A stretch of DNA of 59,184 nt, filler included. It is 5 parts of 5 records of this genome, joined end to end, with 100 filler letters (N's around TTAATTAATTAA, not from the genome) between each part and the next. Parts side by side here need not be neighbours in the genome. Positions count along the whole stretch, not along the records: positions 17,215 to 29,812 come from SRR31156797_7346; 4 more parts are not named here. The stretch is one strand, 5' to 3'. The translations under genes and the position numbers were made by a program. A model generated the notes under the pieces. That model was not told the origin of the DNA. It made no database searches and was given only the letters and a program-made list of their open reading frames with translations. Of the stretch, positions 1-59,184 are shown one piece after another; positions within the stretch are counted from its first letter, which is position 1; the number at the start of each line of letters is the position of its first letter.

Positions 1-819
1 CCAGTCAATTTTACCACCTTCAACCATCATGAAAAATCCTTTTTCATTATTTAATAGTTGAATGCTTTTTTCAGTTATTTGAGCTAATGTTAAATCATTT
101 TCTCGCATATCAATCACAAAGGGCATTGCAGCATCAGATTGCAATCTTTCATGGGTAAAATAAAGTGGTAATTTTGATTGATCTGCATCTAGGAATTCCT
201 TATTTTTTCTTACAATACTTATCTCATTTTCAGTTTCATATAGATCTGGTTGATCTTCATTTTTACCTTTTGGATCTTTAAACCCACCGCCTGCAAATAA
301 ATCAAAACCACTGGTGAACAGCTGTTTACCAATTAAATAATACTGATTGCGTAAATCTGCATTAGCATAAAATGCTGCAGGAGTAGCATGATCAATTGAA
401 ACCGAGGAAATTATACCTACTTTCATTCCTGCTTCTTTTGCTTTATGGGCAATACTCTTATAATTTTTCGATCTATCAGCTGATTTTCCAATGGTATTAA
501 TACTCGTTTTATATCCGGTTGAAAGTGCTGTACCGGCAGCTGCTGATCCTGTAACAAATCGATTTTCAGCAAAAGTATAAGCCCAACCATGTGCATTTAA
601 TCTACTTTGATAAAGTTGTTGCATCCCTTTGGTGTTATTTAACTGCGCTAAATATGCTTCAGTTAAACTTAATTGAGCCAATGACACACCGTCTCCTATA
701 AAATAAAATACATACTTTGCTCTTTGATCTTTAGAAGAACTATTACTTGCACATGCATTAAATAGAAAAGCAGCAATTGTTAATGCTGCTAAAATTTTAA
801 TTATTTTCATTTTATTCAT
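1..819 (-). CDS. Alkaline phosphatase, lipoprotein (3' end runs off the window)
   Basis: Not in the ORF track; translated by hand: MNKMKIIKILAALTIAAFLFNAC (lipobox-like) ... KYVFYFIGDG ... FVTGSAAAGTALSTG ... SIDHATPAAFYA ... LFAGGG. These are alkaline phosphatase motifs. Alternative start at 810. Confidence 0.9.
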   Translation of the reverse strand, partial: MNKMKIIKILAALTIAAFLFNACASNSSSKDQRAKYVFYFIGDGVSLAQLSLTEAYLAQLNNTKGMQQLYQSRLNAHGWAYTFAENRFVTGSAAAGTALSTGYKTSINTIGKSADRSKNYKSIAHKAKEAGMKVGIISSVSIDHATPAAFYANADLRNQYYLIGKQLFTSGFDLFAGGGFKDPKGKNEDQPDLYETENEISIVRKNKEFLDADQSKLPLYFTHERLQSDAAMPFVIDMRENDLTLAQITEKSIQLLNNEKGFFMMVEGGKIDW

Positions 820-837
820 TTTTTTACTTTTTCCTAA

Positions 838-1308
838 CTACCTAACAAACCTCCCAAAGTTTTTGGCCTTCAGGTTTGTTAATTTTACTTTAAATATGCA
901 AACCTGTTTAACTGCTGGTTCATTATATTCAAAGTCTTTGTCTACATATTGTTTCATTACAATATTCAATGCATCAACCTTCTGATCATAATCTTCAATA
1001 AACTCTACAACTCCCTCTGCTACAATACTTTTATAATTCATACCATATGAGCAGGCAACATGATCATCGCGATGGTATAAACTATGATCAGTACTCATCG
1101 TAATACACACATTGGGATTATTATGTAGAATATCCATCTTTTTTCCATTTGGATCGCCATGGAAATATATGACTCCATCTTTGTATCCAAAATTCATCAT
1201 AACCACATAGGGCTTTCCATCCTTATCAACCATTGACATTGCACAGCTATCACAATTTTTGATAATATCTTCTTGTTCCTCTTTTTTTTCAATCCAAACT
1301 GTAGGCAT
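838..1308 (-). CDS. Pyridoxamine 5'-phosphate oxidase-like / NimA-family flavin-binding protein
   Basis: PYVVMMNFGY, IYFHG, GKKMDILHNNPNVC and YKSIVAEG match the split-barrel FMN-binding family. Confidence 0.8.
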   Translation of the reverse strand: MPTVWIEKKEEQEDIIKNCDSCAMSMVDKDGKPYVVMMNFGYKDGVIYFHGDPNGKKMDILHNNPNVCITMSTDHSLYHRDDHVACSYGMNYKSIVAEGVVEFIEDYDQKVDALNIVMKQYVDKDFEYNEPAVKQVCIFKVKLTNLKAKNFGRFVR

Positions 1309-1511
1309 AGTAATATTTCTTATAAGTTAAATCTTTGCAACCTTATTGTAATTATATTAATTTCTATATAGCCATTAAAAAAGAATTCAGAATACAAAAA
1401 TCAGAATTTTAATCTGTTAATCTGATTTCTGTTCAGCAATTTCTTTCTATAGATTTTAAGATTTATGGTAAATAATTCAATTTTTAATATTCAAAGCATA
1501 AATAATTATTC

Positions 1512-3725
1512 TTATTCGATGATAGTTTTTTCATTTCGCGAATTAACAAATAAAATATCACCCATGGAATCATAACCCATGAAGATTTTTTTGCCATCGT
1601 GTTTTACTTGTTCTTCTAAAAACCCAATAATGACAAGACCTGCATCCTGCGATTTACGCTCAATAAGCTCTCTTTGCGTTGTATCTTGCGGAATTTCAAT
1701 ACTTTCAATGTTTTTAGCAGCTATTGGAAGTCTTCCCTGCTCTACGATTTTTAATATTTCATCTCTTGCCTCTTCTTTTTCTCCGTGCTTTACAATGTTG
1801 TAAATACTAATTTTGGCACCTTCCCATGAAGGGTGTGCTGATATAATATAACTTAATAAAATCATTTCGTTGGCATTATCCACATCGGTTGCTTTTATCC
1901 ACACATGTATACCGCTTTTATGATTTACAGGTCTTAATGTTGAACTATATAAGCAAATATCAAATCTCCCTGCTTTTGCTAAAGGCATATTCTCCACAAT
2001 TGCCTGCATATTTTCATCATCGGATCTTAATGACTCAAATACTACCATGTTATTATCCATTCCTGAAATACCTGGTAATTGTATAGCTTGAGCTACAGCA
2101 GAAGTATAAGATGGTGATATCATAGTGTCCACATAAACAGCACTGTTTTTTTGGTCAATTATTTCTACAAGTTTTTCAAGCTCTTTTGATGCTTCATCTG
2201 CAAGTTTTGAAGAAAAATAGCCATGTTTCATATGAATATAAGTACCAAAACCATATTTCCAGGCAATCCAGTTCATAAATTCTAACGCTTTTTGCCTGTG
2301 AAATGAATCGCTGCTAATACAAATAGCAGATGGGCGCCATTCCATTTTCTTGCGTGATTTATAGTTCTTTTGCATATAAACCTGCAAGCGACGATTTAAT
2401 TGGAAAAATGCCCCTTTAAATATGTCCTCCATTCCTCTCCTGTGCTTATGGATGCTATTAATATACAAATAAAGTACACCTATAGTAATAATGGCAGCCA
2501 GCGCATAAAAAACATCAATTCTAAACATTAACCAAACCGCCATTACAAATCCAATCAATGAAATATACCAGCGACTTTTAAATGAAGGTCTGTATGATGG
2601 AGCTGAACCAAAATGATTAAGGAAGGAAATCAATGAAAGTGAACCGTAGGTTACCATAAAAAACATTGTAATAATTTGGGCGACAATATCTACATCTCCT
2701 AATATTACAAAGACCATTGCAATTAATACTGTCACTAATGACGCATTAAACGGTTCACCATCTTTTTTTCGTGTTGCAGCAAGTAGTCCATTTGCCCTAG
2801 CCCAAGGTAATGATCTATCTTCTGATAAAGCTTGTATGGTTCTTGGAGCAACCATCACTGATCCTAAAGCTGATGATATAGTTGATGCTGCCAGTCCCAA
2901 TGGAATAATAATATATCCATAAGGGGCAATTTGCGACATAATTAGCTGGTCTTCAATCAATGCATCCGGAGAGGCTGAACTAGACATCTTCCACGCAAGA
3001 ATAATATAAATGATTAAACCACTAAATGTGGCAGCAATGGTTCCAAGCGGTATACTCTTCCCCGGTTTTTTTAAATCTCCTGATAATCCAACACCCGCAG
3101 TCATTCCGGTAAAAGCTGGAAAAATAATCGCAAAAACAATAAAAAAGTTATCACTGTTTTTAAATGAAATATTCTCGCTAAAGTATGAAGTATCCCCTCC
3201 TATAGGTGATCCGGCGAATAATAATCCTAATGCTACAAATAATATTGCTACAACAATGTATAATGCTTTCACACCTAAATTGGCACCTTTTTTTAATATC
3301 AAAAATGATAATAAAAGCATTGCCGGTACAGAAATAACCTGTCTGGGTAATACAATATCATAGGTATTCTTAAACCAATCAAATAATGGCGAAAAAGCTT
3401 CGGTAAATGCAATAACATAAAATGCAACGCTAATAGCTTGACTTAAAAAAAGGGCCAACCCTATTGTAGCTCCAATATTGAGTCCAAATGACCGGCTAAT
3501 GATAAAATACTCCCCACCGCCCTGAACTCGCTTATTTGTGGCTATTTCTGATATTGCAAGCGATGTAGGAATTGTGACCAGGTGTCCAATTAAAACAATT
3601 ATAATTACACCCCAAAAACCTAACGTTCCAACTGCATAGCCGAAGCGAAGGAATAATATAGCTCCCAAAATAGTGCTAATGGCCGTAAAAAATACTGGTG
3701 CAGTTCCAAATTTACCGTTGTTCAT
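1512..3725 (-). CDS. APC-superfamily permease of the SLC12 (cation-chloride cotransporter)-like type
   Basis: About 12 TM helices with ILGAILFLRFG, GGGEYFIISRSFG, FPAFTGMTAG, SGDLKKPGKSIPLGT and YRPSFK, plus a large C-terminal cytoplasmic domain starting at WRPS. Confidence 0.85.
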   Translation of the reverse strand: MNNGKFGTAPVFFTAISTILGAILFLRFGYAVGTLGFWGVIIIVLIGHLVTIPTSLAISEIATNKRVQGGGEYFIISRSFGLNIGATIGLALFLSQAISVAFYVIAFTEAFSPLFDWFKNTYDIVLPRQVISVPAMLLLSFLILKKGANLGVKALYIVVAILFVALGLLFAGSPIGGDTSYFSENISFKNSDNFFIVFAIIFPAFTGMTAGVGLSGDLKKPGKSIPLGTIAATFSGLIIYIILAWKMSSSASPDALIEDQLIMSQIAPYGYIIIPLGLAASTISSALGSVMVAPRTIQALSEDRSLPWARANGLLAATRKKDGEPFNASLVTVLIAMVFVILGDVDIVAQIITMFFMVTYGSLSLISFLNHFGSAPSYRPSFKSRWYISLIGFVMAVWLMFRIDVFYALAAIITIGVLYLYINSIHKHRRGMEDIFKGAFFQLNRRLQVYMQKNYKSRKKMEWRPSAICISSDSFHRQKALEFMNWIAWKYGFGTYIHMKHGYFSSKLADEASKELEKLVEIIDQKNSAVYVDTMISPSYTSAVAQAIQLPGISGMDNNMVVFESLRSDDENMQAIVENMPLAKAGRFDICLYSSTLRPVNHKSGIHVWIKATDVDNANEMILLSYIISAHPSWEGAKISIYNIVKHGEKEEARDEILKIVEQGRLPIAAKNIESIEIPQDTTQRELIERKSQDAGLVIIGFLEEQVKHDGKKIFMGYDSMGDILFVNSRNEKTIIE

Positions 3726-3728
3726 AAA

Positions 3729-6700
3729 TTATAGTTTAAAGCCAACAATAGTAACATCATCTATTTGTTCTTCAGTTCCTTTCCATTTTTCAAAATGAGT
3801 AATTAAATCATCTTTCTGTTCCTCCATTGGTTTGGCTGATATGGAAAGTAATAAATCTTTAAATCGAGCTCTTTTAAACTTTTTACCATTTTCACCATTA
3901 AACTGGTCCGGATATCCATCAGTAAACAAGTATATTTGATCTCCTGGTTTAAATTGCATTTCCTTTTGCTCAAACTCCTTCATTTTTAGATAAATAGAAA
4001 TTGGCGCCTTATCAGAATTATACTCAACTAAATCTCCATCTCGTATCAGTACAAGCGTATTTCTTGCACCTGCAAAACTTGCTGATAAGTTATTCATGTC
4101 TATAGCTATTAAGGCCATATCCATTCCGTCTTTTTGGACTCCTTTTTCCATTTTTTGATCTAACACAGCAATTACTTCTTGTCTCAGATTATTAAGTATA
4201 TCAGCAGGTCTGTAGCATTTATCTTTTACTACAATTTCTCGAAGAAATGATATTCCCAACATACTCATTAATGCTCCGGGAACTCCGTGTCCTGTGCAAT
4301 CAGCAACGGTAGCAATTAATTTATTATCAACTTTGGTCCACCAATAAAAGTCTCCGCTAATTCTCTCCTTGGGGCGGAAAAATATAAATTGATCTTGAAG
4401 TTCATTTATTTTGCCCATAGGCATCATGCTTTTCTGTATAAAATGGGCATATTCGATGCTCTCCATCAGATCTTTGTGTACAATCTCTAGTTGATTTTTC
4501 TTAGATTCAATTTCATTGCGCTGAGCAAGAATCTCCTCAGTTTGTTGCAGTAATTCTTCATTCTTCTCAGTTACTTCTGAAGTGCGCTCATTTACAATTT
4601 TTTCAAGTTCTTTTTGTCTATATTTATAACTCCTGATACGCCATTGGTACCCAATATAAAGAACAAGCAATCCAATGACAACGGCCAAAATCCTAAACCA
4701 TAATGTTTTCCACCACGGAGGTAAAATACTGAATTCAAATTTAGCTTCATCGCTGCTTAAACCTTTAGCATTAAATGCCCTTACTCTAAAGACATAATGT
4801 CCTGGTTCTAAGTTGCTATAAGTGTTTTTATACTGGTCTGTTAATGGGTTCCAAAATTCCTCGTAACCATCCAAAACAAATTGATACTTAAGGTTTTCAG
4901 GATTTAACCAGTCTAATCCATTAAAATTAAAGGTTATATGATTGACTTCGTGGCTTAATTCAAGGTTTTGTGGTAAATAGCTCCAGGGCGTAACTCCCTC
5001 AAATTGTATCATTGGTTCTTTCCCAAAAGACATTTTACTGGCTATTTGCCTGGCAGGAGAATTATCATTATTTCCAAACCAATTAACTGATTCATAAAAT
5101 AAATCAACGGAAGTTATTTGTATTCCAGGTTTTAATGTATCATGAAATTCTTTTGAGCCATCTAAGCGCGTAATCAATTTCCCGGTTCCTAACCAAATAT
5201 TTCCAAAGTGATCAACTTCCATCGAATTATTTGCAAAGATATCACCACCTATAAAACCTTGTTGATAGCCATAATTATCTACATAATAGTTAATTCCAAA
5301 AACATTAATAGTCGGGATATTGAAATCCTGATGTTGATATAATGAAAATTTAGATACTCCGTGTTTTGTTCCAACCCAAATATCTTTTCCATTTACGCTG
5401 GCAAAATTTAAAATCTGATTGCTATTTAATCCATGTTCCTTTCCAATTATTTTAATATTGTCTTTTAAATGCTTACATAAATCTCTGCTAAGCTCAATAT
5501 AATCTTGATGAGCCAATACTTTGAATATATTTTTTACAATTCCTGATGGAATTATATTTATTTTATCATTGGTTGCCAACCAAATATTACCAGTTTTATC
5601 TTCAAAAATATCATAAATAGTATTTGAGCTCAATCCTTGATCTAGGTTGAGATGAATGAATTTATCATTTACAAAAACAGCCAATCCACTATTTTTTGAA
5701 CCAATCCAAAGACTTCCATAACGATCTTCTTGTAAACTAATTATTTCATTGAGCAATAGGCCTTGTTTTTCACCAAATTGAAATACTGTATCATGATGTA
5801 TTAAATTTAATCCACCGTAAGTACCGACCCATAATCCTTTTCCGTTAGAAAATAAAGTATTGACTTCATCATGAAATAAACCATTTTCGGAATTATAGGT
5901 AACAACTAGATTGTCTTTTATTTTAGAAACTCCACCACCTTCAGTTGCAAACCACAAGGCTCCATTATAAAAAGTTAGATCCCATATGGTATTATTACTT
6001 ATTCCGTTTGAGTTATCCCATGAATAAACATTATTACCATCATATTTCATAAGTCCATTCCCCCAACTTCCAATCCACATATTTTGTTTCTCATCTTCAG
6101 CAAATGAAAGTGCGATATTATCTGTTAACCCCTGATCTTTAGACAAATATTGCAAAAGACCTCCATCATACTTCATCAATCCTCCCCCAAATGACGCAAT
6201 CCAATAATTACCTGAAGGATCATCAATAATGTCCCAAACAATATCGTTTGTTAAGCCATGTTTTGTAGTGATTTGACTGAAAGAAGTTCCGTTATACTTT
6301 ATAATTCCTCCACCGTCTGTACCAAACCAGAGATTATGATCAGCGTCAATATTTACAGAAAAGATTTCGGTTGATTCAATACCCTGATCTAATGCATATT
6401 GATAAAAATATTTACCATCAAACTTAATTATTCCCTCACCAAAGGTACCCATCCACACATTGTCATATTGATCTATATTTAAAGCCCAAATGGCAGAAGT
6501 TGGTAGTCCATTTACAATACCGTATTGGAAAAAACTAATCCCATCAAACATGATAACTCCCATATTGAAAGTTCCTATCCATAGCTCATTATTTTGCCCT
6601 ATTGCTATATCATAAATTTGCCTTACATCCAGGCCTTGTTTTAGTCCATAAACCTCTAATGTATTATTATAAATAGCAGATAATCCATCATCAGAACCAA

Positions 6701-7475
6701 TCCAGATTCGACCTTCTTTATCTTCAACAATAGATCTGATTTTATTTCCGGGTAAGCCTGTTTCAGTAGTATAGTGATGAAATTCTGCGCCATTATAACA
6801 GATTAAACCGTTATCAAAAGTACCTATCCAGATTCTGTTTTTACTATCAATAAATAATTCTAGTATATCATTTGATGGTAATCCCTGGTCCGTTGAATAT
6901 TGTCGAAAAAACTTACCATCGTAGGCAATTACTCCTGCCCCATTTGTTCCCATCCAGATTGTACCTAAATCATCTGTTTCCAATGCCATGATATAGGATG
7001 AGAACAATCCCTGTGCAATATCAAAATATTTCAAATTAATGGTTGCTTCTTCTTTATAAAGCGGTTTTCCTGATTCAATTGATTTGGGTATTTTTATTTT
7101 TAACTTTTTAACTGTACCATATTGAATTTTAGAAGTATCAAAGCTTTCAGAAACATAATTAAGTATATATTTAGTAGGAATTTCAGTACTTTTAATTCCA
7201 CTATTCACTAAAGGACTATTAATGACATGCTGTTTATGAGGTAATTGTGTTTTAATGATTCCTTTCTCTCCAATTAATTGAGATTTTCCCGGAATAATCT
7301 TTCTCACACCCATAAATGGCGAGATATGAGGGCTAGATAGCATTTTAATATGAGGATATTTTACCCCATACTGTCCCGGAATGAATTTTACTATTGAATC
7401 CTTATGAAATTCATTTACCTGTGCGACAGTTATTTGAAATATAATAAGAAAAAAAACTACAAGAGGAAACCTCAT
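3729..7475 (-). CDS. Membrane sensor phosphatase: periplasmic beta-propeller repeats + Y_Y_Y + TM + SpoIIE (PP2C) domain
   Basis: Signal peptide, repeated D..G.IWIGT..GL motifs, YSNLEPGHYVFRV, PPWW-TM, SGDFYW, ADCTGHGVPGA, FTDGYPDQ, QIDDVT. Confidence 0.9.
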   Translation of the reverse strand: MRFPLVVFFLIIFQITVAQVNEFHKDSIVKFIPGQYGVKYPHIKMLSSPHISPFMGVRKIIPGKSQLIGEKGIIKTQLPHKQHVINSPLVNSGIKSTEIPTKYILNYVSESFDTSKIQYGTVKKLKIKIPKSIESGKPLYKEEATINLKYFDIAQGLFSSYIMALETDDLGTIWMGTNGAGVIAYDGKFFRQYSTDQGLPSNDILELFIDSKNRIWIGTFDNGLICYNGAEFHHYTTETGLPGNKIRSIVEDKEGRIWIGSDDGLSAIYNNTLEVYGLKQGLDVRQIYDIAIGQNNELWIGTFNMGVIMFDGISFFQYGIVNGLPTSAIWALNIDQYDNVWMGTFGEGIIKFDGKYFYQYALDQGIESTEIFSVNIDADHNLWFGTDGGGIIKYNGTSFSQITTKHGLTNDIVWDIIDDPSGNYWIASFGGGLMKYDGGLLQYLSKDQGLTDNIALSFAEDEKQNMWIGSWGNGLMKYDGNNVYSWDNSNGISNNTIWDLTFYNGALWFATEGGGVSKIKDNLVVTYNSENGLFHDEVNTLFSNGKGLWVGTYGGLNLIHHDTVFQFGEKQGLLLNEIISLQEDRYGSLWIGSKNSGLAVFVNDKFIHLNLDQGLSSNTIYDIFEDKTGNIWLATNDKINIIPSGIVKNIFKVLAHQDYIELSRDLCKHLKDNIKIIGKEHGLNSNQILNFASVNGKDIWVGTKHGVSKFSLYQHQDFNIPTINVFGINYYVDNYGYQQGFIGGDIFANNSMEVDHFGNIWLGTGKLITRLDGSKEFHDTLKPGIQITSVDLFYESVNWFGNNDNSPARQIASKMSFGKEPMIQFEGVTPWSYLPQNLELSHEVNHITFNFNGLDWLNPENLKYQFVLDGYEEFWNPLTDQYKNTYSNLEPGHYVFRVRAFNAKGLSSDEAKFEFSILPPWWKTLWFRILAVVIGLLVLYIGYQWRIRSYKYRQKELEKIVNERTSEVTEKNEELLQQTEEILAQRNEIESKKNQLEIVHKDLMESIEYAHFIQKSMMPMGKINELQDQFIFFRPKERISGDFYWWTKVDNKLIATVADCTGHGVPGALMSMLGISFLREIVVKDKCYRPADILNNLRQEVIAVLDQKMEKGVQKDGMDMALIAIDMNNLSASFAGARNTLVLIRDGDLVEYNSDKAPISIYLKMKEFEQKEMQFKPGDQIYLFTDGYPDQFNGENGKKFKRARFKDLLLSISAKPMEEQKDDLITHFEKWKGTEEQIDDVTIVGFKL

Positions 7476-7569
7476 AATTCGGATTTTTAATCTTTATAAA
7501 AATACAAAATTTAGGGAAATATTGATATAAGGATTAAACTTTGCTAACAGATACGCACAAATAATTTGT

Positions 7570-7577
7570 TATCTTTG
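7570..7577 (+). promoter_or_regulatory. Bacteroidota -7 promoter element (TAnnTTTG)
   Basis: TATCTTTG 37 nt upstream of the ATG at 7615. Confidence 0.55.
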
Positions 7578-7614
7578 GATAAGCTCAATTTTATTCTCCT
7601 CTAAACGCTATAAT

Positions 7615-8247
7615 ATGAAGTTAAAATTTCTGCCTTTTTTAATCATCCTAATGATATTTGCAAATCAATTTTCCTTTGCACAAGATACGCTAATGCTTGA
7701 AAATATAAATCATTTTAATAAAAAGCTTGACGAAATCAATTATCGTCTAAAACAATCTAATAATCAATTGATTAATAAAGTTGATGATAATTTACAAAAA
7801 AACGATTCATTTATTAATCTCAATATGAAACAATTAGACCGAATTTTCAACGAAATTAAACTTAATGCGGAAGCTGAAAGCAATGAAATTAGGCTATTAG
7901 AAAAGAAAATTCTGGATATGCATCAAAAAGAAATGGAAATAAATCAATGGCATACAATTATTTACGCTATTATGATTGTTATGATTGCCCTGCTAATTGT
8001 AATAAATCTTCAAACTCGGAAAAACACTGTAAACTACTTAATGTCTGAAACAAATAAACTATCTGACAATCAAGAGGATATTAAAGAAAAAGCCAACGAT
8101 TTATATGAATTAAGTATGCAAATATCAGATGGTATAATAAAGCAGAAAAAGGCCATAAAAAAACAGGAGAAATCATTACAAACTTCCCAAAAAACAATCA
8201 TAGGAAAATTAATTCCTAAGAAATCGAAAAACAAAAAGAAGAAATAA
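7615..8247 (+). CDS. Hypothetical membrane protein (signal peptide, coiled coil, one TM helix, Lys-rich tail)
   Basis: 210-aa ORF with a hydrophobic N-terminus, TM segment TIIYAIMIVMIALLIVI and an upstream promoter element. Confidence 0.7.
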   Translation: MKLKFLPFLIILMIFANQFSFAQDTLMLENINHFNKKLDEINYRLKQSNNQLINKVDDNLQKNDSFINLNMKQLDRIFNEIKLNAEAESNEIRLLEKKILDMHQKEMEINQWHTIIYAIMIVMIALLIVINLQTRKNTVNYLMSETNKLSDNQEDIKEKANDLYELSMQISDGIIKQKKAIKKQEKSLQTSQKTIIGKLIPKKSKNKKKK

Positions 8248-8256
8248 TAATATTCT

Positions 8257-11200
8257 TCAAAACCCTACTCCAACGACAAGGATATCATCAATTTGCTCTC
8301 CTTCACCTTTCCAATTATTTAGCTCTTCTTTAAGGGTTAATCCTTGCTCTTTCATATTTTTCTCACTCGTTTTTACAAGCAAATCTTTAAAACGGGCTGA
8401 TTTATACTTTTTAAGTTTGGATCCTCCGGTTTGATCTATATATCCATCGGAGAAAAGATATATTTTATCACCGGATTCTATTTTAATATACTCATTCTTA
8501 AAAGGCTTCTCAAATCTATGAATTCCAATAGGATTACGGGTTCCTTTATATTCAATAAGCTCACCATTTCTAACCAAAAACAATGGATTATAGGCTCCTG
8601 CATAATTAAGTTCATTTGTATCGATATTAAAACTACAAAATGCCATATCAATACCTTCTCGAATATCAGAAACTTTTCCTTTTTGTTTCAAGTTGTTTTT
8701 AACTTCAATTCGCATTTGTTCCAATACTTCTGCAGCTGAATTTACATCTTTCTTGCGCACGATTTCATTCAATAATGAAATGCCCAACATACTCACAAAT
8801 GCTCCCGGTACGCCATGCCCAGTGCAGTCGGCAACCGCTATTAGGATATTTTGATTGACCTTTCTAATCCAATAAAAATCACCACTTACAATATCACGTG
8901 GTTGAAAAAATACAAAATGCGATGGAAGTAAACTTTCCAGATTTTCTAGTTCAGGAAGCATAGCATTTTGAATCCGACTTGCTGACTGTATACTATCTGT
9001 TACTTGTTTATTTTTATCAATTAATTCTTCGTTTTGAATATTAATTTGTTTATTGGCATCTTTTAAATATTCTGCCTGTGTCAATATCTCCTCTTTTTGC
9101 TGCATAATTTCAGCAGTCCTCTCAGTTACAATTTTTTCAAGTCGTTTCTTGTCAGCTTCTAACCTTTTGGTATAGATTTTAATAATTAGCCATAAAGTAA
9201 ATAAACCAAGTAGAACGTATAAAATAATCATGTACCAACCTAAATACCATGGCGGTGCAACTGAAAAATAATAGCTTGAAGTCTTAGTTTTTAAACCGTA
9301 AATATTTCTTGCCATTACCTGAAAAACATATTCACCGGGCGGTAAATTAGTATATTCTTTTCTTGTATTATTTGACCATTCTGACCATTGGTCTATTTTA
9401 CTTCCAATGAGTCTGTATTTATACTGATTAGCATTTTCATTGTCATAAAATGGCAAAGCAAATTCAAAAGTGACGTTATTATGATCAAAGTCTAATTCAG
9501 GGATGAAGTCTTTGGTTTGATCAGCAATCATAACTTTCTCATTATCTATATTGCTGTAAAAAGAGCCATAAAAAAGAATTGAATCTCTACCTACCTGAAA
9601 TTTTCTTATTAAGGAAGGCCCATTTTCTGAAATAGATTTTTTATTCATTCTAAACTGAAATAGCGATTTAGGTGAAATTATCCACATTAAACTATCACCA
9701 TCAGCAATAAAACTTTCAAAATTTTGAAGACGCTTAAAAGAAATACTATCATAAATGACTTTGCCTTTATCAATCTTGATGCTGGCAATGTTATTCCTTT
9801 GAGCATTATTGTATAGAATCCAATGTTCACTATCACTTACAGAGGTAATTTGAAGTAGTGACTTTCCCTCAGTTTTTTGCCCGATTATAGTTTCTGATTT
9901 TAGAATTTTGTGATTGCCTTCGTCGAACTCAAATAATCCTTTATTAGTAAGAAATTGCAATTTATCTTTTTCCAGTTTAATATTATTTATTTCCAGATTA
10001 TCCGGCATATCTCCGACATTATAATCTATTCTATATTCATCACTATTCAAATCAATATATGCGGGTTTACCATTATCTATTAGCCAAACCTTATCTTGCT
10101 TATCAATTACTCCAATAAATGCATTATAGCCCACAAATAACAGTGTATCTGTATTTGACCATTGTCCGCTCTTGAATTCAAATGAAATTAAATAGCCATC
10201 GTCAACACCAAATAATTTATTAGGATTAGTATTTGATTGATGCAAGAAAAACGGGGTATTTAAATTGATATTAGTAGCTTTGAGACCATCAACTTCCCAA
10301 ACGCCACTGGTAGCGCCAATCATTAATCTCTTTTTATTCCCAATATGCATTGATTTAAGTTCAAAAACTTGTATTGCATCAGTGCCGGATAATTTCGGAA
10401 CACCTATAAATGCATCATTTTTAAGCATAAACAATCCAAGATTTGTGGAAGCGTAAATTTGCTGGTTGTGCCGTCCAACATTATAAATACTTCCTTCTAA
10501 ATTGTTTGATGCATTAAATATAGTTATTGGAGAATTTAATTCCAGTCTTGATATACCATAGGTTAATCCTGCCCAAATTTGCAATTGTCTATCAACAAAC
10601 AAAGTATGTACAGTCTGACTCTGTAAACCTCCATTTTTATCAATTATTTGTACAATTTCACCTGATCTGTTTATTATAGCTATTCCTGCTCGTATAGTAG
10701 CAATTGCATAATAATCTTTATTTATTTGAGATCCTGCGTAGACTTGATTTTTCTTTAGGAATTTATTAGTTGTCTTTATTTTTTCAGCATCAAAATTTTG
10801 TGTTGAGACAAATGGTTCATCTGTTTGAGCGTTGGGATTGTAAACCTGTATTCCATCTCCACTATTACCAATTAAGAAACTTTGTTCATCATAAGGTAAC
10901 ATAAACATTGTCCAAAATGTAGAGCCTCCCGGTAATGGTATTAAACTATCATGAACAATCTCCTGCATTCCCCCTGGTTGTTTAAATACCATTAATTTAC
11001 CTTTGCTTTTATACATCAAAAAGAAATTTCCATTTATTATGGATAATGGGTCTTTACTTGTTTTATCATAGACAAAAAGTGCTGTATTTGAACAAAAATA
11101 TGCTCTTCCATCCATTATAAAAGTTGTCCAGATATCGGAGAAATCTAGCTTAGTAGAGTCTAAATATTTTTTGGCTATTGAAATAAATTCGAGTTTTCCG

Positions 11201-11532
11201 CTTTTATTGGGTTCTAAATATCCAAAATCACCCGTAGATCCTAAATAAATTCGCCCAAAACTATCAATATCCATTGATCTTACTGCAGCATTCAATCCTA
11301 CCTGAATATGACGCCAGTTTACACCATCATATTGATACAAACCATCATTTCCTCCAAAATACATAACATCTCTTGAATCTTGCATAATGGACCATATTTG
11401 AGGGCTTCCATTATATTCAGAAGGGTCGTAATTTTTTATAAATGGCTGACCATTTTGAGAAAAAACATGCGTTGAAAATAGAAGAAGCGGTATAAGCAAA
11501 CACCAGATTTTAATAGTGTATTTTTTATCCAT
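8257..11532 (-). CDS. Membrane sensor phosphatase: beta-propeller + Y_Y_Y + TM + SpoIIE domain
   Basis: YTNLPPGEYVFQV, PPWY-TM, VSGDFYW, ADCTGHGVPGA, FSDGYIDQ, QIDDIL. Start moved to MDKKY (11532), which begins a signal peptide and removes the overlap with the divergent gene. Confidence 0.9.
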   Translation of the reverse strand: MDKKYTIKIWCLLIPLLLFSTHVFSQNGQPFIKNYDPSEYNGSPQIWSIMQDSRDVMYFGGNDGLYQYDGVNWRHIQVGLNAAVRSMDIDSFGRIYLGSTGDFGYLEPNKSGKLEFISIAKKYLDSTKLDFSDIWTTFIMDGRAYFCSNTALFVYDKTSKDPLSIINGNFFLMYKSKGKLMVFKQPGGMQEIVHDSLIPLPGGSTFWTMFMLPYDEQSFLIGNSGDGIQVYNPNAQTDEPFVSTQNFDAEKIKTTNKFLKKNQVYAGSQINKDYYAIATIRAGIAIINRSGEIVQIIDKNGGLQSQTVHTLFVDRQLQIWAGLTYGISRLELNSPITIFNASNNLEGSIYNVGRHNQQIYASTNLGLFMLKNDAFIGVPKLSGTDAIQVFELKSMHIGNKKRLMIGATSGVWEVDGLKATNINLNTPFFLHQSNTNPNKLFGVDDGYLISFEFKSGQWSNTDTLLFVGYNAFIGVIDKQDKVWLIDNGKPAYIDLNSDEYRIDYNVGDMPDNLEINNIKLEKDKLQFLTNKGLFEFDEGNHKILKSETIIGQKTEGKSLLQITSVSDSEHWILYNNAQRNNIASIKIDKGKVIYDSISFKRLQNFESFIADGDSLMWIISPKSLFQFRMNKKSISENGPSLIRKFQVGRDSILFYGSFYSNIDNEKVMIADQTKDFIPELDFDHNNVTFEFALPFYDNENANQYKYRLIGSKIDQWSEWSNNTRKEYTNLPPGEYVFQVMARNIYGLKTKTSSYYFSVAPPWYLGWYMIILYVLLGLFTLWLIIKIYTKRLEADKKRLEKIVTERTAEIMQQKEEILTQAEYLKDANKQINIQNEELIDKNKQVTDSIQSASRIQNAMLPELENLESLLPSHFVFFQPRDIVSGDFYWIRKVNQNILIAVADCTGHGVPGAFVSMLGISLLNEIVRKKDVNSAAEVLEQMRIEVKNNLKQKGKVSDIREGIDMAFCSFNIDTNELNYAGAYNPLFLVRNGELIEYKGTRNPIGIHRFEKPFKNEYIKIESGDKIYLFSDGYIDQTGGSKLKKYKSARFKDLLVKTSEKNMKEQGLTLKEELNNWKGEGEQIDDILVVGVGF

Positions 11533-11704
11533 TGCTAAGAATTTTATGCAGTAATAACCAATAAAAGTAAACTTTTTGAAATTATTTTCTGCTAAGAACA
11601 TGTTAATAATACCCATAAACAGCTTAGGAGTGCAAACCCTGACAAAACTCATTGATTTCCTCAAATTAATCAACCATTTTAACAAAAAATTAAATATACC
11701 CGAT

Positions 11705-14700
11705 ATGTACAAAATAACAGAACACCCTATTATTGATATAGAACAGGGAAAAGAAGTCTATTTTACCTATAATGGTCAAAAGATTAAGGCCGAAGAAGGA
11801 AAAACCATTGCTGCAGCTTTGCACCAGGCAGGTTTTCCTGTACATAGTCATAGTTTAACCAATCGTAATCGCAGTCTTGAGTGCGGAATTGGTAAATGTG
11901 GTGCCTGTGAAATGCTCGTGGATGGTCAAATTAGAAGAATTTGTATCACAAAAGTAGATAACGTAACTGAAGTTAAAGAAGTACCACAAGATTATGAGCC
12001 AGCAGTAACTAAATACAAAAATCAAGATGCTGTTGAAATATATAAAACTACAGTTGCTATTGTTGGTGCTGGTCCTGCCGGTTTAGCGGCCAGAGCGCTT
12101 CTAAATGAGCATAACATAGATAATTTAGTAATTGATAATAATGACACAATAGGTGGCCAGTTTACCATGCAGACCCACCAGTTTTTCTTCTTTGAAAATG
12201 AGAAAAAATTTGGTGGTATGCGGGGATTTGATATTCCAAAAGAATTGACTGTTGACAATGATGAAGGTATTTTGCTAAACTCTACTGTTTGGGATTTACT
12301 TGATGGAAAACGTCTGGCAATTAAAAACATTAAAACAGATAAAATTTATTATGTAGATGCTGAGCATTTGGTTATAGCTACCGGTGCGGTGCCATTTATG
12401 CCATCATTTGAAAATGATGATTTACCCGGTGTATATACAGCTGCTGTTGTTCAGAAAATGATGAATAATGAGCTTACACTTTTAGGTAAAAATATATTAA
12501 CCGTAGGTGCAGGTAATATTGGGTATTTAACCTCCTATCAGGCAGTTCAGGCAGGTGCAAATGTTAAGGCTATTGTGGAAGCACAACCTCGCGAAGGTGG
12601 TTTTCCTGTGCAGGCAAACAGGGTGCGTCGCCTGGGTATCCCTATTTATTTATCTCATATCTTAGTAAAAGCTATACCTAATGAGGACCATACAGGTATT
12701 ATTGGAGCTGTAGTTGCTGAAGCAGAGAACTTTAAACCCGTTCCAGGTACAGAACGCGTAATTGAAGGTATTGATACCATTAATATTTGCACCGGACTAG
12801 TACCAGATGATGCAATATTGCGCAAAGGTAAAGAGGTTTTTGGAAGAAATGTATATGGTGCCGGAGATGCTATACGAATTGGCGAAGGAACCAGTGCAGT
12901 GCTACGTGGAAAGCAAGTCGCATATGAAATACTAGAAGAATTAGGTGCTCATTATAACTATGACGATTACTTAAAGTTATCTAAAGAATACATTGATTCA
13001 CAGCAACATCCTATTCAAATTATCGATGAACCAGAGCTTCCTACCAGGGAAAGAATGGACAAACCATTCGTTATTGCAGACTGTACTTATGGGTTTGCAT
13101 GTAACCCTTGTGCATTCTCTTGTCCACACGATGCCATTACAAAATCATCATCAAGTACAGTGCCTGTAATTGATTTTGATAAATGTGTAGGCTGTATGCA
13201 GTGCGTTACATTATGTCCTGGATTGGCTATTTTTGGTTATAATTTTAAAAAAGACTGGCTTTTCTTACCTGTTGAATACGATGTAGAAGAAGGATGTGAT
13301 GTTATTTTAGTTAATAATGATGGACAAAAGGTTGGTACAGGAGTACTAGAAAAGATCGTTAAAAAGCCAAACAAAACAAACCTGGCCCGTGTTAAAGCCA
13401 ATGATATACATGGCGAAGATTTAGTTAATGCAAGAGGTTTTATAGTTGCAGATAACTACCCTGAGGGTGTGGAATTTAATCCGTCCTCAAATAATATTGA
13501 ATCAAAAGAATTTATTTGTCATTGTGATGATGTAACGATGGACGAAGTAATGAAAGTTATTGGCGATCGTAAATTCATTTCAGTAGATGAAATTAAACAT
13601 ACCACGCGCCTTGGAATGGGTGCTTGCCGTGGGAAACGTTGCATCAAGCGTTTAAAAACCGCATTAGCAGGTTCTGGTATACAAGTGGTCGGAGAAGCTA
13701 CTCCTCGCGGACCAATGTCGAATCAGGTTAGTATGGGTGAAGTTTACCCAAATGATGTACATGAAAAAGTAATCCCAAATTTAAACGGACAAAAAATTGA
13801 AACTATTGAAACCAATGTATTGGTAGCAGGTGGTGGAATTGGTGGTAGTGCCCTATTCCGTTATTTTGCTGAAGCTGGTGAAAATCCAATCTTGATTAAC
13901 TATGAAAGAGGTTCTTCATGGCGAAATATTGCAGGTGGACGTCCTGTATTTAGCGTGCCAGAATTAGCTGATATTGCAGCTAATAACCGTGTAATTTTCC
14001 AGGAGCTACAGCAAATTTCAGAGATTCACATGACAGACATCAATTATGTGACCCTGGCTCACGATAAGGCGACGTATGACGCATTGGAAGCTTCAAAAGC
14101 ATGGAGCGATGCCTTTATGATTGAGCCAAAAGATTTCCCAAAATATATTGCTCCAGGATTTAGCACAAGTAACGATAAATATATGTCGGCACTGGTAACC
14201 AAAGACTGCTGGCAGGCAACACCGGGATTGGTAATTGATTTAATCCGTAAAATTGGTATTCAAAATGGTGGTCAAATTCATGAAGATGCCAAGCTCATTG
14301 ACCTTGAAAAGACAGATAAAGGCTATATTGCTTTAGTTAAGTCTCACGAAGGAAAATACATCAAATATAAATGTAAACATTTCGTAAATGCATTGGGTGG
14401 AAATGCAGGTGAATTTGCTGACAAATTAAACATCGATACAGGTTTATTCCCTGTAAAGCATCAGGCATTTATAACACGCCGATTGCCTAATTTAGGTGTA
14501 AATAACCAACCATTAAACATGGTGATTGATCGAAGAAAATATAAAGGTTTTACTGCAGTTTATGGACAGCAATTGGCTGAAACAGGTCAAATAATTGGTT
14601 GCGCCTCTCCTGCTATTGAGCCTTTAGAAACAGATAAAAACCTTAAAATCAATGACAAAAACTTCTTCGAAATTGTATCAGAAGTATTTGTAGATTGGTT

Positions 14701-14935
14701 GCCTGAGCTTTCCTCTGTTGGATTCCAGGCTGTGTGGTCAGGTTATTATGTAGAACCACGCATGATTATTGATCCTGCAAATGGATTATTTGTTGGATTA
14801 CGAGGACAAGGATTTATGTTGGGAATGTATCTGGCTAAATTATATGTAGATGCCATAACAGGTAAATCTACACCAGATTATCTTGAGCGACTATCAATAA
14901 ATGGAGACGGTTTACAAGAGAAAGCATTCAAATAA
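11705..14935 (+). CDS. Fused multi-domain oxidoreductase: [2Fe-2S] + FAD/NAD(P) reductase + 2x[4Fe-4S] + BFD-like [2Fe-2S] + DAO-family FAD domain (sarcosine oxidase / proline dehydrogenase / HcnABC-like)
   Basis: CGIGKCGAC..C, VGAGPAG, VGAGNIG, CNPCAFSCP and CVGCMQCVTLCP, ICHC..TRLGMGACRGKRC, VAGGGIGG, GLRGQGFMLG. Start taken at MYKITEHP. Confidence 0.85.
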   Translation: MYKITEHPIIDIEQGKEVYFTYNGQKIKAEEGKTIAAALHQAGFPVHSHSLTNRNRSLECGIGKCGACEMLVDGQIRRICITKVDNVTEVKEVPQDYEPAVTKYKNQDAVEIYKTTVAIVGAGPAGLAARALLNEHNIDNLVIDNNDTIGGQFTMQTHQFFFFENEKKFGGMRGFDIPKELTVDNDEGILLNSTVWDLLDGKRLAIKNIKTDKIYYVDAEHLVIATGAVPFMPSFENDDLPGVYTAAVVQKMMNNELTLLGKNILTVGAGNIGYLTSYQAVQAGANVKAIVEAQPREGGFPVQANRVRRLGIPIYLSHILVKAIPNEDHTGIIGAVVAEAENFKPVPGTERVIEGIDTINICTGLVPDDAILRKGKEVFGRNVYGAGDAIRIGEGTSAVLRGKQVAYEILEELGAHYNYDDYLKLSKEYIDSQQHPIQIIDEPELPTRERMDKPFVIADCTYGFACNPCAFSCPHDAITKSSSSTVPVIDFDKCVGCMQCVTLCPGLAIFGYNFKKDWLFLPVEYDVEEGCDVILVNNDGQKVGTGVLEKIVKKPNKTNLARVKANDIHGEDLVNARGFIVADNYPEGVEFNPSSNNIESKEFICHCDDVTMDEVMKVIGDRKFISVDEIKHTTRLGMGACRGKRCIKRLKTALAGSGIQVVGEATPRGPMSNQVSMGEVYPNDVHEKVIPNLNGQKIETIETNVLVAGGGIGGSALFRYFAEAGENPILINYERGSSWRNIAGGRPVFSVPELADIAANNRVIFQELQQISEIHMTDINYVTLAHDKATYDALEASKAWSDAFMIEPKDFPKYIAPGFSTSNDKYMSALVTKDCWQATPGLVIDLIRKIGIQNGGQIHEDAKLIDLEKTDKGYIALVKSHEGKYIKYKCKHFVNALGGNAGEFADKLNIDTGLFPVKHQAFITRRLPNLGVNNQPLNMVIDRRKYKGFTAVYGQQLAETGQIIGCASPAIEPLETDKNLKINDKNFFEIVSEVFVDWLPELSSVGFQAVWSGYYVEPRMIIDPANGLFVGLRGQGFMLGMYLAKLYVDAITGKSTPDYLERLSINGDGLQEKAFK

Positions 14936-14960
14936 AATAAATCAGAAATTTAGTTAGCGC

Positions 14961-14990
14961 AAAAACGCTGCTCGAAAGGGCAGCGTTTTT
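14961..14990. terminator. Bidirectional intrinsic terminator
   Basis: AAAAACGCTGC-TCGAAAGG-GCAGCGTTTTT between convergent genes. Confidence 0.85.
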
Positions 14991-15924
14991 ATTTTTTATT
15001 TTCGATCCAAATGTGTTTATACTTCTTACTTAAAAATGTCCATGCCACTATCCTACTTTTTTTATTACCCCTATTCTGCTCAACTACTTTATAATCTGCT
15101 ACCTGAACCCCACGTAAGGCTTGAATAATTTTGGGCATACTCTTTTCAGAAGATACAAGGCTAGAAAACCAAAATACATTTGATGCAAACTGTTTACTTT
15201 CACGAATCAATTTTGTTATAAAAGCCAACTCTCCTCCTTTGTACCAAAGCTCCTTTCCTATACCTCCAAAATTGAAATTGGTTTTAGTGTCTCTATTGCC
15301 TGAAAGATTTCTACTTTTTCGAGTGTTCGCTTTGATGGCTTCTTCCTCAGAGGTAAAAAATGGAGGATTACACATGGTACAATCAATTAAATCATTGAGT
15401 TGAATTATATCCTTCAGTATATTATCCGGATTTGACTGTTTTCTGATTTGTATTTTGTTCTCAAGCCTTCTATTCTGTGTAATTATCCATTCAATATTTT
15501 GAATCGCTATTTGATCTGTTTCCGAGGCGATAAAACGCCAATTATATTCACTAATTCCAATGATTGGATAAATACAATTAGCTCCTGCTCCTATGTCCAA
15601 ACAAGCTATTTTAGAATTCTTAAGGTTTATATCATAACTTTCCTTTAATAAATCAGCCACAGCATGTACATAATCAGCTCTTCCAGGTACAGGAGGGCAA
15701 AGATAACCTTCCGGGATATTCCATTCATTCAGGCCATAATCTAATAGTAAAACAGCACGGTTTAGTTCTTTAACAGCACCTGAGTTACCAAAATCAATAG
15801 TCAATCGGTTTGACTTACCCGTATGGACATATTGATTTAATTGAGGATTAACTTCAATGAGTTTCTCAAAATTGTAGGTACCCTGATGTTTATTGTTTGA
15901 ATGAAACCTCTGAAGATTAGCCAT
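14989..15924 (-). CDS. rlmF: 23S rRNA m6A1618 methyltransferase
   Basis: YLCPPVPGRADY, LDIGAGANCIYP, MCNPPF, NFGG..ELW..GGELAF, SRIVAWTF. Confidence 0.93.
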   Translation of the reverse strand: MANLQRFHSNNKHQGTYNFEKLIEVNPQLNQYVHTGKSNRLTIDFGNSGAVKELNRAVLLLDYGLNEWNIPEGYLCPPVPGRADYVHAVADLLKESYDINLKNSKIACLDIGAGANCIYPIIGISEYNWRFIASETDQIAIQNIEWIITQNRRLENKIQIRKQSNPDNILKDIIQLNDLIDCTMCNPPFFTSEEEAIKANTRKSRNLSGNRDTKTNFNFGGIGKELWYKGGELAFITKLIRESKQFASNVFWFSSLVSSEKSMPKIIQALRGVQVADYKVVEQNRGNKKSRIVAWTFLSKKYKHIWIENKK

Positions 15925-15927
15925 TTA

Positions 15928-16392
15928 TCAGTCTTTTCTGTATTTCAATTGCATACCTTTCAGAAAATTACGCAAATATTGATCCTGACATTCACGGTAT
16001 TTGGCATGATCAGTTTTTCTGAAAAAGGCACTCAACTCTGGCTTACTCACTTTTAGACCAGCTTTTTCAAATATACTGATCATATCTTCATCCTTCAGAT
16101 TGAGAGCAATTTTTAATTTCCTCAAGATTATATTATTCGTTAAACGTCTTTCTGGTATAGGCTTAAGTCCTTCTTTTTCGCCTCGATTAAAAGCAATTAA
16201 ACCATTTAAAAATGCTGCTAAGTATTGATCAGTCATAGGTTTCATTTGTTCATCATCATCTTTTTTAAGCCAATCACTAACTTGAGAACGGCTTACAACA
16301 AAATCTCCCATTGAGAATAATTCTATCATGCGTTCATCGTAAAAATCGAAAGTATACCTTATTCTTCTTAAAATATCGTTATTACTTAGCAT
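15928..16392 (-). CDS. DUF1456 (YehS-like) protein
   Basis: NNDILRRIRY, FLNGLI, TNNIILRKLKIALNL, ELSAFFRK, YRECQDQYLRNFL. Confidence 0.9.
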   Translation of the reverse strand: MLSNNDILRRIRYTFDFYDERMIELFSMGDFVVSRSQVSDWLKKDDDEQMKPMTDQYLAAFLNGLIAFNRGEKEGLKPIPERRLTNNIILRKLKIALNLKDEDMISIFEKAGLKVSKPELSAFFRKTDHAKYRECQDQYLRNFLKGMQLKYRKD

Positions 16393-16413
16393 AACATTAA
16401 AATTAAATTTCTA

Positions 16414-16421
16414 CAAAAATA
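16414..16421 (-). promoter_or_regulatory. Bacteroidota -7 promoter element for the DUF1456-rlmF genes
   Basis: TATTTTTG on the minus strand, 21 nt upstream of the ATG at 16392. Confidence 0.55.
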
Positions 16422-16560
16422 CGATTTCATTTCTATGATTAGCTTCATCTATATTTAAAATACACTTCAGTCTACCAAAAACCACATATAGACGTGCAAA
16501 TAATTAGTTAATAAATTATTAAATAGTTATCCTGATTGTGTTTTTTAAACTTTTTTGTTA

Positions 16561-16568
16561 TATTTTTG
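16561..16568 (+). promoter_or_regulatory. Bacteroidota -7 promoter element with no downstream CDS
   Basis: TATTTTTG on +, with a TTG at 16536-16538 near the expected -33 position. Confidence 0.5.
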
Positions 16569-16571
16569 TAA

Positions 16572-16649
16572 ACGGCATCCGGAATTTGAAATTTTATTAA
16601 ATCCGTGGGGTGAAGTAAGCAGTACAAATTAGTATTGCTTGCTTTTTTT
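16572..16649 (+). ncRNA. Candidate ~78-nt small RNA of unknown family
   Basis: Lies between a + strand promoter element and a + strand terminator. It is a GC-richer patch that folds as CATC/CGGA-ATTTGA...TTAAAT-CCG/GGGTG and has no ORF. Confidence 0.4.
16613..16649 (+). terminator. Intrinsic terminator, U-tail on the + strand
   Basis: AAGTAAGCAGTAC-AAATTA-GTATTGCTTGCTT followed by a T run. Confidence 0.7.
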
Positions 16650-17114
16650 ATTTTCTGGAGTCCTCAACCATTTTCTGAAGGTGCTGAACTTCTGTCTGAC
16701 TTAGATAACGCCATTTACCAACAGGAACATCCAATTGCACATTCATAATTCTGACTCGTTTTAATTTTACTACTTTATATCCAAAATATTCACTCATTCT
16801 GCGAATTTGTCTATTTAATCCCTGTGTAAGCACAATCTTAAATTTGAATTTAGAAATCTTTTTAACATGGCATTTTCTGGTAACAGTATCCAATATGGGA
16901 ACACCATTACTCATACCTGACAAAAACTCATCAGTAATAGGCTTATTTACAGTTACTTCATATTCCTTTTCGTGAAAATTTCCGGCCCGTAGAATTTTGT
17001 TTACTATATCTCCATCATCAGTTAGAAAAATTAAACCCTCACTGGGCTTATCCAGTCTGCCAATGGGAAAAATTCTACTCGGGAAATTGATAAAATCAAT
17101 AATATTATCTTTTT
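16648..17114 (-). CDS. rluF: 23S rRNA pseudouridine synthase, RluF/RluB family (5' end truncated by contig end)
   Basis: The frame extends beyond the ORF call: [43 protein letters not shown] ... [12 protein letters not shown]. Confidence 0.85.
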
Positions 17115-17214
17115 NNNNNNNNNNNNNNNNNNNNNNNNNNNNNNNNNNNNNNNNNNNNTTAATTAATTAANNNNNNNNNNNNNNNNNNNNNNNNNNNNNN
17201 NNNNNNNNNNNNNN
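17115..17214. other. Artificial contig spacer
   Basis: N-run + TTAATTAATTAA (stops in all six frames) + N-run. Confidence 0.99.
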
Positions 17215-17892
17215 AATCTCTTTTAAAAGGATCTCTTTTTCATCTAAGGATTTTTTTAGTTTTTGATTGATAGATGTTATTTTGTTTTTATAAATGTGTC
17301 TTTGAGTAGTATCTCTTCCAAATGCACATACATAATCTTTCCCTGCGTGGGTAAATCCATGACCAGTGACTTCTATATCTATGATTGTTCCATCTTTTCT
17401 TTTTTGAGTAGTTTCTAAGGACCAATCTTTAGAATTAAATATTTCATTGATAATATCTATAGCTCCTTGTCTATCAAAGTTATAATCCATCTTTTCTAAA
17501 GGTTGTCCTAAAAGCTCCTCTTTTTTATACCCCAACATATTACAAGTTGCATCATTTACATAGACAAATTTAGCATCAAGTGTAAACCAATAAATAGCAT
17601 CAACAGAGTTATCTAATGCAAACTCATAGGGCACTAATCTCTCTTTATCATTATCTTTTAATTCAGTATATGAGTTGTCCAAACGCTCATAAATAATTAC
17701 AAGAAATAATATGATCCCCGTATAACTTAAAACAATAAGCATTATAGTTAGTGGGGTAAGGTTTGTAAGTTCATTACATTCATTATATATAGTTACTAGG
17801 TTATTGATGAATATAACCCCTAAACCTAATAAGAGGATATATATAGTTACTAATTTGATTCTAAGTGTTTTTTTATGATCTCTATTTTTCAA
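17215..17892 (-). CDS. Membrane PAS sensor histidine kinase, HisKA_2/HWE type (3' truncated)
   Basis: Two TM helices, a PAS domain (YVNDATCNMLGY..KRKDGT) and SLDEKEILLKEI, which in this family precedes HHRVKNN. TTG start. Confidence 0.75.
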
Positions 17893-17952
17893 AAACTATC
17901 CCATTGTAACATTTTAAATATTTTAACAGAAAATAAATTTTTTTTTTAAGAA

Positions 17953-17985
17953 TGCGAAAGTTTTGCGACTTTTTTCATTTAAGAT
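17953..17985 (+). promoter_or_regulatory. Putative dmpK promoter: TGCGA direct repeat (11-bp period) plus -10-like TAAGAT
   Basis: TGCGA at 17953 and 17964, TAAGAT at 17980-17985, SD AAGGAG before the ATG at 18016. Confidence 0.5.
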
Positions 17986-18015
17986 TCATTTGTCTAAGTT
18001 CAAAAAGGAGTTTTT

Positions 18016-18246
18016 ATGTATGAACTAATGCCAAATGAAAAAAAATTCGTGCAAATTATTGAGATTAAAGATAATGGATTTGTAGAGTTTTATTTTGCTG
18101 TTGGTGAGGCAGAGATGAACGTTGAGTTACTTCTGCCATACAGAGCCTTTATTGAGTTTTGCGGGAACAATAGAGTCTCTTTTGTCACTAAAGAGCAAGA
18201 GCAAGCGTTGAAAGTCAGTAATGAGATTTGGAAAAATGGACTTTAA
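18016..18246 (+). CDS. dmpK: Phenol hydroxylase assembly protein P0
   Basis: GFVEFYFAVGEAEMNVELLLPYRAFIEFC..NRV; first gene of the operon; good SD. Confidence 0.9.
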   Translation: MYELMPNEKKFVQIIEIKDNGFVEFYFAVGEAEMNVELLLPYRAFIEFCGNNRVSFVTKEQEQALKVSNEIWKNGL

Positions 18247-18263
18247 AATATGAAGGAGAAAAT

Positions 18264-19256
18264 ATGGAATTAAACATTGCAAATATTGAGATTGAGCCAA
18301 AAAGACACACTTTTGCTCATATAGCTAGAAGGTTTGGTGAGGATAGACCAGCATCAAGATATGAAGAAGCTGTTTATGATGCACAAGCAACAGACAATTT
18401 TCACTACAGACCACTTTGGGAGCCAGAGTTTGAAATATATGATGTAGGAAGAACAGCTATCAAGATGGATGATTGGTATAAGCTTCTTGATCCTAGAAAG
18501 TTTCATTATATGACATATGTTTCTACAAGAGCAAAAGAGAATAGTGCAAACCAACAAAGTTTTGATTTTGTTGAAAAAAATGGATTGGTCAATAAAATAA
18601 GTGATACCATGAAAGAAAAAATCTATAAATATCTTGCTCCATTAAGACATTATGAATATGGTGCAAACCTAAATAATTTGTCTATCGTATCAAGAGGGTA
18701 TGGAACAGCCTTAAACTCTGGGGCATTATTTTATGCAACAGATAGTTTAGGTATGGCACAACATGTTACAAAAACAATATTAGCAATTTCAAGTAATGAT
18801 ACTACTGTATTGGATGGTGCAAAAGAGGCTTGGATGAGTGATGCAGATTGGCAACCTCTACGAGAGCTCATGGAAAATACAATGGTTATAAAAGATCCTA
18901 TTGAGATTTTAATAGCACAAAATGTTGCTCTTGATGGTATGGTAATCCCTTTACTTGTAAAGGAGTTCTCAGCTGAACTTGCAAAAAGTGGAGAATATAC
19001 TGTTCAAATGTTAGTTGATTTTATTTCAACTTGGCAGGAAAGTACTACGAAATGGCTGGATGCACTAGTAAAAGTGATGGCAGATGAATCTCAAGAGAAT
19101 AAAGATCTGTTATCTCAATGGGCAAAAGAGTATATAGAAAAAGCAAAAACGGCACTGAGTCCTTTATCAACATTTACCAACAATGAAGATCTATTATCAG
19201 AAATAGAACAAGCTTTAGTAAATAGACTCAATAAAACTGGTCTAAACATTAATTAA
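18264..19256 (+). CDS. dmpL: Phenol hydroxylase beta subunit P1
   Basis: PKRHTFAHIARRFG..RPASRYEEA, NFHYRPLWEP, DPR, LAPLRHYEYGANLNN. Start at MELNI after SD AAGGAG. Confidence 0.95.
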   Translation: MELNIANIEIEPKRHTFAHIARRFGEDRPASRYEEAVYDAQATDNFHYRPLWEPEFEIYDVGRTAIKMDDWYKLLDPRKFHYMTYVSTRAKENSANQQSFDFVEKNGLVNKISDTMKEKIYKYLAPLRHYEYGANLNNLSIVSRGYGTALNSGALFYATDSLGMAQHVTKTILAISSNDTTVLDGAKEAWMSDADWQPLRELMENTMVIKDPIEILIAQNVALDGMVIPLLVKEFSAELAKSGEYTVQMLVDFISTWQESTTKWLDALVKVMADESQENKDLLSQWAKEYIEKAKTALSPLSTFTNNEDLLSEIEQALVNRLNKTGLNIN

Positions 19257-19265
19257 GGAGAGAAT

Positions 19266-19541
19266 ATGTCAAAAAGTATTGCGTTATTATGTGTTCAGGC
19301 TACTGACGAGGGAAGAACTATCGCTGAGGCTATCAAGGTAGATAATGAGGGTATAAAAATCACAAATAAGCCTGCCATGATCCAAATAGAAAGAGAAGGG
19401 GAGATCGTAATAAAAGCAGATACCGTTTCTGAAGCTTTAGGAAGAGAGTGGGAAACTGAAGAGTTACAGCTTATTTTGATCTCAACAGGTGGTCAAATAG
19501 ATGAAGATGAAGATCAATTTGTAGTTTATTGGAATAGTTAA
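19266..19541 (+). CDS. dmpM: Phenol hydroxylase regulatory (effector) protein P2, MmoB/DmpM family
   Basis: R.IAEAI..DN, PAMIQIE, LGREW, LISTGGQIDEDED; operon position. Confidence 0.93.
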   Translation: MSKSIALLCVQATDEGRTIAEAIKVDNEGIKITNKPAMIQIEREGEIVIKADTVSEALGREWETEELQLILISTGGQIDEDEDQFVVYWNS

Positions 19542-19554
19542 AAAGGAGAAGATT

Positions 19555-21063
19555 ATGAGTAGTGCAGAACCAAGAAAAAAAAGACTAAGTAAAAAAGAGT
19601 CATATAAATATATGACAAGATTAGGTTGGGATACAACTTATAAAAGTGAAGAAGAAACTCATCCAAGCTTAAATATGGAAGGTATCAAAATACATGATTG
19701 GGACGCATGGGAAGATCCTTTTAGAATGACTATGGATTCATACTGGAAACTTCAAGCAGAAAAGGATAAAAAGCTTTACTCTATCATAGATGCTTTTGCA
19801 CAAAATAATGCTCAAAAGAATATCTCTGATGCAAGATATGTAAATGCTTTAAAACTCTTTTTAACAGGGGTAACACCTTTAGAACATAAAGTGGTAAATG
19901 GATTTGCAAATGCAGCAAGAGCTTTTAAAGGTGAAGGTGCAACCATCGCATGTCAAATGCAAGCTATAGATGAGCTTAGACACTATCAAACACAAGTACA
20001 TACAATAAGCCATTATAATAAATATTTTGATGGGTTTAGTGAGTATAGAACCCTTCATGATAGAATCTGGTATCTTTCTGTTCCAAAATCTTTTGGTGAT
20101 GATGCGAGTACAGCTGGACCATTTGAGTTTATGGTTGCTATTGGGTTTTCATTTGAGTTTGTTCTTACAAGTTTACTTTTTGTTCCATTTATGAGTGGGG
20201 CTGCGTATAACGGTGATATGGCAACGGTTACATTTGGATTTTCAGCGCAAAGTGATGAGTCTAGACATATGACACTCGGTCTTCAAGCTGTTAAGTTTAT
20301 GCTTGAACAAGATGCTGATAATGTACCTATTGTTCAAGAGTGGATGGATAAATGGCTATGGAGAGGGTATAGAATGCTTGGTCTTGTAGCTATGATGATG
20401 GATTATATGTTACCAAACTCTCCAACCTCTTGGGGTGAAGCTGTTGAGCTTTATATTGAGCAAAATGGTATGGCTTTATATAAAGATTTAGAAAAGTATG
20501 GTATCAAACCACCTATGGATCTCATTGAAGTGATGATTGCTGAAAAAGATCATCTCTCTCATCAAGTTTGGAATATTTTTTATAACCATTCAAATGCAGC
20601 AGCATTTCATACTTGGCTCCCTGATGAAAAAAAGATGGACTGGTTGAGTGAAAAATATCCAAATAGTTTTGATAAACTTTATAGACCTTTATGGACGTAC
20701 CATGCAAATAAAGAGGAGAGATTTTATTCTGAAACTTTACCTCTACTTTGTCAAACATGTCAGATTCCACTTGGATTTACCGATGTTGTAAATGGTAATC
20801 CTGAAGTTTATACCCATGTAACAACTCAATTTAATGGAGAAAATTTCCATTTTTGTTCAGACGGATGTAAACACATTTTTGAGCGAGAACCAGAGAAGTA
20901 TGTGCAATCATGGCTACCTCCTCATCAAATTTTCCAAGGAAATTGTGGTGGAGCTACACTCCCAGAAGTAGTTAAATGGTATACAATAGAAGATGGTGTG
21001 GATAATTTAGACTATGTGGGTTCACCAGATGAAGCTATGTGGAACAAACTAAAAAATATATAA
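19555..21063 (+). CDS. dmpN: Phenol hydroxylase alpha (diiron) subunit P3
   Basis: IHDWDAWEDPFR, two DExRH motifs (IDELRH, SDESRH), WYLSVPKSF, and C-terminal CQTC..FCSDGC with EPEKY. Confidence 0.97.
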   Translation: MSSAEPRKKRLSKKESYKYMTRLGWDTTYKSEEETHPSLNMEGIKIHDWDAWEDPFRMTMDSYWKLQAEKDKKLYSIIDAFAQNNAQKNISDARYVNALKLFLTGVTPLEHKVVNGFANAARAFKGEGATIACQMQAIDELRHYQTQVHTISHYNKYFDGFSEYRTLHDRIWYLSVPKSFGDDASTAGPFEFMVAIGFSFEFVLTSLLFVPFMSGAAYNGDMATVTFGFSAQSDESRHMTLGLQAVKFMLEQDADNVPIVQEWMDKWLWRGYRMLGLVAMMMDYMLPNSPTSWGEAVELYIEQNGMALYKDLEKYGIKPPMDLIEVMIAEKDHLSHQVWNIFYNHSNAAAFHTWLPDEKKMDWLSEKYPNSFDKLYRPLWTYHANKEERFYSETLPLLCQTCQIPLGFTDVVNGNPEVYTHVTTQFNGENFHFCSDGCKHIFEREPEKYVQSWLPPHQIFQGNCGGATLPEVVKWYTIEDGVDNLDYVGSPDEAMWNKLKNI

Positions 21064-21070
21064 AGGAAAA

Positions 21071-21433
21071 ATGATGGCAGTTAATTCAATAGGGGAATAC
21101 CCATTAGTTATGAAAGACAGTATTGATAGGTTTCATGGAAATCAGTTAGTGTTTATTTATTGGTATGGGCATAGAGTTGTGAGCTCTCCAAGAGCATTTC
21201 CATTACCTCCTGATATGCCTTTTGGAGCAATTTTATCAGATATTATACCTCTTACATATAAGGTTGAGCCAGATTTTGAAAAACTTGATTTTGAAACTAC
21301 TGAAGTTATTTGGGAAGTGGATGGAAAAGTGATCACTCCAGATCCTAGTAAAAGTTTAAAAGAGAATGGAATAGGGCATAAATCTTATATTCAATTTACC
21401 ACACCAACTTTAACAGGAAAGATTGGAGCATAG
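21071..21433 (+). CDS. dmpO: Phenol hydroxylase gamma subunit P4
   Basis: MAVNSIGEY, FHGNQL, FPLPPDMPFGA, PDPSKSLKENGIGHKS. Start may be the second ATG at 21074. Confidence 0.93.
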   Translation: MMAVNSIGEYPLVMKDSIDRFHGNQLVFIYWYGHRVVSSPRAFPLPPDMPFGAILSDIIPLTYKVEPDFEKLDFETTEVIWEVDGKVITPDPSKSLKENGIGHKSYIQFTTPTLTGKIGA

Positions 21434-21434
21434 T

Positions 21435-22493
21435 ATGGCATGCAAATTAGAGATTGAACCTACAGGTGATATGGTAGATGTAGAAGAGGGGCAAACTTTA
21501 CTAGATGCTGCCTTACGGCAAGGGGTGTATCTCCCCCATGCTTGTAATCATGGACTATGTGGTACTTGCAAAGTTGAAGTTTTAGAGGGTGAAGTTGATC
21601 TAGGAGATGCTTCTCCTTTTGCTTTAATGGATGTGGAAAGGGAAGATGGATATTGTCTTGCTTGTACTGCTACTGCTTTAGAGGATGTAGCTATTGAAGC
21701 AGATATAGATGAAGATCCAGATGCTAGAAGTATCCCTGTAAAAGATTTTGAGGGAACAGTAGTTGAGTTTAGGATGCTTACTCCTAGAATACTTGGAGTT
21801 TGGATAGAACTTGATGAACAGATAGATTTTCAAGCTGGTCAGTATATCAATCTTCATGTACCAGGGTTTGATGAACCAAGAGCTTTTTCTTTAGCAAACC
21901 AACCAAGTACAGGGAAAGTGATAGAGCTAAATATAGGGATTATCCCTGATGGTGAAGTTACCCCTTGGATCCATGAAAATATAAAAGTTGGAGATAGATA
22001 TAAAGTCTCAGGTCCATTTGGAAGATTTTTTGTCAAAAGAAGTGCAAAGCTTCCTATGATATTCTTTGCAGGTGGTTCAGGACTTTCAAGTCCAAAGTCT
22101 ATGATCTTAGATGAATTGGAAAATGGATGTGTAGAACCTATTACCCTTTTTCATGGAGCTAGAGATGTTCAAGAGCTTTATTATGCTGAGATGTTTAAAG
22201 AGCTAGAGAGTAAATATGAAAACTTTACATACATACCTGTTTTATCAGATAATGAAGATGAGAGTTGGCAAGGGGAAGTTGGTTTTACCAATGATGTGGC
22301 AAAAAAACTTTATGATGGAAAATTTAGTGGTAATAAAGCCTATCTATGTGGACCACCAATGATGAGTGAAGCGTGTATCACCACTTTAATGCAAGGAAGA
22401 CTTTTTGAAAAAGATATCCATACTGAAAAGTTTTTTTCAAAAGCTGATTTGAATAAGGAAAATACAAAAAGTCCACTTTTTAAATCTTTATGA
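21435..22493 (+). CDS. dmpP: Phenol hydroxylase NADH reductase P5 ([2Fe-2S] + FAD/NAD)
   Basis: PHACNHGLCGTCK..CLAC, RAFSLAN, AGGSGLSSPKSM, AYLCGPPMM, EKFF, SPLFKSL. Confidence 0.95.
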   Translation: MACKLEIEPTGDMVDVEEGQTLLDAALRQGVYLPHACNHGLCGTCKVEVLEGEVDLGDASPFALMDVEREDGYCLACTATALEDVAIEADIDEDPDARSIPVKDFEGTVVEFRMLTPRILGVWIELDEQIDFQAGQYINLHVPGFDEPRAFSLANQPSTGKVIELNIGIIPDGEVTPWIHENIKVGDRYKVSGPFGRFFVKRSAKLPMIFFAGGSGLSSPKSMILDELENGCVEPITLFHGARDVQELYYAEMFKELESKYENFTYIPVLSDNEDESWQGEVGFTNDVAKKLYDGKFSGNKAYLCGPPMMSEACITTLMQGRLFEKDIHTEKFFSKADLNKENTKSPLFKSL

Positions 22494-22495
22494 TA

Positions 22496-22525
22496 TAGAG
22501 TATGGTAATTGGACACCATACTCTA
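22496..22525 (+). terminator. Stem-loop directly after dmpP (terminator or mRNA-stabilising hairpin)
   Basis: Perfect 11-bp stem TAGAGTATGGT / ACCATACTCTA with an 8-nt loop; no clear U-tail. Confidence 0.55.
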
Positions 22526-22634
22526 GTATAAAACTCCCTTTATCTATAATAAAAAGTATTATTTTATTTAGGCTACAGTAATATTTTAGTAAAATAATAG
22601 TAAATTCATTAGATATATTATCTAAAGGTATATT

Positions 22635-23030
22635 ATGGAACAACTCATTTATTGTAGTACTGCAAAACCTGATACAAGTTTTGAAATGGTTAAAAGTATC
22701 TTAGATGTTGCAAAGAATAAAAATAAAGAGTTTGGTTTGAGTGGGATGCTTATTTTTAATGGTACTTATTTTTTGCAATGTATTGAAGGACCAAAAGAAC
22801 ATATACAAACTCTTTACTCAAACATTCTTAGAGACACAAGACATCATAATATTAAAAAAATAGACCAAATAGAGATAAAAAAAAGAGATTTTGCTCAATG
22901 GTCTATGGGGTATTACAATTCTAGAAAACAGATTAATCAATTTATTCAGCATGATAATTACGATCCTTATTCTATAAAGTTTGAAGAGGCTAAAAAACTG
23001 TTGATCAAATTTTCTAAAGGTATAGTTTGA
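22635..23030 (+). CDS. Stand-alone BLUF blue-light photoreceptor
   Basis: LIYCS (Tyr), NKEFGLSGML (Asn), FLQCIEG (Gln), RDTRH, FAQWSM (Trp/Met); the photochemically required residues are present. Confidence 0.93.
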   Translation: MEQLIYCSTAKPDTSFEMVKSILDVAKNKNKEFGLSGMLIFNGTYFLQCIEGPKEHIQTLYSNILRDTRHHNIKKIDQIEIKKRDFAQWSMGYYNSRKQINQFIQHDNYDPYSIKFEEAKKLLIKFSKGIV

Positions 23031-23067
23031 AAAAAACAGTAAAAAATATTATGAAGAAGGTATTTTA

Positions 23068-23649
23068 GTGAGAGGGATTTTATTTAAAGCATATACAGAG
23101 TTTATTAAAGATCGTTTTGATTCAAAGATTTTAGATCAAGTTCTTCAAAATGGAGATTATCCAAATAGTGGTGGTTTTTCTGCTTTGGGAAACTACCATA
23201 CCTCATATATGACCTCTTTAATAGATAATAGTGCAGTTTTTTTTAAGTGTTCAAAAAATGCTATTATGAGACAGTTTGGAAGATTTACTTATGGGTATCT
23301 TCATAAAAGATTTAAAAAAATGTATGCAGATCAAAGTGAGATATTGAATCTCAATAATCCATTTGATTTTTTAGAAAATCTCAATACCTTACACTTTGCA
23401 GAGTTAAAAAAGCTTTACCCAAATGCTCATTTTCCTAAATTTGAGATAGAAAGAGTTGGGGATGAACATATTATTTTAGAGTATTCTAGCTTTAGAGATA
23501 TTCCTTATTTAACCTATGGATTGATTGAGGGGTGTTTAGAGTATTATAAAGTGGTAGGATCAGTAACTATGATGAAGCTAGATAAGGTAAGACAGATTGA
23601 TGCTCAAGCCTATCCAGTCTATAGATTTGAGGTGAAAAAAGATGGATAA
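23068..23649 (+). CDS. H-NOX (heme NO/O2-binding) protein
   Basis: MRGILF N-terminus, proximal His in LHFAELKKLYP, conserved Pro in FPKF, YxSxR (YSSFR), GLIEG. GTG start. Confidence 0.9.
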   Translation: MRGILFKAYTEFIKDRFDSKILDQVLQNGDYPNSGGFSALGNYHTSYMTSLIDNSAVFFKCSKNAIMRQFGRFTYGYLHKRFKKMYADQSEILNLNNPFDFLENLNTLHFAELKKLYPNAHFPKFEIERVGDEHIILEYSSFRDIPYLTYGLIEGCLEYYKVVGSVTMMKLDKVRQIDAQAYPVYRFEVKKDG

Positions 23650-24997
23650 TAGAGCCTTAAATGAGGAGGTAGAACTTCTTAAAAGAGAATTGATACGTGA
23701 ACAGCTTGCCCATTTAGAAACTGAAGAAATAGCTGAAAAAGTTACTTTAGAACTCTATAATACAAATACACAGCTCCAAACTATTTTTGATATTACAAAA
23801 GATGGGATAGCTATTGTTGATCTTGAAACAAATTTTTTATTTTTTAATAAAGCATATCTTTTAATGACAGGTTTTACATCTGAAGAACTTTTGACAAAAA
23901 GCTGTGCAGGTCTTTCTACAAAAGAGGATTTACAAAGATCACAAGATGTAGTAGAAGAGGTGATCCAAAAAGGTTTTGTTGAAAACTTTGAAAAAACATG
24001 TATCGCAAAAGATAATAGAAGATTGTATGTAAATATGTCTTTTGCACTTATGCCTGATAAAAAACGGATCTTAGTTGCTACAAAAGATATCTCAGAGCAA
24101 AAAAGAAAAGAGAAAGTTATCCAAGATTATGTGCAGCTTATTGATATGAGTGTGATCACTTCTTCAACTGATCTTGAAGGGAATATTACATATGTATCAG
24201 ATGCATTTTGTACTATAAGTGGGTATTCAAAAGAGGAATTAATAGGACAAAACCATAGAATCGTTAGACATCCTGATATGGATCAAGAGGTATATAGGGA
24301 ACTATGGAACACTATAAAACTTGATATGGTATGGGTAGGAGAGCTTAAAAACAAAAAAAAAGATGGAAGCTCGTATTGGGTGCAAGCTTCAGTTTCTCCT
24401 ACATATGATGAATATGGTAAAAAAATTGGTTATACCTCAGTTCGTCAAGATATCACAGATAAAAAGATCTTAGAGCAGATCTCTATCACAGATCCTTTAA
24501 CAAATATTTATAATAGAAGATACTTTGATGAAGTATTTTCAAATGTATACAATAATGCAAAGAGAAATAATCAATATGAGTTTTTTCTTATTTTAGATAT
24601 TGATCATTTTAAACAATACAATGATTATTATGGACACCATATGGGTGATGAGACTTTAAAAAAAGTGGCAAGTTGTTTACAAAAACCTTTAAAAAGAAAA
24701 GAAGATTATTGTTTTAGACTTGGAGGGGAAGAGTTTGGTGTACTCTATCAGGCTGAATCAAAAGAGCAAGGTCTAAAGTATGCAGAAACTATTAGAGAGT
24801 CTATAGAAAGCTTACAAATTGCACATAAATATAATAGTGCTAGTGCTTATGTCACTATCTCTTTGGGGTTGGTATGTATAAATAGTACAAATGATCAAAT
24901 AGATAGCAAAACAAAAATCTATCAACAAGCTGATCAATTATTGTATGTGGCTAAAAACTCTGGTAGAAATCAAGTATGTTTTATGATAAATGAATAA
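23642..24997 (+). CDS. PAS-PAS-GGDEF diguanylate cyclase
   Basis: N-terminal coiled coil, two PAS domains, TDPLT..NRR, LDIDHFKQYNDYYGH, RxxD I-site (RKED), RLGGEEF, AKNSGRN. Overlaps the H-NOX gene by 8 nt. Confidence 0.95.
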   Translation: MDNRALNEEVELLKRELIREQLAHLETEEIAEKVTLELYNTNTQLQTIFDITKDGIAIVDLETNFLFFNKAYLLMTGFTSEELLTKSCAGLSTKEDLQRSQDVVEEVIQKGFVENFEKTCIAKDNRRLYVNMSFALMPDKKRILVATKDISEQKRKEKVIQDYVQLIDMSVITSSTDLEGNITYVSDAFCTISGYSKEELIGQNHRIVRHPDMDQEVYRELWNTIKLDMVWVGELKNKKKDGSSYWVQASVSPTYDEYGKKIGYTSVRQDITDKKILEQISITDPLTNIYNRRYFDEVFSNVYNNAKRNNQYEFFLILDIDHFKQYNDYYGHHMGDETLKKVASCLQKPLKRKEDYCFRLGGEEFGVLYQAESKEQGLKYAETIRESIESLQIAHKYNSASAYVTISLGLVCINSTNDQIDSKTKIYQQADQLLYVAKNSGRNQVCFMINE

Positions 24998-25011
24998 GTT
25001 CTCTCTACTGT

Positions 25012-26883
25012 TTAATATTTTTTAAGTTTGATTGTAAACTTTGCTCCTTGTACTGTATTACTAGCGAGAATAGTTCCATTTAACTTTGTTTCAATGATCA
25101 GTTTAGACATATAAAGCCCAAGACCACTTCCCTCTTTACGGTTTTTTGTGGTAAAATAGATATCAAATATTTTGGATAAAAGTTCCTTTTTTATCCCTCC
25201 TGCATTATCTTTAATAGTCACTATCACATGCTCTTTTGTTTCATTTATTTTGATAGTGATCTCTCCATTTAATACTTCCCTTGCAACAATCGCATCTTCA
25301 GCATTAGCAATGATATTTAAAATAACTTGGGAAAACTCATTTGGATAGCCAGTAAACTTTACTAGTTTCTCTTTATCTTTGAAGTTTATTTTAATATGTT
25401 TATAAACTAAAGAGGCTTTGATGATATTTAAGGCATTGTCTATTTGTTCATTGACAATAAAGGTGACTTTTTGGTTTTTAGGTTCAAAAAAGTTTCTAAA
25501 ATCATCTATAGTTACAGACATGTATTTTATAAGCTGATTTCCCGCTTCTAGCTTTTTACTTAAGTACTCTTCTGTGAGTTCATCAAATGAATAAGCTGAT
25601 TCTAGGTTCATAAAAATTCCACCAAGTTTTGAAAGGGGTTGTCTCCATTGATGGGCAATATGACCTATCATTTCCCCCATAGTCGCAAGTTTTGCTTGCT
25701 GCATTAAAAGATACTCACTCTCCATCCGTTTTTTGATCTCTTTATCAATGATCTCTTGGAGTTGTTGATTTTTATTTTCATAGGTGGTTACATCTTTTAA
25801 AATAAGTTTAATATAACTGCTTGAGAGATTTTTTGAAATAGTTCCTGAAACCTCATAGGTAAGATCTTTGATTCTCACGGTTACATTGCTAATAGTACCA
25901 ATAGATTCAATATGGTTTTTGATCGTTTCCCAATCATTTTGAGAAAGGATACTGGTGATCTTTGTATCGATGTAGGTTTCACCAAAATGTTTAATTGCTT
26001 CATCATTGAGCCACGATACGATCGCATTGGTATCTGTATGATACACCTCAATGATCGGTTCTGGTAAAAAGTTCATGATCTCTTGGGCATGTTTGATCTT
26101 ATTTTGTAAAACCTTTGTATAGTTTCCTTTTATATGTTGGAGGATATCTCTATTGGTAAGTAAAGAGATAACTTTACCTGATAGGTCTGTCACTACTATC
26201 CGTCTGATTTGCTGTAGTTGCATAATCTCAATAGCAGTGTGTACATCTGTATCTAAGGGGATTGTAATAAGAGGTGATGCCATATGAGCTGAGATAGAAC
26301 TTTGCATATCAACTTCATTATAAATAGCCTGAATAATATCTTTTTCTGTCACTATCCCAATATGTTGATCTTTTTTTGAGATGATCACAGAACCTATTTT
26401 ATTCATTTTCATGATACTTAGAGTTTTTTGTATAGTGGTTGTATCTTCAACACATAAAAGCTGTTTGTTTGTATTGATAAGGTTTTGAATCTTTAGATCA
26501 ACTTTATAAAAATCAGATTCTAGGTGTCTAATGAGATCCTCTTGAAGTACGATTCCTTTATATTGATCATTTTCATCTTTTAATAAAAGTCGTTTGATAT
26601 TATTTTGATTGAGTATCTCAAAAGCAAACTCTACGGGTCTGCTCTCATCTGTTTCTATTAAGTTCCTATTTGCAATAGTTATTGCTTTTTCATTTAAAGA
26701 GATATTTTTATCAAGCGCGTTTATAATATCACTCTCTGTGATAATACCTATCGCTTTTGTGGTATGAAGTACAACTACACAGCCCGATTTGTTTTCATTG
26801 ATAACTCCTAAGGCTTCTTTAATAGAACTAGAGTCTGTTATCGTAATTGGTTTGCTTGTTTTAATATCTTTTAAAGTAAACAT
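25012..26883 (-). CDS. Cytoplasmic histidine kinase with two CBS pairs and a PAS-like segment
   Basis: GIITESDI, GIVLQEDL, GIVTEKDI and SLLTNRDI (four CBS repeats); IAHQWRQPL H-box, NIIANA, DNAGGI, FTTK, GSGLGL; no TM helix. Confidence 0.9.
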   Translation of the reverse strand: MFTLKDIKTSKPITITDSSSIKEALGVINENKSGCVVVLHTTKAIGIITESDIINALDKNISLNEKAITIANRNLIETDESRPVEFAFEILNQNNIKRLLLKDENDQYKGIVLQEDLIRHLESDFYKVDLKIQNLINTNKQLLCVEDTTTIQKTLSIMKMNKIGSVIISKKDQHIGIVTEKDIIQAIYNEVDMQSSISAHMASPLITIPLDTDVHTAIEIMQLQQIRRIVVTDLSGKVISLLTNRDILQHIKGNYTKVLQNKIKHAQEIMNFLPEPIIEVYHTDTNAIVSWLNDEAIKHFGETYIDTKITSILSQNDWETIKNHIESIGTISNVTVRIKDLTYEVSGTISKNLSSSYIKLILKDVTTYENKNQQLQEIIDKEIKKRMESEYLLMQQAKLATMGEMIGHIAHQWRQPLSKLGGIFMNLESAYSFDELTEEYLSKKLEAGNQLIKYMSVTIDDFRNFFEPKNQKVTFIVNEQIDNALNIIKASLVYKHIKINFKDKEKLVKFTGYPNEFSQVILNIIANAEDAIVAREVLNGEITIKINETKEHVIVTIKDNAGGIKKELLSKIFDIYFTTKNRKEGSGLGLYMSKLIIETKLNGTILASNTVQGAKFTIKLKKY

Positions 26884-27587
26884 TATGAAACAATATTAAG
26901 TTTATAACCCATTCCACTAATGTTTTGTAGAATTTTAGGATGAGTTTTTTGTCGCAGATTTCTTATTTGACTTCGAATAGCATCAGGAGTCATTACTGAT
27001 TCATACCAGATCTCACTTTCTAACATCTCATAAGTGACAATAGAGTTACTTTTTGAGATAAAAAATTTTAAAAGTTCAAGCTCTTTTCTTCGTAGATCGA
27101 TCGGTTCATTTTCACAATACAAAACATTATGTTTTGTATGGAATTTAAATCCTTCTCCTAGATCAATAAAGCTTAACTCTATATTTTCATCTTCAAGCTC
27201 TTCAAAAACTTTTTCTAAAACTTGAAAAAGATCATCACTTGTTACAGGTTTTACAAGGTATCTACTTATTTGAAGCTCAATAGCATCTAACATAAACTCT
27301 TTATTTGTATACGCAGTTGAGATTACTATTTTTATATCTTTATCTTTTTGACGAATACTTTTAATCATCTGTATTCCATTGAGTTTAGGAAGATTGATAT
27401 CGACGATCATTAAATGTGGTTTGTGCTTTTTATAAAGATCTATCCCTGTTTCAGCATCTTTAGCACAATGTATTTGGGTTGCAAATCGTTCAAAAAACTC
27501 TTTAATATAGTTTCTGATATCATCATCATCTTCAACATAGACAAGTTTTAAATTCGCTAATTTATTTTTTAAATTATTATTTGTCAC
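26883..27587 (-). CDS. OmpR-family response regulator
   Basis: YVEDD, VDINLP, STAY, YLVKP; winged helix ELELL..IW..IRSQIRNLRQK..GMGY. Likely GTG start at 27587 rather than 27677. Stop overlaps the kinase start (TAATG). Confidence 0.9.
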   Translation of the reverse strand: MTNNNLKNKLANLKLVYVEDDDDIRNYIKEFFERFATQIHCAKDAETGIDLYKKHKPHLMIVDINLPKLNGIQMIKSIRQKDKDIKIVISTAYTNKEFMLDAIELQISRYLVKPVTSDDLFQVLEKVFEELEDENIELSFIDLGEGFKFHTKHNVLYCENEPIDLRRKELELLKFFISKSNSIVTYEMLESEIWYESVMTPDAIRSQIRNLRQKTHPKILQNISGMGYKLNIVS

Positions 27588-27647
27588 AACTACTCGCTTT
27601 TTTACCATCATATGGATTATAATAGTCTTGAAATAATACCATGAAAC

Positions 27648-27689
27648 AATGGAATAAAAATGGAACTTCATTTCCATTTTTATTCCATT
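27648..27689. repeat. Perfect 18-bp inverted repeat whose arms are themselves 11-bp-period direct repeats
   Basis: AATGGAATAAAAATGGAA-cttcat-TTCCATTTTTATTCCATT between divergent genes. Confidence 0.9.
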
Positions 27690-27741
27690 ATAAATAGTTA
27701 CAATTACAATTATTATAGCATATAAAAAGTAAAGGAAAAAG

Positions 27742-27957
27742 ATGGCAAACCTTGAAATGACACATGAAGAGTGGGATAAGATATTTCAACAGAGAAAAGA
27801 GTTTGAGAAAAAAAATCCTAAATTAAAGATATCTAAAAGATATAAGTCATATAAAAATGAAGATGGGAAGACTAGTTGTACGAAGTGTGGTAGAACCTCT
27901 GAAATTGGAACCTGTTCTGATTGTGTAGGGGAAAAAGAGTATTTACAAATAGCATAA
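27742..27957 (+). CDS. Small hypothetical protein with CxxC-x7-CxxC (putative Zn finger)
   Basis: 71 aa, CTKC..CSDC, SD AAAGGA. Confidence 0.75.
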   Translation: MANLEMTHEEWDKIFQQRKEFEKKNPKLKISKRYKSYKNEDGKTSCTKCGRTSEIGTCSDCVGEKEYLQIA

Positions 27958-27984
27958 AGTTTATTATCTAAGATAGCAGAAAAT

Positions 27985-28014
27985 AATTGACTTTAAGTCA
28001 ATTGATTGTAAAAT
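27985..28014 (+). promoter_or_regulatory. sigma70-like promoter overlapped by a 19-bp palindrome
   Basis: AATTGACTT-T-AAGTCAATT at 27985-28003; TTGACT (27987) -16 nt- TAAAAT (28009). Confidence 0.55.
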
Positions 28015-28020
28015 AAATTC

Positions 28021-29812
28021 ATGAGTACTTATAAATTTATTTACATAATTCTTTTTATTTTCTTTTCAATCTCCTCTTTTGCTGGGGAACTTATCTCTTT
28101 AACATCAAATGAAAAAGAGTGGATACAAAACAATACGATCAAAGTAGGGGTGAATTCATGGGAGCCTCTAAAGATAATCAATAAATCAAAAACAAGTGCT
28201 ACAGGAATTGATATCGATAGATTAAATCTTATTGTACAAAGATTAGGATTACAAGTAGAGTATGAATATGATACTTTTAGTAATATTATGGAAAAGTTTA
28301 AAGCAAAAAAGATAGACCTTATCCCTTCTGCATATTTTACATATGAGCGAGCAAAATATGGTCTCTTTACACAACCATATCTTTATATCAAAGAGTACCT
28401 TTTTGTAAAAGACAGCAGTAATATTAAAAGTTTTAAAGATCTTCAAAATAAAAAATTAGCTATTGTAAAAAGTTATGGAACTATTGAAAAGATCAAACAA
28501 AAATATCCTCAAATTCAAATTGTAGAAACACAAAATTTAGATGAGTCAATTGAAATGGTCTTAAATGGAAAGGCAGAAGCGCTTTTTGATCTTCAAATAA
28601 GGGTAAATAATTATATTAAAAACAATTATATTTCTGGACTTAAAGGAGTGGCACAAACAAGTTTTGAAGCTTCTCCTATTCACTTTTTTTCAAGTAATGA
28701 TAAACCAATTTTAAATAAGATCTTACAAAAAGGTCTTGATTCTATTGATACAGAAGAGAAACAAGCACTTTCCCAAAAGTGGCTTGGAAATAATTATATA
28801 TCAAACTCCTTTGATAAGCTCTCAACTGAGGAAAAAGTTTATTTATCAAAAAATAAAGTGATCACAATGTGTAATAATCCAAATTGGGCACCAATTGAGT
28901 TTAAAGACTCTAATGGAAATGTAGCTGGTATGGCAATCGATACAATGGAATTGATTGAAAAACAATTGAATATTGAGTTTAAACATATCCCTACAAAAAG
29001 TTGGCAGGAATCCCAAGAGTTTTTAAAAGCAAAAAAATGTGATATTTTACCGTGTGCTTCAAAAACTTTGAAAAGAGAAAAGTATGCGATCTTTACAAAA
29101 CCATATCTTCATTTGCCTTTGGCTATTTTTACAAAAAGAGATGTGGGCTTGGTATCAGATTTGAGTGAAGTGATCGATCAGCCATGGAGCAGAAAAAAAG
29201 GTTCAGGGGTTATCTCTGCTGTAAAAGAGAAATATCCTTCTTTTAAAGTGATCGAAACAAAAGATAATACAGAGGCTTTAAAACTTGTAAGTAATGGGGA
29301 TGTGCATTTTACTATCGCAACTTTGCCAATCGCTTCACATGTGATCAAATCACAACTTTTAGATAATATTCATATTGCAGGATATACTGATATCAAATTT
29401 GATCTCTCTATTGCTGTGCGAGATGATAAGGAGATTTTAAAAAATATTTTAGATAAATCTTTAGCTGAGATCTCACAAAAAGAGCATAACGAGATCTTTC
29501 AAGAGTGGGTTGGAGCTACGGTAAAAGAATCAGTTTTTGATTATAAACAATATTGGCCGATCTTTTTTATAGTAGCAGTGGTGATCATCGCTTTGGTTTA
29601 TAGACAATGGCTTTTAAAACAATCAAATAAAAGATTACAAGGTTTAGTGGATGAAAAGGTAAAAGAGCTACAAGAACTAAATCTTAATCTTATGGAAAAA
29701 GTGAAACAAGAGGTTGAGATCAATAGACACAATGAGTTTCAGCTCTTAGCCCAATCAAAAATGGCTGCTATGGGAGATATGGTAGGAAATATTGCCCATC
29801 AATGGAGACAAC
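28021..29812 (+). CDS. BvgS/EvgS-like sensor kinase with two periplasmic solute-binding domains (3' truncated)
   Basis: Signal peptide, two SBP family 3 repeats (FTQPYL, FTKPYL), TM helix, QSKMAAMGDMVGNIAHQWRQ. Confidence 0.88.
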
Positions 29813-29912
29813 NNNNNNNNNNNNNNNNNNNNNNNNNNNNNNNNNNNNNNNNNNNNTTAATTAATTAANNNNNNNNNNNNNNNNNNNNNNNNNNNNNNNN
29901 NNNNNNNNNNNN
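29813..29912. other. Artificial contig spacer
   Basis: N-run + TTAATTAATTAA + N-run. Confidence 0.99.
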
Positions 29913-30012
29913 CATCGGAACTTAAATATGAGAATCGCTATAGAAGAGTAATAACCGGAATGTGTTTTTATTTACCAGAACGGTCGGCATTGAAATAGGA
30001 TAGAAAATCGTC

Positions 30013-30039
30013 GGCCGGATTCTCAATGATAATCCGGCC
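30013..30039 (-). terminator. Hairpin downstream of oah
   Basis: 9-bp stem GGCCGGATT / AATCCGGCC, 22 nt after the stop, with a short T run a few nt later. Confidence 0.55.
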
Positions 30040-30061
30040 ATCATCATGAAAAAGGTTGCAC

Positions 30062-31204
30062 CTATTCTTTCGGCTTGCCCATTACATCGGCGAACATATC
30101 CATGTCCCAACTGCGGCATTCGGCAATGTTCTGGCGGAACTTGATAAAATCAATAGTGTCCTGTCCGGTGATTTTCTTGGTATTGAAAGCGCCGAATCCG
30201 AGGAAAGCCTCGCCGCCCATGTTGGCGGCCAGCCAGTGCCGGTTCGGATTCTTCATCACATCCCAGAAGTATTTTTTCTTCTGGCGTATGCCGTCGATCG
30301 ATTTGATCAGGCAGCCCGGAAACAGATTGGCAAAGTGCCAAACGATATTATTGACTTCCTGGTCCAATTGTTCAAAGTCTGCATTGGCCTGGTGCTCTTT
30401 GACAAAGGTTCTTGCTTCCTTGAGCGCATCCCCGGTTTTGTATTCACCGTAAACGATCTCGCCGTTATCGATATACCTGTCGGTGACGATCATGGGATTG
30501 CGCACCCACTCGCCGTCAACTTTTAAAACCGGCACAACCTTGCTGATCAGGTTTTTCGTCTTCATCTTGTACGCAGACCACATTTCACACGAAACGCAGT
30601 TCCACATGGCGTCCTCGGCGGTCAGGTACCACGGAAGAAAATCGGAAGAGCCGCCGTCCGGGGCGCTGCCGTGTTTGGGACCGGCCTGACCGAACACGGC
30701 AAGGTCTGATGAAACCGCAAGGTCGCAGGCCATGCCGATTTCCTGACCGCCGGCCACACGCATCCCGTTGACCCGGCAGATGGTCGGTTTTTTACACCCG
30801 AGGATGGAATCGACCATGTGGTTAAAGAGTTCCATGTACTGGCCGTATTCATCGCAGCGCCGGCTGTAATACTCACTGTATTCCTTGGTGTTGCCCCCGG
30901 TGCAGAAGGAGTAGGGCCCCGTACCCGTGAATACAACGGCCACAACACTGCGGTCCACCGAAGCGTTTTCAAACCCGGCGATAACGCCCTTGACCATTTC
31001 GGTGGTGTAGGAATTATACTGTTTCGGGTTGTTGAGCCGGATCCAGGCGACATAAAGACTTTCCACCACATTACCCTGCGCATCGGTCAGAGGCCGCTTT
31101 TCGTAAACCACGCATGGGGCGTCCGCATCCAATCCCCAGTATTTATCATCATGAATCAGATGATTTTTTTCACCGCTTTCCCTCGGCATCCATTCCAGAG
31201 CCAT
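30062..31204 (-). CDS. oah: 6-oxocyclohex-1-ene-1-carbonyl-CoA hydrolase (ring cleavage, anaerobic benzoyl-CoA pathway)
   Basis: Crotonase fold with LNNPKQYNSYTTEMVKGV, FCTGGNTKEY, RVNGMRVAGGQEIGMACD and GQAGPKHGSAPDGG, the Oah/BamA signature. SD AAGGAGG. Confidence 0.95.
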   Translation of the reverse strand: MALEWMPRESGEKNHLIHDDKYWGLDADAPCVVYEKRPLTDAQGNVVESLYVAWIRLNNPKQYNSYTTEMVKGVIAGFENASVDRSVVAVVFTGTGPYSFCTGGNTKEYSEYYSRRCDEYGQYMELFNHMVDSILGCKKPTICRVNGMRVAGGQEIGMACDLAVSSDLAVFGQAGPKHGSAPDGGSSDFLPWYLTAEDAMWNCVSCEMWSAYKMKTKNLISKVVPVLKVDGEWVRNPMIVTDRYIDNGEIVYGEYKTGDALKEARTFVKEHQANADFEQLDQEVNNIVWHFANLFPGCLIKSIDGIRQKKKYFWDVMKNPNRHWLAANMGGEAFLGFGAFNTKKITGQDTIDFIKFRQNIAECRSWDMDMFADVMGKPKE

Positions 31205-31293
31205 AATAAGTACCTCCTTTTATCAAATGTTGAAATATCCATTTCAGAACAATTGCTTAATTCCGAATTCCCAAAGACATCATTATCAGGGAT

Positions 31294-31309
31294 AGCAATA
31301 TGCATGCCA
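31294..31309 (-). promoter_or_regulatory. sigma54 (-24/-12) promoter of oah
   Basis: TGGCATGCATATTGCT versus consensus TGGCACGnnnnTTGCW, 89 nt upstream of the start. Confidence 0.8.
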
Positions 31310-31323
31310 CAGAAGCGGCCACG

Positions 31324-31336
31324 TATTTACTTGATA
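31324..31336 (-). promoter_or_regulatory. IHF-like site upstream of the sigma54 promoter
   Basis: TATCAAGTAAATA versus WATCAAnnnnTTR (one mismatch), in the position typical of sigma54 promoters. Confidence 0.4.
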
Positions 31337-31544
31337 TTACGAGATTATTTTTTGAAGAAATATTTAGTTGAAAATATCTTTCAGCAGAGTTGAAAGTATT
31401 GTGAGGTTGTATACCGAACAGGAGCAATACGAGTGGTTCACGAACCGCCCCGACGCCAATGATTTAATAGAATGTGAAGTCAACCATAGCTGCGATGATT
31501 GCAAAATCGCCGTTAGATTTAAGAGGGTTTTAAGCAGGGGCGGG

Positions 31545-32885
31545 TTAAAGCCTTATATTGTATTGCTGGATCTTCTTTCTCAAGGTCGGCCGTGAAATGC
31601 CGAGCAGTTCGCAAGCGTTGCCCTTATTGTTGCCCGCTTTTACCAGCGCATTGATTATATGCTCTTTTTCCATCTCTTTAAGGGATTTGAATTCGCCATA
31701 GGATTTTGAATCGCCGCCCTGGTTTTCGTTGAAAGTCGAAATATGGTAATCCATTATCACGCCGTCCCTGGAAAGCACAATGGCCCTGGTCAGCGCATTC
31801 TCAAGCTCACGAACATTGCCGGGCCAATCATATTCCATGATTTTATCCATGGCTTTTTCCGAGATGTCCATATCCTTTTTATGGAGTTCCATGCTGATTT
31901 TATGTATGAAGAATTCCACGAGCAAGGGAATGTCGGACTTTCGCTCCCTAAGGGAAGGGACATTGATGGTAATAACCTTAAGCCTGAAAAAAAGATCTTC
32001 CCTGAATTTTCTTTCCGCAACCATTTTAGCCAGATTCCGATTCGTGGCCGCAATTACCCGGGCGTTGGAATATATGGTTTTTTCGCCGCCGACTCTTTCG
32101 AATCTTTTTTCCTGCAAAAATCGTAGTATTTTTACTTGTGTGTTTAGGGGGGTTTCACCGATTTCGTCCAGAAAGATAGTGCCGTTTCCGGCCAGTTCGA
32201 ACTTTCCGGTTTTGGTGCTTACGGCATGTGTAAAAGAGCCTTTTTCATGACCGAAAAGCTCGCTTTCCAATAAAGATTCCACCAATGCGCTGCAGTTTAT
32301 TGAAACCAGGGGTTCATTTTTCAACATTCCATTATAGTGAATCGCCTTGGCTATAAGGTTTTTTCCGGTGCCGCTTTCCCCCTGTATTAGAACGGTCGCC
32401 TTGTTGTTGCATGTTAATCCGATCAATTTGAACATCTGATGGATTTGTTTGCTTTCCCCAATAATCGTATCCAGTTTATACTGTGTTTTCTGGTCATTTA
32501 AATAAATGGAAAGATTCTTTTTCAGTTCAATGGTTTCAATGGCTTTGTTGACGCAGACTTCCAGTTCCTTGATGTTGATCGGTTTGTGGATATAGTCGAA
32601 GGCCCCGAATTTCATGGCTTCTATGGTGGTATCCATAACGCTGAAAGCAGTAATCATGATAACAACGATGTGATCGTCAAAGGCCTTAATATCTTTAAGC
32701 ACTTCAATGCCGTTTACATCCGGCAGCTTTATGTCGAGGATTACTATATCCGGATGCTCCGACTTGACCTTTTCCAGTCCCTCTTTTCCAAATTCGGAAG
32801 TGTAGACCTGGTAGCCTTTTTCCGAAAAAAACATACTCAGTGATTCAAGTATGGCCGTCTGGTCGTCGATGATCAATATTTTCAT
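31545..32885 (-). CDS. NtrC-family sigma54-dependent response regulator
   Basis: REC domain (IIDD, LDIKLP), GESGTGK, ESELFGHEKGSFTHA, FLDEIG, WPGNVREL, Fis-type HTH (LGISRPTL). Confidence 0.95.
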   Translation of the reverse strand: MKILIIDDQTAILESLSMFFSEKGYQVYTSEFGKEGLEKVKSEHPDIVILDIKLPDVNGIEVLKDIKAFDDHIVVIMITAFSVMDTTIEAMKFGAFDYIHKPINIKELEVCVNKAIETIELKKNLSIYLNDQKTQYKLDTIIGESKQIHQMFKLIGLTCNNKATVLIQGESGTGKNLIAKAIHYNGMLKNEPLVSINCSALVESLLESELFGHEKGSFTHAVSTKTGKFELAGNGTIFLDEIGETPLNTQVKILRFLQEKRFERVGGEKTIYSNARVIAATNRNLAKMVAERKFREDLFFRLKVITINVPSLRERKSDIPLLVEFFIHKISMELHKKDMDISEKAMDKIMEYDWPGNVRELENALTRAIVLSRDGVIMDYHISTFNENQGGDSKSYGEFKSLKEMEKEHIINALVKAGNNKGNACELLGISRPTLRKKIQQYNIRL

Positions 32886-32901
32886 AAGCTCTTCAACGTT
32901 T

Positions 32902-34566
32902 TTAATGTGTAATGTCGGCCGGTATTATGAAGCTGAAAGACGTTCCCCCTCCGACATTGCTTTCGATATCAAAGAAACCGTTATGCGCGTCAACAATCCT
33001 TTTCACAATAGACAATCCCAGACCGACTCCGCCTTTTTTCCCCTTTGTGACAAAGGGTTCGAATATTTTCAGCCTGTCGCCTTCTTCCATGCCCTTGCCA
33101 TTGTCCACGACAGACACTTTGATGTATCTTTTGGACTCGGCCATCATATTCCTGGCCGTGATTTTAACCGATCTGTTATTAGAATCCTCTTCGTCAAAAG
33201 CTTCGAGGGCATTTTTGAAAACGTTGGCCAAGGCTTCAATAATCCTCTCCCTGTCGCTCATGATAATACCAGCATCGGGATCTGTTTCCCTCATTACGGA
33301 TATGTCGGCGGAAAGAATTTTCTCTTCAAAAAGCTCCATTACCCTGTCAATGACCAAATCAAGATCGGTCAGGGAATAGTCGAGTTTGATCGGTTTCGCG
33401 AATTCCAATATCTTGGACAGGATGCTTTCAAGCAGGACCGACTGTTCCTGGGCAATTTGGAGCCGCCTCAGGTCATTGCCTTCAAGATCCAGTTTTTCCA
33501 GTAGTATCTGCATATTTACTTTTATGGCCGACAAGGGGTTTCTTATTTCATGGGCAATGGAAGTAGTAAGACGACCGATCAAGACGAGGCGGTCCTGTTG
33601 CTTGATTTTTTCTTCCATTTCGATTCGATGGGTTATGTCTGTGCAGAGCCCGAGCACCGCGGGCTTGCCCTGGTAAGTGATCAGTTTGATCCTGTTTTCC
33701 GTTGGAATCCGCCGGCCCTGCCTGTCCTGGCGGCAGTAGATGAAAGTATCAAATTTATTTTTCCCCTTTAAATGATCGTAAAACCTTTTCATCACCATCT
33801 TGGTTGAATCTTCGGCAATAAGTTTACGGCACTCCGCTCCAATCATTTCATCTCGCTCGTAACCGTGCATATGGCAAAACGAGTTGTTGGCGAAAACTAT
33901 TCTTCCGTTCTGGTTAACAAAACAGCCGTCATTTATTTCCTCAAACAATACTTCATAATTATTGCGGGATTCATCCAATTCCCGATTTCTTTCCTGAACC
34001 TTTTTTTCAAGCTGGTCCACGTAAGACTTGTATCTTTGTTCCTGCATTTTCTGGAAAGAACTGCATAAGGAAAAAATGAGCCGATCATAAACCTGGTTAA
34101 CTTGAAAAAACATGGAAACCAGGTCTTCCCCGGCATATTTACGGCCAAGATCGGTTAAAAGCAGGTTTCTGGCGTAGGACAGGACCAACTGTGCATTGGA
34201 TATTGAAAATCCCTCCGGTTCAACTTGTTCGACCAATCGCCCCAGAAAAACTTCCATGCCCGTGAAGTCGTTTGTTTCAAGGGCTTCGCAAAACGCGTCA
34301 ATTGCCCCGGCCCCCAGTTCGGAATAGTCGTCGACGTGCATGCCCGTGTTTTCGACATGGGCGTTTCCGTACTTGGATATCCATTCGGCGGTAAGCAGGC
34401 TTCTGTTTTCCCGCAGATAACGAATGAGTTCCGTTGTCATAGGCCGCCTCCCCTGCAAATTCCAGTCATCGAATACTCGTCCGGCCGTCCTCAAAGAAGG
34501 CGGTTCGCCGGGATCGGCCGAAAAGAAGGACAATGGATTACCCTTACGGGATTCGATTAAACTCAC
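32902..34566 (-). CDS. Cytoplasmic histidine kinase: RsbRD-N-like helical domain + PAS + HisKA/HATPase
   Basis: IAHEIRNPL, NVFKNA, DNGKG, GVGLGL; no TM helix. Two in-frame starts (GTG 34566, ATG 34440) both have GGAGG. Confidence 0.88.
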   Translation of the reverse strand: MSLIESRKGNPLSFFSADPGEPPSLRTAGRVFDDWNLQGRRPMTTELIRYLRENRSLLTAEWISKYGNAHVENTGMHVDDYSELGAGAIDAFCEALETNDFTGMEVFLGRLVEQVEPEGFSISNAQLVLSYARNLLLTDLGRKYAGEDLVSMFFQVNQVYDRLIFSLCSSFQKMQEQRYKSYVDQLEKKVQERNRELDESRNNYEVLFEEINDGCFVNQNGRIVFANNSFCHMHGYERDEMIGAECRKLIAEDSTKMVMKRFYDHLKGKNKFDTFIYCRQDRQGRRIPTENRIKLITYQGKPAVLGLCTDITHRIEMEEKIKQQDRLVLIGRLTTSIAHEIRNPLSAIKVNMQILLEKLDLEGNDLRRLQIAQEQSVLLESILSKILEFAKPIKLDYSLTDLDLVIDRVMELFEEKILSADISVMRETDPDAGIIMSDRERIIEALANVFKNALEAFDEEDSNNRSVKITARNMMAESKRYIKVSVVDNGKGMEEGDRLKIFEPFVTKGKKGGVGLGLSIVKRIVDAHNGFFDIESNVGGGTSFSFIIPADITH

Positions 34567-34655
34567 GATACTCCTCCCAAACGGTTATTGCAAGCATACT
34601 TGAAAAAATGTCGGTAAAGGCGGAAGTACGGCCTATGGTTATAACTGTAGTCAGG

Positions 34656-35178
34656 TCATGGGTATTCCCTTATTAGCCTGGGAAGCATCTGGTGATGGTG
34701 CGGACAGAACGAAGAGGGGTTTTGATAGCATGCCCCGGTGAAAGCCTTCATGTACCCTCGAATATCGGAAAACGGTACGGCCTCGTCCACGAATCCCCGT
34801 TTGGCGCAATATTCCGGCCGACTGTGTTCGGCGTATTGGTTCGCCAGCTCGTTCATTTTATCTATAACAGGCTCCAGGGGGCGCCCGGCATCCTTTTCCT
34901 TGACCAAACGACGGGAATAGGCGGCCGCGGCGGCTGTTTCGCCATGCATTACATATATTTCAGTAGTCGGCGTCCCCAGGGTGAAGACGTTGTTATTGTT
35001 GGCATTGGGGCCGCCCATAATGTAATGGGCAGCGGCCGTTCCCTTTCGCAGCACCACCAGCATAAGGGGCGTATCGGTTTGTTCAATGGAATAGATCAGG
35101 CTCTGCCCCAGTCCCAGCAGTTCGGCTTTTTCCGCAATGTCGCCGACGTCGATGCCGGAGGTATCCTGGAACCAGATC
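34656..35178 (-). CDS. gcdA: Glutaconyl-CoA decarboxylase alpha (carboxyltransferase) subunit, 3' part
   Basis: The frame extends to the contig end: WFQDTSGIDVGDIAEKAELLGLGQSLIYSIE..LRKGTAAAHYIMGGP..EIYVMHGETAA..CPHHHQMLPR. Confidence 0.88.
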
Positions 35179-35278
35179 NNNNNNNNNNNNNNNNNNNNNN
35201 NNNNNNNNNNNNNNNNNNNNNNTTAATTAATTAANNNNNNNNNNNNNNNNNNNNNNNNNNNNNNNNNNNNNNNNNNNN
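35179..35278. other. Artificial contig spacer
   Basis: N-run + TTAATTAATTAA + N-run. Confidence 0.99.
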
Positions 35279-35794
35279 ACGGTCACCGATGATAAGCTCA
35301 CGCTGACCTCTACCAATTGGAATCATCGAGTCAACCGCTTTAAGTCCAGTCTGTAATGGTTCCTTTACCGGCTGACGATATATAACTCCAGGAGCTTTCC
35401 TTTCTAAAGGAAATTCATATAATTCACCTGTAATACTTCCTTTTCCATCTATTGGATCACCATTGGTATTAATTACTCGTCCCAACATGCCTTCTCCAAC
35501 CTTAACAGAAGCAATTGTACCAGTTCTTTTTACAATATCACCTTCCTTAATGTTTTTAGAAGCTCCCAATAATACAACTCCAACATTATCTTGTTCTAGA
35601 TTTAATACAACCCCTTTACACGATTCAAATTCTACTAATTCATTGGCTCTGGCATTTTGTAAACCATATACACGTGCAATACCATCACCAACCTGAATTA
35701 CCGTACCAACCTCTTCCAGATCCGTATTGGAAGTAAACCCTTCAATTTGTTTTTTTAATATTTCCGAAACCTCGGCAGGTCTAATATTTTCCAT
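35279..35794 (-). CDS. atpA: ATP synthase F1 alpha subunit (3' truncated)
   Basis: [38 protein letters not shown]. Confidence 0.98.
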
Positions 35795-35818
35795 TCGTTC
35801 AAATTTAATCGGTAGTAC

Positions 35819-36355
35819 TTAATTCAACAGTTTCTTTTTAATTTCTTTTAATTTATGAGCTACAGAAGCATCCATCATTTTTCCATCTACCATTAAAATA
35901 AAACCTCCAATTAGATTATCCCTAACTCTAATTTTCATTTCTATTTTAGCATCAAGCTCTTTTTGCAATATGCCTTTTACCTTTTGCAGATAGTCATCTG
36001 TTAGCTCAAAAGCAGTATAAAGTGTAACTGATTTAATCTTTTTTTTAGCTTTATAAAAATCCTGATAATCACGAGCTATGGCAGACAATAGAATTTCTCT
36101 TTTATTGTCAATCAAGACATTTAAGAAATTCATTGTTAATTCATGAATTTGCTTTTTAAAAACAGAACTAAATGCCTTTTTCTTATTACCTGGAGTAATC
36201 ACAGGACTCTCGAGTAGACTTATTAGCTCATTGCTGCTCTTTAAGTAATCAGAGAGTTTCTTCATGTCTTCATAAACATGATCAACTTCTTTTTTTTCTT
36301 TACTTAAAAGAAATAAAGCCTTTGCGTATCTTACGGAAATTAAACTGTCATTCAT
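35819..36355 (-). CDS. atpH: ATP synthase F1 delta subunit
   Basis: RYAKALF, LIGGFIL..DASV; operon position. Confidence 0.95.
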   Translation of the reverse strand: MNDSLISVRYAKALFLLSKEKKEVDHVYEDMKKLSDYLKSSNELISLLESPVITPGNKKKAFSSVFKKQIHELTMNFLNVLIDNKREILLSAIARDYQDFYKAKKKIKSVTLYTAFELTDDYLQKVKGILQKELDAKIEMKIRVRDNLIGGFILMVDGKMMDASVAHKLKEIKKKLLN

Positions 36356-36379
36356 ACTTAAATCAATTTCACCCCGCAG

Positions 36380-36877
36380 TTAGTTAAAATTTACTTTCTC
36401 TAAGTATTTGTCAATAATTTCAGTGTGCTTATTATCTTTTTTAAGCTCTGCTTCAATTAAAATACCCGCAATATCAACAGAAAATTCTGCAACCTGTTTT
36501 TTTAATTCTCGTATTGCTGCACTTTTTTCTGCTTCTATTTGATTTCGGGCTGACTCCAAGAGTTTATCAGCTTCTTCTATAGCACCAGAACGTGCTTCTG
36601 CCAAAATTTTTTCTTTTAACTCACGTGTTTCTTTTAAAAGTTCATCACGTTCATTTTTGGCAGCATCCATCATTTCTTGTTTGGCCTTAACCAAATCTTC
36701 CACTTCGGATTTAGCTTTTTTAGCAGCATCTAAGGAAGATTCAATTGTTTCTTCTCTTACTTTTAATGCATGCAAAATTGGACCCCAGGCATACTTTTTT
36801 AAAATAAAAGCCAAAATAGCAAACGACACAGTCGTCCAAAAAACTAAACCTGGATCTGGCGTTAGTAAAAAATCCAT
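36380..36877 (-). CDS. atpF: ATP synthase F0 b subunit
   Basis: PDPGLVFWT..KYAWGPI..RE followed by a coiled coil. Confidence 0.95.
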   Translation of the reverse strand: MDFLLTPDPGLVFWTTVSFAILAFILKKYAWGPILHALKVREETIESSLDAAKKAKSEVEDLVKAKQEMMDAAKNERDELLKETRELKEKILAEARSGAIEEADKLLESARNQIEAEKSAAIRELKKQVAEFSVDIAGILIEAELKKDNKHTEIIDKYLEKVNFN

Positions 36878-36916
36878 ACTCCTCTTTTTTAATTCAACCC
36901 AATAAAAAAAGTTCTA

Positions 36917-37126
36917 TTATCCTTTTAATAGTGCAACTACAACAGCAAATAAGGCAACTCCTTCAATAAGCGCTGCTGCTACAATCATAGCTGTTTGTAT
37001 TTTTGAACTGATTTCCGGCTGACGTGCCATTGCTTCCATAGCTCCATTGGCTAACTTACCGATTCCTAGAGCGGCTCCTAAAACTATAATACCTAAACCT
37101 ACTGCTGTAAGAGAAATTGGTTCCAT
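36917..37126 (-). CDS. atpE: ATP synthase F0 c subunit (H+-type signature)
   Basis: GAALGIG, ARQPE, ALIEGVALF; lacks the Q..ES/T Na+-binding signature. Confidence 0.97.
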   Translation of the reverse strand: MEPISLTAVGLGIIVLGAALGIGKLANGAMEAMARQPEISSKIQTAMIVAAALIEGVALFAVVVALLKG

Positions 37127-37166
37127 AATTCAATAATTTATAAATGAAAATAGTTAATATTTATTG

Positions 37167-38273
37167 TTAATGTTCTTCTTCAACTACTGCCATTCCAATA
37201 AATAGTGATGATAACAATGTGAAAATATATGCTTGCAAAGCAGCTACTAACAACTCAAGTGTAAACATTACTATTGTTAAAAGTACTGAAACGGGTGATA
37301 TATAAATAGATTTTAAAATGAAAATTAATGAAATCAAACTTAAAATAATAATATGCCCGGCTGTAATATTTGCTAAAAGACGTATCATTAATGCAAAAGG
37401 CTTTGTAAATAGGCCAACAATTTCAACGGGAATCAGTAATACTTTAACAAAAAAAGGAACTCCTGGCGCAACTAAAGTGTGTCGCCAATAGCTTCTGCTT
37501 CCATTAATATTAGTGATAAAAAAAGTAATTAATGCTAAAACCATCGTTACCGAGATATTTCCTGTAAAATTACTTCCTCCTGGAAAAAATGGCACTAGTC
37601 CAATTAAATTATTAATCCAGATAAAAAAGAACACAGTGAGCAAATATGGCGCATACTTTTTACCTTTTTCTTTTCCTATTTGCATGTCGATAATATCCTC
37701 CTTAACAAATAGAATTACAGGCTCTAATAAAGACTGGATACCACTCGGTTTACTAGGCTTAGATCCGCTGTATTTTTTGGCAACAGAAATAAAAACCCAA
37801 ATTAATACCACAATAGAAATCCACATAGACCATACATTTCTTTTCAAAGAAAAATCAATGGGTGATGCATTAAGAATATGTCCATGTTCATCTTTATCTA
37901 CAGTCCCATTTTTATCTGTATTATATATTTTCCCATGATGGTATAGAAAATATGATCCCTGACATTCTGCAATATGTGTATGATGATCAAACCGAGAGTA
38001 TAGAAAAAAATGTAATTTGCCGCTACTATATAAAATAATGGGTAATGGAATTTCGATATGCTTTTCATTTTCTCCTTCACCCCAACTAACAACATGCCAC
38101 GAATGTGCATCCGAAATATGATGCATAATAAGTTCGGTAGGATCAAACCCATCATAAGATTGTTCACTCTTGTGACCTTCTGAATCTGACGCTTGTATAT
38201 TCAGAATGAATGCAAATAATATTACTAAAGAATAAAGAAATTTTCTCATTTCCGAATTATTTCTAATCATCAA
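37167..38273 (-). CDS. atpB: ATP synthase F0 a subunit with the long Bacteroidota N-terminal extension
   Basis: HHISDAH, KPFALMIRLLANITAGH, LELLVAALQAYIF. Start may be MRKFL, 8 codons in. Confidence 0.95.
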   Translation of the reverse strand: MMIRNNSEMRKFLYSLVILFAFILNIQASDSEGHKSEQSYDGFDPTELIMHHISDAHSWHVVSWGEGENEKHIEIPLPIILYSSGKLHFFLYSRFDHHTHIAECQGSYFLYHHGKIYNTDKNGTVDKDEHGHILNASPIDFSLKRNVWSMWISIVVLIWVFISVAKKYSGSKPSKPSGIQSLLEPVILFVKEDIIDMQIGKEKGKKYAPYLLTVFFFIWINNLIGLVPFFPGGSNFTGNISVTMVLALITFFITNINGSRSYWRHTLVAPGVPFFVKVLLIPVEIVGLFTKPFALMIRLLANITAGHIIILSLISLIFILKSIYISPVSVLLTIVMFTLELLVAALQAYIFTLLSSLFIGMAVVEEEH

Positions 38274-38281
38274 TTCTTAAA

Positions 38282-38650
38282 TCAGGCCTCTTTAATGATT
38301 GTAAGAACATAAAATAGCAAATAAATAAGATAATTTATCATAAATGCAATTGACAGTTCTTCTTTATATAAATCACTTTTTGAAATAATGCTCACTACAA
38401 AAATTAATGCAACCAGCATTTTAAAGCCTAAACCTAATAGAATAAAAACCAGCTTTTTGGACACAAACAAACTTCCCAGATATTTTGTTGCCCATATAAC
38501 AAAAATGTACAAACCAAATACGAAAACCTGAATATAGATCAGATCTTTCAATATTTGATTGAAATACAATTTACCAATTATTATATTACTCAACAACAAT
38601 ATAATGAATATTGGCAAATAAGTTTTAAGAAGTGAAACTATAGCTTTCAA
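38282..38650 (-). CDS. AtpI-like four-TM membrane protein
   Basis: 122 aa, four hydrophobic segments, directly upstream of atpB. TTG start. Confidence 0.6.
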   Translation of the reverse strand: MKAIVSLLKTYLPIFIILLLSNIIIGKLYFNQILKDLIYIQVFVFGLYIFVIWATKYLGSLFVSKKLVFILLGLGFKMLVALIFVVSIISKSDLYKEELSIAFMINYLIYLLFYVLTIIKEA

Positions 38651-38656
38651 GCCATG

Positions 38657-39043
38657 TTACTTTTTATCTTGTACAGGAGGTGTTATTTGCTTGCCTGCAG
38701 GATTACTTCCCATTTGACAATTTCCTGTAAAAATTGCTCCTGGCTCAATAGTTAGTTTAACGGTTTTAATGTCTCCAAATAATTTTGAAGATGCCTTTAA
38801 AGACAATAATTCACTAACCAAAATTTTACCTTCTAAGTTACCTGAAACTTCAGCATTTGAACAGTTAACTTCCCCTTTTACTTTACCATTAGGACCAACT
38901 ACCACTTTACCTTTAGACTGAATATTACCTTCTATTTCGCCATCTATACGTATATCTCCGTTGGTTTCAATATTCCCGGTAATTTTAGTTCCAGACCCAA
39001 TCATATTAGGTAATTTACTTTCTGGTTCGTATGATTTTGCCAT
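38657..39043 (-). CDS. Bactofilin (polymer-forming cytoskeletal protein)
   Basis: IGSGTKITGNI..DIRIDGEIEGNI..LTIEPGAIFTGNCQM beta-helix repeats. Confidence 0.93.
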   Translation of the reverse strand: MAKSYEPESKLPNMIGSGTKITGNIETNGDIRIDGEIEGNIQSKGKVVVGPNGKVKGEVNCSNAEVSGNLEGKILVSELLSLKASSKLFGDIKTVKLTIEPGAIFTGNCQMGSNPAGKQITPPVQDKK

Positions 39044-39180
39044 TTTTACAGATTTTAGCTTAAATATTTGACTAAATATTTTTCAAAGAAAATAAAAAAA
39101 AGAAAACTTTATTCATAATCGAAGAGACTTTTCAGAACATGAAATCCAAACTCTAAGATTTATAAATAAATATACGTTTT

Positions 39181-40998
39181 CTAATTTAATAATTCTTTAA
39201 TTTTTTTCATTTGTATTTCTTTATTTACTTGTCGCAGTTTTTTCGCAGTTTCAGTATAGTAAACATGTTTAGACAAAAATTGATATTGTTTTTTATTCCA
39301 TTCTTTTTGGGAAATCTTACCATTATAATGACATAGTTCTTCCCAAAGTTTTTCAGAGAGAGGTATAAAATCAGGCCTTCCTAAATAATCCAAGTCGGCA
39401 TCTTTCATAATTTTTTCCATCAAGACTGAAGGTTCTGTTGTTGATTCTGTAACCATAATTAATTGATTTATGGCTTCAATCTCATTGGAACTATAATTAT
39501 AATGCGGTAACATTTCTTTAGCAAATCGAACACTTTGTTGCTCATGTCTTAAAGGGTTAATCATATATCCAGTATCATGAAATAAAGCTGCTGTTTTAAG
39601 TATCAATAACTCTTTACTACTCAACCCTTCAGCTCTACCAATAACTTCAACTTGTGTACACACATCAATCGTATGCTTAACATTATGATACTTTAAAGAA
39701 GATGGTAATTCATTTCTCATTTGTGTTAATACGGCCTCTTCAACATCGTTATATCTTATCCATTGTAGTTTAGTAAAAAAATCTTCATTAGGAAAAACAC
39801 CCTCTTCATTTACAGATAAATGAGGAACAATACCCTTTACAAAATACATATCGGTTTCTCCTTTATATTTTATAGGCATCTTACCTCTATATTCACAGAC
39901 AAAGAAGTCTTTTATCAACTGATAAGTAACTCCTGAAATATTGATTTTACCTGCTACCCCTGAAGACTCCATTCTACTTGCAATATTTACAGAATCTCCC
40001 CAAATATCAAAAGACAATTTTTTCCTCCCGATTACTCCAGATATAACAGGACCTGTATGTATGCCAATTCTTAATTCCCAAAAATCCTTACCGTTCTTTC
40101 TAGCATCATTACCCGTATCTTGCATATACCTTTGCATTTCAATAGCAGCCAACACAACTTCTATCGGATTAGTTCTGTTTTTTTCGGGAAGGCCACCTGC
40201 ACACATATAGGCATCGCCAATGGTTTTTATCTTTTCAATTTTATATTTATCGGCCACTTCATCAAAATGAATAAAGAAACGATCTAATTCATCAATTAAA
40301 GTTTCTGGATTCATATGCTCAACTATTTTAGTAAATCCCTGGATATCTGCAAACAAAACAGTTACCTTTTCATACTTTACAGAAGCTTTATGCGTCAGTC
40401 TTCTATTATCGAAAGCATCGTCATCATCTTTGTTTAAATACTTTTTTAAAAGCGGTGCAATGGAGTCCTGATGAAAGCTACTCACTTTTTTATTTAAAAC
40501 ATTTAAAAAACCAAATTTTAGAATAACCAGTGATAGAACTACGACTATTATTAGAATTATAGAAGAAACTAGATAATGATAATCAATTCTATTAATATTT
40601 ATTGTAACGCTTTGTTGAACAGCTTGTTCTCTTCTAACTTTAAAAACATAAGTTCCACTTTCTAAATTTTCATAAGAAGTTATGTTTTCATATGTCCATC
40701 GAGTAGTATCTATATCTATTCCCGATAAATAATAATTTAGCAAAGAAATTTCTTTTTTGCTTTGAGGTGCCAGATTAAATACAAGCATCTGACCTTTGTA
40801 TTGATCAATAAAAATAGTATCATTTGCTTTATCCAAAGTAAAAGTATCATCCTCAATAGTAATAAATTGAACAACACTTTTGTTAATAGCGAATATATTA
40901 CCAGTGCTAAGAAATACTATTATTATTGAAATACAGTGAACTTTTGTATAAGGTTTTCGTACAAATGGTAGTAAAAAATTAAGGCACGAAAAATTCAT
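39181..40998 (-). CDS. Membrane class III nucleotide cyclase fused to a C-terminal HD domain
   Basis: Y_Y_Y-like YENLESGTYVFKV, TM helix, VLFADIQGFT, KIKTIGDAYM, FDIWGDSVNIASRMES, then YHNVKHT..AALFHDTG..KDADLDYLG. Start uncertain (40998 or 41058). Confidence 0.9.
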   Translation of the reverse strand: MNFSCLNFLLPFVRKPYTKVHCISIIIVFLSTGNIFAINKSVVQFITIEDDTFTLDKANDTIFIDQYKGQMLVFNLAPQSKKEISLLNYYLSGIDIDTTRWTYENITSYENLESGTYVFKVRREQAVQQSVTININRIDYHYLVSSIILIIVVVLSLVILKFGFLNVLNKKVSSFHQDSIAPLLKKYLNKDDDDAFDNRRLTHKASVKYEKVTVLFADIQGFTKIVEHMNPETLIDELDRFFIHFDEVADKYKIEKIKTIGDAYMCAGGLPEKNRTNPIEVVLAAIEMQRYMQDTGNDARKNGKDFWELRIGIHTGPVISGVIGRKKLSFDIWGDSVNIASRMESSGVAGKINISGVTYQLIKDFFVCEYRGKMPIKYKGETDMYFVKGIVPHLSVNEEGVFPNEDFFTKLQWIRYNDVEEAVLTQMRNELPSSLKYHNVKHTIDVCTQVEVIGRAEGLSSKELLILKTAALFHDTGYMINPLRHEQQSVRFAKEMLPHYNYSSNEIEAINQLIMVTESTTEPSVLMEKIMKDADLDYLGRPDFIPLSEKLWEELCHYNGKISQKEWNKKQYQFLSKHVYYTETAKKLRQVNKEIQMKKIKELLN

Positions 40999-41079
40999 TA
41001 AATCGTTAATTATTGATTTTTTATCAAAAGTAGTATATTTATTTCGCAAAATAACCATTGTATTTTAATAAACTATTAA

Positions 41080-41910
41080 ATGGAGAAGTCTGAAAACATA
41101 ATACTGGTTCCTTACGATTTTACGGAAGTTGCCATGCATGCAATTCTGCACGCTAAAGATTTAACGCAAAAAAATAATGCTGAAATCTGTTTACTTCATA
41201 TAGTAAAAAAAGATACAGATTTGGAAGAGGCAACCAAAAAATTAGATCAGAAGAAGGAAGAAATAAAGTCAACATACGGAATTGATGTTTCCTTTGCAGT
41301 TAGAGAGGGTACAATCTTTAAAACCATAAACGAATATGCGGAAGAAAACAATGCACTTATTGTAGTTATGGGAACGCATGGCATTAAAGGATTGCAAAAA
41401 CTAACTGGCAGTTGGGCTCTAAAAGTAATCATAGGTTCTAAAATCCCTTACCTTGTGGTTCAAGATAAGCCTAACAGCAACGATGTAAAAAAAGTTGTTT
41501 TTCCAGTTGATTTTAAAACTGAAAATAAGGAAAAGCTATATTGGGCAGAATTCTTATCTAAGTTTTTAAAGACCAAAGTTTATTTATTTAGCAGTTCTAC
41601 AAAAGACGGTGTAATTGAACCCAGAACAAAAGCAAATCTGGTTTTTTGTAAAAATTTTCTTGAAGAAAAAGGTATCGATTATGAACTATCCTTGTCGGAA
41701 GGCAAAGGTTCATTTTCGAATGAAACTATATCATTTGCACACCAAATCGAGGCTTCTGCAATTATTATAATGACTACAAGAGATATTGCTTTCCATGATT
41801 ATGTTTTAGGAGCTAATGAACAACAGATAATAGCGAATAGTTCAAAAGTTCCTGTTATGGTAATAAATCCAAGAACAGATTTAATGAAATATGGATATGG
41901 AGGTTTTTAA
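41080..41910 (+). CDS. Universal stress protein (tandem USP domains)
   Basis: ILVPYDFT, IVVMGTHG, VVFPVDF, VPVMVI. Confidence 0.9.
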   Translation: MEKSENIILVPYDFTEVAMHAILHAKDLTQKNNAEICLLHIVKKDTDLEEATKKLDQKKEEIKSTYGIDVSFAVREGTIFKTINEYAEENNALIVVMGTHGIKGLQKLTGSWALKVIIGSKIPYLVVQDKPNSNDVKKVVFPVDFKTENKEKLYWAEFLSKFLKTKVYLFSSSTKDGVIEPRTKANLVFCKNFLEEKGIDYELSLSEGKGSFSNETISFAHQIEASAIIIMTTRDIAFHDYVLGANEQQIIANSSKVPVMVINPRTDLMKYGYGGF

Positions 41911-41930
41911 AAAATAAATCTAAAATATTG

Positions 41931-41961
41931 AAACAACGACACTCAGTCGTTGTTTTTTTTT
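41931..41961 (+). terminator. Intrinsic terminator after the USP gene
   Basis: AAACAACGAC-ACTCA-GTCGTTGTTT plus a T run. Confidence 0.85.
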
Positions 41962-41973
41962 GCAGTAAATAAA

Positions 41974-41981
41974 TACTTTTG
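41974..41981 (+). promoter_or_regulatory. Bacteroidota -7 element for rdgB-porZ
   Basis: TACTTTTG 26 nt upstream of the ATG at 42008. Confidence 0.55.
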
Positions 41982-42007
41982 TTCGACAAAATAACGTTAT
42001 AACATTT

Positions 42008-42595
42008 ATGGAACTTGTTTTTGCAACAAATAATTTAAATAAACTGGAAGAAATAAAACAGTTATTAAACAACAAAACTATACAAATCAAAAGCTTAAGT
42101 GATATTAATTATTCAGAAGATATTCCGGAAACAGGTATTACTTTAGAACAAAATGCATCTCAAAAGTCACATTATATCACAGATAAATTCAATATAAATT
42201 GTTTTGCTGATGATACAGGATTAGAAATAGAAGCATTAAATGGAGAACCTGGAGTTTACAGTGCCAGATATGCAGGCGAAGATAAAAATGCAATGAAAAA
42301 CATGCAGAAAGTTTTAACAAACATGTCTGGTATGTCAAATCGCAATGCAAGATTTAGAACAGTTATATCTTTACTCATTGATAAAAATGAAGTTCTTTTT
42401 GAAGGTGTAGTCAAAGGTGAAATTGCACTTACACAAACTGGTTCAAAAGGATTTGGTTATGATCCAATTTTTATTCCAGATGGATATGATGTTTCCTTTG
42501 CTGAAATGGATTTAAATGAAAAAAACAAAATAAGCCATAGAGCTAAAGCTGTAGAAAAGCTTGTAAATTATCTTAATACTAATTTCGACAAATAA
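42008..42595 (+). CDS. rdgB: Non-canonical purine NTP pyrophosphatase (RdgB/HAM1)
   Basis: FATNNLNK, ADDTGL, PGVYSARYAG, GFGYDPIF, KNKISHR. Confidence 0.95.
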   Translation: MELVFATNNLNKLEEIKQLLNNKTIQIKSLSDINYSEDIPETGITLEQNASQKSHYITDKFNINCFADDTGLEIEALNGEPGVYSARYAGEDKNAMKNMQKVLTNMSGMSNRNARFRTVISLLIDKNEVLFEGVVKGEIALTQTGSKGFGYDPIFIPDGYDVSFAEMDLNEKNKISHRAKAVEKLVNYLNTNFDK

Positions 42596-42601
42596 TATAA
42601 A

Positions 42602-45001
42602 ATGCCTAATTATAGATATATATTTATTTTATTCCTTTCTATTTCTTCTGTATACCTTAAAGCTCAAACTTCTGTTGGTAGCTGGAATGATTACTTTTCA
42701 TATAATAATGTTCATTGTCTAGCTGAAAATTCTAAATATATATTTGCCGCTTCTGAAATTGGCATGTTTTCTTATGATAAAGAAGAATATTATATTACTG
42801 AGTATACTAAATCTAAAGGACTACATGATGTATCTATAAGCACAATTGCAAAAATACCAAATTCAGATGATCTTTTAATTGCATACGCAAACGGAAACTT
42901 TGATATTTTAAACAGCGATGGAAGTATCTCCAACATTCCTGATTTAAAAATGAAGTCTTTATCCTATAGTAAAGAAATTAATGATATTTATTTTTTCGAC
43001 AATAAGGCTTATTGTTCAACCGATTTCGGCATCCTTGTTTTAGATTACAGGCAAGAAGAAATTTATGATACCTATTACATTGGGGATGAATCTTTAAATA
43101 TGAAAGTTAATGAAATTTCAATACATAATGATACAATATATGCTGCTACTGAAAATGGAATCCTTGCTGCACCTATTAACAGTAATAGTCTTAATTATTA
43201 TAAAACGTGGAAACTCGTTAGTAATAATACAAAGGAATATTTAGCAATAGAAGTATTTAAAGATCAATTAATTGCTATAATGAAAAACAGCAATAAAGGT
43301 GATATATTTATTTTAAACGATAATGCTTGGAGCAAATGGCAAACAATGCCTAATTTTAAAAAAATTGTAAACTTCAATAATCTATTAGCAATAATTTCCA
43401 ATGATTCAATTAGCCTATACAATGATATTCTTTCAAAGCCTTCTATTATAAAAGAATATGATATTGAAGACTCTAATTACAATCCTTCTTTTACTGATAT
43501 TTTTATTGAAATAAATGACAATATTTTTATTGGAGATGCAAACAATGGATTATTCAAGAAAAGTGAATTATTTGATATTAAATTAACCCCAGATTGCCCC
43601 GCATCCAATGAAAGTTTAAAGGTAGCTGCTACATCAAATTCATTATGGACCGTTCCCGGAAATTACCATTTAGTTTCTCCAAAATTTAAAATGGGAGAAT
43701 GTTCCATTTTAAAAAATAATAAATGGACAATATACAATCAATACACAGACACTATTATTACAAGTAAAGACACTATTTTACTTAAGAAAACAAGGAACTT
43801 TAATGATATCGCAATAGACCCTACAAATAATAATCATGTTTTTATTAGTAGTGCTCATAGCGGGATTTTTGAATTTTTAGATGAGAAATTAATTGCCCAA
43901 TATGATCAGACTAATAGTACAATACTTAATACTGGTGGCTGGAAACTGGTTAATGGGTTAGTTTTTGATAATGAAGGAAACCTATTTATTAATAATCAGT
44001 GTAGTTACGGTCCTATAAAGGTAAAACCTCATTCTATTACAAATAGCAACAAAGAGAATGACTTCGGATGGTTTATCTATAACTATGAAACCTTTGATAT
44101 AGATAGTTCAACACCATGGTTAAGACAATCAATATCTACTTCATGGAATCACTTTTGGTGTATTTCGGCAAGAAACCCTGAAGGTCTTTTTGTCTATTCC
44201 CATAATGGAACTATTGATATCGATTCAGATGACGATTATCGATACGCCGGAAATGTCAATAGTAGTGGAAATGCTAAATTATTAATTTGGGATGAGTATG
44301 GGGAAGAAATAAAAACAAGTCCTTTATGTTTAGCTGAGGATCAAAATGGTTATATATGGTTAGGAACAAGTACTGGATTATTAGTATATTACAGACCTCG
44401 ACAAATATTTGAAACTGATAAACCAATAGCTTCACGTATTAAAATACCAAGAAATGATGGAAGTGGATTAGCGGATTATTTGTTGGAAAACGAGTCTATA
44501 AACACTATTGCTGTTGATGGAGCAAACAGAAAATGGATTGGAACCAATAATGGTGTTTATTTAATTTCGCAAGATGGTAGCAGTACACTTTTAAAATTTA
44601 CTCTAGACAATAGTCCTCTTATCTCAAATATTATTAACTCAATTGCTATAAATCCTGAAACAGGAGAAGTGTTTATTGCCACTAATAAAGGAATTCAATC
44701 ATATAAAGGAACAGCAACTCAAGGTGAAGAATCTTTTAATAACATATATGCTTTTCCAAATCCCGTTCAACCGGGATACCAAGGCATTATAACTATAAAA
44801 GGACTCATTGAAGACTCCTCTGTTAGAATTACAGATATTTCAGGTAAATTAGTTTTTCAAGCTATATCAACAGGAGGGCAAATGGCTTGGAATGGAAAGA
44901 ATGTATATAACGAACGAGTAAAAAGCGGAGTATATTTAGTATTTGCAACCAACGAAGATGGATCTGAGTCCATGGTTACCAAAATAATGGTTATTAAATA
45001 G
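42602..45001 (+). CDS. porZ: Type IX secretion system PorZ-like protein
   Basis: Signal peptide, VGSWNDYFSY, beta-propellers, IAVDGANRKWIGT, and a T9SS C-terminal domain (IYAFPNPV..KSGVYLV..KIMVIK). Confidence 0.85.
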   Translation: MPNYRYIFILFLSISSVYLKAQTSVGSWNDYFSYNNVHCLAENSKYIFAASEIGMFSYDKEEYYITEYTKSKGLHDVSISTIAKIPNSDDLLIAYANGNFDILNSDGSISNIPDLKMKSLSYSKEINDIYFFDNKAYCSTDFGILVLDYRQEEIYDTYYIGDESLNMKVNEISIHNDTIYAATENGILAAPINSNSLNYYKTWKLVSNNTKEYLAIEVFKDQLIAIMKNSNKGDIFILNDNAWSKWQTMPNFKKIVNFNNLLAIISNDSISLYNDILSKPSIIKEYDIEDSNYNPSFTDIFIEINDNIFIGDANNGLFKKSELFDIKLTPDCPASNESLKVAATSNSLWTVPGNYHLVSPKFKMGECSILKNNKWTIYNQYTDTIITSKDTILLKKTRNFNDIAIDPTNNNHVFISSAHSGIFEFLDEKLIAQYDQTNSTILNTGGWKLVNGLVFDNEGNLFINNQCSYGPIKVKPHSITNSNKENDFGWFIYNYETFDIDSSTPWLRQSISTSWNHFWCISARNPEGLFVYSHNGTIDIDSDDDYRYAGNVNSSGNAKLLIWDEYGEEIKTSPLCLAEDQNGYIWLGTSTGLLVYYRPRQIFETDKPIASRIKIPRNDGSGLADYLLENESINTIAVDGANRKWIGTNNGVYLISQDGSSTLLKFTLDNSPLISNIINSIAINPETGEVFIATNKGIQSYKGTATQGEESFNNIYAFPNPVQPGYQGIITIKGLIEDSSVRITDISGKLVFQAISTGGQMAWNGKNVYNERVKSGVYLVFATNEDGSESMVTKIMVIK

Positions 45002-45012
45002 CTATAATTTTT

Positions 45013-45041
45013 AGCAATTGTAATAAGCAATTGTAATTTTG
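45013..45041 (+). promoter_or_regulatory. Tandem AGCAATTGTAAT repeat overlapping a -7 promoter element
   Basis: Copies at 45013-45024 and 45026-45037; TAATTTTG at 45034-45041. Confidence 0.5.
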
Positions 45042-45077
45042 CAATAAAAGCATTCATCATTTATTGCAAATAGTTTT

Positions 45078-47825
45078 ATGAATAAAAAAGTTGTTTATAG
45101 CTTAGTGTCTTTAATTCTTATTACTGGACTAATAGTTACCTATTTTTATTTATCTAATTTTAAAAATTATAAAAACAATATTACAATTAAGGCTGTACCT
45201 ACAGATGCTGCCATAATCTTTCAGATTAAGTCTCCTTTAAAAACAATAGATTTAATAACCGAGAAACTAGAGTATACAGAAACCCTCAGTAACAGTTTTG
45301 ATTGGTTTCAAAGTTTAAACCTGTTCTTTCATACATTTCAACAAGACTCAATCTTTAATTCATCTTCTACAAAAAAATTATTAAATAGACCTCTGACCAT
45401 ATCATTACATAATACAGGAAATGAAAATATTAACTCCTTATTTTTAATTCCAATTAGTAATAAAGCAGAACAATCAGAGATTATTAACTTCATAGAGAAC
45501 GAGATTACTAGTTGGAATATTTCAAAGAGAAAATATAATTCAACAAACATATATGCACTTAAAAAGAAAAATAATGAAGGTGCACCCTATTATTTATCCT
45601 TTTATGAAGGAATATTAATAGTAGGAAAAAGTACAATTTTAATAGAAAATTCTCTACGACAATTAAGAACCAAGTTTTCACTTATAGAGGATAAAGTATT
45701 TGCACAACTATATAAAACAAGTGGTAATAATACACACGCAAATGCATTTATTAATTTTAGCTATTTTCCAGACCTATTAAGACCAACATTTAACCAAAAT
45801 AGTAAAACTTCAATTGATGTTTTAAGAAACCTTTCGGACTGGGCAGAGCTAGATATTAACCTTTATAAATCAAATACTTTAATAAATGGTTTTATTAACT
45901 CTTCAAATCAAAACAAACTACACAAACTATTTAAGGGAATAAATCCAAATTCTTCAAGAATTACAGAAGTTATTCCAGACAATAATATCTGCCTTCTTTC
46001 CTACAGCTATGATAACAGTCAAAAGTTAAAACAAAACTATATTGATTATCTTAATACGGAGAATAAAGGTTCAACAATTAAGACTAAAATAGAAGATCTT
46101 AATTTAGACATTCAATTTAATGAAGCTATAAATAAGGTATTTTCAAATATAGAAGAAGAATTTGCGCTAGTATATGATAATGTAATCCAGCAATCGGTCA
46201 AAACTCATACATGCTTTATAGCAAAAACAAAAAGTAAATCTAAAACCCAAGATTTAATCTCAAAATTAAATTCACAGTCAATAGAACCTTATTCGTATTA
46301 CGAAATAGACAGTGAATCAAAACACCCAATATATAAAAATAAAGCAGCTAGTATAATTCCATATTTATTAGAATTATACTGCAAACACGTGCCTAGTAAG
46401 TATTATACATTCATTGATAATTACATTGTGTTCTCCGATTCTGAGAAATCATTACATTCATTCATATATCACAATGTTTTAAACAAAACTCTTAACGAAA
46501 ACGATCATTACAGAAACTTTACCGAAAATTTTTCTTACAAAGACAACATTTTTATATACTGCAAACCAGCTGAGTTAAGTTCCATTTTTGAAGCCCAAAG
46601 CAACTTTTCGATTCTTAATCCAAATAAAGAACAAAAAAAGACCCTTAATGAATTCTATGGATTGGGAATACAAATAGCTAATAATAATGAATTATTTTAT
46701 ACTAATATTAGCTTTCAGCACAATCCAATACAGTCTAAAGAACCACAAACTATATGGCAAAGTGGTCTTGATAGTACAGTAAATAAAAAGCCAACTTTAG
46801 TTCTTAATCACTATACAAAAGAGAAAGAAATTCTTGTTCAGGACAATGCAAACAAATTATATTTAATATCGAACTCTGGAAGAGTACTATGGAAAAAACA
46901 ATTAGAGGGACCTATCCTTAGTGACATACATCAAATTGATTACTACAGAAATAATAAATTACAGTATCTCTTTAATACAGCAAATAAAATCTATTTACTG
47001 GATAGAAATGGTAATAATGTTGATAAATATCCAATACTTTTAGCCAATCAGGCAACAAATGGACTAGCCTTATTTGATTACGACAATAATAGGAATTACA
47101 GAATCTTTATCGCTTGTTCAGATTTTAAGACCTATGTTTTTAATAAATCAGGTAAAAAAATTACAGGATGGAAAGCTAATAAAAGTGAAGGAATTATTTC
47201 AAAACCAATTCAACACTTTCGAGTTCAAGGGAAAGATTGTATTGTATTTTCTGATGATAAAAGAAACTATATTTTTAATCGTAAAGGCCAAGAAAGAGTT
47301 AAAATCAAAAACGATTTTATAACTAACAATAACAGTTTATTTTATTTAGAAATTGATAATGGAGAACCATACTTAGTAACATCTGATCGCAATTGTAACG
47401 CCAAAAAGATTAATTTAAATACAGGAGTAACCTCACAGGTTGAACTAATCAGCTCGAATGATAAACATCAATTTATCGCTAGTAACATAGATAAATCACC
47501 AAGTTTAGAGTATATCCTATTAACCAAAAACAATTTGATAGTTTATAATAACACAGGTAGTAAATTATTTAAAACTTCAATAGAAGGAAATATTTTACCA
47601 CAAGCAGATATTTACCAGTTCTCATCAGTAAATAAAAAAATTGGAGTGTATAATAATGAAAACCACCAAATATACCTATTTAATAATAATGGGTCAATTT
47701 ATAAGGATTTCCCTTTAAGCGGAAAATCCAGGTTTAGTATTGGTTTTTTAGAACAAAACAGTACTGACTTTAATTTAATTGTTGGCGGTGAAAATAACTT
47801 TTTGTACAACTATAAAGTTAATTAA
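45078..47825 (+). CDS. Large membrane-anchored hypothetical protein (DUF3352-like, C-terminal beta-propeller-like region)
   Basis: 915 aa, N-terminal TM anchor, repeats such as QIDYYRNNKLQYLF and LFDYDNNRNYRIF. Confidence 0.7.
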   Translation: MNKKVVYSLVSLILITGLIVTYFYLSNFKNYKNNITIKAVPTDAAIIFQIKSPLKTIDLITEKLEYTETLSNSFDWFQSLNLFFHTFQQDSIFNSSSTKKLLNRPLTISLHNTGNENINSLFLIPISNKAEQSEIINFIENEITSWNISKRKYNSTNIYALKKKNNEGAPYYLSFYEGILIVGKSTILIENSLRQLRTKFSLIEDKVFAQLYKTSGNNTHANAFINFSYFPDLLRPTFNQNSKTSIDVLRNLSDWAELDINLYKSNTLINGFINSSNQNKLHKLFKGINPNSSRITEVIPDNNICLLSYSYDNSQKLKQNYIDYLNTENKGSTIKTKIEDLNLDIQFNEAINKVFSNIEEEFALVYDNVIQQSVKTHTCFIAKTKSKSKTQDLISKLNSQSIEPYSYYEIDSESKHPIYKNKAASIIPYLLELYCKHVPSKYYTFIDNYIVFSDSEKSLHSFIYHNVLNKTLNENDHYRNFTENFSYKDNIFIYCKPAELSSIFEAQSNFSILNPNKEQKKTLNEFYGLGIQIANNNELFYTNISFQHNPIQSKEPQTIWQSGLDSTVNKKPTLVLNHYTKEKEILVQDNANKLYLISNSGRVLWKKQLEGPILSDIHQIDYYRNNKLQYLFNTANKIYLLDRNGNNVDKYPILLANQATNGLALFDYDNNRNYRIFIACSDFKTYVFNKSGKKITGWKANKSEGIISKPIQHFRVQGKDCIVFSDDKRNYIFNRKGQERVKIKNDFITNNNSLFYLEIDNGEPYLVTSDRNCNAKKINLNTGVTSQVELISSNDKHQFIASNIDKSPSLEYILLTKNNLIVYNNTGSKLFKTSIEGNILPQADIYQFSSVNKKIGVYNNENHQIYLFNNNGSIYKDFPLSGKSRFSIGFLEQNSTDFNLIVGGENNFLYNYKVN

Positions 47826-47826
47826 T

Positions 47827-48813
47827 ATGTCACAAATTAATTTTGGAGTATTAGGCGTTTCAAATCATTTGATAAAAAGAATCGTTTTACCATTAAAATC
47901 GACTACGAATTGCAAAATAATTGGAATCGCTTCAAGAGATAACAAAAAAGCACTAGACTTTGCTAATAGTTTTAACATAGAAAGAGCATACTCTAGTTAT
48001 CAAGATTTACTAGATGATTCAGATATACACGCTGTATATATTCCTTTACCCAATCATATGCACTTGGAATGGGTTAAAAAGGCTGCCAGTGCAGGAAAAC
48101 ATATCCTATGCGAGAAACCAATTGCATTAAACGAAAAAGAAGCCTTAGAATGCATTCAAGCTGCAAATACCTGTCGCGTAAATTTGATGGAAGCTTTTAT
48201 GTATAAATTTCATCCGCAATGGATTCATGCTAAAAATATAATAAGAACAAACCAAATTGGATCTATTCAATCAATACATACGTCTTTTGCTTACCATAAT
48301 CCCGCTCCTAATAACATAAGAAATATAAAAGAATTTGGAGGTGGAGCTCTCATGGATATAGGGTGCTATGCTATTTCAATATCCAGATTTTTATTGGACA
48401 AAGAACCCATCAGAGTATGTTCACTTCAAGATATACATAACGACTTTCAAACTGATTCACTTACATCAGCTATGATGGATTTTAATGGTTGCCACTCTAC
48501 CTTTACAGTTTCGACTTTAAGTCACCCAAACCAAAATGTAACTATAATAGGATCTGCTGGATCTATTAAAATTGATGTCCCTTTTAATACATACGTTGAT
48601 ACCCCATCTAGAATCTTAATTTCAACAGCACAAGGAGACAGAACCATTACCTTTGATATTTGTGATCAATATGGTTTAATGTTTGAGGCTTTTGCTGATA
48701 GCATTATAAACAAAAAACCAAACCCGTATACTCCAATTGACGCTCAAAAAAATATGAAAGTAATTGATGCAATTTTTAAATCTTCAAATACAAAAGATTG
48801 GGTTAAAATTTAG
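47827..48813 (+). CDS. Gfo/Idh/MocA family oxidoreductase
   Basis: AVYIPLPNHMH, GKHILCEKP, GGGALMDIGCY. Start at MSQIN. Confidence 0.92.
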   Translation: MSQINFGVLGVSNHLIKRIVLPLKSTTNCKIIGIASRDNKKALDFANSFNIERAYSSYQDLLDDSDIHAVYIPLPNHMHLEWVKKAASAGKHILCEKPIALNEKEALECIQAANTCRVNLMEAFMYKFHPQWIHAKNIIRTNQIGSIQSIHTSFAYHNPAPNNIRNIKEFGGGALMDIGCYAISISRFLLDKEPIRVCSLQDIHNDFQTDSLTSAMMDFNGCHSTFTVSTLSHPNQNVTIIGSAGSIKIDVPFNTYVDTPSRILISTAQGDRTITFDICDQYGLMFEAFADSIINKKPNPYTPIDAQKNMKVIDAIFKSSNTKDWVKI

Positions 48814-48823
48814 ATAAAAGAAA

Positions 48824-48846
48824 AGGCTACTTATAATAAGTAGCCT
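48824..48846. terminator. Terminator hairpin between convergent genes
   Basis: AGGCTACTTA-TAA-TAAGTAGCCT with an A run on the left side. Confidence 0.7.
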
Positions 48847-48873
48847 CTATTTTAATTTTAAATTGAATCTTCA

Positions 48874-49332
48874 TTAAAAATTCATCTCTCCAGCAGAATA
48901 TTGTTTCACTAATGACATTACTGCTTTTGCACACCCTTCTTCTCCACCTTTAAAAGAAAAAACTAAATTATAAACTTTAGATTTCCTGCAAATAAACTCA
49001 AAAGAATCATACATTTTGCCTCCTTCAAAATTACTGATCAACATTTTATCACCATCAAAAAGTTGCATTATTACTCTTTCTGGATTCGATGCGCTATTTG
49101 CTGTATTAAACTTATAATGACTTCGGCTATTAAGAATAACACTAAACTTTATAAATCCAGTTTTTGTATCTTTTTTAGCTTTTTTTAAATCAATATTGAA
49201 ATCCTTCATATATTGAGCATCACCCATCTCCTTTAAAGCCACTTTTAACAGTTCATCTCCACACTGTGAATATCCTTTAATAGAGAAAGTGGAAACCATT
49301 AAAACCACTAATATTAATATCTTTTTCATCAT
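48874..49332 (-). CDS. Secreted hypothetical protein with three Cys
   Basis: 152 aa; signal peptide ending YSQC; beta-rich body. Confidence 0.75.
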   Translation of the reverse strand: MMKKILILVVLMVSTFSIKGYSQCGDELLKVALKEMGDAQYMKDFNIDLKKAKKDTKTGFIKFSVILNSRSHYKFNTANSASNPERVIMQLFDGDKMLISNFEGGKMYDSFEFICRKSKVYNLVFSFKGGEEGCAKAVMSLVKQYSAGEMNF

Positions 49333-49470
49333 TATCTAAATTTTAAAAATGTCAAGTCTATTCTAATTATCAGCTTAAGCATAAATTATACCAGAAAGAT
49401 AATTGACTTGAGCAATATATTTTTAGGATACTTTGATACAACACAAAGATAATTGTTTCAATTAAACTTA

Positions 49471-50394
49471 CTATGAAACTATGAAATCTCTTAAGTTGTT
49501 AATTTCTGCCACAATAGCATCTAATTGTTCAGGTGTAATTTCAACATGACTTATTTCATCCTGAACAATAACCAAAGTTCCATTTCTTTCTATTCTCTTT
49601 GGTTCTCCAAATTCTGTAGTTATTTTAACTCCATCATAAGCTTGTTTAACTTGTTCTAATCTGGTCACCATTTCAGCAAAGTTTGGGTCTTTACCGTAAT
49701 TATTTAAGATGATAAGTAAGATATCAATAATATCCTTTTGCTCACCAATTCGATTAATTAAATCTTCATTTTTAGTTTCTTTAATTACGCTACTGGCAAT
49801 ATATAAACCTTCAATCCAAGCGCCAGTCACAATTAAAGCACTTACGTTACTTCTGTGCTGCTCTCTTAAGTAAGAATCCATTTTATTGAAACTACTTACA
49901 GAAACTTCCATAAGAGAATCAAGATTATTACTGTTAGTTGCCATCTTTTTTAAGGCATTAAAATCAAAGAATTGACCAACCTTAATTCCCTCTGCTAAAT
50001 CTTTAACTGATAATAAATAAGAAATAACAATATTATTTTTATCAAATGTATTAATGTAACCTAAGTCAGCACTAAAAACACCTAAATTAAGAGCTCTCTT
50101 AAAGCTGGTGTTATAATCATCCACCTTTTCAGGTTTATTCAATATTTTTTGCGAGAATGCTACGCCAGACTTTTTAATTAAAGCTGCCATTTCTACAGGA
50201 GAAGAAATGTTTTGAATAACATCACCAATAATCTCTTCTGATAATTCAAGTGGTGCATCCTGACTTAAAGCAGAATCAGATAAACTAAAATCATCTGAAC
50301 CTTCTTGGTTAGATTTGTTAGAATTTCCAGAACATGCAGAAAACAATAAAATTCCTCCAAATATAGCCGTAGTGTAAAATAATTTCTTTAACAT
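49471..50394 (-). CDS. Hypothetical helical lipoprotein
   Basis: Lipobox LFSAC; SSPVEMA, ALNLGVFSADLGY, GAWIEGLY. Confidence 0.8.
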   Translation of the reverse strand: MLKKLFYTTAIFGGILLFSACSGNSNKSNQEGSDDFSLSDSALSQDAPLELSEEIIGDVIQNISSPVEMAALIKKSGVAFSQKILNKPEKVDDYNTSFKRALNLGVFSADLGYINTFDKNNIVISYLLSVKDLAEGIKVGQFFDFNALKKMATNSNNLDSLMEVSVSSFNKMDSYLREQHRSNVSALIVTGAWIEGLYIASSVIKETKNEDLINRIGEQKDIIDILLIILNNYGKDPNFAEMVTRLEQVKQAYDGVKITTEFGEPKRIERNGTLVIVQDEISHVEITPEQLDAIVAEINNLRDFIVS

Positions 50395-50451
50395 GATAAG
50401 TTATTTTAATAATAAAAACTTGTGACTTATACTTAGTACCCTTATAAAAGG

Positions 50452-52174
50452 TTACTTTTTAAGATATTTAAGTTCTCCAAAAAACTTAAATGATTTACGT
50501 AATAAATCAAAATATAAAATAGCATACATTAATATAGTAAATATCCATACCATACTAATATTAAACCATAACGTTTCAAAGTAACTCCCTGCAAAGTGCT
50601 TTTGGGGTGCAAAAAAGTGGGTTCTAAAAGCCAATAAATGTTCAGGTTCAGGCATTTGATATATCGGATCAACATTTTGAATTAGCTTATCACCTTCTCT
50701 TAATATTTTATTTTTCTCAAATACCTTTCTTACAATATCCGAAATACTTTCATTAAGATATTGATCCTTTACACCATTGAACTTTTCGTTGCCATATTTC
50801 GACATGGCAAGATTGATCATTCGCTCCTTTTTAGTGGTTGCTTCCACAAAACGGTTAGTATAGTATTCTTTAAGCTGATTAATATGAGCAATTAGACTAT
50901 TATAAACATCCAAATTAAAATCCTTCTTATTTATCTGTTCTACCTTGGTAAAAGCAAACTCATTATTTCTTCTGTTCTCTCTCGAAATTTCGTTTTTAAT
51001 TAAGGATAAATCTATCTCATATTGATCGTTATCAATTTCTTTAGTATTTAGGCTTTTTTTACATTCATCTAAAATCTCTTCAATCTCTTGAAAATAGTGT
51101 ACTATCTTAAAATCTGTTGTACTTTCCTCTTGTTCAACATCAAAAAACAGCTTCTTAAACTTATTGTTTTTATACTGATCTACCATTAAACCTTCATAAA
51201 TCCATCTCGATGGCATAAACTCGGCAATAAAAGGCACTTTATCAGCACTCGAAATATCCCTGTTTAATTTATCAAAAGTAAACATTGCACCACCCAACAC
51301 CATTTGTGGAATCATCACTAATGGAATAAGTATGTAGATTGTAACTATCGAGTTGAAAGATGCAGATAATATCAAACCTAAAATATTCGCAAATGCTGAG
51401 ACTGAAAATAAGGCAAGCCAAAATTCAAAGTACATTCCTTTAATTCCAAGAACCGTATTCGCCACACCAACAAATAGAGCCATTTGAATAGCAGAAATTA
51501 AAAACAGCAACAATACTTTTGATACAAGATAACTTGATCTAGATAAATTTAGAAAGGCCTCGCGTTTAAGTATTTTTGCATCCTTAAAAATTTCTTCGGC
51601 ACTAACTATTAGACCGAAAAACAAGGCTACAACAATTCCCATAAAAATATATGGAGGAATGTTCTCATTATCCCTGAAAATATAAACATTCGAATCTGGA
51701 TCAACAATATATCTAATTAAGAATGATAATATTAAACCCAGAATTGGAGCCTCCAGCAGGTTTAATAAAATATATTGCTTATTTGCAACCTTTGAGAAGA
51801 AATCTCTGAGTGTATATATTTTAAATTGCTTTAGCCAGGATGGTATATTTAAAGACTGAGGAGGTGCAGATTCGACTTCAGCTACCTTAGGAATGGTAAT
51901 ATTTTTCTCATAATGTTTATTCCACTCCTTTGGACTCGTTTTTCTCTTATTCGTATAATTTCCATATTCATCAAGCACATTAGCATCGATAATATTAAAT
52001 ACCATTTCAGGATTTAAATTACCACACTGCGGACACTCACCTTGTTCACTATTAATCTGAGCATCTAACTGCTTAAAATATATTAATGATTCACTTGGAT
52101 TACCATAATAAACTGGGTAACCTCCAGTATCAAGAATAAACATTTTATCAAACATTTTATAAATGTCTGATGAT
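50452..52174 (-). CDS. ABCG-like ABC transporter (NBD-then-TMD), 5' truncated
   Basis: SSDIYKMFD..ILDTGG..VYYG (follows the IHQP H-loop in this family), CPQC..NPE, and an ABC-2 membrane domain (EEIFKD..ILKRE, IPQMVLGG). Confidence 0.82.
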
Positions 52175-52274
52175 NNNNNNNNNNNNNNNNNNNNNNNNNN
52201 NNNNNNNNNNNNNNNNNNTTAATTAATTAANNNNNNNNNNNNNNNNNNNNNNNNNNNNNNNNNNNNNNNNNNNN
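52175..52274. other. Artificial contig spacer
   Basis: N-run + TTAATTAATTAA + N-run. Confidence 0.99.
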
Positions 52275-52275
52275 T

Positions 52276-52884
52276 TGCTACAACAAATTTTTAATTGAAG
52301 ACGATCCGTACAACGAAGTGTATTTTGATGCTCCGTTTTCTGCCCCCATAAAAAAGTACGCTGAAAATAATGTAGCATGGACCGGCTCGTTCTCGAAAAT
52401 GGTTGCACCAGGACTGCGAAATGGCTGGGTTGTTTTACCCCGCGAGTTGGTAAAACATTTCGACAAGGCCAAACAAGCCACTGATTTAAATCCAAATAAT
52501 CTGACTCAATATGTATTGCACCATTATTTAACCAACAATAATTTAGATGACCATTTAAAATCCATTAGAAAGAAATACGCAACCAACTGTTTGTTTATGC
52601 AGGACATGATTTCGAAATATTTACCCGAAGAGGTTACAGCAACTAGTCCATCAGGCGGAATGTTTATCTGGTTAACCTTACCCCTTGGTGTTTCATCAAC
52701 CGAACTGGTGGAACAAACCATTAAAAAAGGTGTGGTTTTTGTCCCGGGCAATGCGTTTTACACCAACGGAGATGGCCAGGAAAATATTCGGCTAAACTTT
52801 TCGAATGCCAATGCCGGACACATTGAAAAAGGAATAAAAACAATTGCAGGTGAACTGGAAAAAATGCTGGTTTCAACAATTTAA
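52276..52884 (+). CDS. PLP-dependent class I aminotransferase (ARO8/LysN-like), 5' truncated
   Basis: IEDDPY upstream of the ORF call, GSFSKMVAPGLRNGW, PSGGMFIW, IRLNFS. Confidence 0.9.
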   Translation, partial: CYNKFLIEDDPYNEVYFDAPFSAPIKKYAENNVAWTGSFSKMVAPGLRNGWVVLPRELVKHFDKAKQATDLNPNNLTQYVLHHYLTNNNLDDHLKSIRKKYATNCLFMQDMISKYLPEEVTATSPSGGMFIWLTLPLGVSSTELVEQTIKKGVVFVPGNAFYTNGDGQENIRLNFSNANAGHIEKGIKTIAGELEKMLVSTI

Positions 52885-52955
52885 TGATGTATAAAAATTA
52901 AAATCAAGAAAAGGGATAAACACTTTTTAATGCACATTGTTTAGTAAAGCAAAAC

Positions 52956-53510
52956 ATGAAAATTATGAATACAAAAAAACTGTTTTTATTTGCCTTGTTA
53001 CTCTCTGTTACAGTAGCAGTGTTTGCACAAAAATCGTTTTACGATTTTACCGTAAAAGCAATTGATGGTTCGGAATATAAACTGGCCCAGTTAAAAGGGA
53101 AAAAGGTTTTGGTGGTGAATACGGCATCAAAATGTGGTTTAACACCTCAGTATGAAGGGCTGGAGAAGCTTTACAAACAATATGGAGGCGAGAACTTTAT
53201 AATTATTGGTTTTCCGGCCAATAATTTTTTAAAGCAGGAACCCGGGACAAATGAAGAGATTGCCGAATTCTGCCAGATTAACTATGGAGTTTCTTTCCCG
53301 ATGATGTCAAAAATTAGTGTTAAAGGAGATGATCAGCACGAATTGTACCAATGGCTCACCCAAAAAGAACAAAACGGGGTGAAAGACTCGAAGGTAAACT
53401 GGAACTTTCAGAAATACCTCATCAATGAAGAAGGCAAACTGGTAGATACCTTTTCGCCTAAAACAAAACCCGATGATGAAAAAATAGTTGCCTGGATAAC
53501 AGGAAACTAA
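52956..53510 (+). CDS. Glutathione peroxidase family protein, Cys-type, with signal peptide
   Basis: VNTASKCG (TGT codon), GFPANNF..QEPG, WNFQKYLI. Confidence 0.93.
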   Translation: MKIMNTKKLFLFALLLSVTVAVFAQKSFYDFTVKAIDGSEYKLAQLKGKKVLVVNTASKCGLTPQYEGLEKLYKQYGGENFIIIGFPANNFLKQEPGTNEEIAEFCQINYGVSFPMMSKISVKGDDQHELYQWLTQKEQNGVKDSKVNWNFQKYLINEEGKLVDTFSPKTKPDDEKIVAWITGN

Positions 53511-53526
53511 AAAAGCGAAACATAAT

Positions 53527-53574
53527 AAAACTGCTTTAGCCAATGCTAATATGCTAATGGTTTAAAGCAGTTTT
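53527..53574. terminator. Bidirectional terminator-like hairpin
   Basis: 12-bp stem AAAACTGCTTTA / TAAAGCAGTTTT between convergent genes; the loop contains ATGCTAAT twice. Confidence 0.65.
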
Positions 53575-54087
53575 TTATATTAACACTATTAATATGGCTA
53601 TAATTAGTCCCAATCCTGATAGTACCAAGCCTCTTTTAAAATAACGCGATTTGGCTTTGAACATCCAAAAAGACGAAATGGCCAGGAAGAGCAGCAACAC
53701 CCCGTACACAACCGTAATCCAATGTGTTACACTACCACTCGAAGCCTTGTGTAAACCATTTAACTTATTCAAAAAAACAGGAAGACTATTTTGTGAATAA
53801 ACAACCAATCCGGTAGATTTATTGTAACTGCCATTTCCAAAATAAACCACATCCCCTTCTGTTTTCTCCAATCTAAAACGACGCATATGTAATGCTCGCG
53901 ATAGCTCATCCGCACCCAAATTTGGTTCCAGTTGCTTTTCGATTGTCTTCTCACTTTTTAAAAATCCGGTATCGCGATACACCAATACGATCCCGCTTAC
54001 AACATAAATTAAGGTCATCCCAATTAACAGGTATCCAATATCGCGATGCAAAGACCGCATAAATGAATGAACAGTTCTTTTTCCCAT
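53575..54087 (-). CDS. PepSY-associated TM helix protein
   Basis: RSLHRDIGY..SGIVL and LNGLHK..AISSFWM; three TM helices with two conserved His. Confidence 0.8.
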   Translation of the reverse strand: MGKRTVHSFMRSLHRDIGYLLIGMTLIYVVSGIVLVYRDTGFLKSEKTIEKQLEPNLGADELSRALHMRRFRLEKTEGDVVYFGNGSYNKSTGLVVYSQNSLPVFLNKLNGLHKASSGSVTHWITVVYGVLLLFLAISSFWMFKAKSRYFKRGLVLSGLGLIIAILIVLI

Positions 54088-54265
54088 ATCTTGTTATCAA
54101 ATTACATTCTAATGATTTCTGACTATTTGTTCAAGCTCAGGTTTAATTCTATTTCAGTTATTGTAACCAATATTTATTCATTAGAAAAGTTTTTATACAG
54201 TTAAAATCACAGCAATTATAAAATATTCAGAATCAATACCCGAGTACAATTTTTCGACTCGCTGC

Positions 54266-54562
54266 TTAGTTTAATAAAATATTAACCATCTGCCAGGTTA
54301 CTCCATCATACCCAATCCACACTCTTTTTTTCATGGGCTCTGCAGCTACAAATTGGACAATTCCACTGTAATTACTTGCTCCAAATCCCAAACATATACT
54401 CTGGTCAAGATTATTAAGGTTAAAACAAAATATTCCAGAACTGTTATTTATGGATCCAGCATAAGTATATAAACAGTCTCCTTCCGCATCTATACAACTA
54501 CATGTTGCTCCTTGAATCAGACCGGCAAGACCATACCTTTCTTCAGTGGTAAACCAACTGCT
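54266..54562 (-). pseudogene. 98-codon open frame with no canonical start at its 5' end (gene fragment or orphan)
   Basis: Hand translation, bounded by TAA on both sides: SSWFTTEERYGLAGLIQGATCSCIDAEGDCLYTYAGSINNSSGIFCFNLNNLDQSICLGFGASNYSGIVQFVAAEPMKKRVWIGYDGVTWQMVNILLN*. Confidence 0.4.
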
Positions 54563-54667
54563 TTATGCATGCTTCTTCAGGCTAAAAAAAGTGTAAAATT
54601 AAGAGGATATCGTATTTCATAAAATAATTTCTGCTGACAATTTCATAATGAAGAAAACACACTCAAA

Positions 54668-55408
54668 TTAATCACACAAGAAAGATTTGGATGACCACTG
54701 ATCGTCTAATTTTTCAACCAACAATAATCCCGGATTTTTTGAATCGAGGCTGCCGATCATATTGCCATTTTTATCCCAAAAGGCACTTTGTCCGCCAGAA
54801 TCGCAACCCCATGGCATGCCGCAAAAATTCGACATTAATATTTGAATACCATATTGTTGTGCGTACCCCGAGAGCAGATTATGTGCTCTATTCATACTTC
54901 CCGGCAAATAAAATATGCTTGCCAGGTACAGGGCCGATTTATTCTGATATGCAGCTTGTATGTGCTTCTGATTTTCAATATCGAAACAAGTGGCAAGCGA
55001 GATTTTTTGATCTTCGATCTCAAGCAATGGATTGAAGTCGAAAGATGCATTAAAATAAACATCTTCCCCTTCATGCAGGTATTGTTTCGTATAAATTTGG
55101 ATTTTATCATTTGGAGAAATAATAAACGTCCCTATAAACATGTTGTTTTCCATCTTTATCGGGGCTCCGGCTATAATTGTTATAGCCTTATTATTCGCCA
55201 ATTCCTGAAGGGATTCTAAACGAACATCTTTCGGTTGAAAGGCCAAGCTACTTGCTTTTTCTCTTTCGTATCCGGTAATCGACATCTCGGGAAATAAGAT
55301 TAAATCGGCACCGTGGTCAGCAGCAAGACCAGACAGTTGTATATGATCCTTAAGGTTTGATTCAGTATCGAACCTTTTGGGATTGGTTTGTGCAGCAGCA
55401 ATAATCAT
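54668..55408 (-). CDS. Carbon-nitrogen hydrolase (nitrilase superfamily)
   Basis: E-K-C triad in FPEMS, YTKQYL and ATCFD. Start at MIIAAAQ. Confidence 0.9.
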   Translation of the reverse strand: MIIAAAQTNPKRFDTESNLKDHIQLSGLAADHGADLILFPEMSITGYEREKASSLAFQPKDVRLESLQELANNKAITIIAGAPIKMENNMFIGTFIISPNDKIQIYTKQYLHEGEDVYFNASFDFNPLLEIEDQKISLATCFDIENQKHIQAAYQNKSALYLASIFYLPGSMNRAHNLLSGYAQQYGIQILMSNFCGMPWGCDSGGQSAFWDKNGNMIGSLDSKNPGLLLVEKLDDQWSSKSFLCD

Positions 55409-55470
55409 TATTGTTTTTTTTTGAAAAAACAAAAGTCAATATTTTTTCTTTTCAAATGGAGAAGATAATG

Positions 55471-56127
55471 TTAATTCAATAATAAACTCCGATCAAACTC
55501 ATCGAAATGTTTTATTTGCTGCAAATTAAACTCACTGTAGTTTCCATTGACTGAATTTACGATAACGATTTGCCCCGCACCTGCATTTTGAGCCGCCTTT
55601 AATCCTGCATGCGAATCTTCAAAAATGGTTGTACTTTCCGGTGCCAGCCCCAAAGCATTAATGGCCTTAATAAACAGGTCGGGATGAGGTTTGCCGCGAA
55701 CTGTACCATCGTTATAAATAATGTGTTCAGGCTTAAAATAGTTCAGGAGCTTAAAATGTTCCGAAAAAAAGTCGACATTGTTTTTTGCTGCTGCAGTGGC
55801 AATCCCTATTGGAATCTTGTTTCGAATAAGGAACTCAAACAGGTTTTGAGCGCCAGGCGCTAATTGCATACCATGCTCTAAACACATCTTCCGGTATATT
55901 ACCTCTTTTTCTTCGGTTAAACGATAAACCTCCTCGCTATCACATTCCCTCTTAAATAAATATTCAAAAGTGTCCTTTGCATTGATCCCGTGTATATATT
56001 TTACTTTCTCTTCCTCAGTAAGCGAGAAACCATATTTCTCCAGAAAAAGATCCCATGAATCGTTTTGAATTTTGGTATCCCAGAAAAGGGTGCCATTGAA
56101 ATCGAAAATAATGCCTTGTTTTTTCAT
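55471..56127 (-). CDS. HAD-superfamily hydrolase (beta-PGM/CbbY-like)
   Basis: IFDFNGTL, IATA, GKPHPD, FEDS..G..AA..AG. Confidence 0.9.
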   Translation of the reverse strand: MKKQGIIFDFNGTLFWDTKIQNDSWDLFLEKYGFSLTEEEKVKYIHGINAKDTFEYLFKRECDSEEVYRLTEEKEVIYRKMCLEHGMQLAPGAQNLFEFLIRNKIPIGIATAAAKNNVDFFSEHFKLLNYFKPEHIIYNDGTVRGKPHPDLFIKAINALGLAPESTTIFEDSHAGLKAAQNAGAGQIVIVNSVNGNYSEFNLQQIKHFDEFDRSLLLN

Positions 56128-56246
56128 ACAATTAAAAGTTATTTATAGATAAGGGATCGTATGTAACGCGCATTTATGTTTGATAATCCTTTTGGGAGTG
56201 AATATCTTTCATGCTCGATTCATAAATCCTAAAGTCCTTCAAATTC

Positions 56247-57758
56247 TCAAGTATCTATCGTTAAAAATGCCCTTCCCATAAAATCAATAATATCGCTGGC
56301 TACCAGCGCAAACTCCGATTTTTCGCAAGCAGCCAGGTCTCCGGACAAACCATGCAAATAAACACCGATTAAAGCTGCATCAAACGAACACATTCCCTGG
56401 GCAAGTAATCCAAGAAGAATTCCGGTTAACACATCACCGCTTCCGGCAGTTGCCATTCCGGGATTGCCGGTTGAGTTAAAAATAAGCAACCCACTGTTAT
56501 CGGATACCGAAGTATGCGCTCCTTTTAGTACAACAACGCATTTGTATTTTTTTGAAAAATCAATCTGTTTCTGAATGGCATCAAACGAATTGGCAGATTC
56601 ACCTGTTAAACGTCGAAACTCTCCGGGATGAGGGGTAAGTATCGATCCTTCCGGGATCTTTTCCAACCACTCCGGATGCCTGGCAAGTATATTCAAGCCA
56701 TCGGCATCGACAACCAAAGGGACTTTTGCGTCTTCCAGCAAGTCGCATAAAGCACGGCACGAGTTCTTTTTTTGATTAAGTCCAGGACCTACACCAATGG
56801 CAGTAAAAGCAGCCAGGTCCGGGAATTCGGTGAACATCGAATCATGTCGATCAATACTCGCCATTGCTTCGGGCACTGCTGTTTGAATAATTGAATAACC
56901 CAAATGTGGAACATGTGTGGTAAGCAGTCCTACTCCGGCTCGCAGGCAGGCTTTAGAAGCCAACACAGCTGCTCCCATTTTACCATAACTCCCGGAGATA
57001 AGCAACGCATGCCCCAGCGTTCCCTTATGATCGAATTTAGAACGCACCGGGAAACGCTCCAATATTTCATCTTTTTCAAGCAGTACATAAGGTGAATTAA
57101 TTTTTTCTATTCCCTCAGGATGCAATCCAATGGATAATACCTCCCAATTTCCAACATAAGGTTCGTTTTCAGCCAACAAAAAACTTATTTTCGGAAACTG
57201 CAGGGTTAAAGTATAATCAGCCCGAATAATGTTCTCAGCAATGTTTGCAGAATTATCCTCACCCATTAATCCGCTGGGAATATCAATGGCAATAACCTCG
57301 TTTAACAGCTGATTAATCTTTTTAACGATTTCTGCTGCCAAACCATTCAGAGGTCTTGTTAATCCGGAACCAAATAATCCATCCAAAATTACGACATCTT
57401 CCTCAAGTTCCGGGAAATCCTTAATACTCTTCAGCTTATATAATTTTACTTCCCCCTGCTCTTCCAAACGGCTCCAGTTTATTTTGGGTGAACCTTTTAA
57501 TCCTTTGTCATAATCGAGCAAATACACTTCACACTGGAAATCAAATTCAGCTAATTGACGAGCCATAGCCAAAGCATCGCCTCCATTGTTTCCCGGTCCG
57601 GCAAAAAAAACCATCTTTTGCTCGGTTGAAAACTCCTGCACTAACCAGTTTGTCATTTGTAAGGATGCGCGCTCCATTAGCTCAATATCAGAAATGGGTT
57701 CGTTCTCAATGGTATATTGATCGATTTGGGCAATTTGTTTTGTTTCGAATAGTTTCAT
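56247..57758 (-). CDS. nnr: Bifunctional NAD(P)H-hydrate epimerase/dehydratase
   Basis: LMERAS, GPGNNGGDA, IDIPSG, HKGTLG, ILTPHPGEF, MATAGSGDVLTG. Confidence 0.95.
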   Translation of the reverse strand: MKLFETKQIAQIDQYTIENEPISDIELMERASLQMTNWLVQEFSTEQKMVFFAGPGNNGGDALAMARQLAEFDFQCEVYLLDYDKGLKGSPKINWSRLEEQGEVKLYKLKSIKDFPELEEDVVILDGLFGSGLTRPLNGLAAEIVKKINQLLNEVIAIDIPSGLMGEDNSANIAENIIRADYTLTLQFPKISFLLAENEPYVGNWEVLSIGLHPEGIEKINSPYVLLEKDEILERFPVRSKFDHKGTLGHALLISGSYGKMGAAVLASKACLRAGVGLLTTHVPHLGYSIIQTAVPEAMASIDRHDSMFTEFPDLAAFTAIGVGPGLNQKKNSCRALCDLLEDAKVPLVVDADGLNILARHPEWLEKIPEGSILTPHPGEFRRLTGESANSFDAIQKQIDFSKKYKCVVVLKGAHTSVSDNSGLLIFNSTGNPGMATAGSGDVLTGILLGLLAQGMCSFDAALIGVYLHGLSGDLAACEKSEFALVASDIIDFMGRAFLTIDT

Positions 57759-57907
57759 ATCAATTAGGTGGAAATTAACAGAACAAAAACCGCAGTAATT
57801 GCTCCTGTCATTTAATACACTCTAAGTTATAAAAACAAGGGTGATTTTCTACACATCCGCAAAAAAATCCTTAGCAAACTATAAGTATTTCTCAACACCA
57901 GGTTAAA

Positions 57908-58924
57908 CTAATCCCATTCCCAGCCCAAACTGGTTTTAAATACATAGTCGTTTTTTGATACATCAATTAGTGGTTTGCTATCGAAATTATGAACATAGCT
58001 TAATTTAATGTAAAAATCTAAAGGCAGATCGTATTTAACCGATGCATCCAGGTCAATACGCCAGCGTCCCCATTCAGTAATACTTGGATATGTGGTGAGT
58101 TTAGCCTGAAATGTTAAGTCGCCAATATCATAAGCATTAAAATCGGTTAGCCCCAAACCTTCAATACTGCTTTGGTTAGTTGCGTCTTCTCCTCCATAAT
58201 TCTCGCGCGAAAATGCCAAACCAGCACCTGCCTGAAAATAAATACGATTTGTACGGATAATATAGTAACCATAACCGGTTCGTATTGTAGAGCGCAGATC
58301 CAACATCTGTTCGCTGTTACTTAAAAACTCGGCACCGGTCATCAACATCGAATTTCCCCAAACATCTCGTATAATGTTTAAACCTCCTTCCGTTCGATCA
58401 ATCGGATCAACATCATCTTGAATAGTACCAACATTGCTAAAGTTGGCACTCAAATACCACTTTACACCACGGTAACTTGCTTTCGCCGATGCTGATGTTT
58501 GACGAATATTATTTGCTTTTGTAAGAGAAAGTCCGGCATCAACTGAAACGATTAAACGATCGATAAAACTTTTTTCCAAAGCATTTATTTCCACAATCGT
58601 GTTCAAGGGAACAACAAATTGTTGATCAATGGTTTCGATTCGACCTACGCCAACCGAATCCGGGACAAGCTTAATACTCCCTTTGTATCTATAACCACTT
58701 GATGTGTAAATTAAAAATGTGCGCGGAGCATTCACACCTACAATTTCATCCCATTCAATTTCAAAATCAGAATCAGCGTAATCAGTATCAAATACTAAAA
58801 CACCCCGACTCATCGACTTTATCTCTCCTACCAGTTCATCTCCTGTTTTGGTATAAAGCTTATCTGACTGAGCAAAAGAATTCAGGAGACAAAAGAAACA
58901 AAACAAACTTACTATTGCTTTCAT
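57908..58924 (-). CDS. DUF481-like outer-membrane beta-barrel protein
   Basis: Signal peptide, small N-terminal domain, alternating beta-strand pattern ending SLGWEWD. Confidence 0.75.
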   Translation of the reverse strand: MKAIVSLFCFFCLLNSFAQSDKLYTKTGDELVGEIKSMSRGVLVFDTDYADSDFEIEWDEIVGVNAPRTFLIYTSSGYRYKGSIKLVPDSVGVGRIETIDQQFVVPLNTIVEINALEKSFIDRLIVSVDAGLSLTKANNIRQTSASAKASYRGVKWYLSANFSNVGTIQDDVDPIDRTEGGLNIIRDVWGNSMLMTGAEFLSNSEQMLDLRSTIRTGYGYYIIRTNRIYFQAGAGLAFSRENYGGEDATNQSSIEGLGLTDFNAYDIGDLTFQAKLTTYPSITEWGRWRIDLDASVKYDLPLDFYIKLSYVHNFDSKPLIDVSKNDYVFKTSLGWEWD

Positions 58925-59184
58925 TTTTAGTATTTCGGAATTGAATATTTAGTTGTTCAAATTTAAAACATAATACAATATAGTTTAAGCGAATTACATT
59001 CTTTTTCCAAACTAAAAACGAATTCAAACATACAGTCGTCAACCAGTTGCCCGGGAAAGAAAAAGAAATCCGCTTAAAAGCCTGAACCTGACCTTTGTCA
59101 AGTTGTGTAACCTGAAAAGATTTCTATATTTGTCAGCTCACAGAAAAATAAAGCTTATCTTTTAAAACATTCAACTATGCCGGA

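Follow-up and report, generated by a model that had tools for sequence, protein, structure and literature searches.

A DmpKLMNOP-type phenol hydroxylase operon on an Arcobacteraceae-like contig and the candidate two-component regulation of its Campylobacterota relatives

Among the closest described systems is the operon of Pseudomonas sp. CF600, which we take to have the gene order dmpKLMNOP-QBCDEFGHI and to be accompanied by the activator DmpR. A different mode of control is found in the TodS/TodT and TmoS/TmoT pairs, in which a PAS-containing kinase and a response regulator govern an aromatic oxygenase operon without a sigma-54 activator. The same six-component layout recurs in the PHK-L-M-N-O-P enzyme of Pseudomonas sp. 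(stutzeri) OX1 (PDB 2INN, 2INP, 3U52), whose host is a gammaproteobacterium. Closer to the organism considered here, Arcobacter sp. CAB was experimentally shown in 2013 to oxidise catechol by an oxygenase-dependent meta-cleavage pathway, i.e. the step after phenol hydroxylase; in that article's main text the word "monooxygenase" does not occur and "phenol" occurs in the reference list only (PMC3656443). We found no paper treating a Campylobacterota phenol hydroxylase in the literature searched, the sole trace in the accessible parts being one accession in Table S3 of a 2025 phylogeny of the soluble diiron monooxygenases (SDIMOs), which places a sequence of Arcobacter anaerophilus DSM 24636 under Group 2 (PMC11825192).

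The DNA analysed is a 59-kb stretch (hereafter the window) that had been read as one contig. This reading had to be given up: the window is an artificial concatenation of five pieces, split by four linkers of the form N44-TTAATTAATTAA-N44, and its contigs derive from more than one organism. Two linkers bound piece B (17215-29812, 12.6 kb), which carries the operon (Table 1), and the other two lie at 35179-35278 and 52175-52274. As a consequence of these linkers, piece B has no physical link to the others: the operon is continuous with nothing outside 17215-29812, its left edge lies some 800 bp from one of the artificial joins, and context on the far side of a linker allows no valid inference. 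The DNA of pieces A and D resembles that of Bacteroidota: for the RlmF protein of piece A, 16 of the 19 organism-named matches are of Bacteroidota lineage and none is from Campylobacterota, and the PorZ-like and AtpB proteins of piece D have Bacteroidota clusters as their nearest relatives. RlmF was at one point considered as a flank marker of the operon; since it sits on another piece, it is silent on the operon's host. A Bacteroidota assignment of the whole window, prompted by the PorZ and Y_Y_Y/Reg_prop matches, was likewise dropped for piece B in view of the homologue evidence and the linkers. The stretch of 43-48% GC at 29.9-35.2 kb, entertained as an rRNA operon, is the protein-coding piece C (47% GC), and an Rfam scan of the window returned no match.

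The preliminary description of a complete operon holds: dmpK, dmpL, dmpM, dmpN, dmpO and dmpP lie intact and in canonical order between 18016 and 22493 (+), none of the ORFs has an internal stop, and each matches its expected Pfam family far beyond chance. As for the strong Shine-Dalgarno sites described for the operon, AAGGAG-type sites lie upstream of dmpK, dmpL, dmpM and dmpN. For two genes we moved the start from that of the mechanically called ORF: dmpL most likely begins at the ATG at 18264 rather than the TTG at 18228, and dmpP at the ATG at 21435 rather than the TTG at 21423; the refined lengths, 330 and 352 aa, are also those of the corresponding ORFs as called mechanically in a related locus (L001).

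Table 1. Features of piece B and its boundaries (positions along the window)
Feature	Position	Strand	Evidence or remark
Artificial contig-join linker N44-TTAATTAATTAA-N44	17115..17214	.	Left end of piece B
PAS histidine kinase, N-terminal 226 aa, membrane-anchored	17215..17892	-	PAS Pfam matches; contig end cuts just before the HisKA_2 H-box
Direct repeat TGCGA-N6-TGCGA	17953..17968	+	Kinase/dmpK intergenic; candidate operator for an OmpR-type regulator
dmpK, accessory/assembly protein, 76 aa	18016..18246	+	PF06099 3.5e-19; AAAGGAG Shine-Dalgarno site
dmpL, hydroxylase beta subunit, 330 aa	18264..19256	+	PF02332 1.5e-59; OX1 phL 271 bits
dmpM, cofactor-less regulatory (coupling) protein, 91 aa	19266..19541	+	PF02406 2.9e-23
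dmpN, hydroxylase alpha subunit, diiron centre and C-terminal YHS/4-Cys site, 502 aa	19555..21063	+	PF02332 4.7e-67; YHS PF04945 2.3e-10
dmpO, hydroxylase gamma subunit, 120 aa	21071..21433	+	PF04663 2.3e-19; OX1 phO 80 bits
dmpP, NAD(P)H-dependent reductase, [2Fe-2S], FAD and NAD domains, 352 aa	21435..22493	+	Fer2 3.8e-19; FAD_binding_6; NAD_binding_1
Artificial contig-join linker N44-TTAATTAATTAA-N44	29813..29912	.	Right end of piece B; cuts SBP_bac_3 sensor kinase

By their Pfam matches the six consecutive ORFs encode, in order, the accessory, beta, coupling, alpha, gamma and reductase components, of which the last three are presumably also the remainder of the group 2 order; no Rieske ferredoxin is found among them, and the reductase combines plant-type [2Fe-2S], FAD and NAD domains. 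The group 2 order begins with accessory protein, beta-hydroxylase and coupling protein in the part of the SDIMO study available (PMC11825192). Among solved structures, the Pseudomonas sp. OX1 phenol hydroxylase is the best match of L, M, N and O (271, 72, 728 and 80 bits, respectively); dmpM matches in addition 1HQI ("phenol hydroxylase P2 protein") with 68 bits, dmpO matches just two solved sequences, with phO as its sole match among solved structures, and the best solved matches of dmpP are FNR-type reductases. Scores against the solved structures also place DmpN closer to phenol hydroxylases than to the toluene, alkene or methane monooxygenases, with at most 132 bits for the toluene monooxygenase alpha subunit (TmoA/TouA) and at most 49 for that of sMMO (MmoX). 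No hydroxylase subunit has an NCBIfam match above the curated cut-off, a result that we regard as uninformative and not as evidence against the assignment. In the alignment of DmpN with 2INN_A, residues E108, E138, H141, E199, E233 and H236 (OX1 numbering), which on the strength of the OX1 structure literature we take to be the diiron ligands, are identical, and four cysteines (CxxC...CxxxC) are aligned and conserved. With the ligands kept at this score, and with DmpN 59-68% identical to its counterparts in the 59 non-Campylobacterota loci discussed below, the epithet "divergent" given to the lineage was an overstatement.

Taken together, these features make it very probable that the 12.6-kb contig, which is Arcobacteraceae-like and of Campylobacterota, encodes a functional multicomponent (soluble diiron) phenol hydroxylase of the DmpKLMNOP/PH-OX1 type. 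Catalysis and substrate are proposed here by homology, and no report of enzyme activity for any Campylobacterota member was found in the literature searched. In this scheme, DmpP would pass electrons from NAD(P)H via FAD and the [2Fe-2S] centre to a (DmpL-DmpN-DmpO)2 hydroxylase; the carboxylate-bridged diiron centre of DmpN would activate O2, and phenol, probably together with cresols, would be ortho-hydroxylated to catechols. DmpM would act as the coupling protein, and DmpK may aid iron loading.

The neighbourhood of the operon bears on the physiological substrate. We compared the window with the 80 best loci, 21 of which come from Campylobacterota species genomes and 59 from elsewhere. As in the CF600 operon, meta-pathway genes follow the hydroxylase within the flank in 12 of the 21, where the operon is succeeded by a ferredoxin, catechol 2,3-dioxygenase and the lower meta-pathway genes; these clusters differ from that of CF600 in having an HbpS-like gene after the dioxygenase. 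Piece B differs from both, with no catechol-cleavage or lower meta-pathway gene in the 7.3 kb downstream, where BLUF, H-NOX and PAS-GGDEF genes stand that adjoin the operon in none of the 21 loci. This absence is one reason to consider a group-2 diiron monooxygenase with a physiological substrate other than phenol, for instance toluene or benzene (as in toluene 2-monooxygenase), an alkylphenol (say, p-cresol formed by tyrosine fermentation) or some other small aromatic compound; a further reason is that a Liv-type ABC transporter (7/21) or a TauE permease (8/21) takes the place of the meta pathway in the flanks of some relatives. Enzymes of group 2 also act, according to the SDIMO study, on phenol, cresols, halogenated aromatics, toluene, THF, benzene and xylene (PMC11825192). 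Nevertheless, the top-scoring solved relative is a phenol hydroxylase and not a toluene monooxygenase, and the arrangement in the 12 related loci is the classical phenol/cresol layout, so that we regard a non-phenol substrate as unlikely. For the phenol hydroxylase of the window, the catechol genes may lie elsewhere in the organism's genome; mineralisation of phenol by this organism cannot be asserted, because piece B has no catechol-cleavage genes and the regulator and half of the kinase are lost at the contig end.

As regards the host, piece B points to Campylobacterota through its operon and non-operon genes alike, in agreement with the origin first proposed for it. In a DmpN tree of 63 rows, which takes in 47 of the 80 loci and comes from a quick LG+G4 search with SH-aLRT as its sole measure of support, the Campylobacterota fall on one side of a branch (SH-aLRT 98), and the window DmpN is nested with Halarcobacter, Aliarcobacter and Poseidonibacter in sets of 16 rows (SH-aLRT 95) and 18 rows (100). 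Among the 120 matches listed for the CBS kinase of piece B, which is not part of the operon, all six organism-named relatives are Campylobacterota, and the PAS kinase fragment aligns over 231 positions, with 73% identity, to residues 1-235 of the kinase (430 aa) encoded in an Arcobacteraceae locus (L005). The kinase motif IAHQWRQ, on which the initial assignment had drawn, is real and is found just twice in the window, at 25653 (-) and at 29797 (+). The AT-rich composition noted at the outset was also borne out: the operon is compositionally at home, because third-position GC (GC3) of the dmp genes (0.20-0.35) is the same as in the remaining genes of piece B (0.20-0.27). Values of dmpN GC3 range from 0.13 to 0.26 in the 21 Campylobacterota loci versus 0.35-0.99 in the 59 others; set against the gammaproteobacterial OX1 system, the window genes are AT-rich, with GC3 about 0.2. 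The idea of a long-resident operon fits a lineage that spans Aliarcobacter, Halarcobacter, Poseidonibacter, Arcobacter, Sulfurospirillum and Sulfurimonas.

Two other histories of the piece were weighed. That all pieces came as one sequence, with similar overall GC in A (0.334), B (0.317) and D (0.300), might suggest that piece B comes from the same Bacteroidota-like organism as pieces A and D, the 12.6-kb block having crossed phyla from an Arcobacteraceae donor; that Bacteroidota can hold related operons is indicated by the DmpN of a Sphingobacterium, which is 66% identical and branches close to the base of the tree's Campylobacterota side. We consider such a transfer very improbable, given the linkers between the pieces, the agreement of every informative piece-B gene, including those outside the operon, on Campylobacterota, and the nesting of the window DmpN within Arcobacteraceae rather than beside Sphingobacterium. 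Tetranucleotide correlations, suggestive only in view of the short pieces and the mutual correlation of AT-rich genomes, agree with this (B-A 0.53 and B-D 0.61 versus A-D 0.85; piece B versus 18 Campylobacterota loci, mean 0.79). That the operon was recently imported from Gamma- or Betaproteobacteria, or that the piece is chimeric at the operon edges, is hardly credible: although the characterised systems are proteobacterial and the GC of the operon (0.351) slightly exceeds that of the rest of piece B (0.299), the excess sits in constrained codon positions while GC3 matches the neighbours, the 21 Campylobacterota loci have their own side of the tree, a Campylobacterota-specific upstream kinase and promoter repeat are continuous with the operon, and no transposase or integrase family was found by Pfam on piece B, as had been said of mobile elements from the start.

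The phenol hydroxylase lineage is widespread in Campylobacterota, and the operon of the window is an ordinary, real and routine addition to those of Arcobacter relatives. Its DmpN is 82% identical to that of Halarcobacter mediterraneus, 80% to that of H. anaerophilus, 78% to that of Aliarcobacter lanthieri, 81% to that of Poseidonibacter ostreae and 72% to that of a Sulfurimonas sp. Cultured carriers include P. ostreae SJOD-M-6, H. mediterraneus, H. anaerophilus and Arcobacter sp. YIC-310. The Arcobacteraceae homologues share with it the clade, the upstream kinase and the promoter repeat; the window differs in its downstream genes and in a DmpN at most 84% identical to anything found. The significance of the operon is that it brings a textbook enzyme of aerobic aromatic degradation to bacteria known above all for microaerophily and sulfur oxidation. 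Phenol and cresols occur in the settings where Arcobacteraceae form blooms (sewage, manure, oil-field waters and oxic-anoxic interfaces), so that these bacteria may be an overlooked sink for phenol. The weight of the finding is modest, since many public genomes already have such genes annotated and meta-cleavage of catechol by an Arcobacter has been published. The lineage is not new to the record: it is annotated as "phenol 2-monooxygenase" in Halarcobacter genomes, the Arcobacter anaerophilus sequence of the Group 2 list is a leaf of the published SDIMO tree (PMC11825192), and strain CAB has the meta-cleavage pathway (PMC3656443).

The clearest departure from the proteobacterial systems concerns regulation. 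A sigma-54 AAA+ domain is encoded in 45 of the 59 other loci versus none of the 21 Campylobacterota loci, which sets the latter apart from the OX1 and CF600 systems; likewise, no DmpR-type (sigma-54, NtrC-family) activator accompanies the operon in the window, which has the PAS kinase fragment, divergent from dmpK, instead. Of the 21 Campylobacterota loci, 19 have a kinase and an OmpR-type regulator next to the operon, versus 0 of the 59 others; L005 hints at recombination between the regulator and the structural genes. The full-length homologues of the kinase consist of a single PAS domain with HisKA_2 in about 430-440 aa. The likeness to TodS/TodT and TmoS/TmoT is one of concept: the kinases of those pairs differ in architecture, and their regulators are of the NarL/FixJ type rather than OmpR-type. 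The catalytic half of the kinase and the regulator are absent from piece B, the contig ending there. Between the kinase and dmpK lies a direct repeat, TGCGA-N6-NGCGA in its general form, which is present upstream of dmpK in the window and in all 21 Campylobacterota loci, including the two (L020 and L025) without the kinase/regulator pair; the other loci have a match anywhere in just 4 of 59, and the window has two matches versus 0.08 expected.

These patterns suggest that the divergent PAS-HisKA_2 kinase and the OmpR-type regulator, and not a sigma-54/DmpR activator, probably drive expression of the operon, and that the regulator would act at the conserved repeat; we infer the link between repeat and regulator from co-occurrence alone. 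Consensus scans of 17215-23100 returned promoters (27 versus 27.3 expected) and terminators (3 versus 2.4 expected) at chance level, and we claim neither a sigma-70 promoter nor an operon terminator. More tentatively, and with somewhat more doubt than conviction, we propose that Arcobacteraceae and their relatives possess a long-resident phenol/catechol regulon of their own, in which the membrane-bound PAS-HisKA_2 kinase and OmpR-type regulator replace the proteobacterial sigma-54/DmpR switch, with TGCGA-N6-NGCGA as the operator in front of the hydroxylase and meta-cleavage operons and of an ABC transporter. If true, the regulon would enable microaerophilic bacteria of sulfide zones, sewage and manure to feed, at oxic-anoxic interfaces, on phenolics that anaerobes produce. 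Lineage-specific two-component regulation combined with a sharply conserved repeat makes for a cheap, testable lead. In three of the Campylobacterota loci (L022, L009 and L005) the meta-cleavage cluster begins with a ferredoxin gene, and a second copy of the repeat stands 64-73 bp upstream of that gene.

Four identical artificial linkers, each of the form N44-TTAATTAATTAA-N44, a type of six-frame-stop spacer employed to string contigs together, interrupt the window, which thus consists of five pieces, A to E, and not of the single Campylobacterota-like contig on which the preliminary description had placed the operon. Genes are truncated at every join, and piece B, 12,598 bp long, is all the DNA physically joined to the operon; in it dmpK lies about 800 bp from the left join.

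Features of the window, with Pfam matches of the operon products
Feature	Position	Remarks
Piece A	1-17114	
Giant sensor phosphatase	3729-7475	1248 aa
Giant sensor phosphatase	8257-11712	1151 aa
Fusion oxidoreductase	11576-14935	1119 aa
Linker	17115-17214	
Piece B	17215-29812	carries the operon
PAS kinase	17215	cut at left end of piece B
TGCGA-N6-NGCGA repeat	17953-17968	between kinase and dmpK
dmpKLMNOP	18016-22493 (+)	six ORFs
DmpK		PF06099, E 3.5e-19
DmpL		PF02332, E 1.5e-59
DmpM		PF02406, E 2.9e-23
DmpN		PF02332 and C-terminal YHS domain, E 4.7e-67
DmpO		PF04663, E 2.3e-19
DmpP		Fer2, FAD_binding_6 and NAD_binding_1, E 3.8e-19 (Fer2)
BLUF blue-light sensor, H-NOX haem sensor, PAS-PAS-GGDEF diguanylate cyclase	22635-24997	directly after dmpP
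CBS-domain kinase	25012-26883	
SBP_bac_3 kinase	29812	cut; translation continues into X
Linker	29813-29912	
Piece C	29913-35178	
Linker	35179-35278	carboxyltransferase fragment and AtpA N-terminal fragment, one each side
Piece D	35279-52174	
PorZ-like protein	42602-45001	
Linker	52175-52274	
Piece E	52275-59184	
Aminotransferase fragment	52318	

The operon itself is real and intact: all six genes are in place, as previously described, each matching its expected family in Pfam, and AAGGAG-type ribosome-binding sites precede dmpK, dmpL, dmpM and dmpN. Better starts than those called mechanically are ATG 18264 for dmpL (instead of TTG 18228) and ATG 21435 for dmpP (instead of TTG 21423); the products are then 330 and 352 aa long, in agreement with the mechanically called ORFs of both genes in the related locus L001. 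The best solved-structure match of the L, M, N and O subunits is the phenol hydroxylase of Pseudomonas sp. OX1 (phN 728 bits, phL 271, phM 72, phO 80); the alpha subunit reaches at most 132 bits with toluene monooxygenase alpha and at most 49 with that of sMMO. Alignment shows that DmpN keeps all of the OX1-chain positions E108, E138, H141, E199, E233 and H236 and the CxxC...CxxxC cysteines, which, going by the OX1 structure literature, we take to be the metal ligands. Family assignment of the six genes yielded no Rieske component, and DmpP is a [2Fe-2S]-FAD-NAD-type reductase. By every sequence-level criterion the enzyme qualifies as a canonical group-2 soluble diiron monooxygenase, and the operon almost certainly provides an Arcobacteraceae-like bacterium with a working phenol/cresol hydroxylase.

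In a protein search with DmpN, 1401 of the 5317 candidates reached E <= 0.001. Among the best 120, which were listed, the closest are two proteins at 84% identity; named relatives include Halarcobacter mediterraneus (82%), H. anaerophilus (80%), Aliarcobacter lanthieri (78%) and Sulfurimonas sp. (72%), and the next matches, at 61–66%, are alpha- and gammaproteobacterial and Sphingobacterium proteins. Searching genome contigs gave 590 relatives, and of the best 80 loci 21 are titled Campylobacterota (L001-L014, L019-L025; 70–83% identity), the remaining 59 having 59–68% identity. A quick LG+G4 tree was built from 63 rows: the window, 15 proteins from the DmpN search and 47 of the 80 loci (33 were omitted). 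In it, a branch with SH-aLRT 98 has the Campylobacterota, as two subclades, on one of its sides, with the window DmpN nested in 16-row (SH-aLRT 95) and 18-row (100) sets alongside Halarcobacter, Aliarcobacter and Poseidonibacter. The Sphingobacterium (Bacteroidota) DmpN and another protein (rows P0036 and P0022) join the Campylobacterota side close to its base, not the Proteobacteria. Outside the operon, all six organism-named relatives of the CBS-domain kinase, among 120 matches listed, are Campylobacterota, and its HQWRQP H-box, already spotted in the preliminary description, recurs in 120/120 of them. The GC3 of the dmp genes (0.20–0.35) equals that of other piece-B genes (0.20–0.27), as their reported likeness in composition had implied; across loci, dmpN GC3 is 0.13–0.26 in the 21 Campylobacterota against 0.35–0.99 in the 59 others. 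Based on the DmpN matches and tree, the kinase relatives and GC3, piece B can be assigned to Campylobacterota, and the operon is compositionally at home there.

The lineage is widespread and compositionally settled in the Arcobacteraceae-like group; hence the proposal of a long-resident Campylobacterota phenol hydroxylase was right in substance, although its one-contig premise was false and its divergence overstated, given the bit score to OX1 phN and the conserved ligand and cysteine positions. The lineage is already in databases, where the gene is labelled ‘phenol 2-monooxygenase’ in public genomes, and, marginally, in print: Table S3 of a 2025 SDIMO review places an accession of Arcobacter anaerophilus DSM 24636 in Group 2, and the main text of that review does not contain ‘Arcobacter’, ‘Campylobacter’ or ‘Epsilon’ (PMC11825192). 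The literature searched, as available, yielded no paper on a Campylobacterota phenol hydroxylase. Catechol oxidation by meta-cleavage has been shown for Arcobacter sp. CAB, which carries the full set of pathway genes, and ‘monooxygenase’ is absent from the main text of that paper (PMC3656443); the available text of PMC6249378, PMC13159726 and PMC13603553 assigns dmp genes to other taxa.

We surveyed the neighbourhoods using Pfam on 52 proteins from four loci and a tblastn census of the 80 loci. A PAS-HisKA_2 kinase of about 430–440 aa, transcribed divergently from dmpK, and an OmpR-type response regulator each occur in 19/21 Campylobacterota loci and 0/59 others, and an SDR gene in 16/21, making this neighbourhood a conserved Campylobacterota module. 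In contrast to DmpR-type systems, the sigma-54 AAA+ activator domain is found in none of the 21, but in 45 of the 59 others. The 226-aa PAS fragment of the window is the N-terminal half of such a kinase, ending just short of the H-box, with 73% identity to the L005 kinase over 231 aligned positions. Between kinase and dmpK lies the direct repeat TGCGA-N6-NGCGA, present upstream of dmpK in 21/21 Campylobacterota loci and anywhere in the locus in only 4/59 others. The window has two matches against 0.08 expected (two were reached in 1/100 shuffles), the other being within a piece-D gene. Second copies stand 64–73 bp upstream of the ferredoxin gene opening the meta-cleavage cluster in L022, L009 and L005, and L001 has more ahead of a Liv-type ABC transporter and of genes next to it. 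From this co-occurrence we infer a two-component-controlled regulon, with the kinase and regulator acting with the repeat; the replacement of DmpR by this pair, with a sharply conserved repeat, is the one feature that we would call a lead.

The L005 kinase (7014-8306) groups with the window kinase and ‘clade I’ kinases (SH-aLRT 99, 98), its DmpN (9989-11509) being in the other subclade, a mismatch hinting that regulator and structural genes have recombined within the Arcobacteraceae. An additional PAS-HisKA_2 kinase gene, a paralogue of the first, flanks the operon in L001, L002, L011, L019 and L021, and in L001 another OmpR-type regulator comes after it; extra repeat copies occur in the transporter/paralogous-kinase region of L001 and L019.

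Downstream of dmpP, 12/21 Campylobacterota loci encode a ferredoxin, catechol 2,3-dioxygenase (in the flank of 47/59 others), HbpS-like protein, HMS dehydrogenase, hydratase, acetaldehyde dehydrogenase, aldolase and decarboxylase; L004 ends 360 bp past dmpN, so that its downstream content cannot be judged. A TauE permease occurs in 8/21 and a Liv-type transporter in 7/21, namely L001 (13916-20814), L019, L003, L021, L023, L013 and L014, where it may serve for uptake and share the control of the operon. The window fits neither downstream pattern, having by Pfam BLUF, H-NOX and PAS-GGDEF proteins in an arrangement seen beside the operon in 0/21 related Campylobacterota loci. Since the H-NOX and GGDEF genes overlap by 8 bp, a gas- or light-responsive c-di-GMP module is suggested. 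In L013, which is a complete chromosome of a Halarcobacter MAG, an HNH endonuclease gene and part of a DUF772 transposase lie just 3' of the operon (14004-17351), the sole sign of a mobile element in the four loci annotated.

Campylobacterota origin does not extend to the other pieces. For RlmF of piece A, the top matches have 72, 62 and 60% identity and named relatives at most 50%; of 19 organism-named matches, 16 are of Bacteroidota lineage, three Gammaproteobacteria or Legionella and none Campylobacterota. On piece D there are genes for a PorZ-like type IX secretion protein and for a long AtpB; the Atlas clusters nearest to the two (scores 0.99 and 0.97) occur most often in Bacteroidota, which offers leads to such an origin but no proof. 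Tetranucleotide correlations are 0.85 for A-D, 0.53 for B-A, 0.61 for B-D and 0.21 for B-C, and average 0.79 between piece B and 18 Campylobacterota loci. Most simply, the window is a concatenated mixed bin with piece B as a Campylobacterota contig within it. Piece C (5.3 kb, 47% GC versus about 30% elsewhere), with genes for an enoyl-CoA hydratase, sigma-54 response regulator, PAS histidine kinase and truncated carboxyltransferase, is probably from a third organism. The Bacteroidota-looking piece D also has an atpB-(E)-F-H-A operon cut inside atpA, a bactofilin, a class III adenylate cyclase and a 915-aa beta-propeller protein. In both giant phosphatases of piece A, Reg_prop/Y_Y_Y propeller domains are joined to a SpoIIE/PP2C domain at the C-terminus, and a 210-aa ORF without a family match lies between the two genes; the fusion oxidoreductase, the mechanical start of which overlaps the end of the adjoining phosphatase gene, unites Fer2_4, Pyr_redox_2, 4Fe-4S, BFD-like [2Fe-2S] and DAO domains.

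Follow-up and report, generated by a model that had tools for sequence, protein, structure and literature searches.

The three genes at positions 22635..24997 (+ strand) of the DNA analysed form a unit for c-di-GMP signalling. Its base is a conserved module of two genes, one for a stand-alone H-NOX protein followed by one for a diguanylate cyclase; the unit is a variant of the known H-NOX/c-di-GMP-enzyme cassette. The link between H-NOX and cyclase is well supported. A gene for a short BLUF protein precedes the module, and its link to the pair is weak. The whole reading, an H-NOX/cyclase module together with a BLUF protein that would act on the same cyclase in trans, is tentative, and we put its chances a little short of even.

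Organization of the locus

The window, that is, the whole stretch of 59,184 nt analysed, is made up of several draft contigs joined by linkers of the form N44-TTAATTAATTAA-N44. The three-gene unit lies on a 12.6-kb piece (17215..29812), so its true context extends about 5 kb per side. Among relatives that carry a name, Sulfuricurvum, Sulfurimonas and ‘Helicobacteraceae’ MAGs come closest.

As the sequence-only reading had described, three co-directional ORFs are separated by a 37-nt gap and then joined by an 8-nt overlap (ATGGATAA). They encode, on the + strand, a BLUF protein of 131 aa (22635..23030, ATG start), an H-NOX (HNOB) protein of 193 aa (23068..23649, GTG start) and a diguanylate cyclase of 451 aa (23642..24997, ATG start), the cyclase start overlapping the H-NOX stop by these 8 nt. 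The last two genes are likely to be translationally coupled. Pfam domain matches of all three proteins are far above chance, and their key residues are present. All three look intact, in line with the earlier description of intact BLUF and H-NOX proteins and an active-looking GGEEF cyclase that has an I-site.

A perfect 11-bp hairpin (22496..22525, +) is found directly 3′ of the stop codon of the upstream monooxygenase reductase gene. It folds at -15.8 kcal/mol (z = -3.0, with 3 of 200 shuffles equally stable) and has no U-tract after it; it may act as a weak terminator or mark the boundary between the monooxygenase genes and the BLUF unit. The 141-nt intergenic region 5′ of the BLUF gene has 21% GC. 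The AT-rich leader (22526..22634, +), which carries the ribosome-binding site AAAGG some 6 nt 5′ of the BLUF ATG, is presumed to be the promoter region of the unit, and promoter-like matches occur at background frequency (18 observed versus 18.4 expected in shuffles). The 37-nt spacer between the BLUF and H-NOX genes (23031..23067, +; 16% GC) carries GAAGAAGG 7 nt 5′ of the GTG and has no stable hairpin (fold of -4.0 kcal/mol, z = -1.6), and a terminator scan of 22000-25600 returned no sites. Taken together, we consider it quite probable that the BLUF gene is co-transcribed with the H-NOX/cyclase pair. Its GC3 is 0.205 versus 0.195-0.222 in the other genes of the unit and the neighbours; a recent horizontal insertion of the BLUF gene was considered and rejected, as GC3 shows no compositional sign of it.

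A search of the whole window against Rfam gave no matches (no riboswitch, no rRNA), and Pfam found no EAL gene among its 48 ORFs. The sole response regulator on the piece 17215..29812 is of the OmpR type and is encoded at 26883..27677, on the strand opposite to the unit.

The H-NOX protein

The H-NOX protein matches HNOB (PF07700) over residues 3-162 with an E-value of 1.4e-28 (100.3 bits, cut-off 25.5), and its assignment is shared by Pfam, alignment and PDB matches. The GTG is confirmed as its start because 13 of 14 relatives begin at the aligned M[RKL]G; in the fourteenth, five extra residues precede this motif. The subfamily is small and divergent, with 15 matches in 5.8 billion proteins. 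Among solved structures the best H-NOX match of the protein is 6ocv (9.9e-19), and sGC beta-1 is matched at 4e-5; the subfamily profile matched 29 solved H-NOX/sGC sequences, the best at 8.5e-41.

The protein carries H109, P118, P123 and Y139-x-S141-x-R143. In the subfamily alignment Y139 and S141 are invariant, and H109 and R143 are each at least 90% conserved. In an alignment with sGC beta-1, H109 falls on the His of its DFLQNLDGLH stretch, presumably the haem ligand H105; relative to the Shewanella/Vibrio-type H-NOX proteins 6ocv, 6bde and 4u9b it lies one residue N-terminal of their His (ungapped alignments). H109 is a candidate proximal haem-ligating His, and Y139-S141-R143 is the haem-propionate motif. 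Because of the one-residue register shift relative to the Shewanella/Vibrio H-NOX, we treat haem ligation by H109 as inferred. The protein looks intact, and haem binding is predicted.

The cyclase

The sequence-only reading had seen in the third protein a coil attached to a GGDEF domain. The N-terminal helix and the GGDEF domain stand; the two PAS domains between them had been missed. According to Pfam and AF2, the architecture is helix (aa 4-51, 23651..23794)-PAS (aa 55-149, 23804..24088)-PAS (aa 172-270, 24155..24451)-GGDEF (aa 282-447, 24485..24982), all on the + strand. The helix is single and long in the AF2 model and contains the motif R15-x3-R19-E20-x5-E26-T27-E28-x-I30-x4-T35. The first PAS domain is matched by Pfam PAS_8/PAS_4 and by the AF2 model, the second by PAS_9 at 1.7e-30 and the catalytic domain by GGDEF at 3.5e-44. 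The I-site RKED (aa 352-355, 24695-24706, +) is an RxxD at the canonical five-residue spacing to the active-site GGEEF (aa 361-365, 24722-24736, +), as a check of the translation showed. Among 19 relatives, D355 and all of G361-F365 never vary, and R352 is retained in at least 90%. Both the active and the inhibitory site are intact-looking, and activity and product inhibition are predicted from them.

The two PAS domains are further potential inputs. The second is LOV-like in sequence and was considered as a LOV photosensor; this was rejected, since it has GQNHRIV at the LOV Cys site, judged against what we take to be the LOV photoactive Cys motif. It scores 86 bits against the NCBIfam YtvA family (cut-off 250), and its LOV-kinase match is also far below cut-off. 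No haem- or flavin-specific PAS family of Pfam or NCBIfam is above cut-off in the cyclase, and the N-terminus has no Pfam match to an HNOBA domain at E <= 0.01.

A conserved H-NOX/partner module

A search of genome contigs with the H-NOX alignment returned six loci, the closest at 52% identity. In all four Sulfurimonadaceae loci (L001-L004) the H-NOX relative, 43-52% identical, overlaps a downstream partner gene by 8 nt, exactly as in the window. The partner in each is a helix-PAS-HD-GYP protein, with HD-GYP, not GGDEF, as the output. At the fifth locus (Flavobacteriales) the partner of H-NOX is a hybrid histidine kinase; the match at the sixth is spurious.

The N-terminus of the cyclase was said from the sequence alone to resemble the coil of H-NOX partners, and this proved correct: its first 63 residues are 44-59% identical to the HD-GYP partners at the four Sulfurimonadaceae loci, and a tblastn search with residues 3-87 matched L001-L004 at E-values of 1e-9 to 5e-6. 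R15, R19, E20, E26-T27-E28, I30 and T35 are invariant in nine of nine rows of an alignment of the four HD-GYP partners adjoining H-NOX genes and five cyclases. The motif is common to GGDEF- and HD-GYP-type rows; therefore, the helix accompanies H-NOX, whatever the output domain. We propose that it serves as an H-NOX docking or transmission element. A closer pair comes from H-NOX P0002 (73%) and the helix-bearing cyclase P0168 (74%), each found on two contigs, the longest of 2432 nt in both cases.

That the H-NOX protein would regulate the adjoining cyclase is very probable by analogy with characterised pairs, and it is a sound inference because the helix is a conserved mark of proteins whose genes lie directly 3′ of H-NOX genes. 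Such H-NOX pairs are known as Hnox1/Lpg1057 in Legionella and from Shewanella woodyi and Dinoroseobacter shibae, and the part of PMC8846402 available to us gives precedents for H-NOX partner proteins that inhibit or activate cyclases (PMC8846402).

The BLUF protein

The BLUF protein matches PF04940 from end to end (residues 1-92 to profile positions 1-92 of 92) with an E-value of 4.8e-29 (100.8 bits, cut-off 25). Its BLUF core comprises residues 1-94; two helices, 97-103 and 116-127, make up the C-terminal part. In the AF2 model (pLDDT 91.8) it adopts a beta-alpha-beta-beta-alpha-beta-beta fold with a C-terminal helical cap, and Foldseek aligns this model to Slr1694 and Tll0078 with a TM score of 0.87 at 26-27% identity. 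The same two PixD proteins are its best PDB matches by sequence (3.4e-13). Y6, N30, Q48, W89 and M91 match Y8, N32, Q50, W91 and M93 of Tll0078, and Slr1694 likewise; across 100 short BLUFs each is either invariant or retained in at least 90%. We take Y6, Q48 and W89/M91 to be photocycle residues and N30 to be a flavin contact in this BLUF. The protein looks intact and PixD-like in fold, and FAD photochemistry is predicted from its residues.

Close relatives of this protein are rare: just two were found in 5.8 billion proteins, P0016 (73%) and P0017 (63%). In a quick tree of 76 BLUF rows the window BLUF falls in a clade of four (SH-aLRT 99), and EAL-BLUF fusions sit in a 68-row polytomy, not resolved as sisters of this clade. 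We scanned for fusions 19 of the best 150 BLUF representatives, namely the top match plus 18 of those that exceed 170 aa, 21 in all (the other three being P0062, P0116 and P0118). Three of these 19 are a C-terminal BLUF fused to a c-di-GMP enzyme: PAS-PAS-GGDEF-EAL-BLUF, GGDEF/EAL-BLUF and EAL-BLUF. Identity to the window BLUF is 41-43% for the first two. These fusions are as near to the window BLUF clade as any other BLUF. In the fusion P0033 the GGDEF domain is degenerate. A BLUF-HNOB fusion was found in none of the 19.

Possible association of BLUF with the module

BLUF is outside the conserved H-NOX cassette. The synteny of BLUF, HNOB and GGDEF genes to which the sequence-only reading had looked was not borne out: in the six fetched loci, with flanks of up to 10 kb, no BLUF gene was found (best tblastn E = 1.2), so BLUF is syntenic in none of the genome-resolved relatives fetched. 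The four true relatives of the cassette have unrelated genes upstream, except L001, where a PAS-GGDEF-EAL gene lies directly upstream of H-NOX; its product and the EAL-bearing part of P0033 share 41% identity over 603 residues.

Close relatives of the window proteins (H-NOX 54-83%, BLUF 63-73%) come from metagenome-type contig data, and there contig sizes can be compared. BLUF P0017 occurs on four contigs, the longest of 3259 nt, and cyclase P0169 (73%), which belongs to the same tight clade as the window cyclase and is without the N-terminal helix, on a single contig of 3259 nt. The two apparently share one contig. No H-NOX match has this contig size, and neither of the two BLUF relatives coincides with an H-NOX match; the closest, P0016, is on a contig of 1442 nt, a size shared with no H-NOX or cyclase match. 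The size coincidence suggests, indirectly, that BLUF goes with the PAS-PAS-GGDEF core whether or not H-NOX is present. A complex prediction of BLUF with H-NOX and the full cyclase, run without alignments and controls, scored 0.01 versus a mark of 0.34 and weighs neither for nor against binding.

Proposed mechanism and its alternatives

By the precedent of characterised pairs, haem-bound H-NOX would dock on or near the N-terminal helix of a dimeric cyclase. Binding of a ligand, most likely NO and possibly O2, would shift the conformation of H-NOX and thereby change cyclase activity and the c-di-GMP level. To this module a PixD-like short BLUF gene would have been added 5′, probably in the same transcript to judge by its position, and its product may act in trans and light-dependently on the PAS-PAS-GGDEF core, so that light and gas would converge on one enzyme. 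That BLUF would regulate the same cyclase is claimed mainly because the genes are adjacent. Action of BLUF on this cyclase, directly or via H-NOX, is possible, with the balance leaning slightly against it; it is doubtful that BLUF would bind the H-NOX/cyclase complex (the core or H-NOX) and that the output of the cyclase would be a logic function of light x NO (or O2). As for the two-input switch put forward earlier, the H-NOX/cyclase pairing finds its counterpart in four of four loci, whereas BLUF is absent from all six; such a switch acting on a single cyclase would be plausible, its likelihood lying between doubtful and nearly even.

H-NOX may instead control the cyclase while the co-expressed BLUF acts in trans on a protein encoded elsewhere, an explanation that we regard as somewhat unlikely. 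The likeliest target would be an EAL phosphodiesterase of the PAS-GGDEF-EAL family, by analogy with PapB and its target PapA; a PatA-type response regulator (cf. PixD/PixE) or a transcription factor would also be possible. The two signals would then meet in the c-di-GMP pool or in behaviour instead of at a single enzyme. BLUF does follow the EAL domain in all three c-di-GMP-enzyme fusions among the 19 scanned, and the resemblance of the EAL-bearing part of P0033 to the L001 gene shows that one relative has this family in a corresponding genomic position. The absence of BLUF from four of four conserved cassettes points the same way, as does its fold, which, C-terminal helices included, best matches PixD (TM 0.87), whose partner is a response regulator. 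The one short-BLUF/c-di-GMP precedent in the part of PMC8846402 available to us, PapB, has an EAL protein as its target, and no short BLUF with a GGDEF cyclase as target is listed there (PMC8846402). On the other hand, the 59-kb window holds no EAL gene and the sole response regulator is OmpR-type and on the opposite strand, and the coincidence of P0017 and P0169 at 3259 nt points to the GGDEF cyclase as the neighbour that stays the same. Characterised short BLUFs whose partners are known are, moreover, usually encoded beside them, as PixD and PapB are beside PixE and PapA.

The adjacency itself could be incidental, BLUF being a separately transcribed photoreceptor or a non-photic flavin/redox sensor, which we find improbable. 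None of the six related loci has BLUF, and 5.8 billion proteins yielded 2 close BLUF versus 14 H-NOX relatives; therefore, the BLUF and H-NOX genes do not generally co-occur. The locus was also picked from a scan, where an occasional rare chance adjacency is expected, and in DNA of 70% A+T promoter-like hexamers are everywhere and an internal promoter in the spacer or the BLUF gene is possible. Against this stand the common strand, the 37-nt spacer without hairpin or terminator-like site, the uniform GC3, the coincidence of BLUF P0017 with cyclase P0169 at 3259 nt and the place of the window BLUF clade (SH-aLRT 99), as near to the c-di-GMP-enzyme fusions as to any other BLUF. The inputs, too, might differ from light and NO: H-NOX may report O2 or redox, and a PAS domain may carry its own cofactor, so that the cyclase would integrate additional or other inputs than those put forward by the sequence-only reading. 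Two PAS domains do lie between helix and GGDEF, and the H-NOX protein is divergent (9.9e-19 to the best solved H-NOX) with its His shifted by one residue; however, the second PAS domain is without the LOV Cys, no haem- or flavin-specific PAS family is above cut-off, and, in the part of PMC8846402 available to us, every H-NOX/c-di-GMP pair in Table 4 responds to NO (PMC8846402). We consider such other inputs clearly unlikely.

Comparison with known systems and implications

In Hnox1-Lpg1057 of Legionella pneumophila, H-NOX-DGC of Shewanella woodyi and H-NOX-Dgc1 of Dinoroseobacter shibae, as in the window, a stand-alone H-NOX adjoins a c-di-GMP enzyme, and, as far as the available part of the source goes, the pairs are alike in that they are probably co-translated and that the sensor is a partner protein, not a fused domain (PMC8846402). 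The window unit differs from these pairs in its enzyme, a helix-PAS-PAS-GGDEF protein without EAL, in an H-NOX of a small divergent subfamily, in the BLUF gene that precedes the pair and in the use of the helix/H-NOX module to drive HD-GYP in its genome-resolved relatives. PapB-PapA of Rhodopseudomonas palustris likewise has a short BLUF with C-terminal helices near a c-di-GMP enzyme gene, and PapB modulates PapA, an EAL c-di-GMP phosphodiesterase, by protein-protein contact, according to the available part of PMC8846402 (PMC8846402). By contrast, the candidate target in the window has GGDEF cyclase in place of EAL phosphodiesterase function, and its gene is separated from that of BLUF by an H-NOX gene. 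The closest solved fold, including the C-terminal helices, is that of PixD (Slr1694/Tll0078), a short BLUF that works through a partner encoded next door, PixE; unlike PixD-PixE, the window unit has no PatA-type response regulator. BlrP1 and BldP (EAL-BLUF/BLUF-EAL phosphodiesterases) also tie BLUF to c-di-GMP turnover, whereas the window BLUF is unfused and the adjacent enzyme is without EAL.

H-NOX/cyclase pairs and BLUF-controlled phosphodiesterases are each known, and light and gas sensors on one c-di-GMP enzyme are absent from the literature searched. The statement of the sequence-only reading that no operon with both sensors has been described was upheld, as no BLUF/H-NOX operon was found in that literature. 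Nor did any paper in it report, by title or abstract, a BLUF photoreceptor in epsilonproteobacteria, and BLUF-type systems appear, from the part of the source available, to be absent from C. jejuni (PMC9426514). If both sensors act on the cyclase, the unit would be a compact, testable case of signal integration through trans-acting sensors and a natural optogenetic part for a cyclase. It would also be a first in three respects: a short BLUF shown to control a GGDEF enzyme in trans, two trans-acting sensors working together on a single c-di-GMP enzyme, and photoreception in a chemolithotroph of Sulfurimonadaceae-like (Campylobacterota) type, where it could position cells along illuminated redox gradients. 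The unit hints at light sensing in a lineage, here approximate, usually deemed to consist of dark-living sulfur oxidisers. Independently of BLUF, a portable ‘H-NOX + N-terminal helix’ module drives GGDEF or HD-GYP outputs, and this helix module offers a concrete sequence handle on H-NOX partner recognition.

The three-gene locus

The locus at 22635–24997 comprises three genes of the + strand, coding for a BLUF protein (22635..23030; 131 aa, ATG start; Pfam BLUF, 4.8e-29), an H-NOX protein (23068..23649; 193 aa, GTG start; Pfam HNOB, 1.4e-28) and a cyclase (23642..24997; 451 aa, ATG start; Pfam GGDEF, 3.5e-44, and two PAS domains). The BLUF and H-NOX genes are separated by a gap of 37 nt, whereas the H-NOX and cyclase genes overlap by 8 nt (ATGGATAA). 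Since the open reading frames, the gap, the overlap and the Pfam matches all agree with them, the coordinates, spacing and domain calls of the sequence-only reading are correct, and the three-gene observation is real. Only its architecture of the cyclase needs revision: the coil and the GGDEF domain stand, but the two PAS domains, detected by Pfam and in the AF2 model, had been overlooked. NCBIfam models above cut-off for the proteins of the locus were limited to generic GGDEF and PAS models.

Cassettes of H-NOX and c-di-GMP enzymes are known, and the locus represents a new variant of them, with a BLUF gene in front. No joint BLUF/H-NOX operon is described in the titles and abstracts of the open-access literature searched, in line with the sequence-only reading, to which no operon with both sensors on one cyclase was known.

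H-NOX and the cyclase

The H-NOX protein carries the Y139-x-S141-x-R143 motif, P118 and P123, and its H109 is at least 90% conserved within the subfamily (alignment A1). HMMER aligns H109 with the histidine of sGC beta-1 DFLQNLDGLH (motif form DFLxNLxxLH); a single inserted residue follows. In alignments to structures of Shewanella/Vibrio-type H-NOX, H109, like the conserved histidine of the subfamily (A1), lies one residue N-terminal of the proximal histidine. We take the offset to be a local difference of register, with the haem ligand presumably kept.

The cyclase motifs GGEEF (361–365) and RKED (352–355) show canonical spacing. The AF2 model (pLDDT 86.8) consists of a long helix (4–51), a PAS domain (55–149), a linker helix, a second PAS domain (172–270) and the GGDEF domain (292–447). 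The PAS-PAS-GGDEF core is 50–60% identical to many cyclases of Sulfuricurvum, Sulfurimonas and ‘Helicobacteraceae’, the N-terminal modules of which differ (dCache_3, REC, membrane segments or none). Together with two database cyclases, P0168 and P0169, the protein forms a tight clade with mutual identities of 71–74% and a common two-residue insertion near the C-terminus; P0169 is without the N-terminal helix.

Relatives of the H-NOX protein are few, with 15 matches among 71 candidates in a search of 5.8 billion proteins (best 83%). A genome scan with the H-NOX alignment reduced 108 pattern matches to six loci, four of which belong to Sulfurimonas, Sulfuricurvum or Sulfurimonadaceae MAGs (H-NOX identity 43–52%). 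In each of them, an 8-nt overlap joins the H-NOX gene to a gene for a helix-PAS-HD-GYP protein of 366–371 aa (1858–3547 in L001 of Ca. Sulfurimonas kebritensis; about 10001–11678 in L002, L003 and L004). This translational coupling constitutes a direct H-NOX/HD-GYP pairing in four Sulfurimonadaceae MAGs. In passages of the review PMC8846402, HNOB occurs only with GGDEF fusions or, for phosphodiesterases, by way of two-component systems. In the fifth locus, from Flavobacteriales, the partner of H-NOX is a hybrid histidine kinase; the sixth is a spurious hit within a gene that resembles those of restriction enzymes.

The first ~50 residues of the cyclase align with the four HD-GYP partners (tblastn against their loci, E 1e-9 to 5e-6) and with four helix-bearing cyclases, and R15, R19, E20, E26, T27, E28, I30 and T35 are invariant in all nine rows. 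The suggestion that the N-terminal coil resembles those of H-NOX partners is thereby confirmed. As this motif is common to GGDEF and HD-GYP proteins, and other N-terminal modules take its place in many relatives of the core, the helix travels with H-NOX, whatever the output, from which we infer, with strong support at the sequence level, that the cyclase is controlled by H-NOX. The pair resembles Hnox1/Lpg1057 of Legionella, SwH-NOX/SwDGC and D. shibae H-NOX/Dgc1, as described in passages of PMC8846402. By family precedent and conserved synteny, haem-loaded H-NOX would very probably dock onto the dimeric cyclase by way of the conserved N-terminal helix, and its ligand state, with NO as the most likely ligand, would modulate the synthesis of c-di-GMP.

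The BLUF protein and its possible target

The BLUF protein appears intact. Residues Y6, N30, Q48, W89 and M91 match Y8, N32, Q50, W91 and M93 of Tll0078 in the alignment, and in a set of 100 short BLUF proteins every one of them is invariant or conserved to at least 90%. Its AF2 model (pLDDT 91.8) superimposes on the full-length PixD proteins Slr1694 and Tll0078, both C-terminal helices included, with a TM score of 0.87.

Several features argue for a link between the BLUF gene and the pair behind it: the common strand, the unstructured 37-nt spacer with its own ribosome-binding site, the absence of terminator-like sites within 22000–25600, and a matching composition (GC3 0.195–0.222 in the three genes, 0.20–0.28 in neighbours). 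Promoter-like matches in this region do not exceed the background level. Co-transcription of the BLUF gene with the H-NOX/cyclase pair is likely. Contig sizes of database relatives also bear on the link. The BLUF relative P0017 (63%) occurs on four contigs, the longest of 3259 nt, and the cyclase P0169 (73%) on one contig of 3259 nt; as a positive control, the expected pair of H-NOX P0002 and cyclase P0168 (both two contigs, longest 2432 nt) was recovered. The equal size alone suggests that P0017 and P0169 share a contig. None of the 15 H-NOX matches has a 3259-nt contig, so that, should the two indeed be co-located, BLUF would go along with cyclases of this clade whether or not H-NOX is present. 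Against the link, the closest BLUF relative, P0016 (73%; contig of 1442 nt), has no H-NOX or cyclase match with a contig of equal size. Synteny of BLUF with H-NOX and its output gene, the lack of which would speak against the sequence-only reading, was not borne out in relatives, as the flanks of all six fetched loci are devoid of BLUF (best E 1.2).

The most likely target of the BLUF product is the PAS-PAS-GGDEF core, on which it could act to render the enzyme light-responsive as well, although we advance this tentatively. Somewhat less probable is the main alternative, in which BLUF is co-expressed with the pair but its target is an EAL phosphodiesterase or another partner encoded elsewhere, so that the signals would meet only at the c-di-GMP pool. 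The putative P0017/P0169 contig speaks for the cyclase; fusion proteins tie BLUF to c-di-GMP enzymes, yet point towards EAL. Among 12,999 BLUF representatives, only two of which reach E <= 1e-30, 19 of the best 150 were scanned for domains. Three of these are C-terminal BLUF domains fused to a c-di-GMP enzyme (P0032, P0130 and P0033, the last being PAS-PAS-GGDEF-EAL-BLUF), two are BLUF-BLUF-nucleotidyl-cyclases, and none of the 19 contains HNOB. In the c-di-GMP fusions, BLUF is attached to EAL rather than to an active GGDEF domain; that of P0033 is degenerate. Over 603 residues, the enzyme part of P0033 shares 41% identity with the PAS-GGDEF-EAL gene that immediately precedes H-NOX in L001, and P0033 has a BLUF domain at its C-terminus in addition; this phosphodiesterase family thus includes light-sensing members, probably within the same phylum. 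The L001 gene itself (2–1801) has a degenerate GGDEF domain and lies 56 nt upstream of H-NOX. In a quick tree, the BLUF protein of the window groups only with P0016–P0018 (SH-aLRT 99), and the fusions are not resolved. That the BLUF gene adjoins the pair merely by chance would agree with its absence from the six loci, and is at odds with the shared strand, spacer and composition; we regard it as unlikely.

Surroundings of the locus

The window consists of five draft pieces and is not one stretch of a genome. Four linkers of the form N44-TTAATTAATTAA-N44 (17115–17214, 29813–29912, 35179–35278 and 52175–52274) join the pieces; genes across a linker are not genomic neighbours, and reading frames entering one are truncated (e.g. 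28021..29868 and 17167..17892). The locus lies on the piece 17215..29812.

Directly upstream of the BLUF gene, a complete-looking cluster (18228–22493, +) codes for a di-iron multicomponent monooxygenase of the phenol/toluene/alkene type, with two hydroxylase subunits, an MmoB/DmpM effector, a DmpO-like subunit and a Fer2-FAD-NAD reductase. A YHS domain is present in the alpha subunit. Such a cluster is unexpected if the host is Sulfurimonadaceae-like. It ends with an 11-bp hairpin (22496–22525; -15.8 kcal/mol, z = -3.0), and 141 nt of 21% GC DNA separate it from the BLUF gene. Convergent to the cyclase gene, on its 3' side, Pfam identifies a histidine kinase with four CBS domains and an OmpR-type regulator. 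The two histidine kinases of this piece (25012–26883 and 28021–29811), one with the four CBS domains and the other with two periplasmic solute-binding domains, share the phospho-acceptor motif IAHQWRQP, and neither matches Pfam HisKA.

The piece 29913–35178 has 46.9% GC, against 30–38% in the other four, and carries genes for an enoyl-CoA hydratase, a sigma-54 activator, a PAS histidine kinase and a carboxyltransferase fragment; possibly the contig belongs to another organism and was mis-binned, or it represents a foreign island. In two sensor proteins of very large size (1248 and 1151 aa; 3729–7475 and 8257–11712), a C-terminal SpoIIE/PP2C phosphatase is joined to a Reg_prop beta-propeller and/or a Y_Y_Y domain; their genes are in tail-to-tail orientation, separated by a small gene. 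A 1119-aa reading frame (11576–14935) is a fusion of 2Fe-2S, pyridine-nucleotide-disulphide oxidoreductase, 4Fe-4S, BFD-like 2Fe-2S and DAO domains. The TTG start assigned to this frame is doubtful, because the first ~137 nt overlap the divergent frame 8257–11712. The assembly also encodes a further nucleotide-second-messenger enzyme, a class III adenylate/guanylate cyclase of 625 aa (39181–41058), which adjoins genes for a bactofilin and the ATP synthase a/b/delta subunits.
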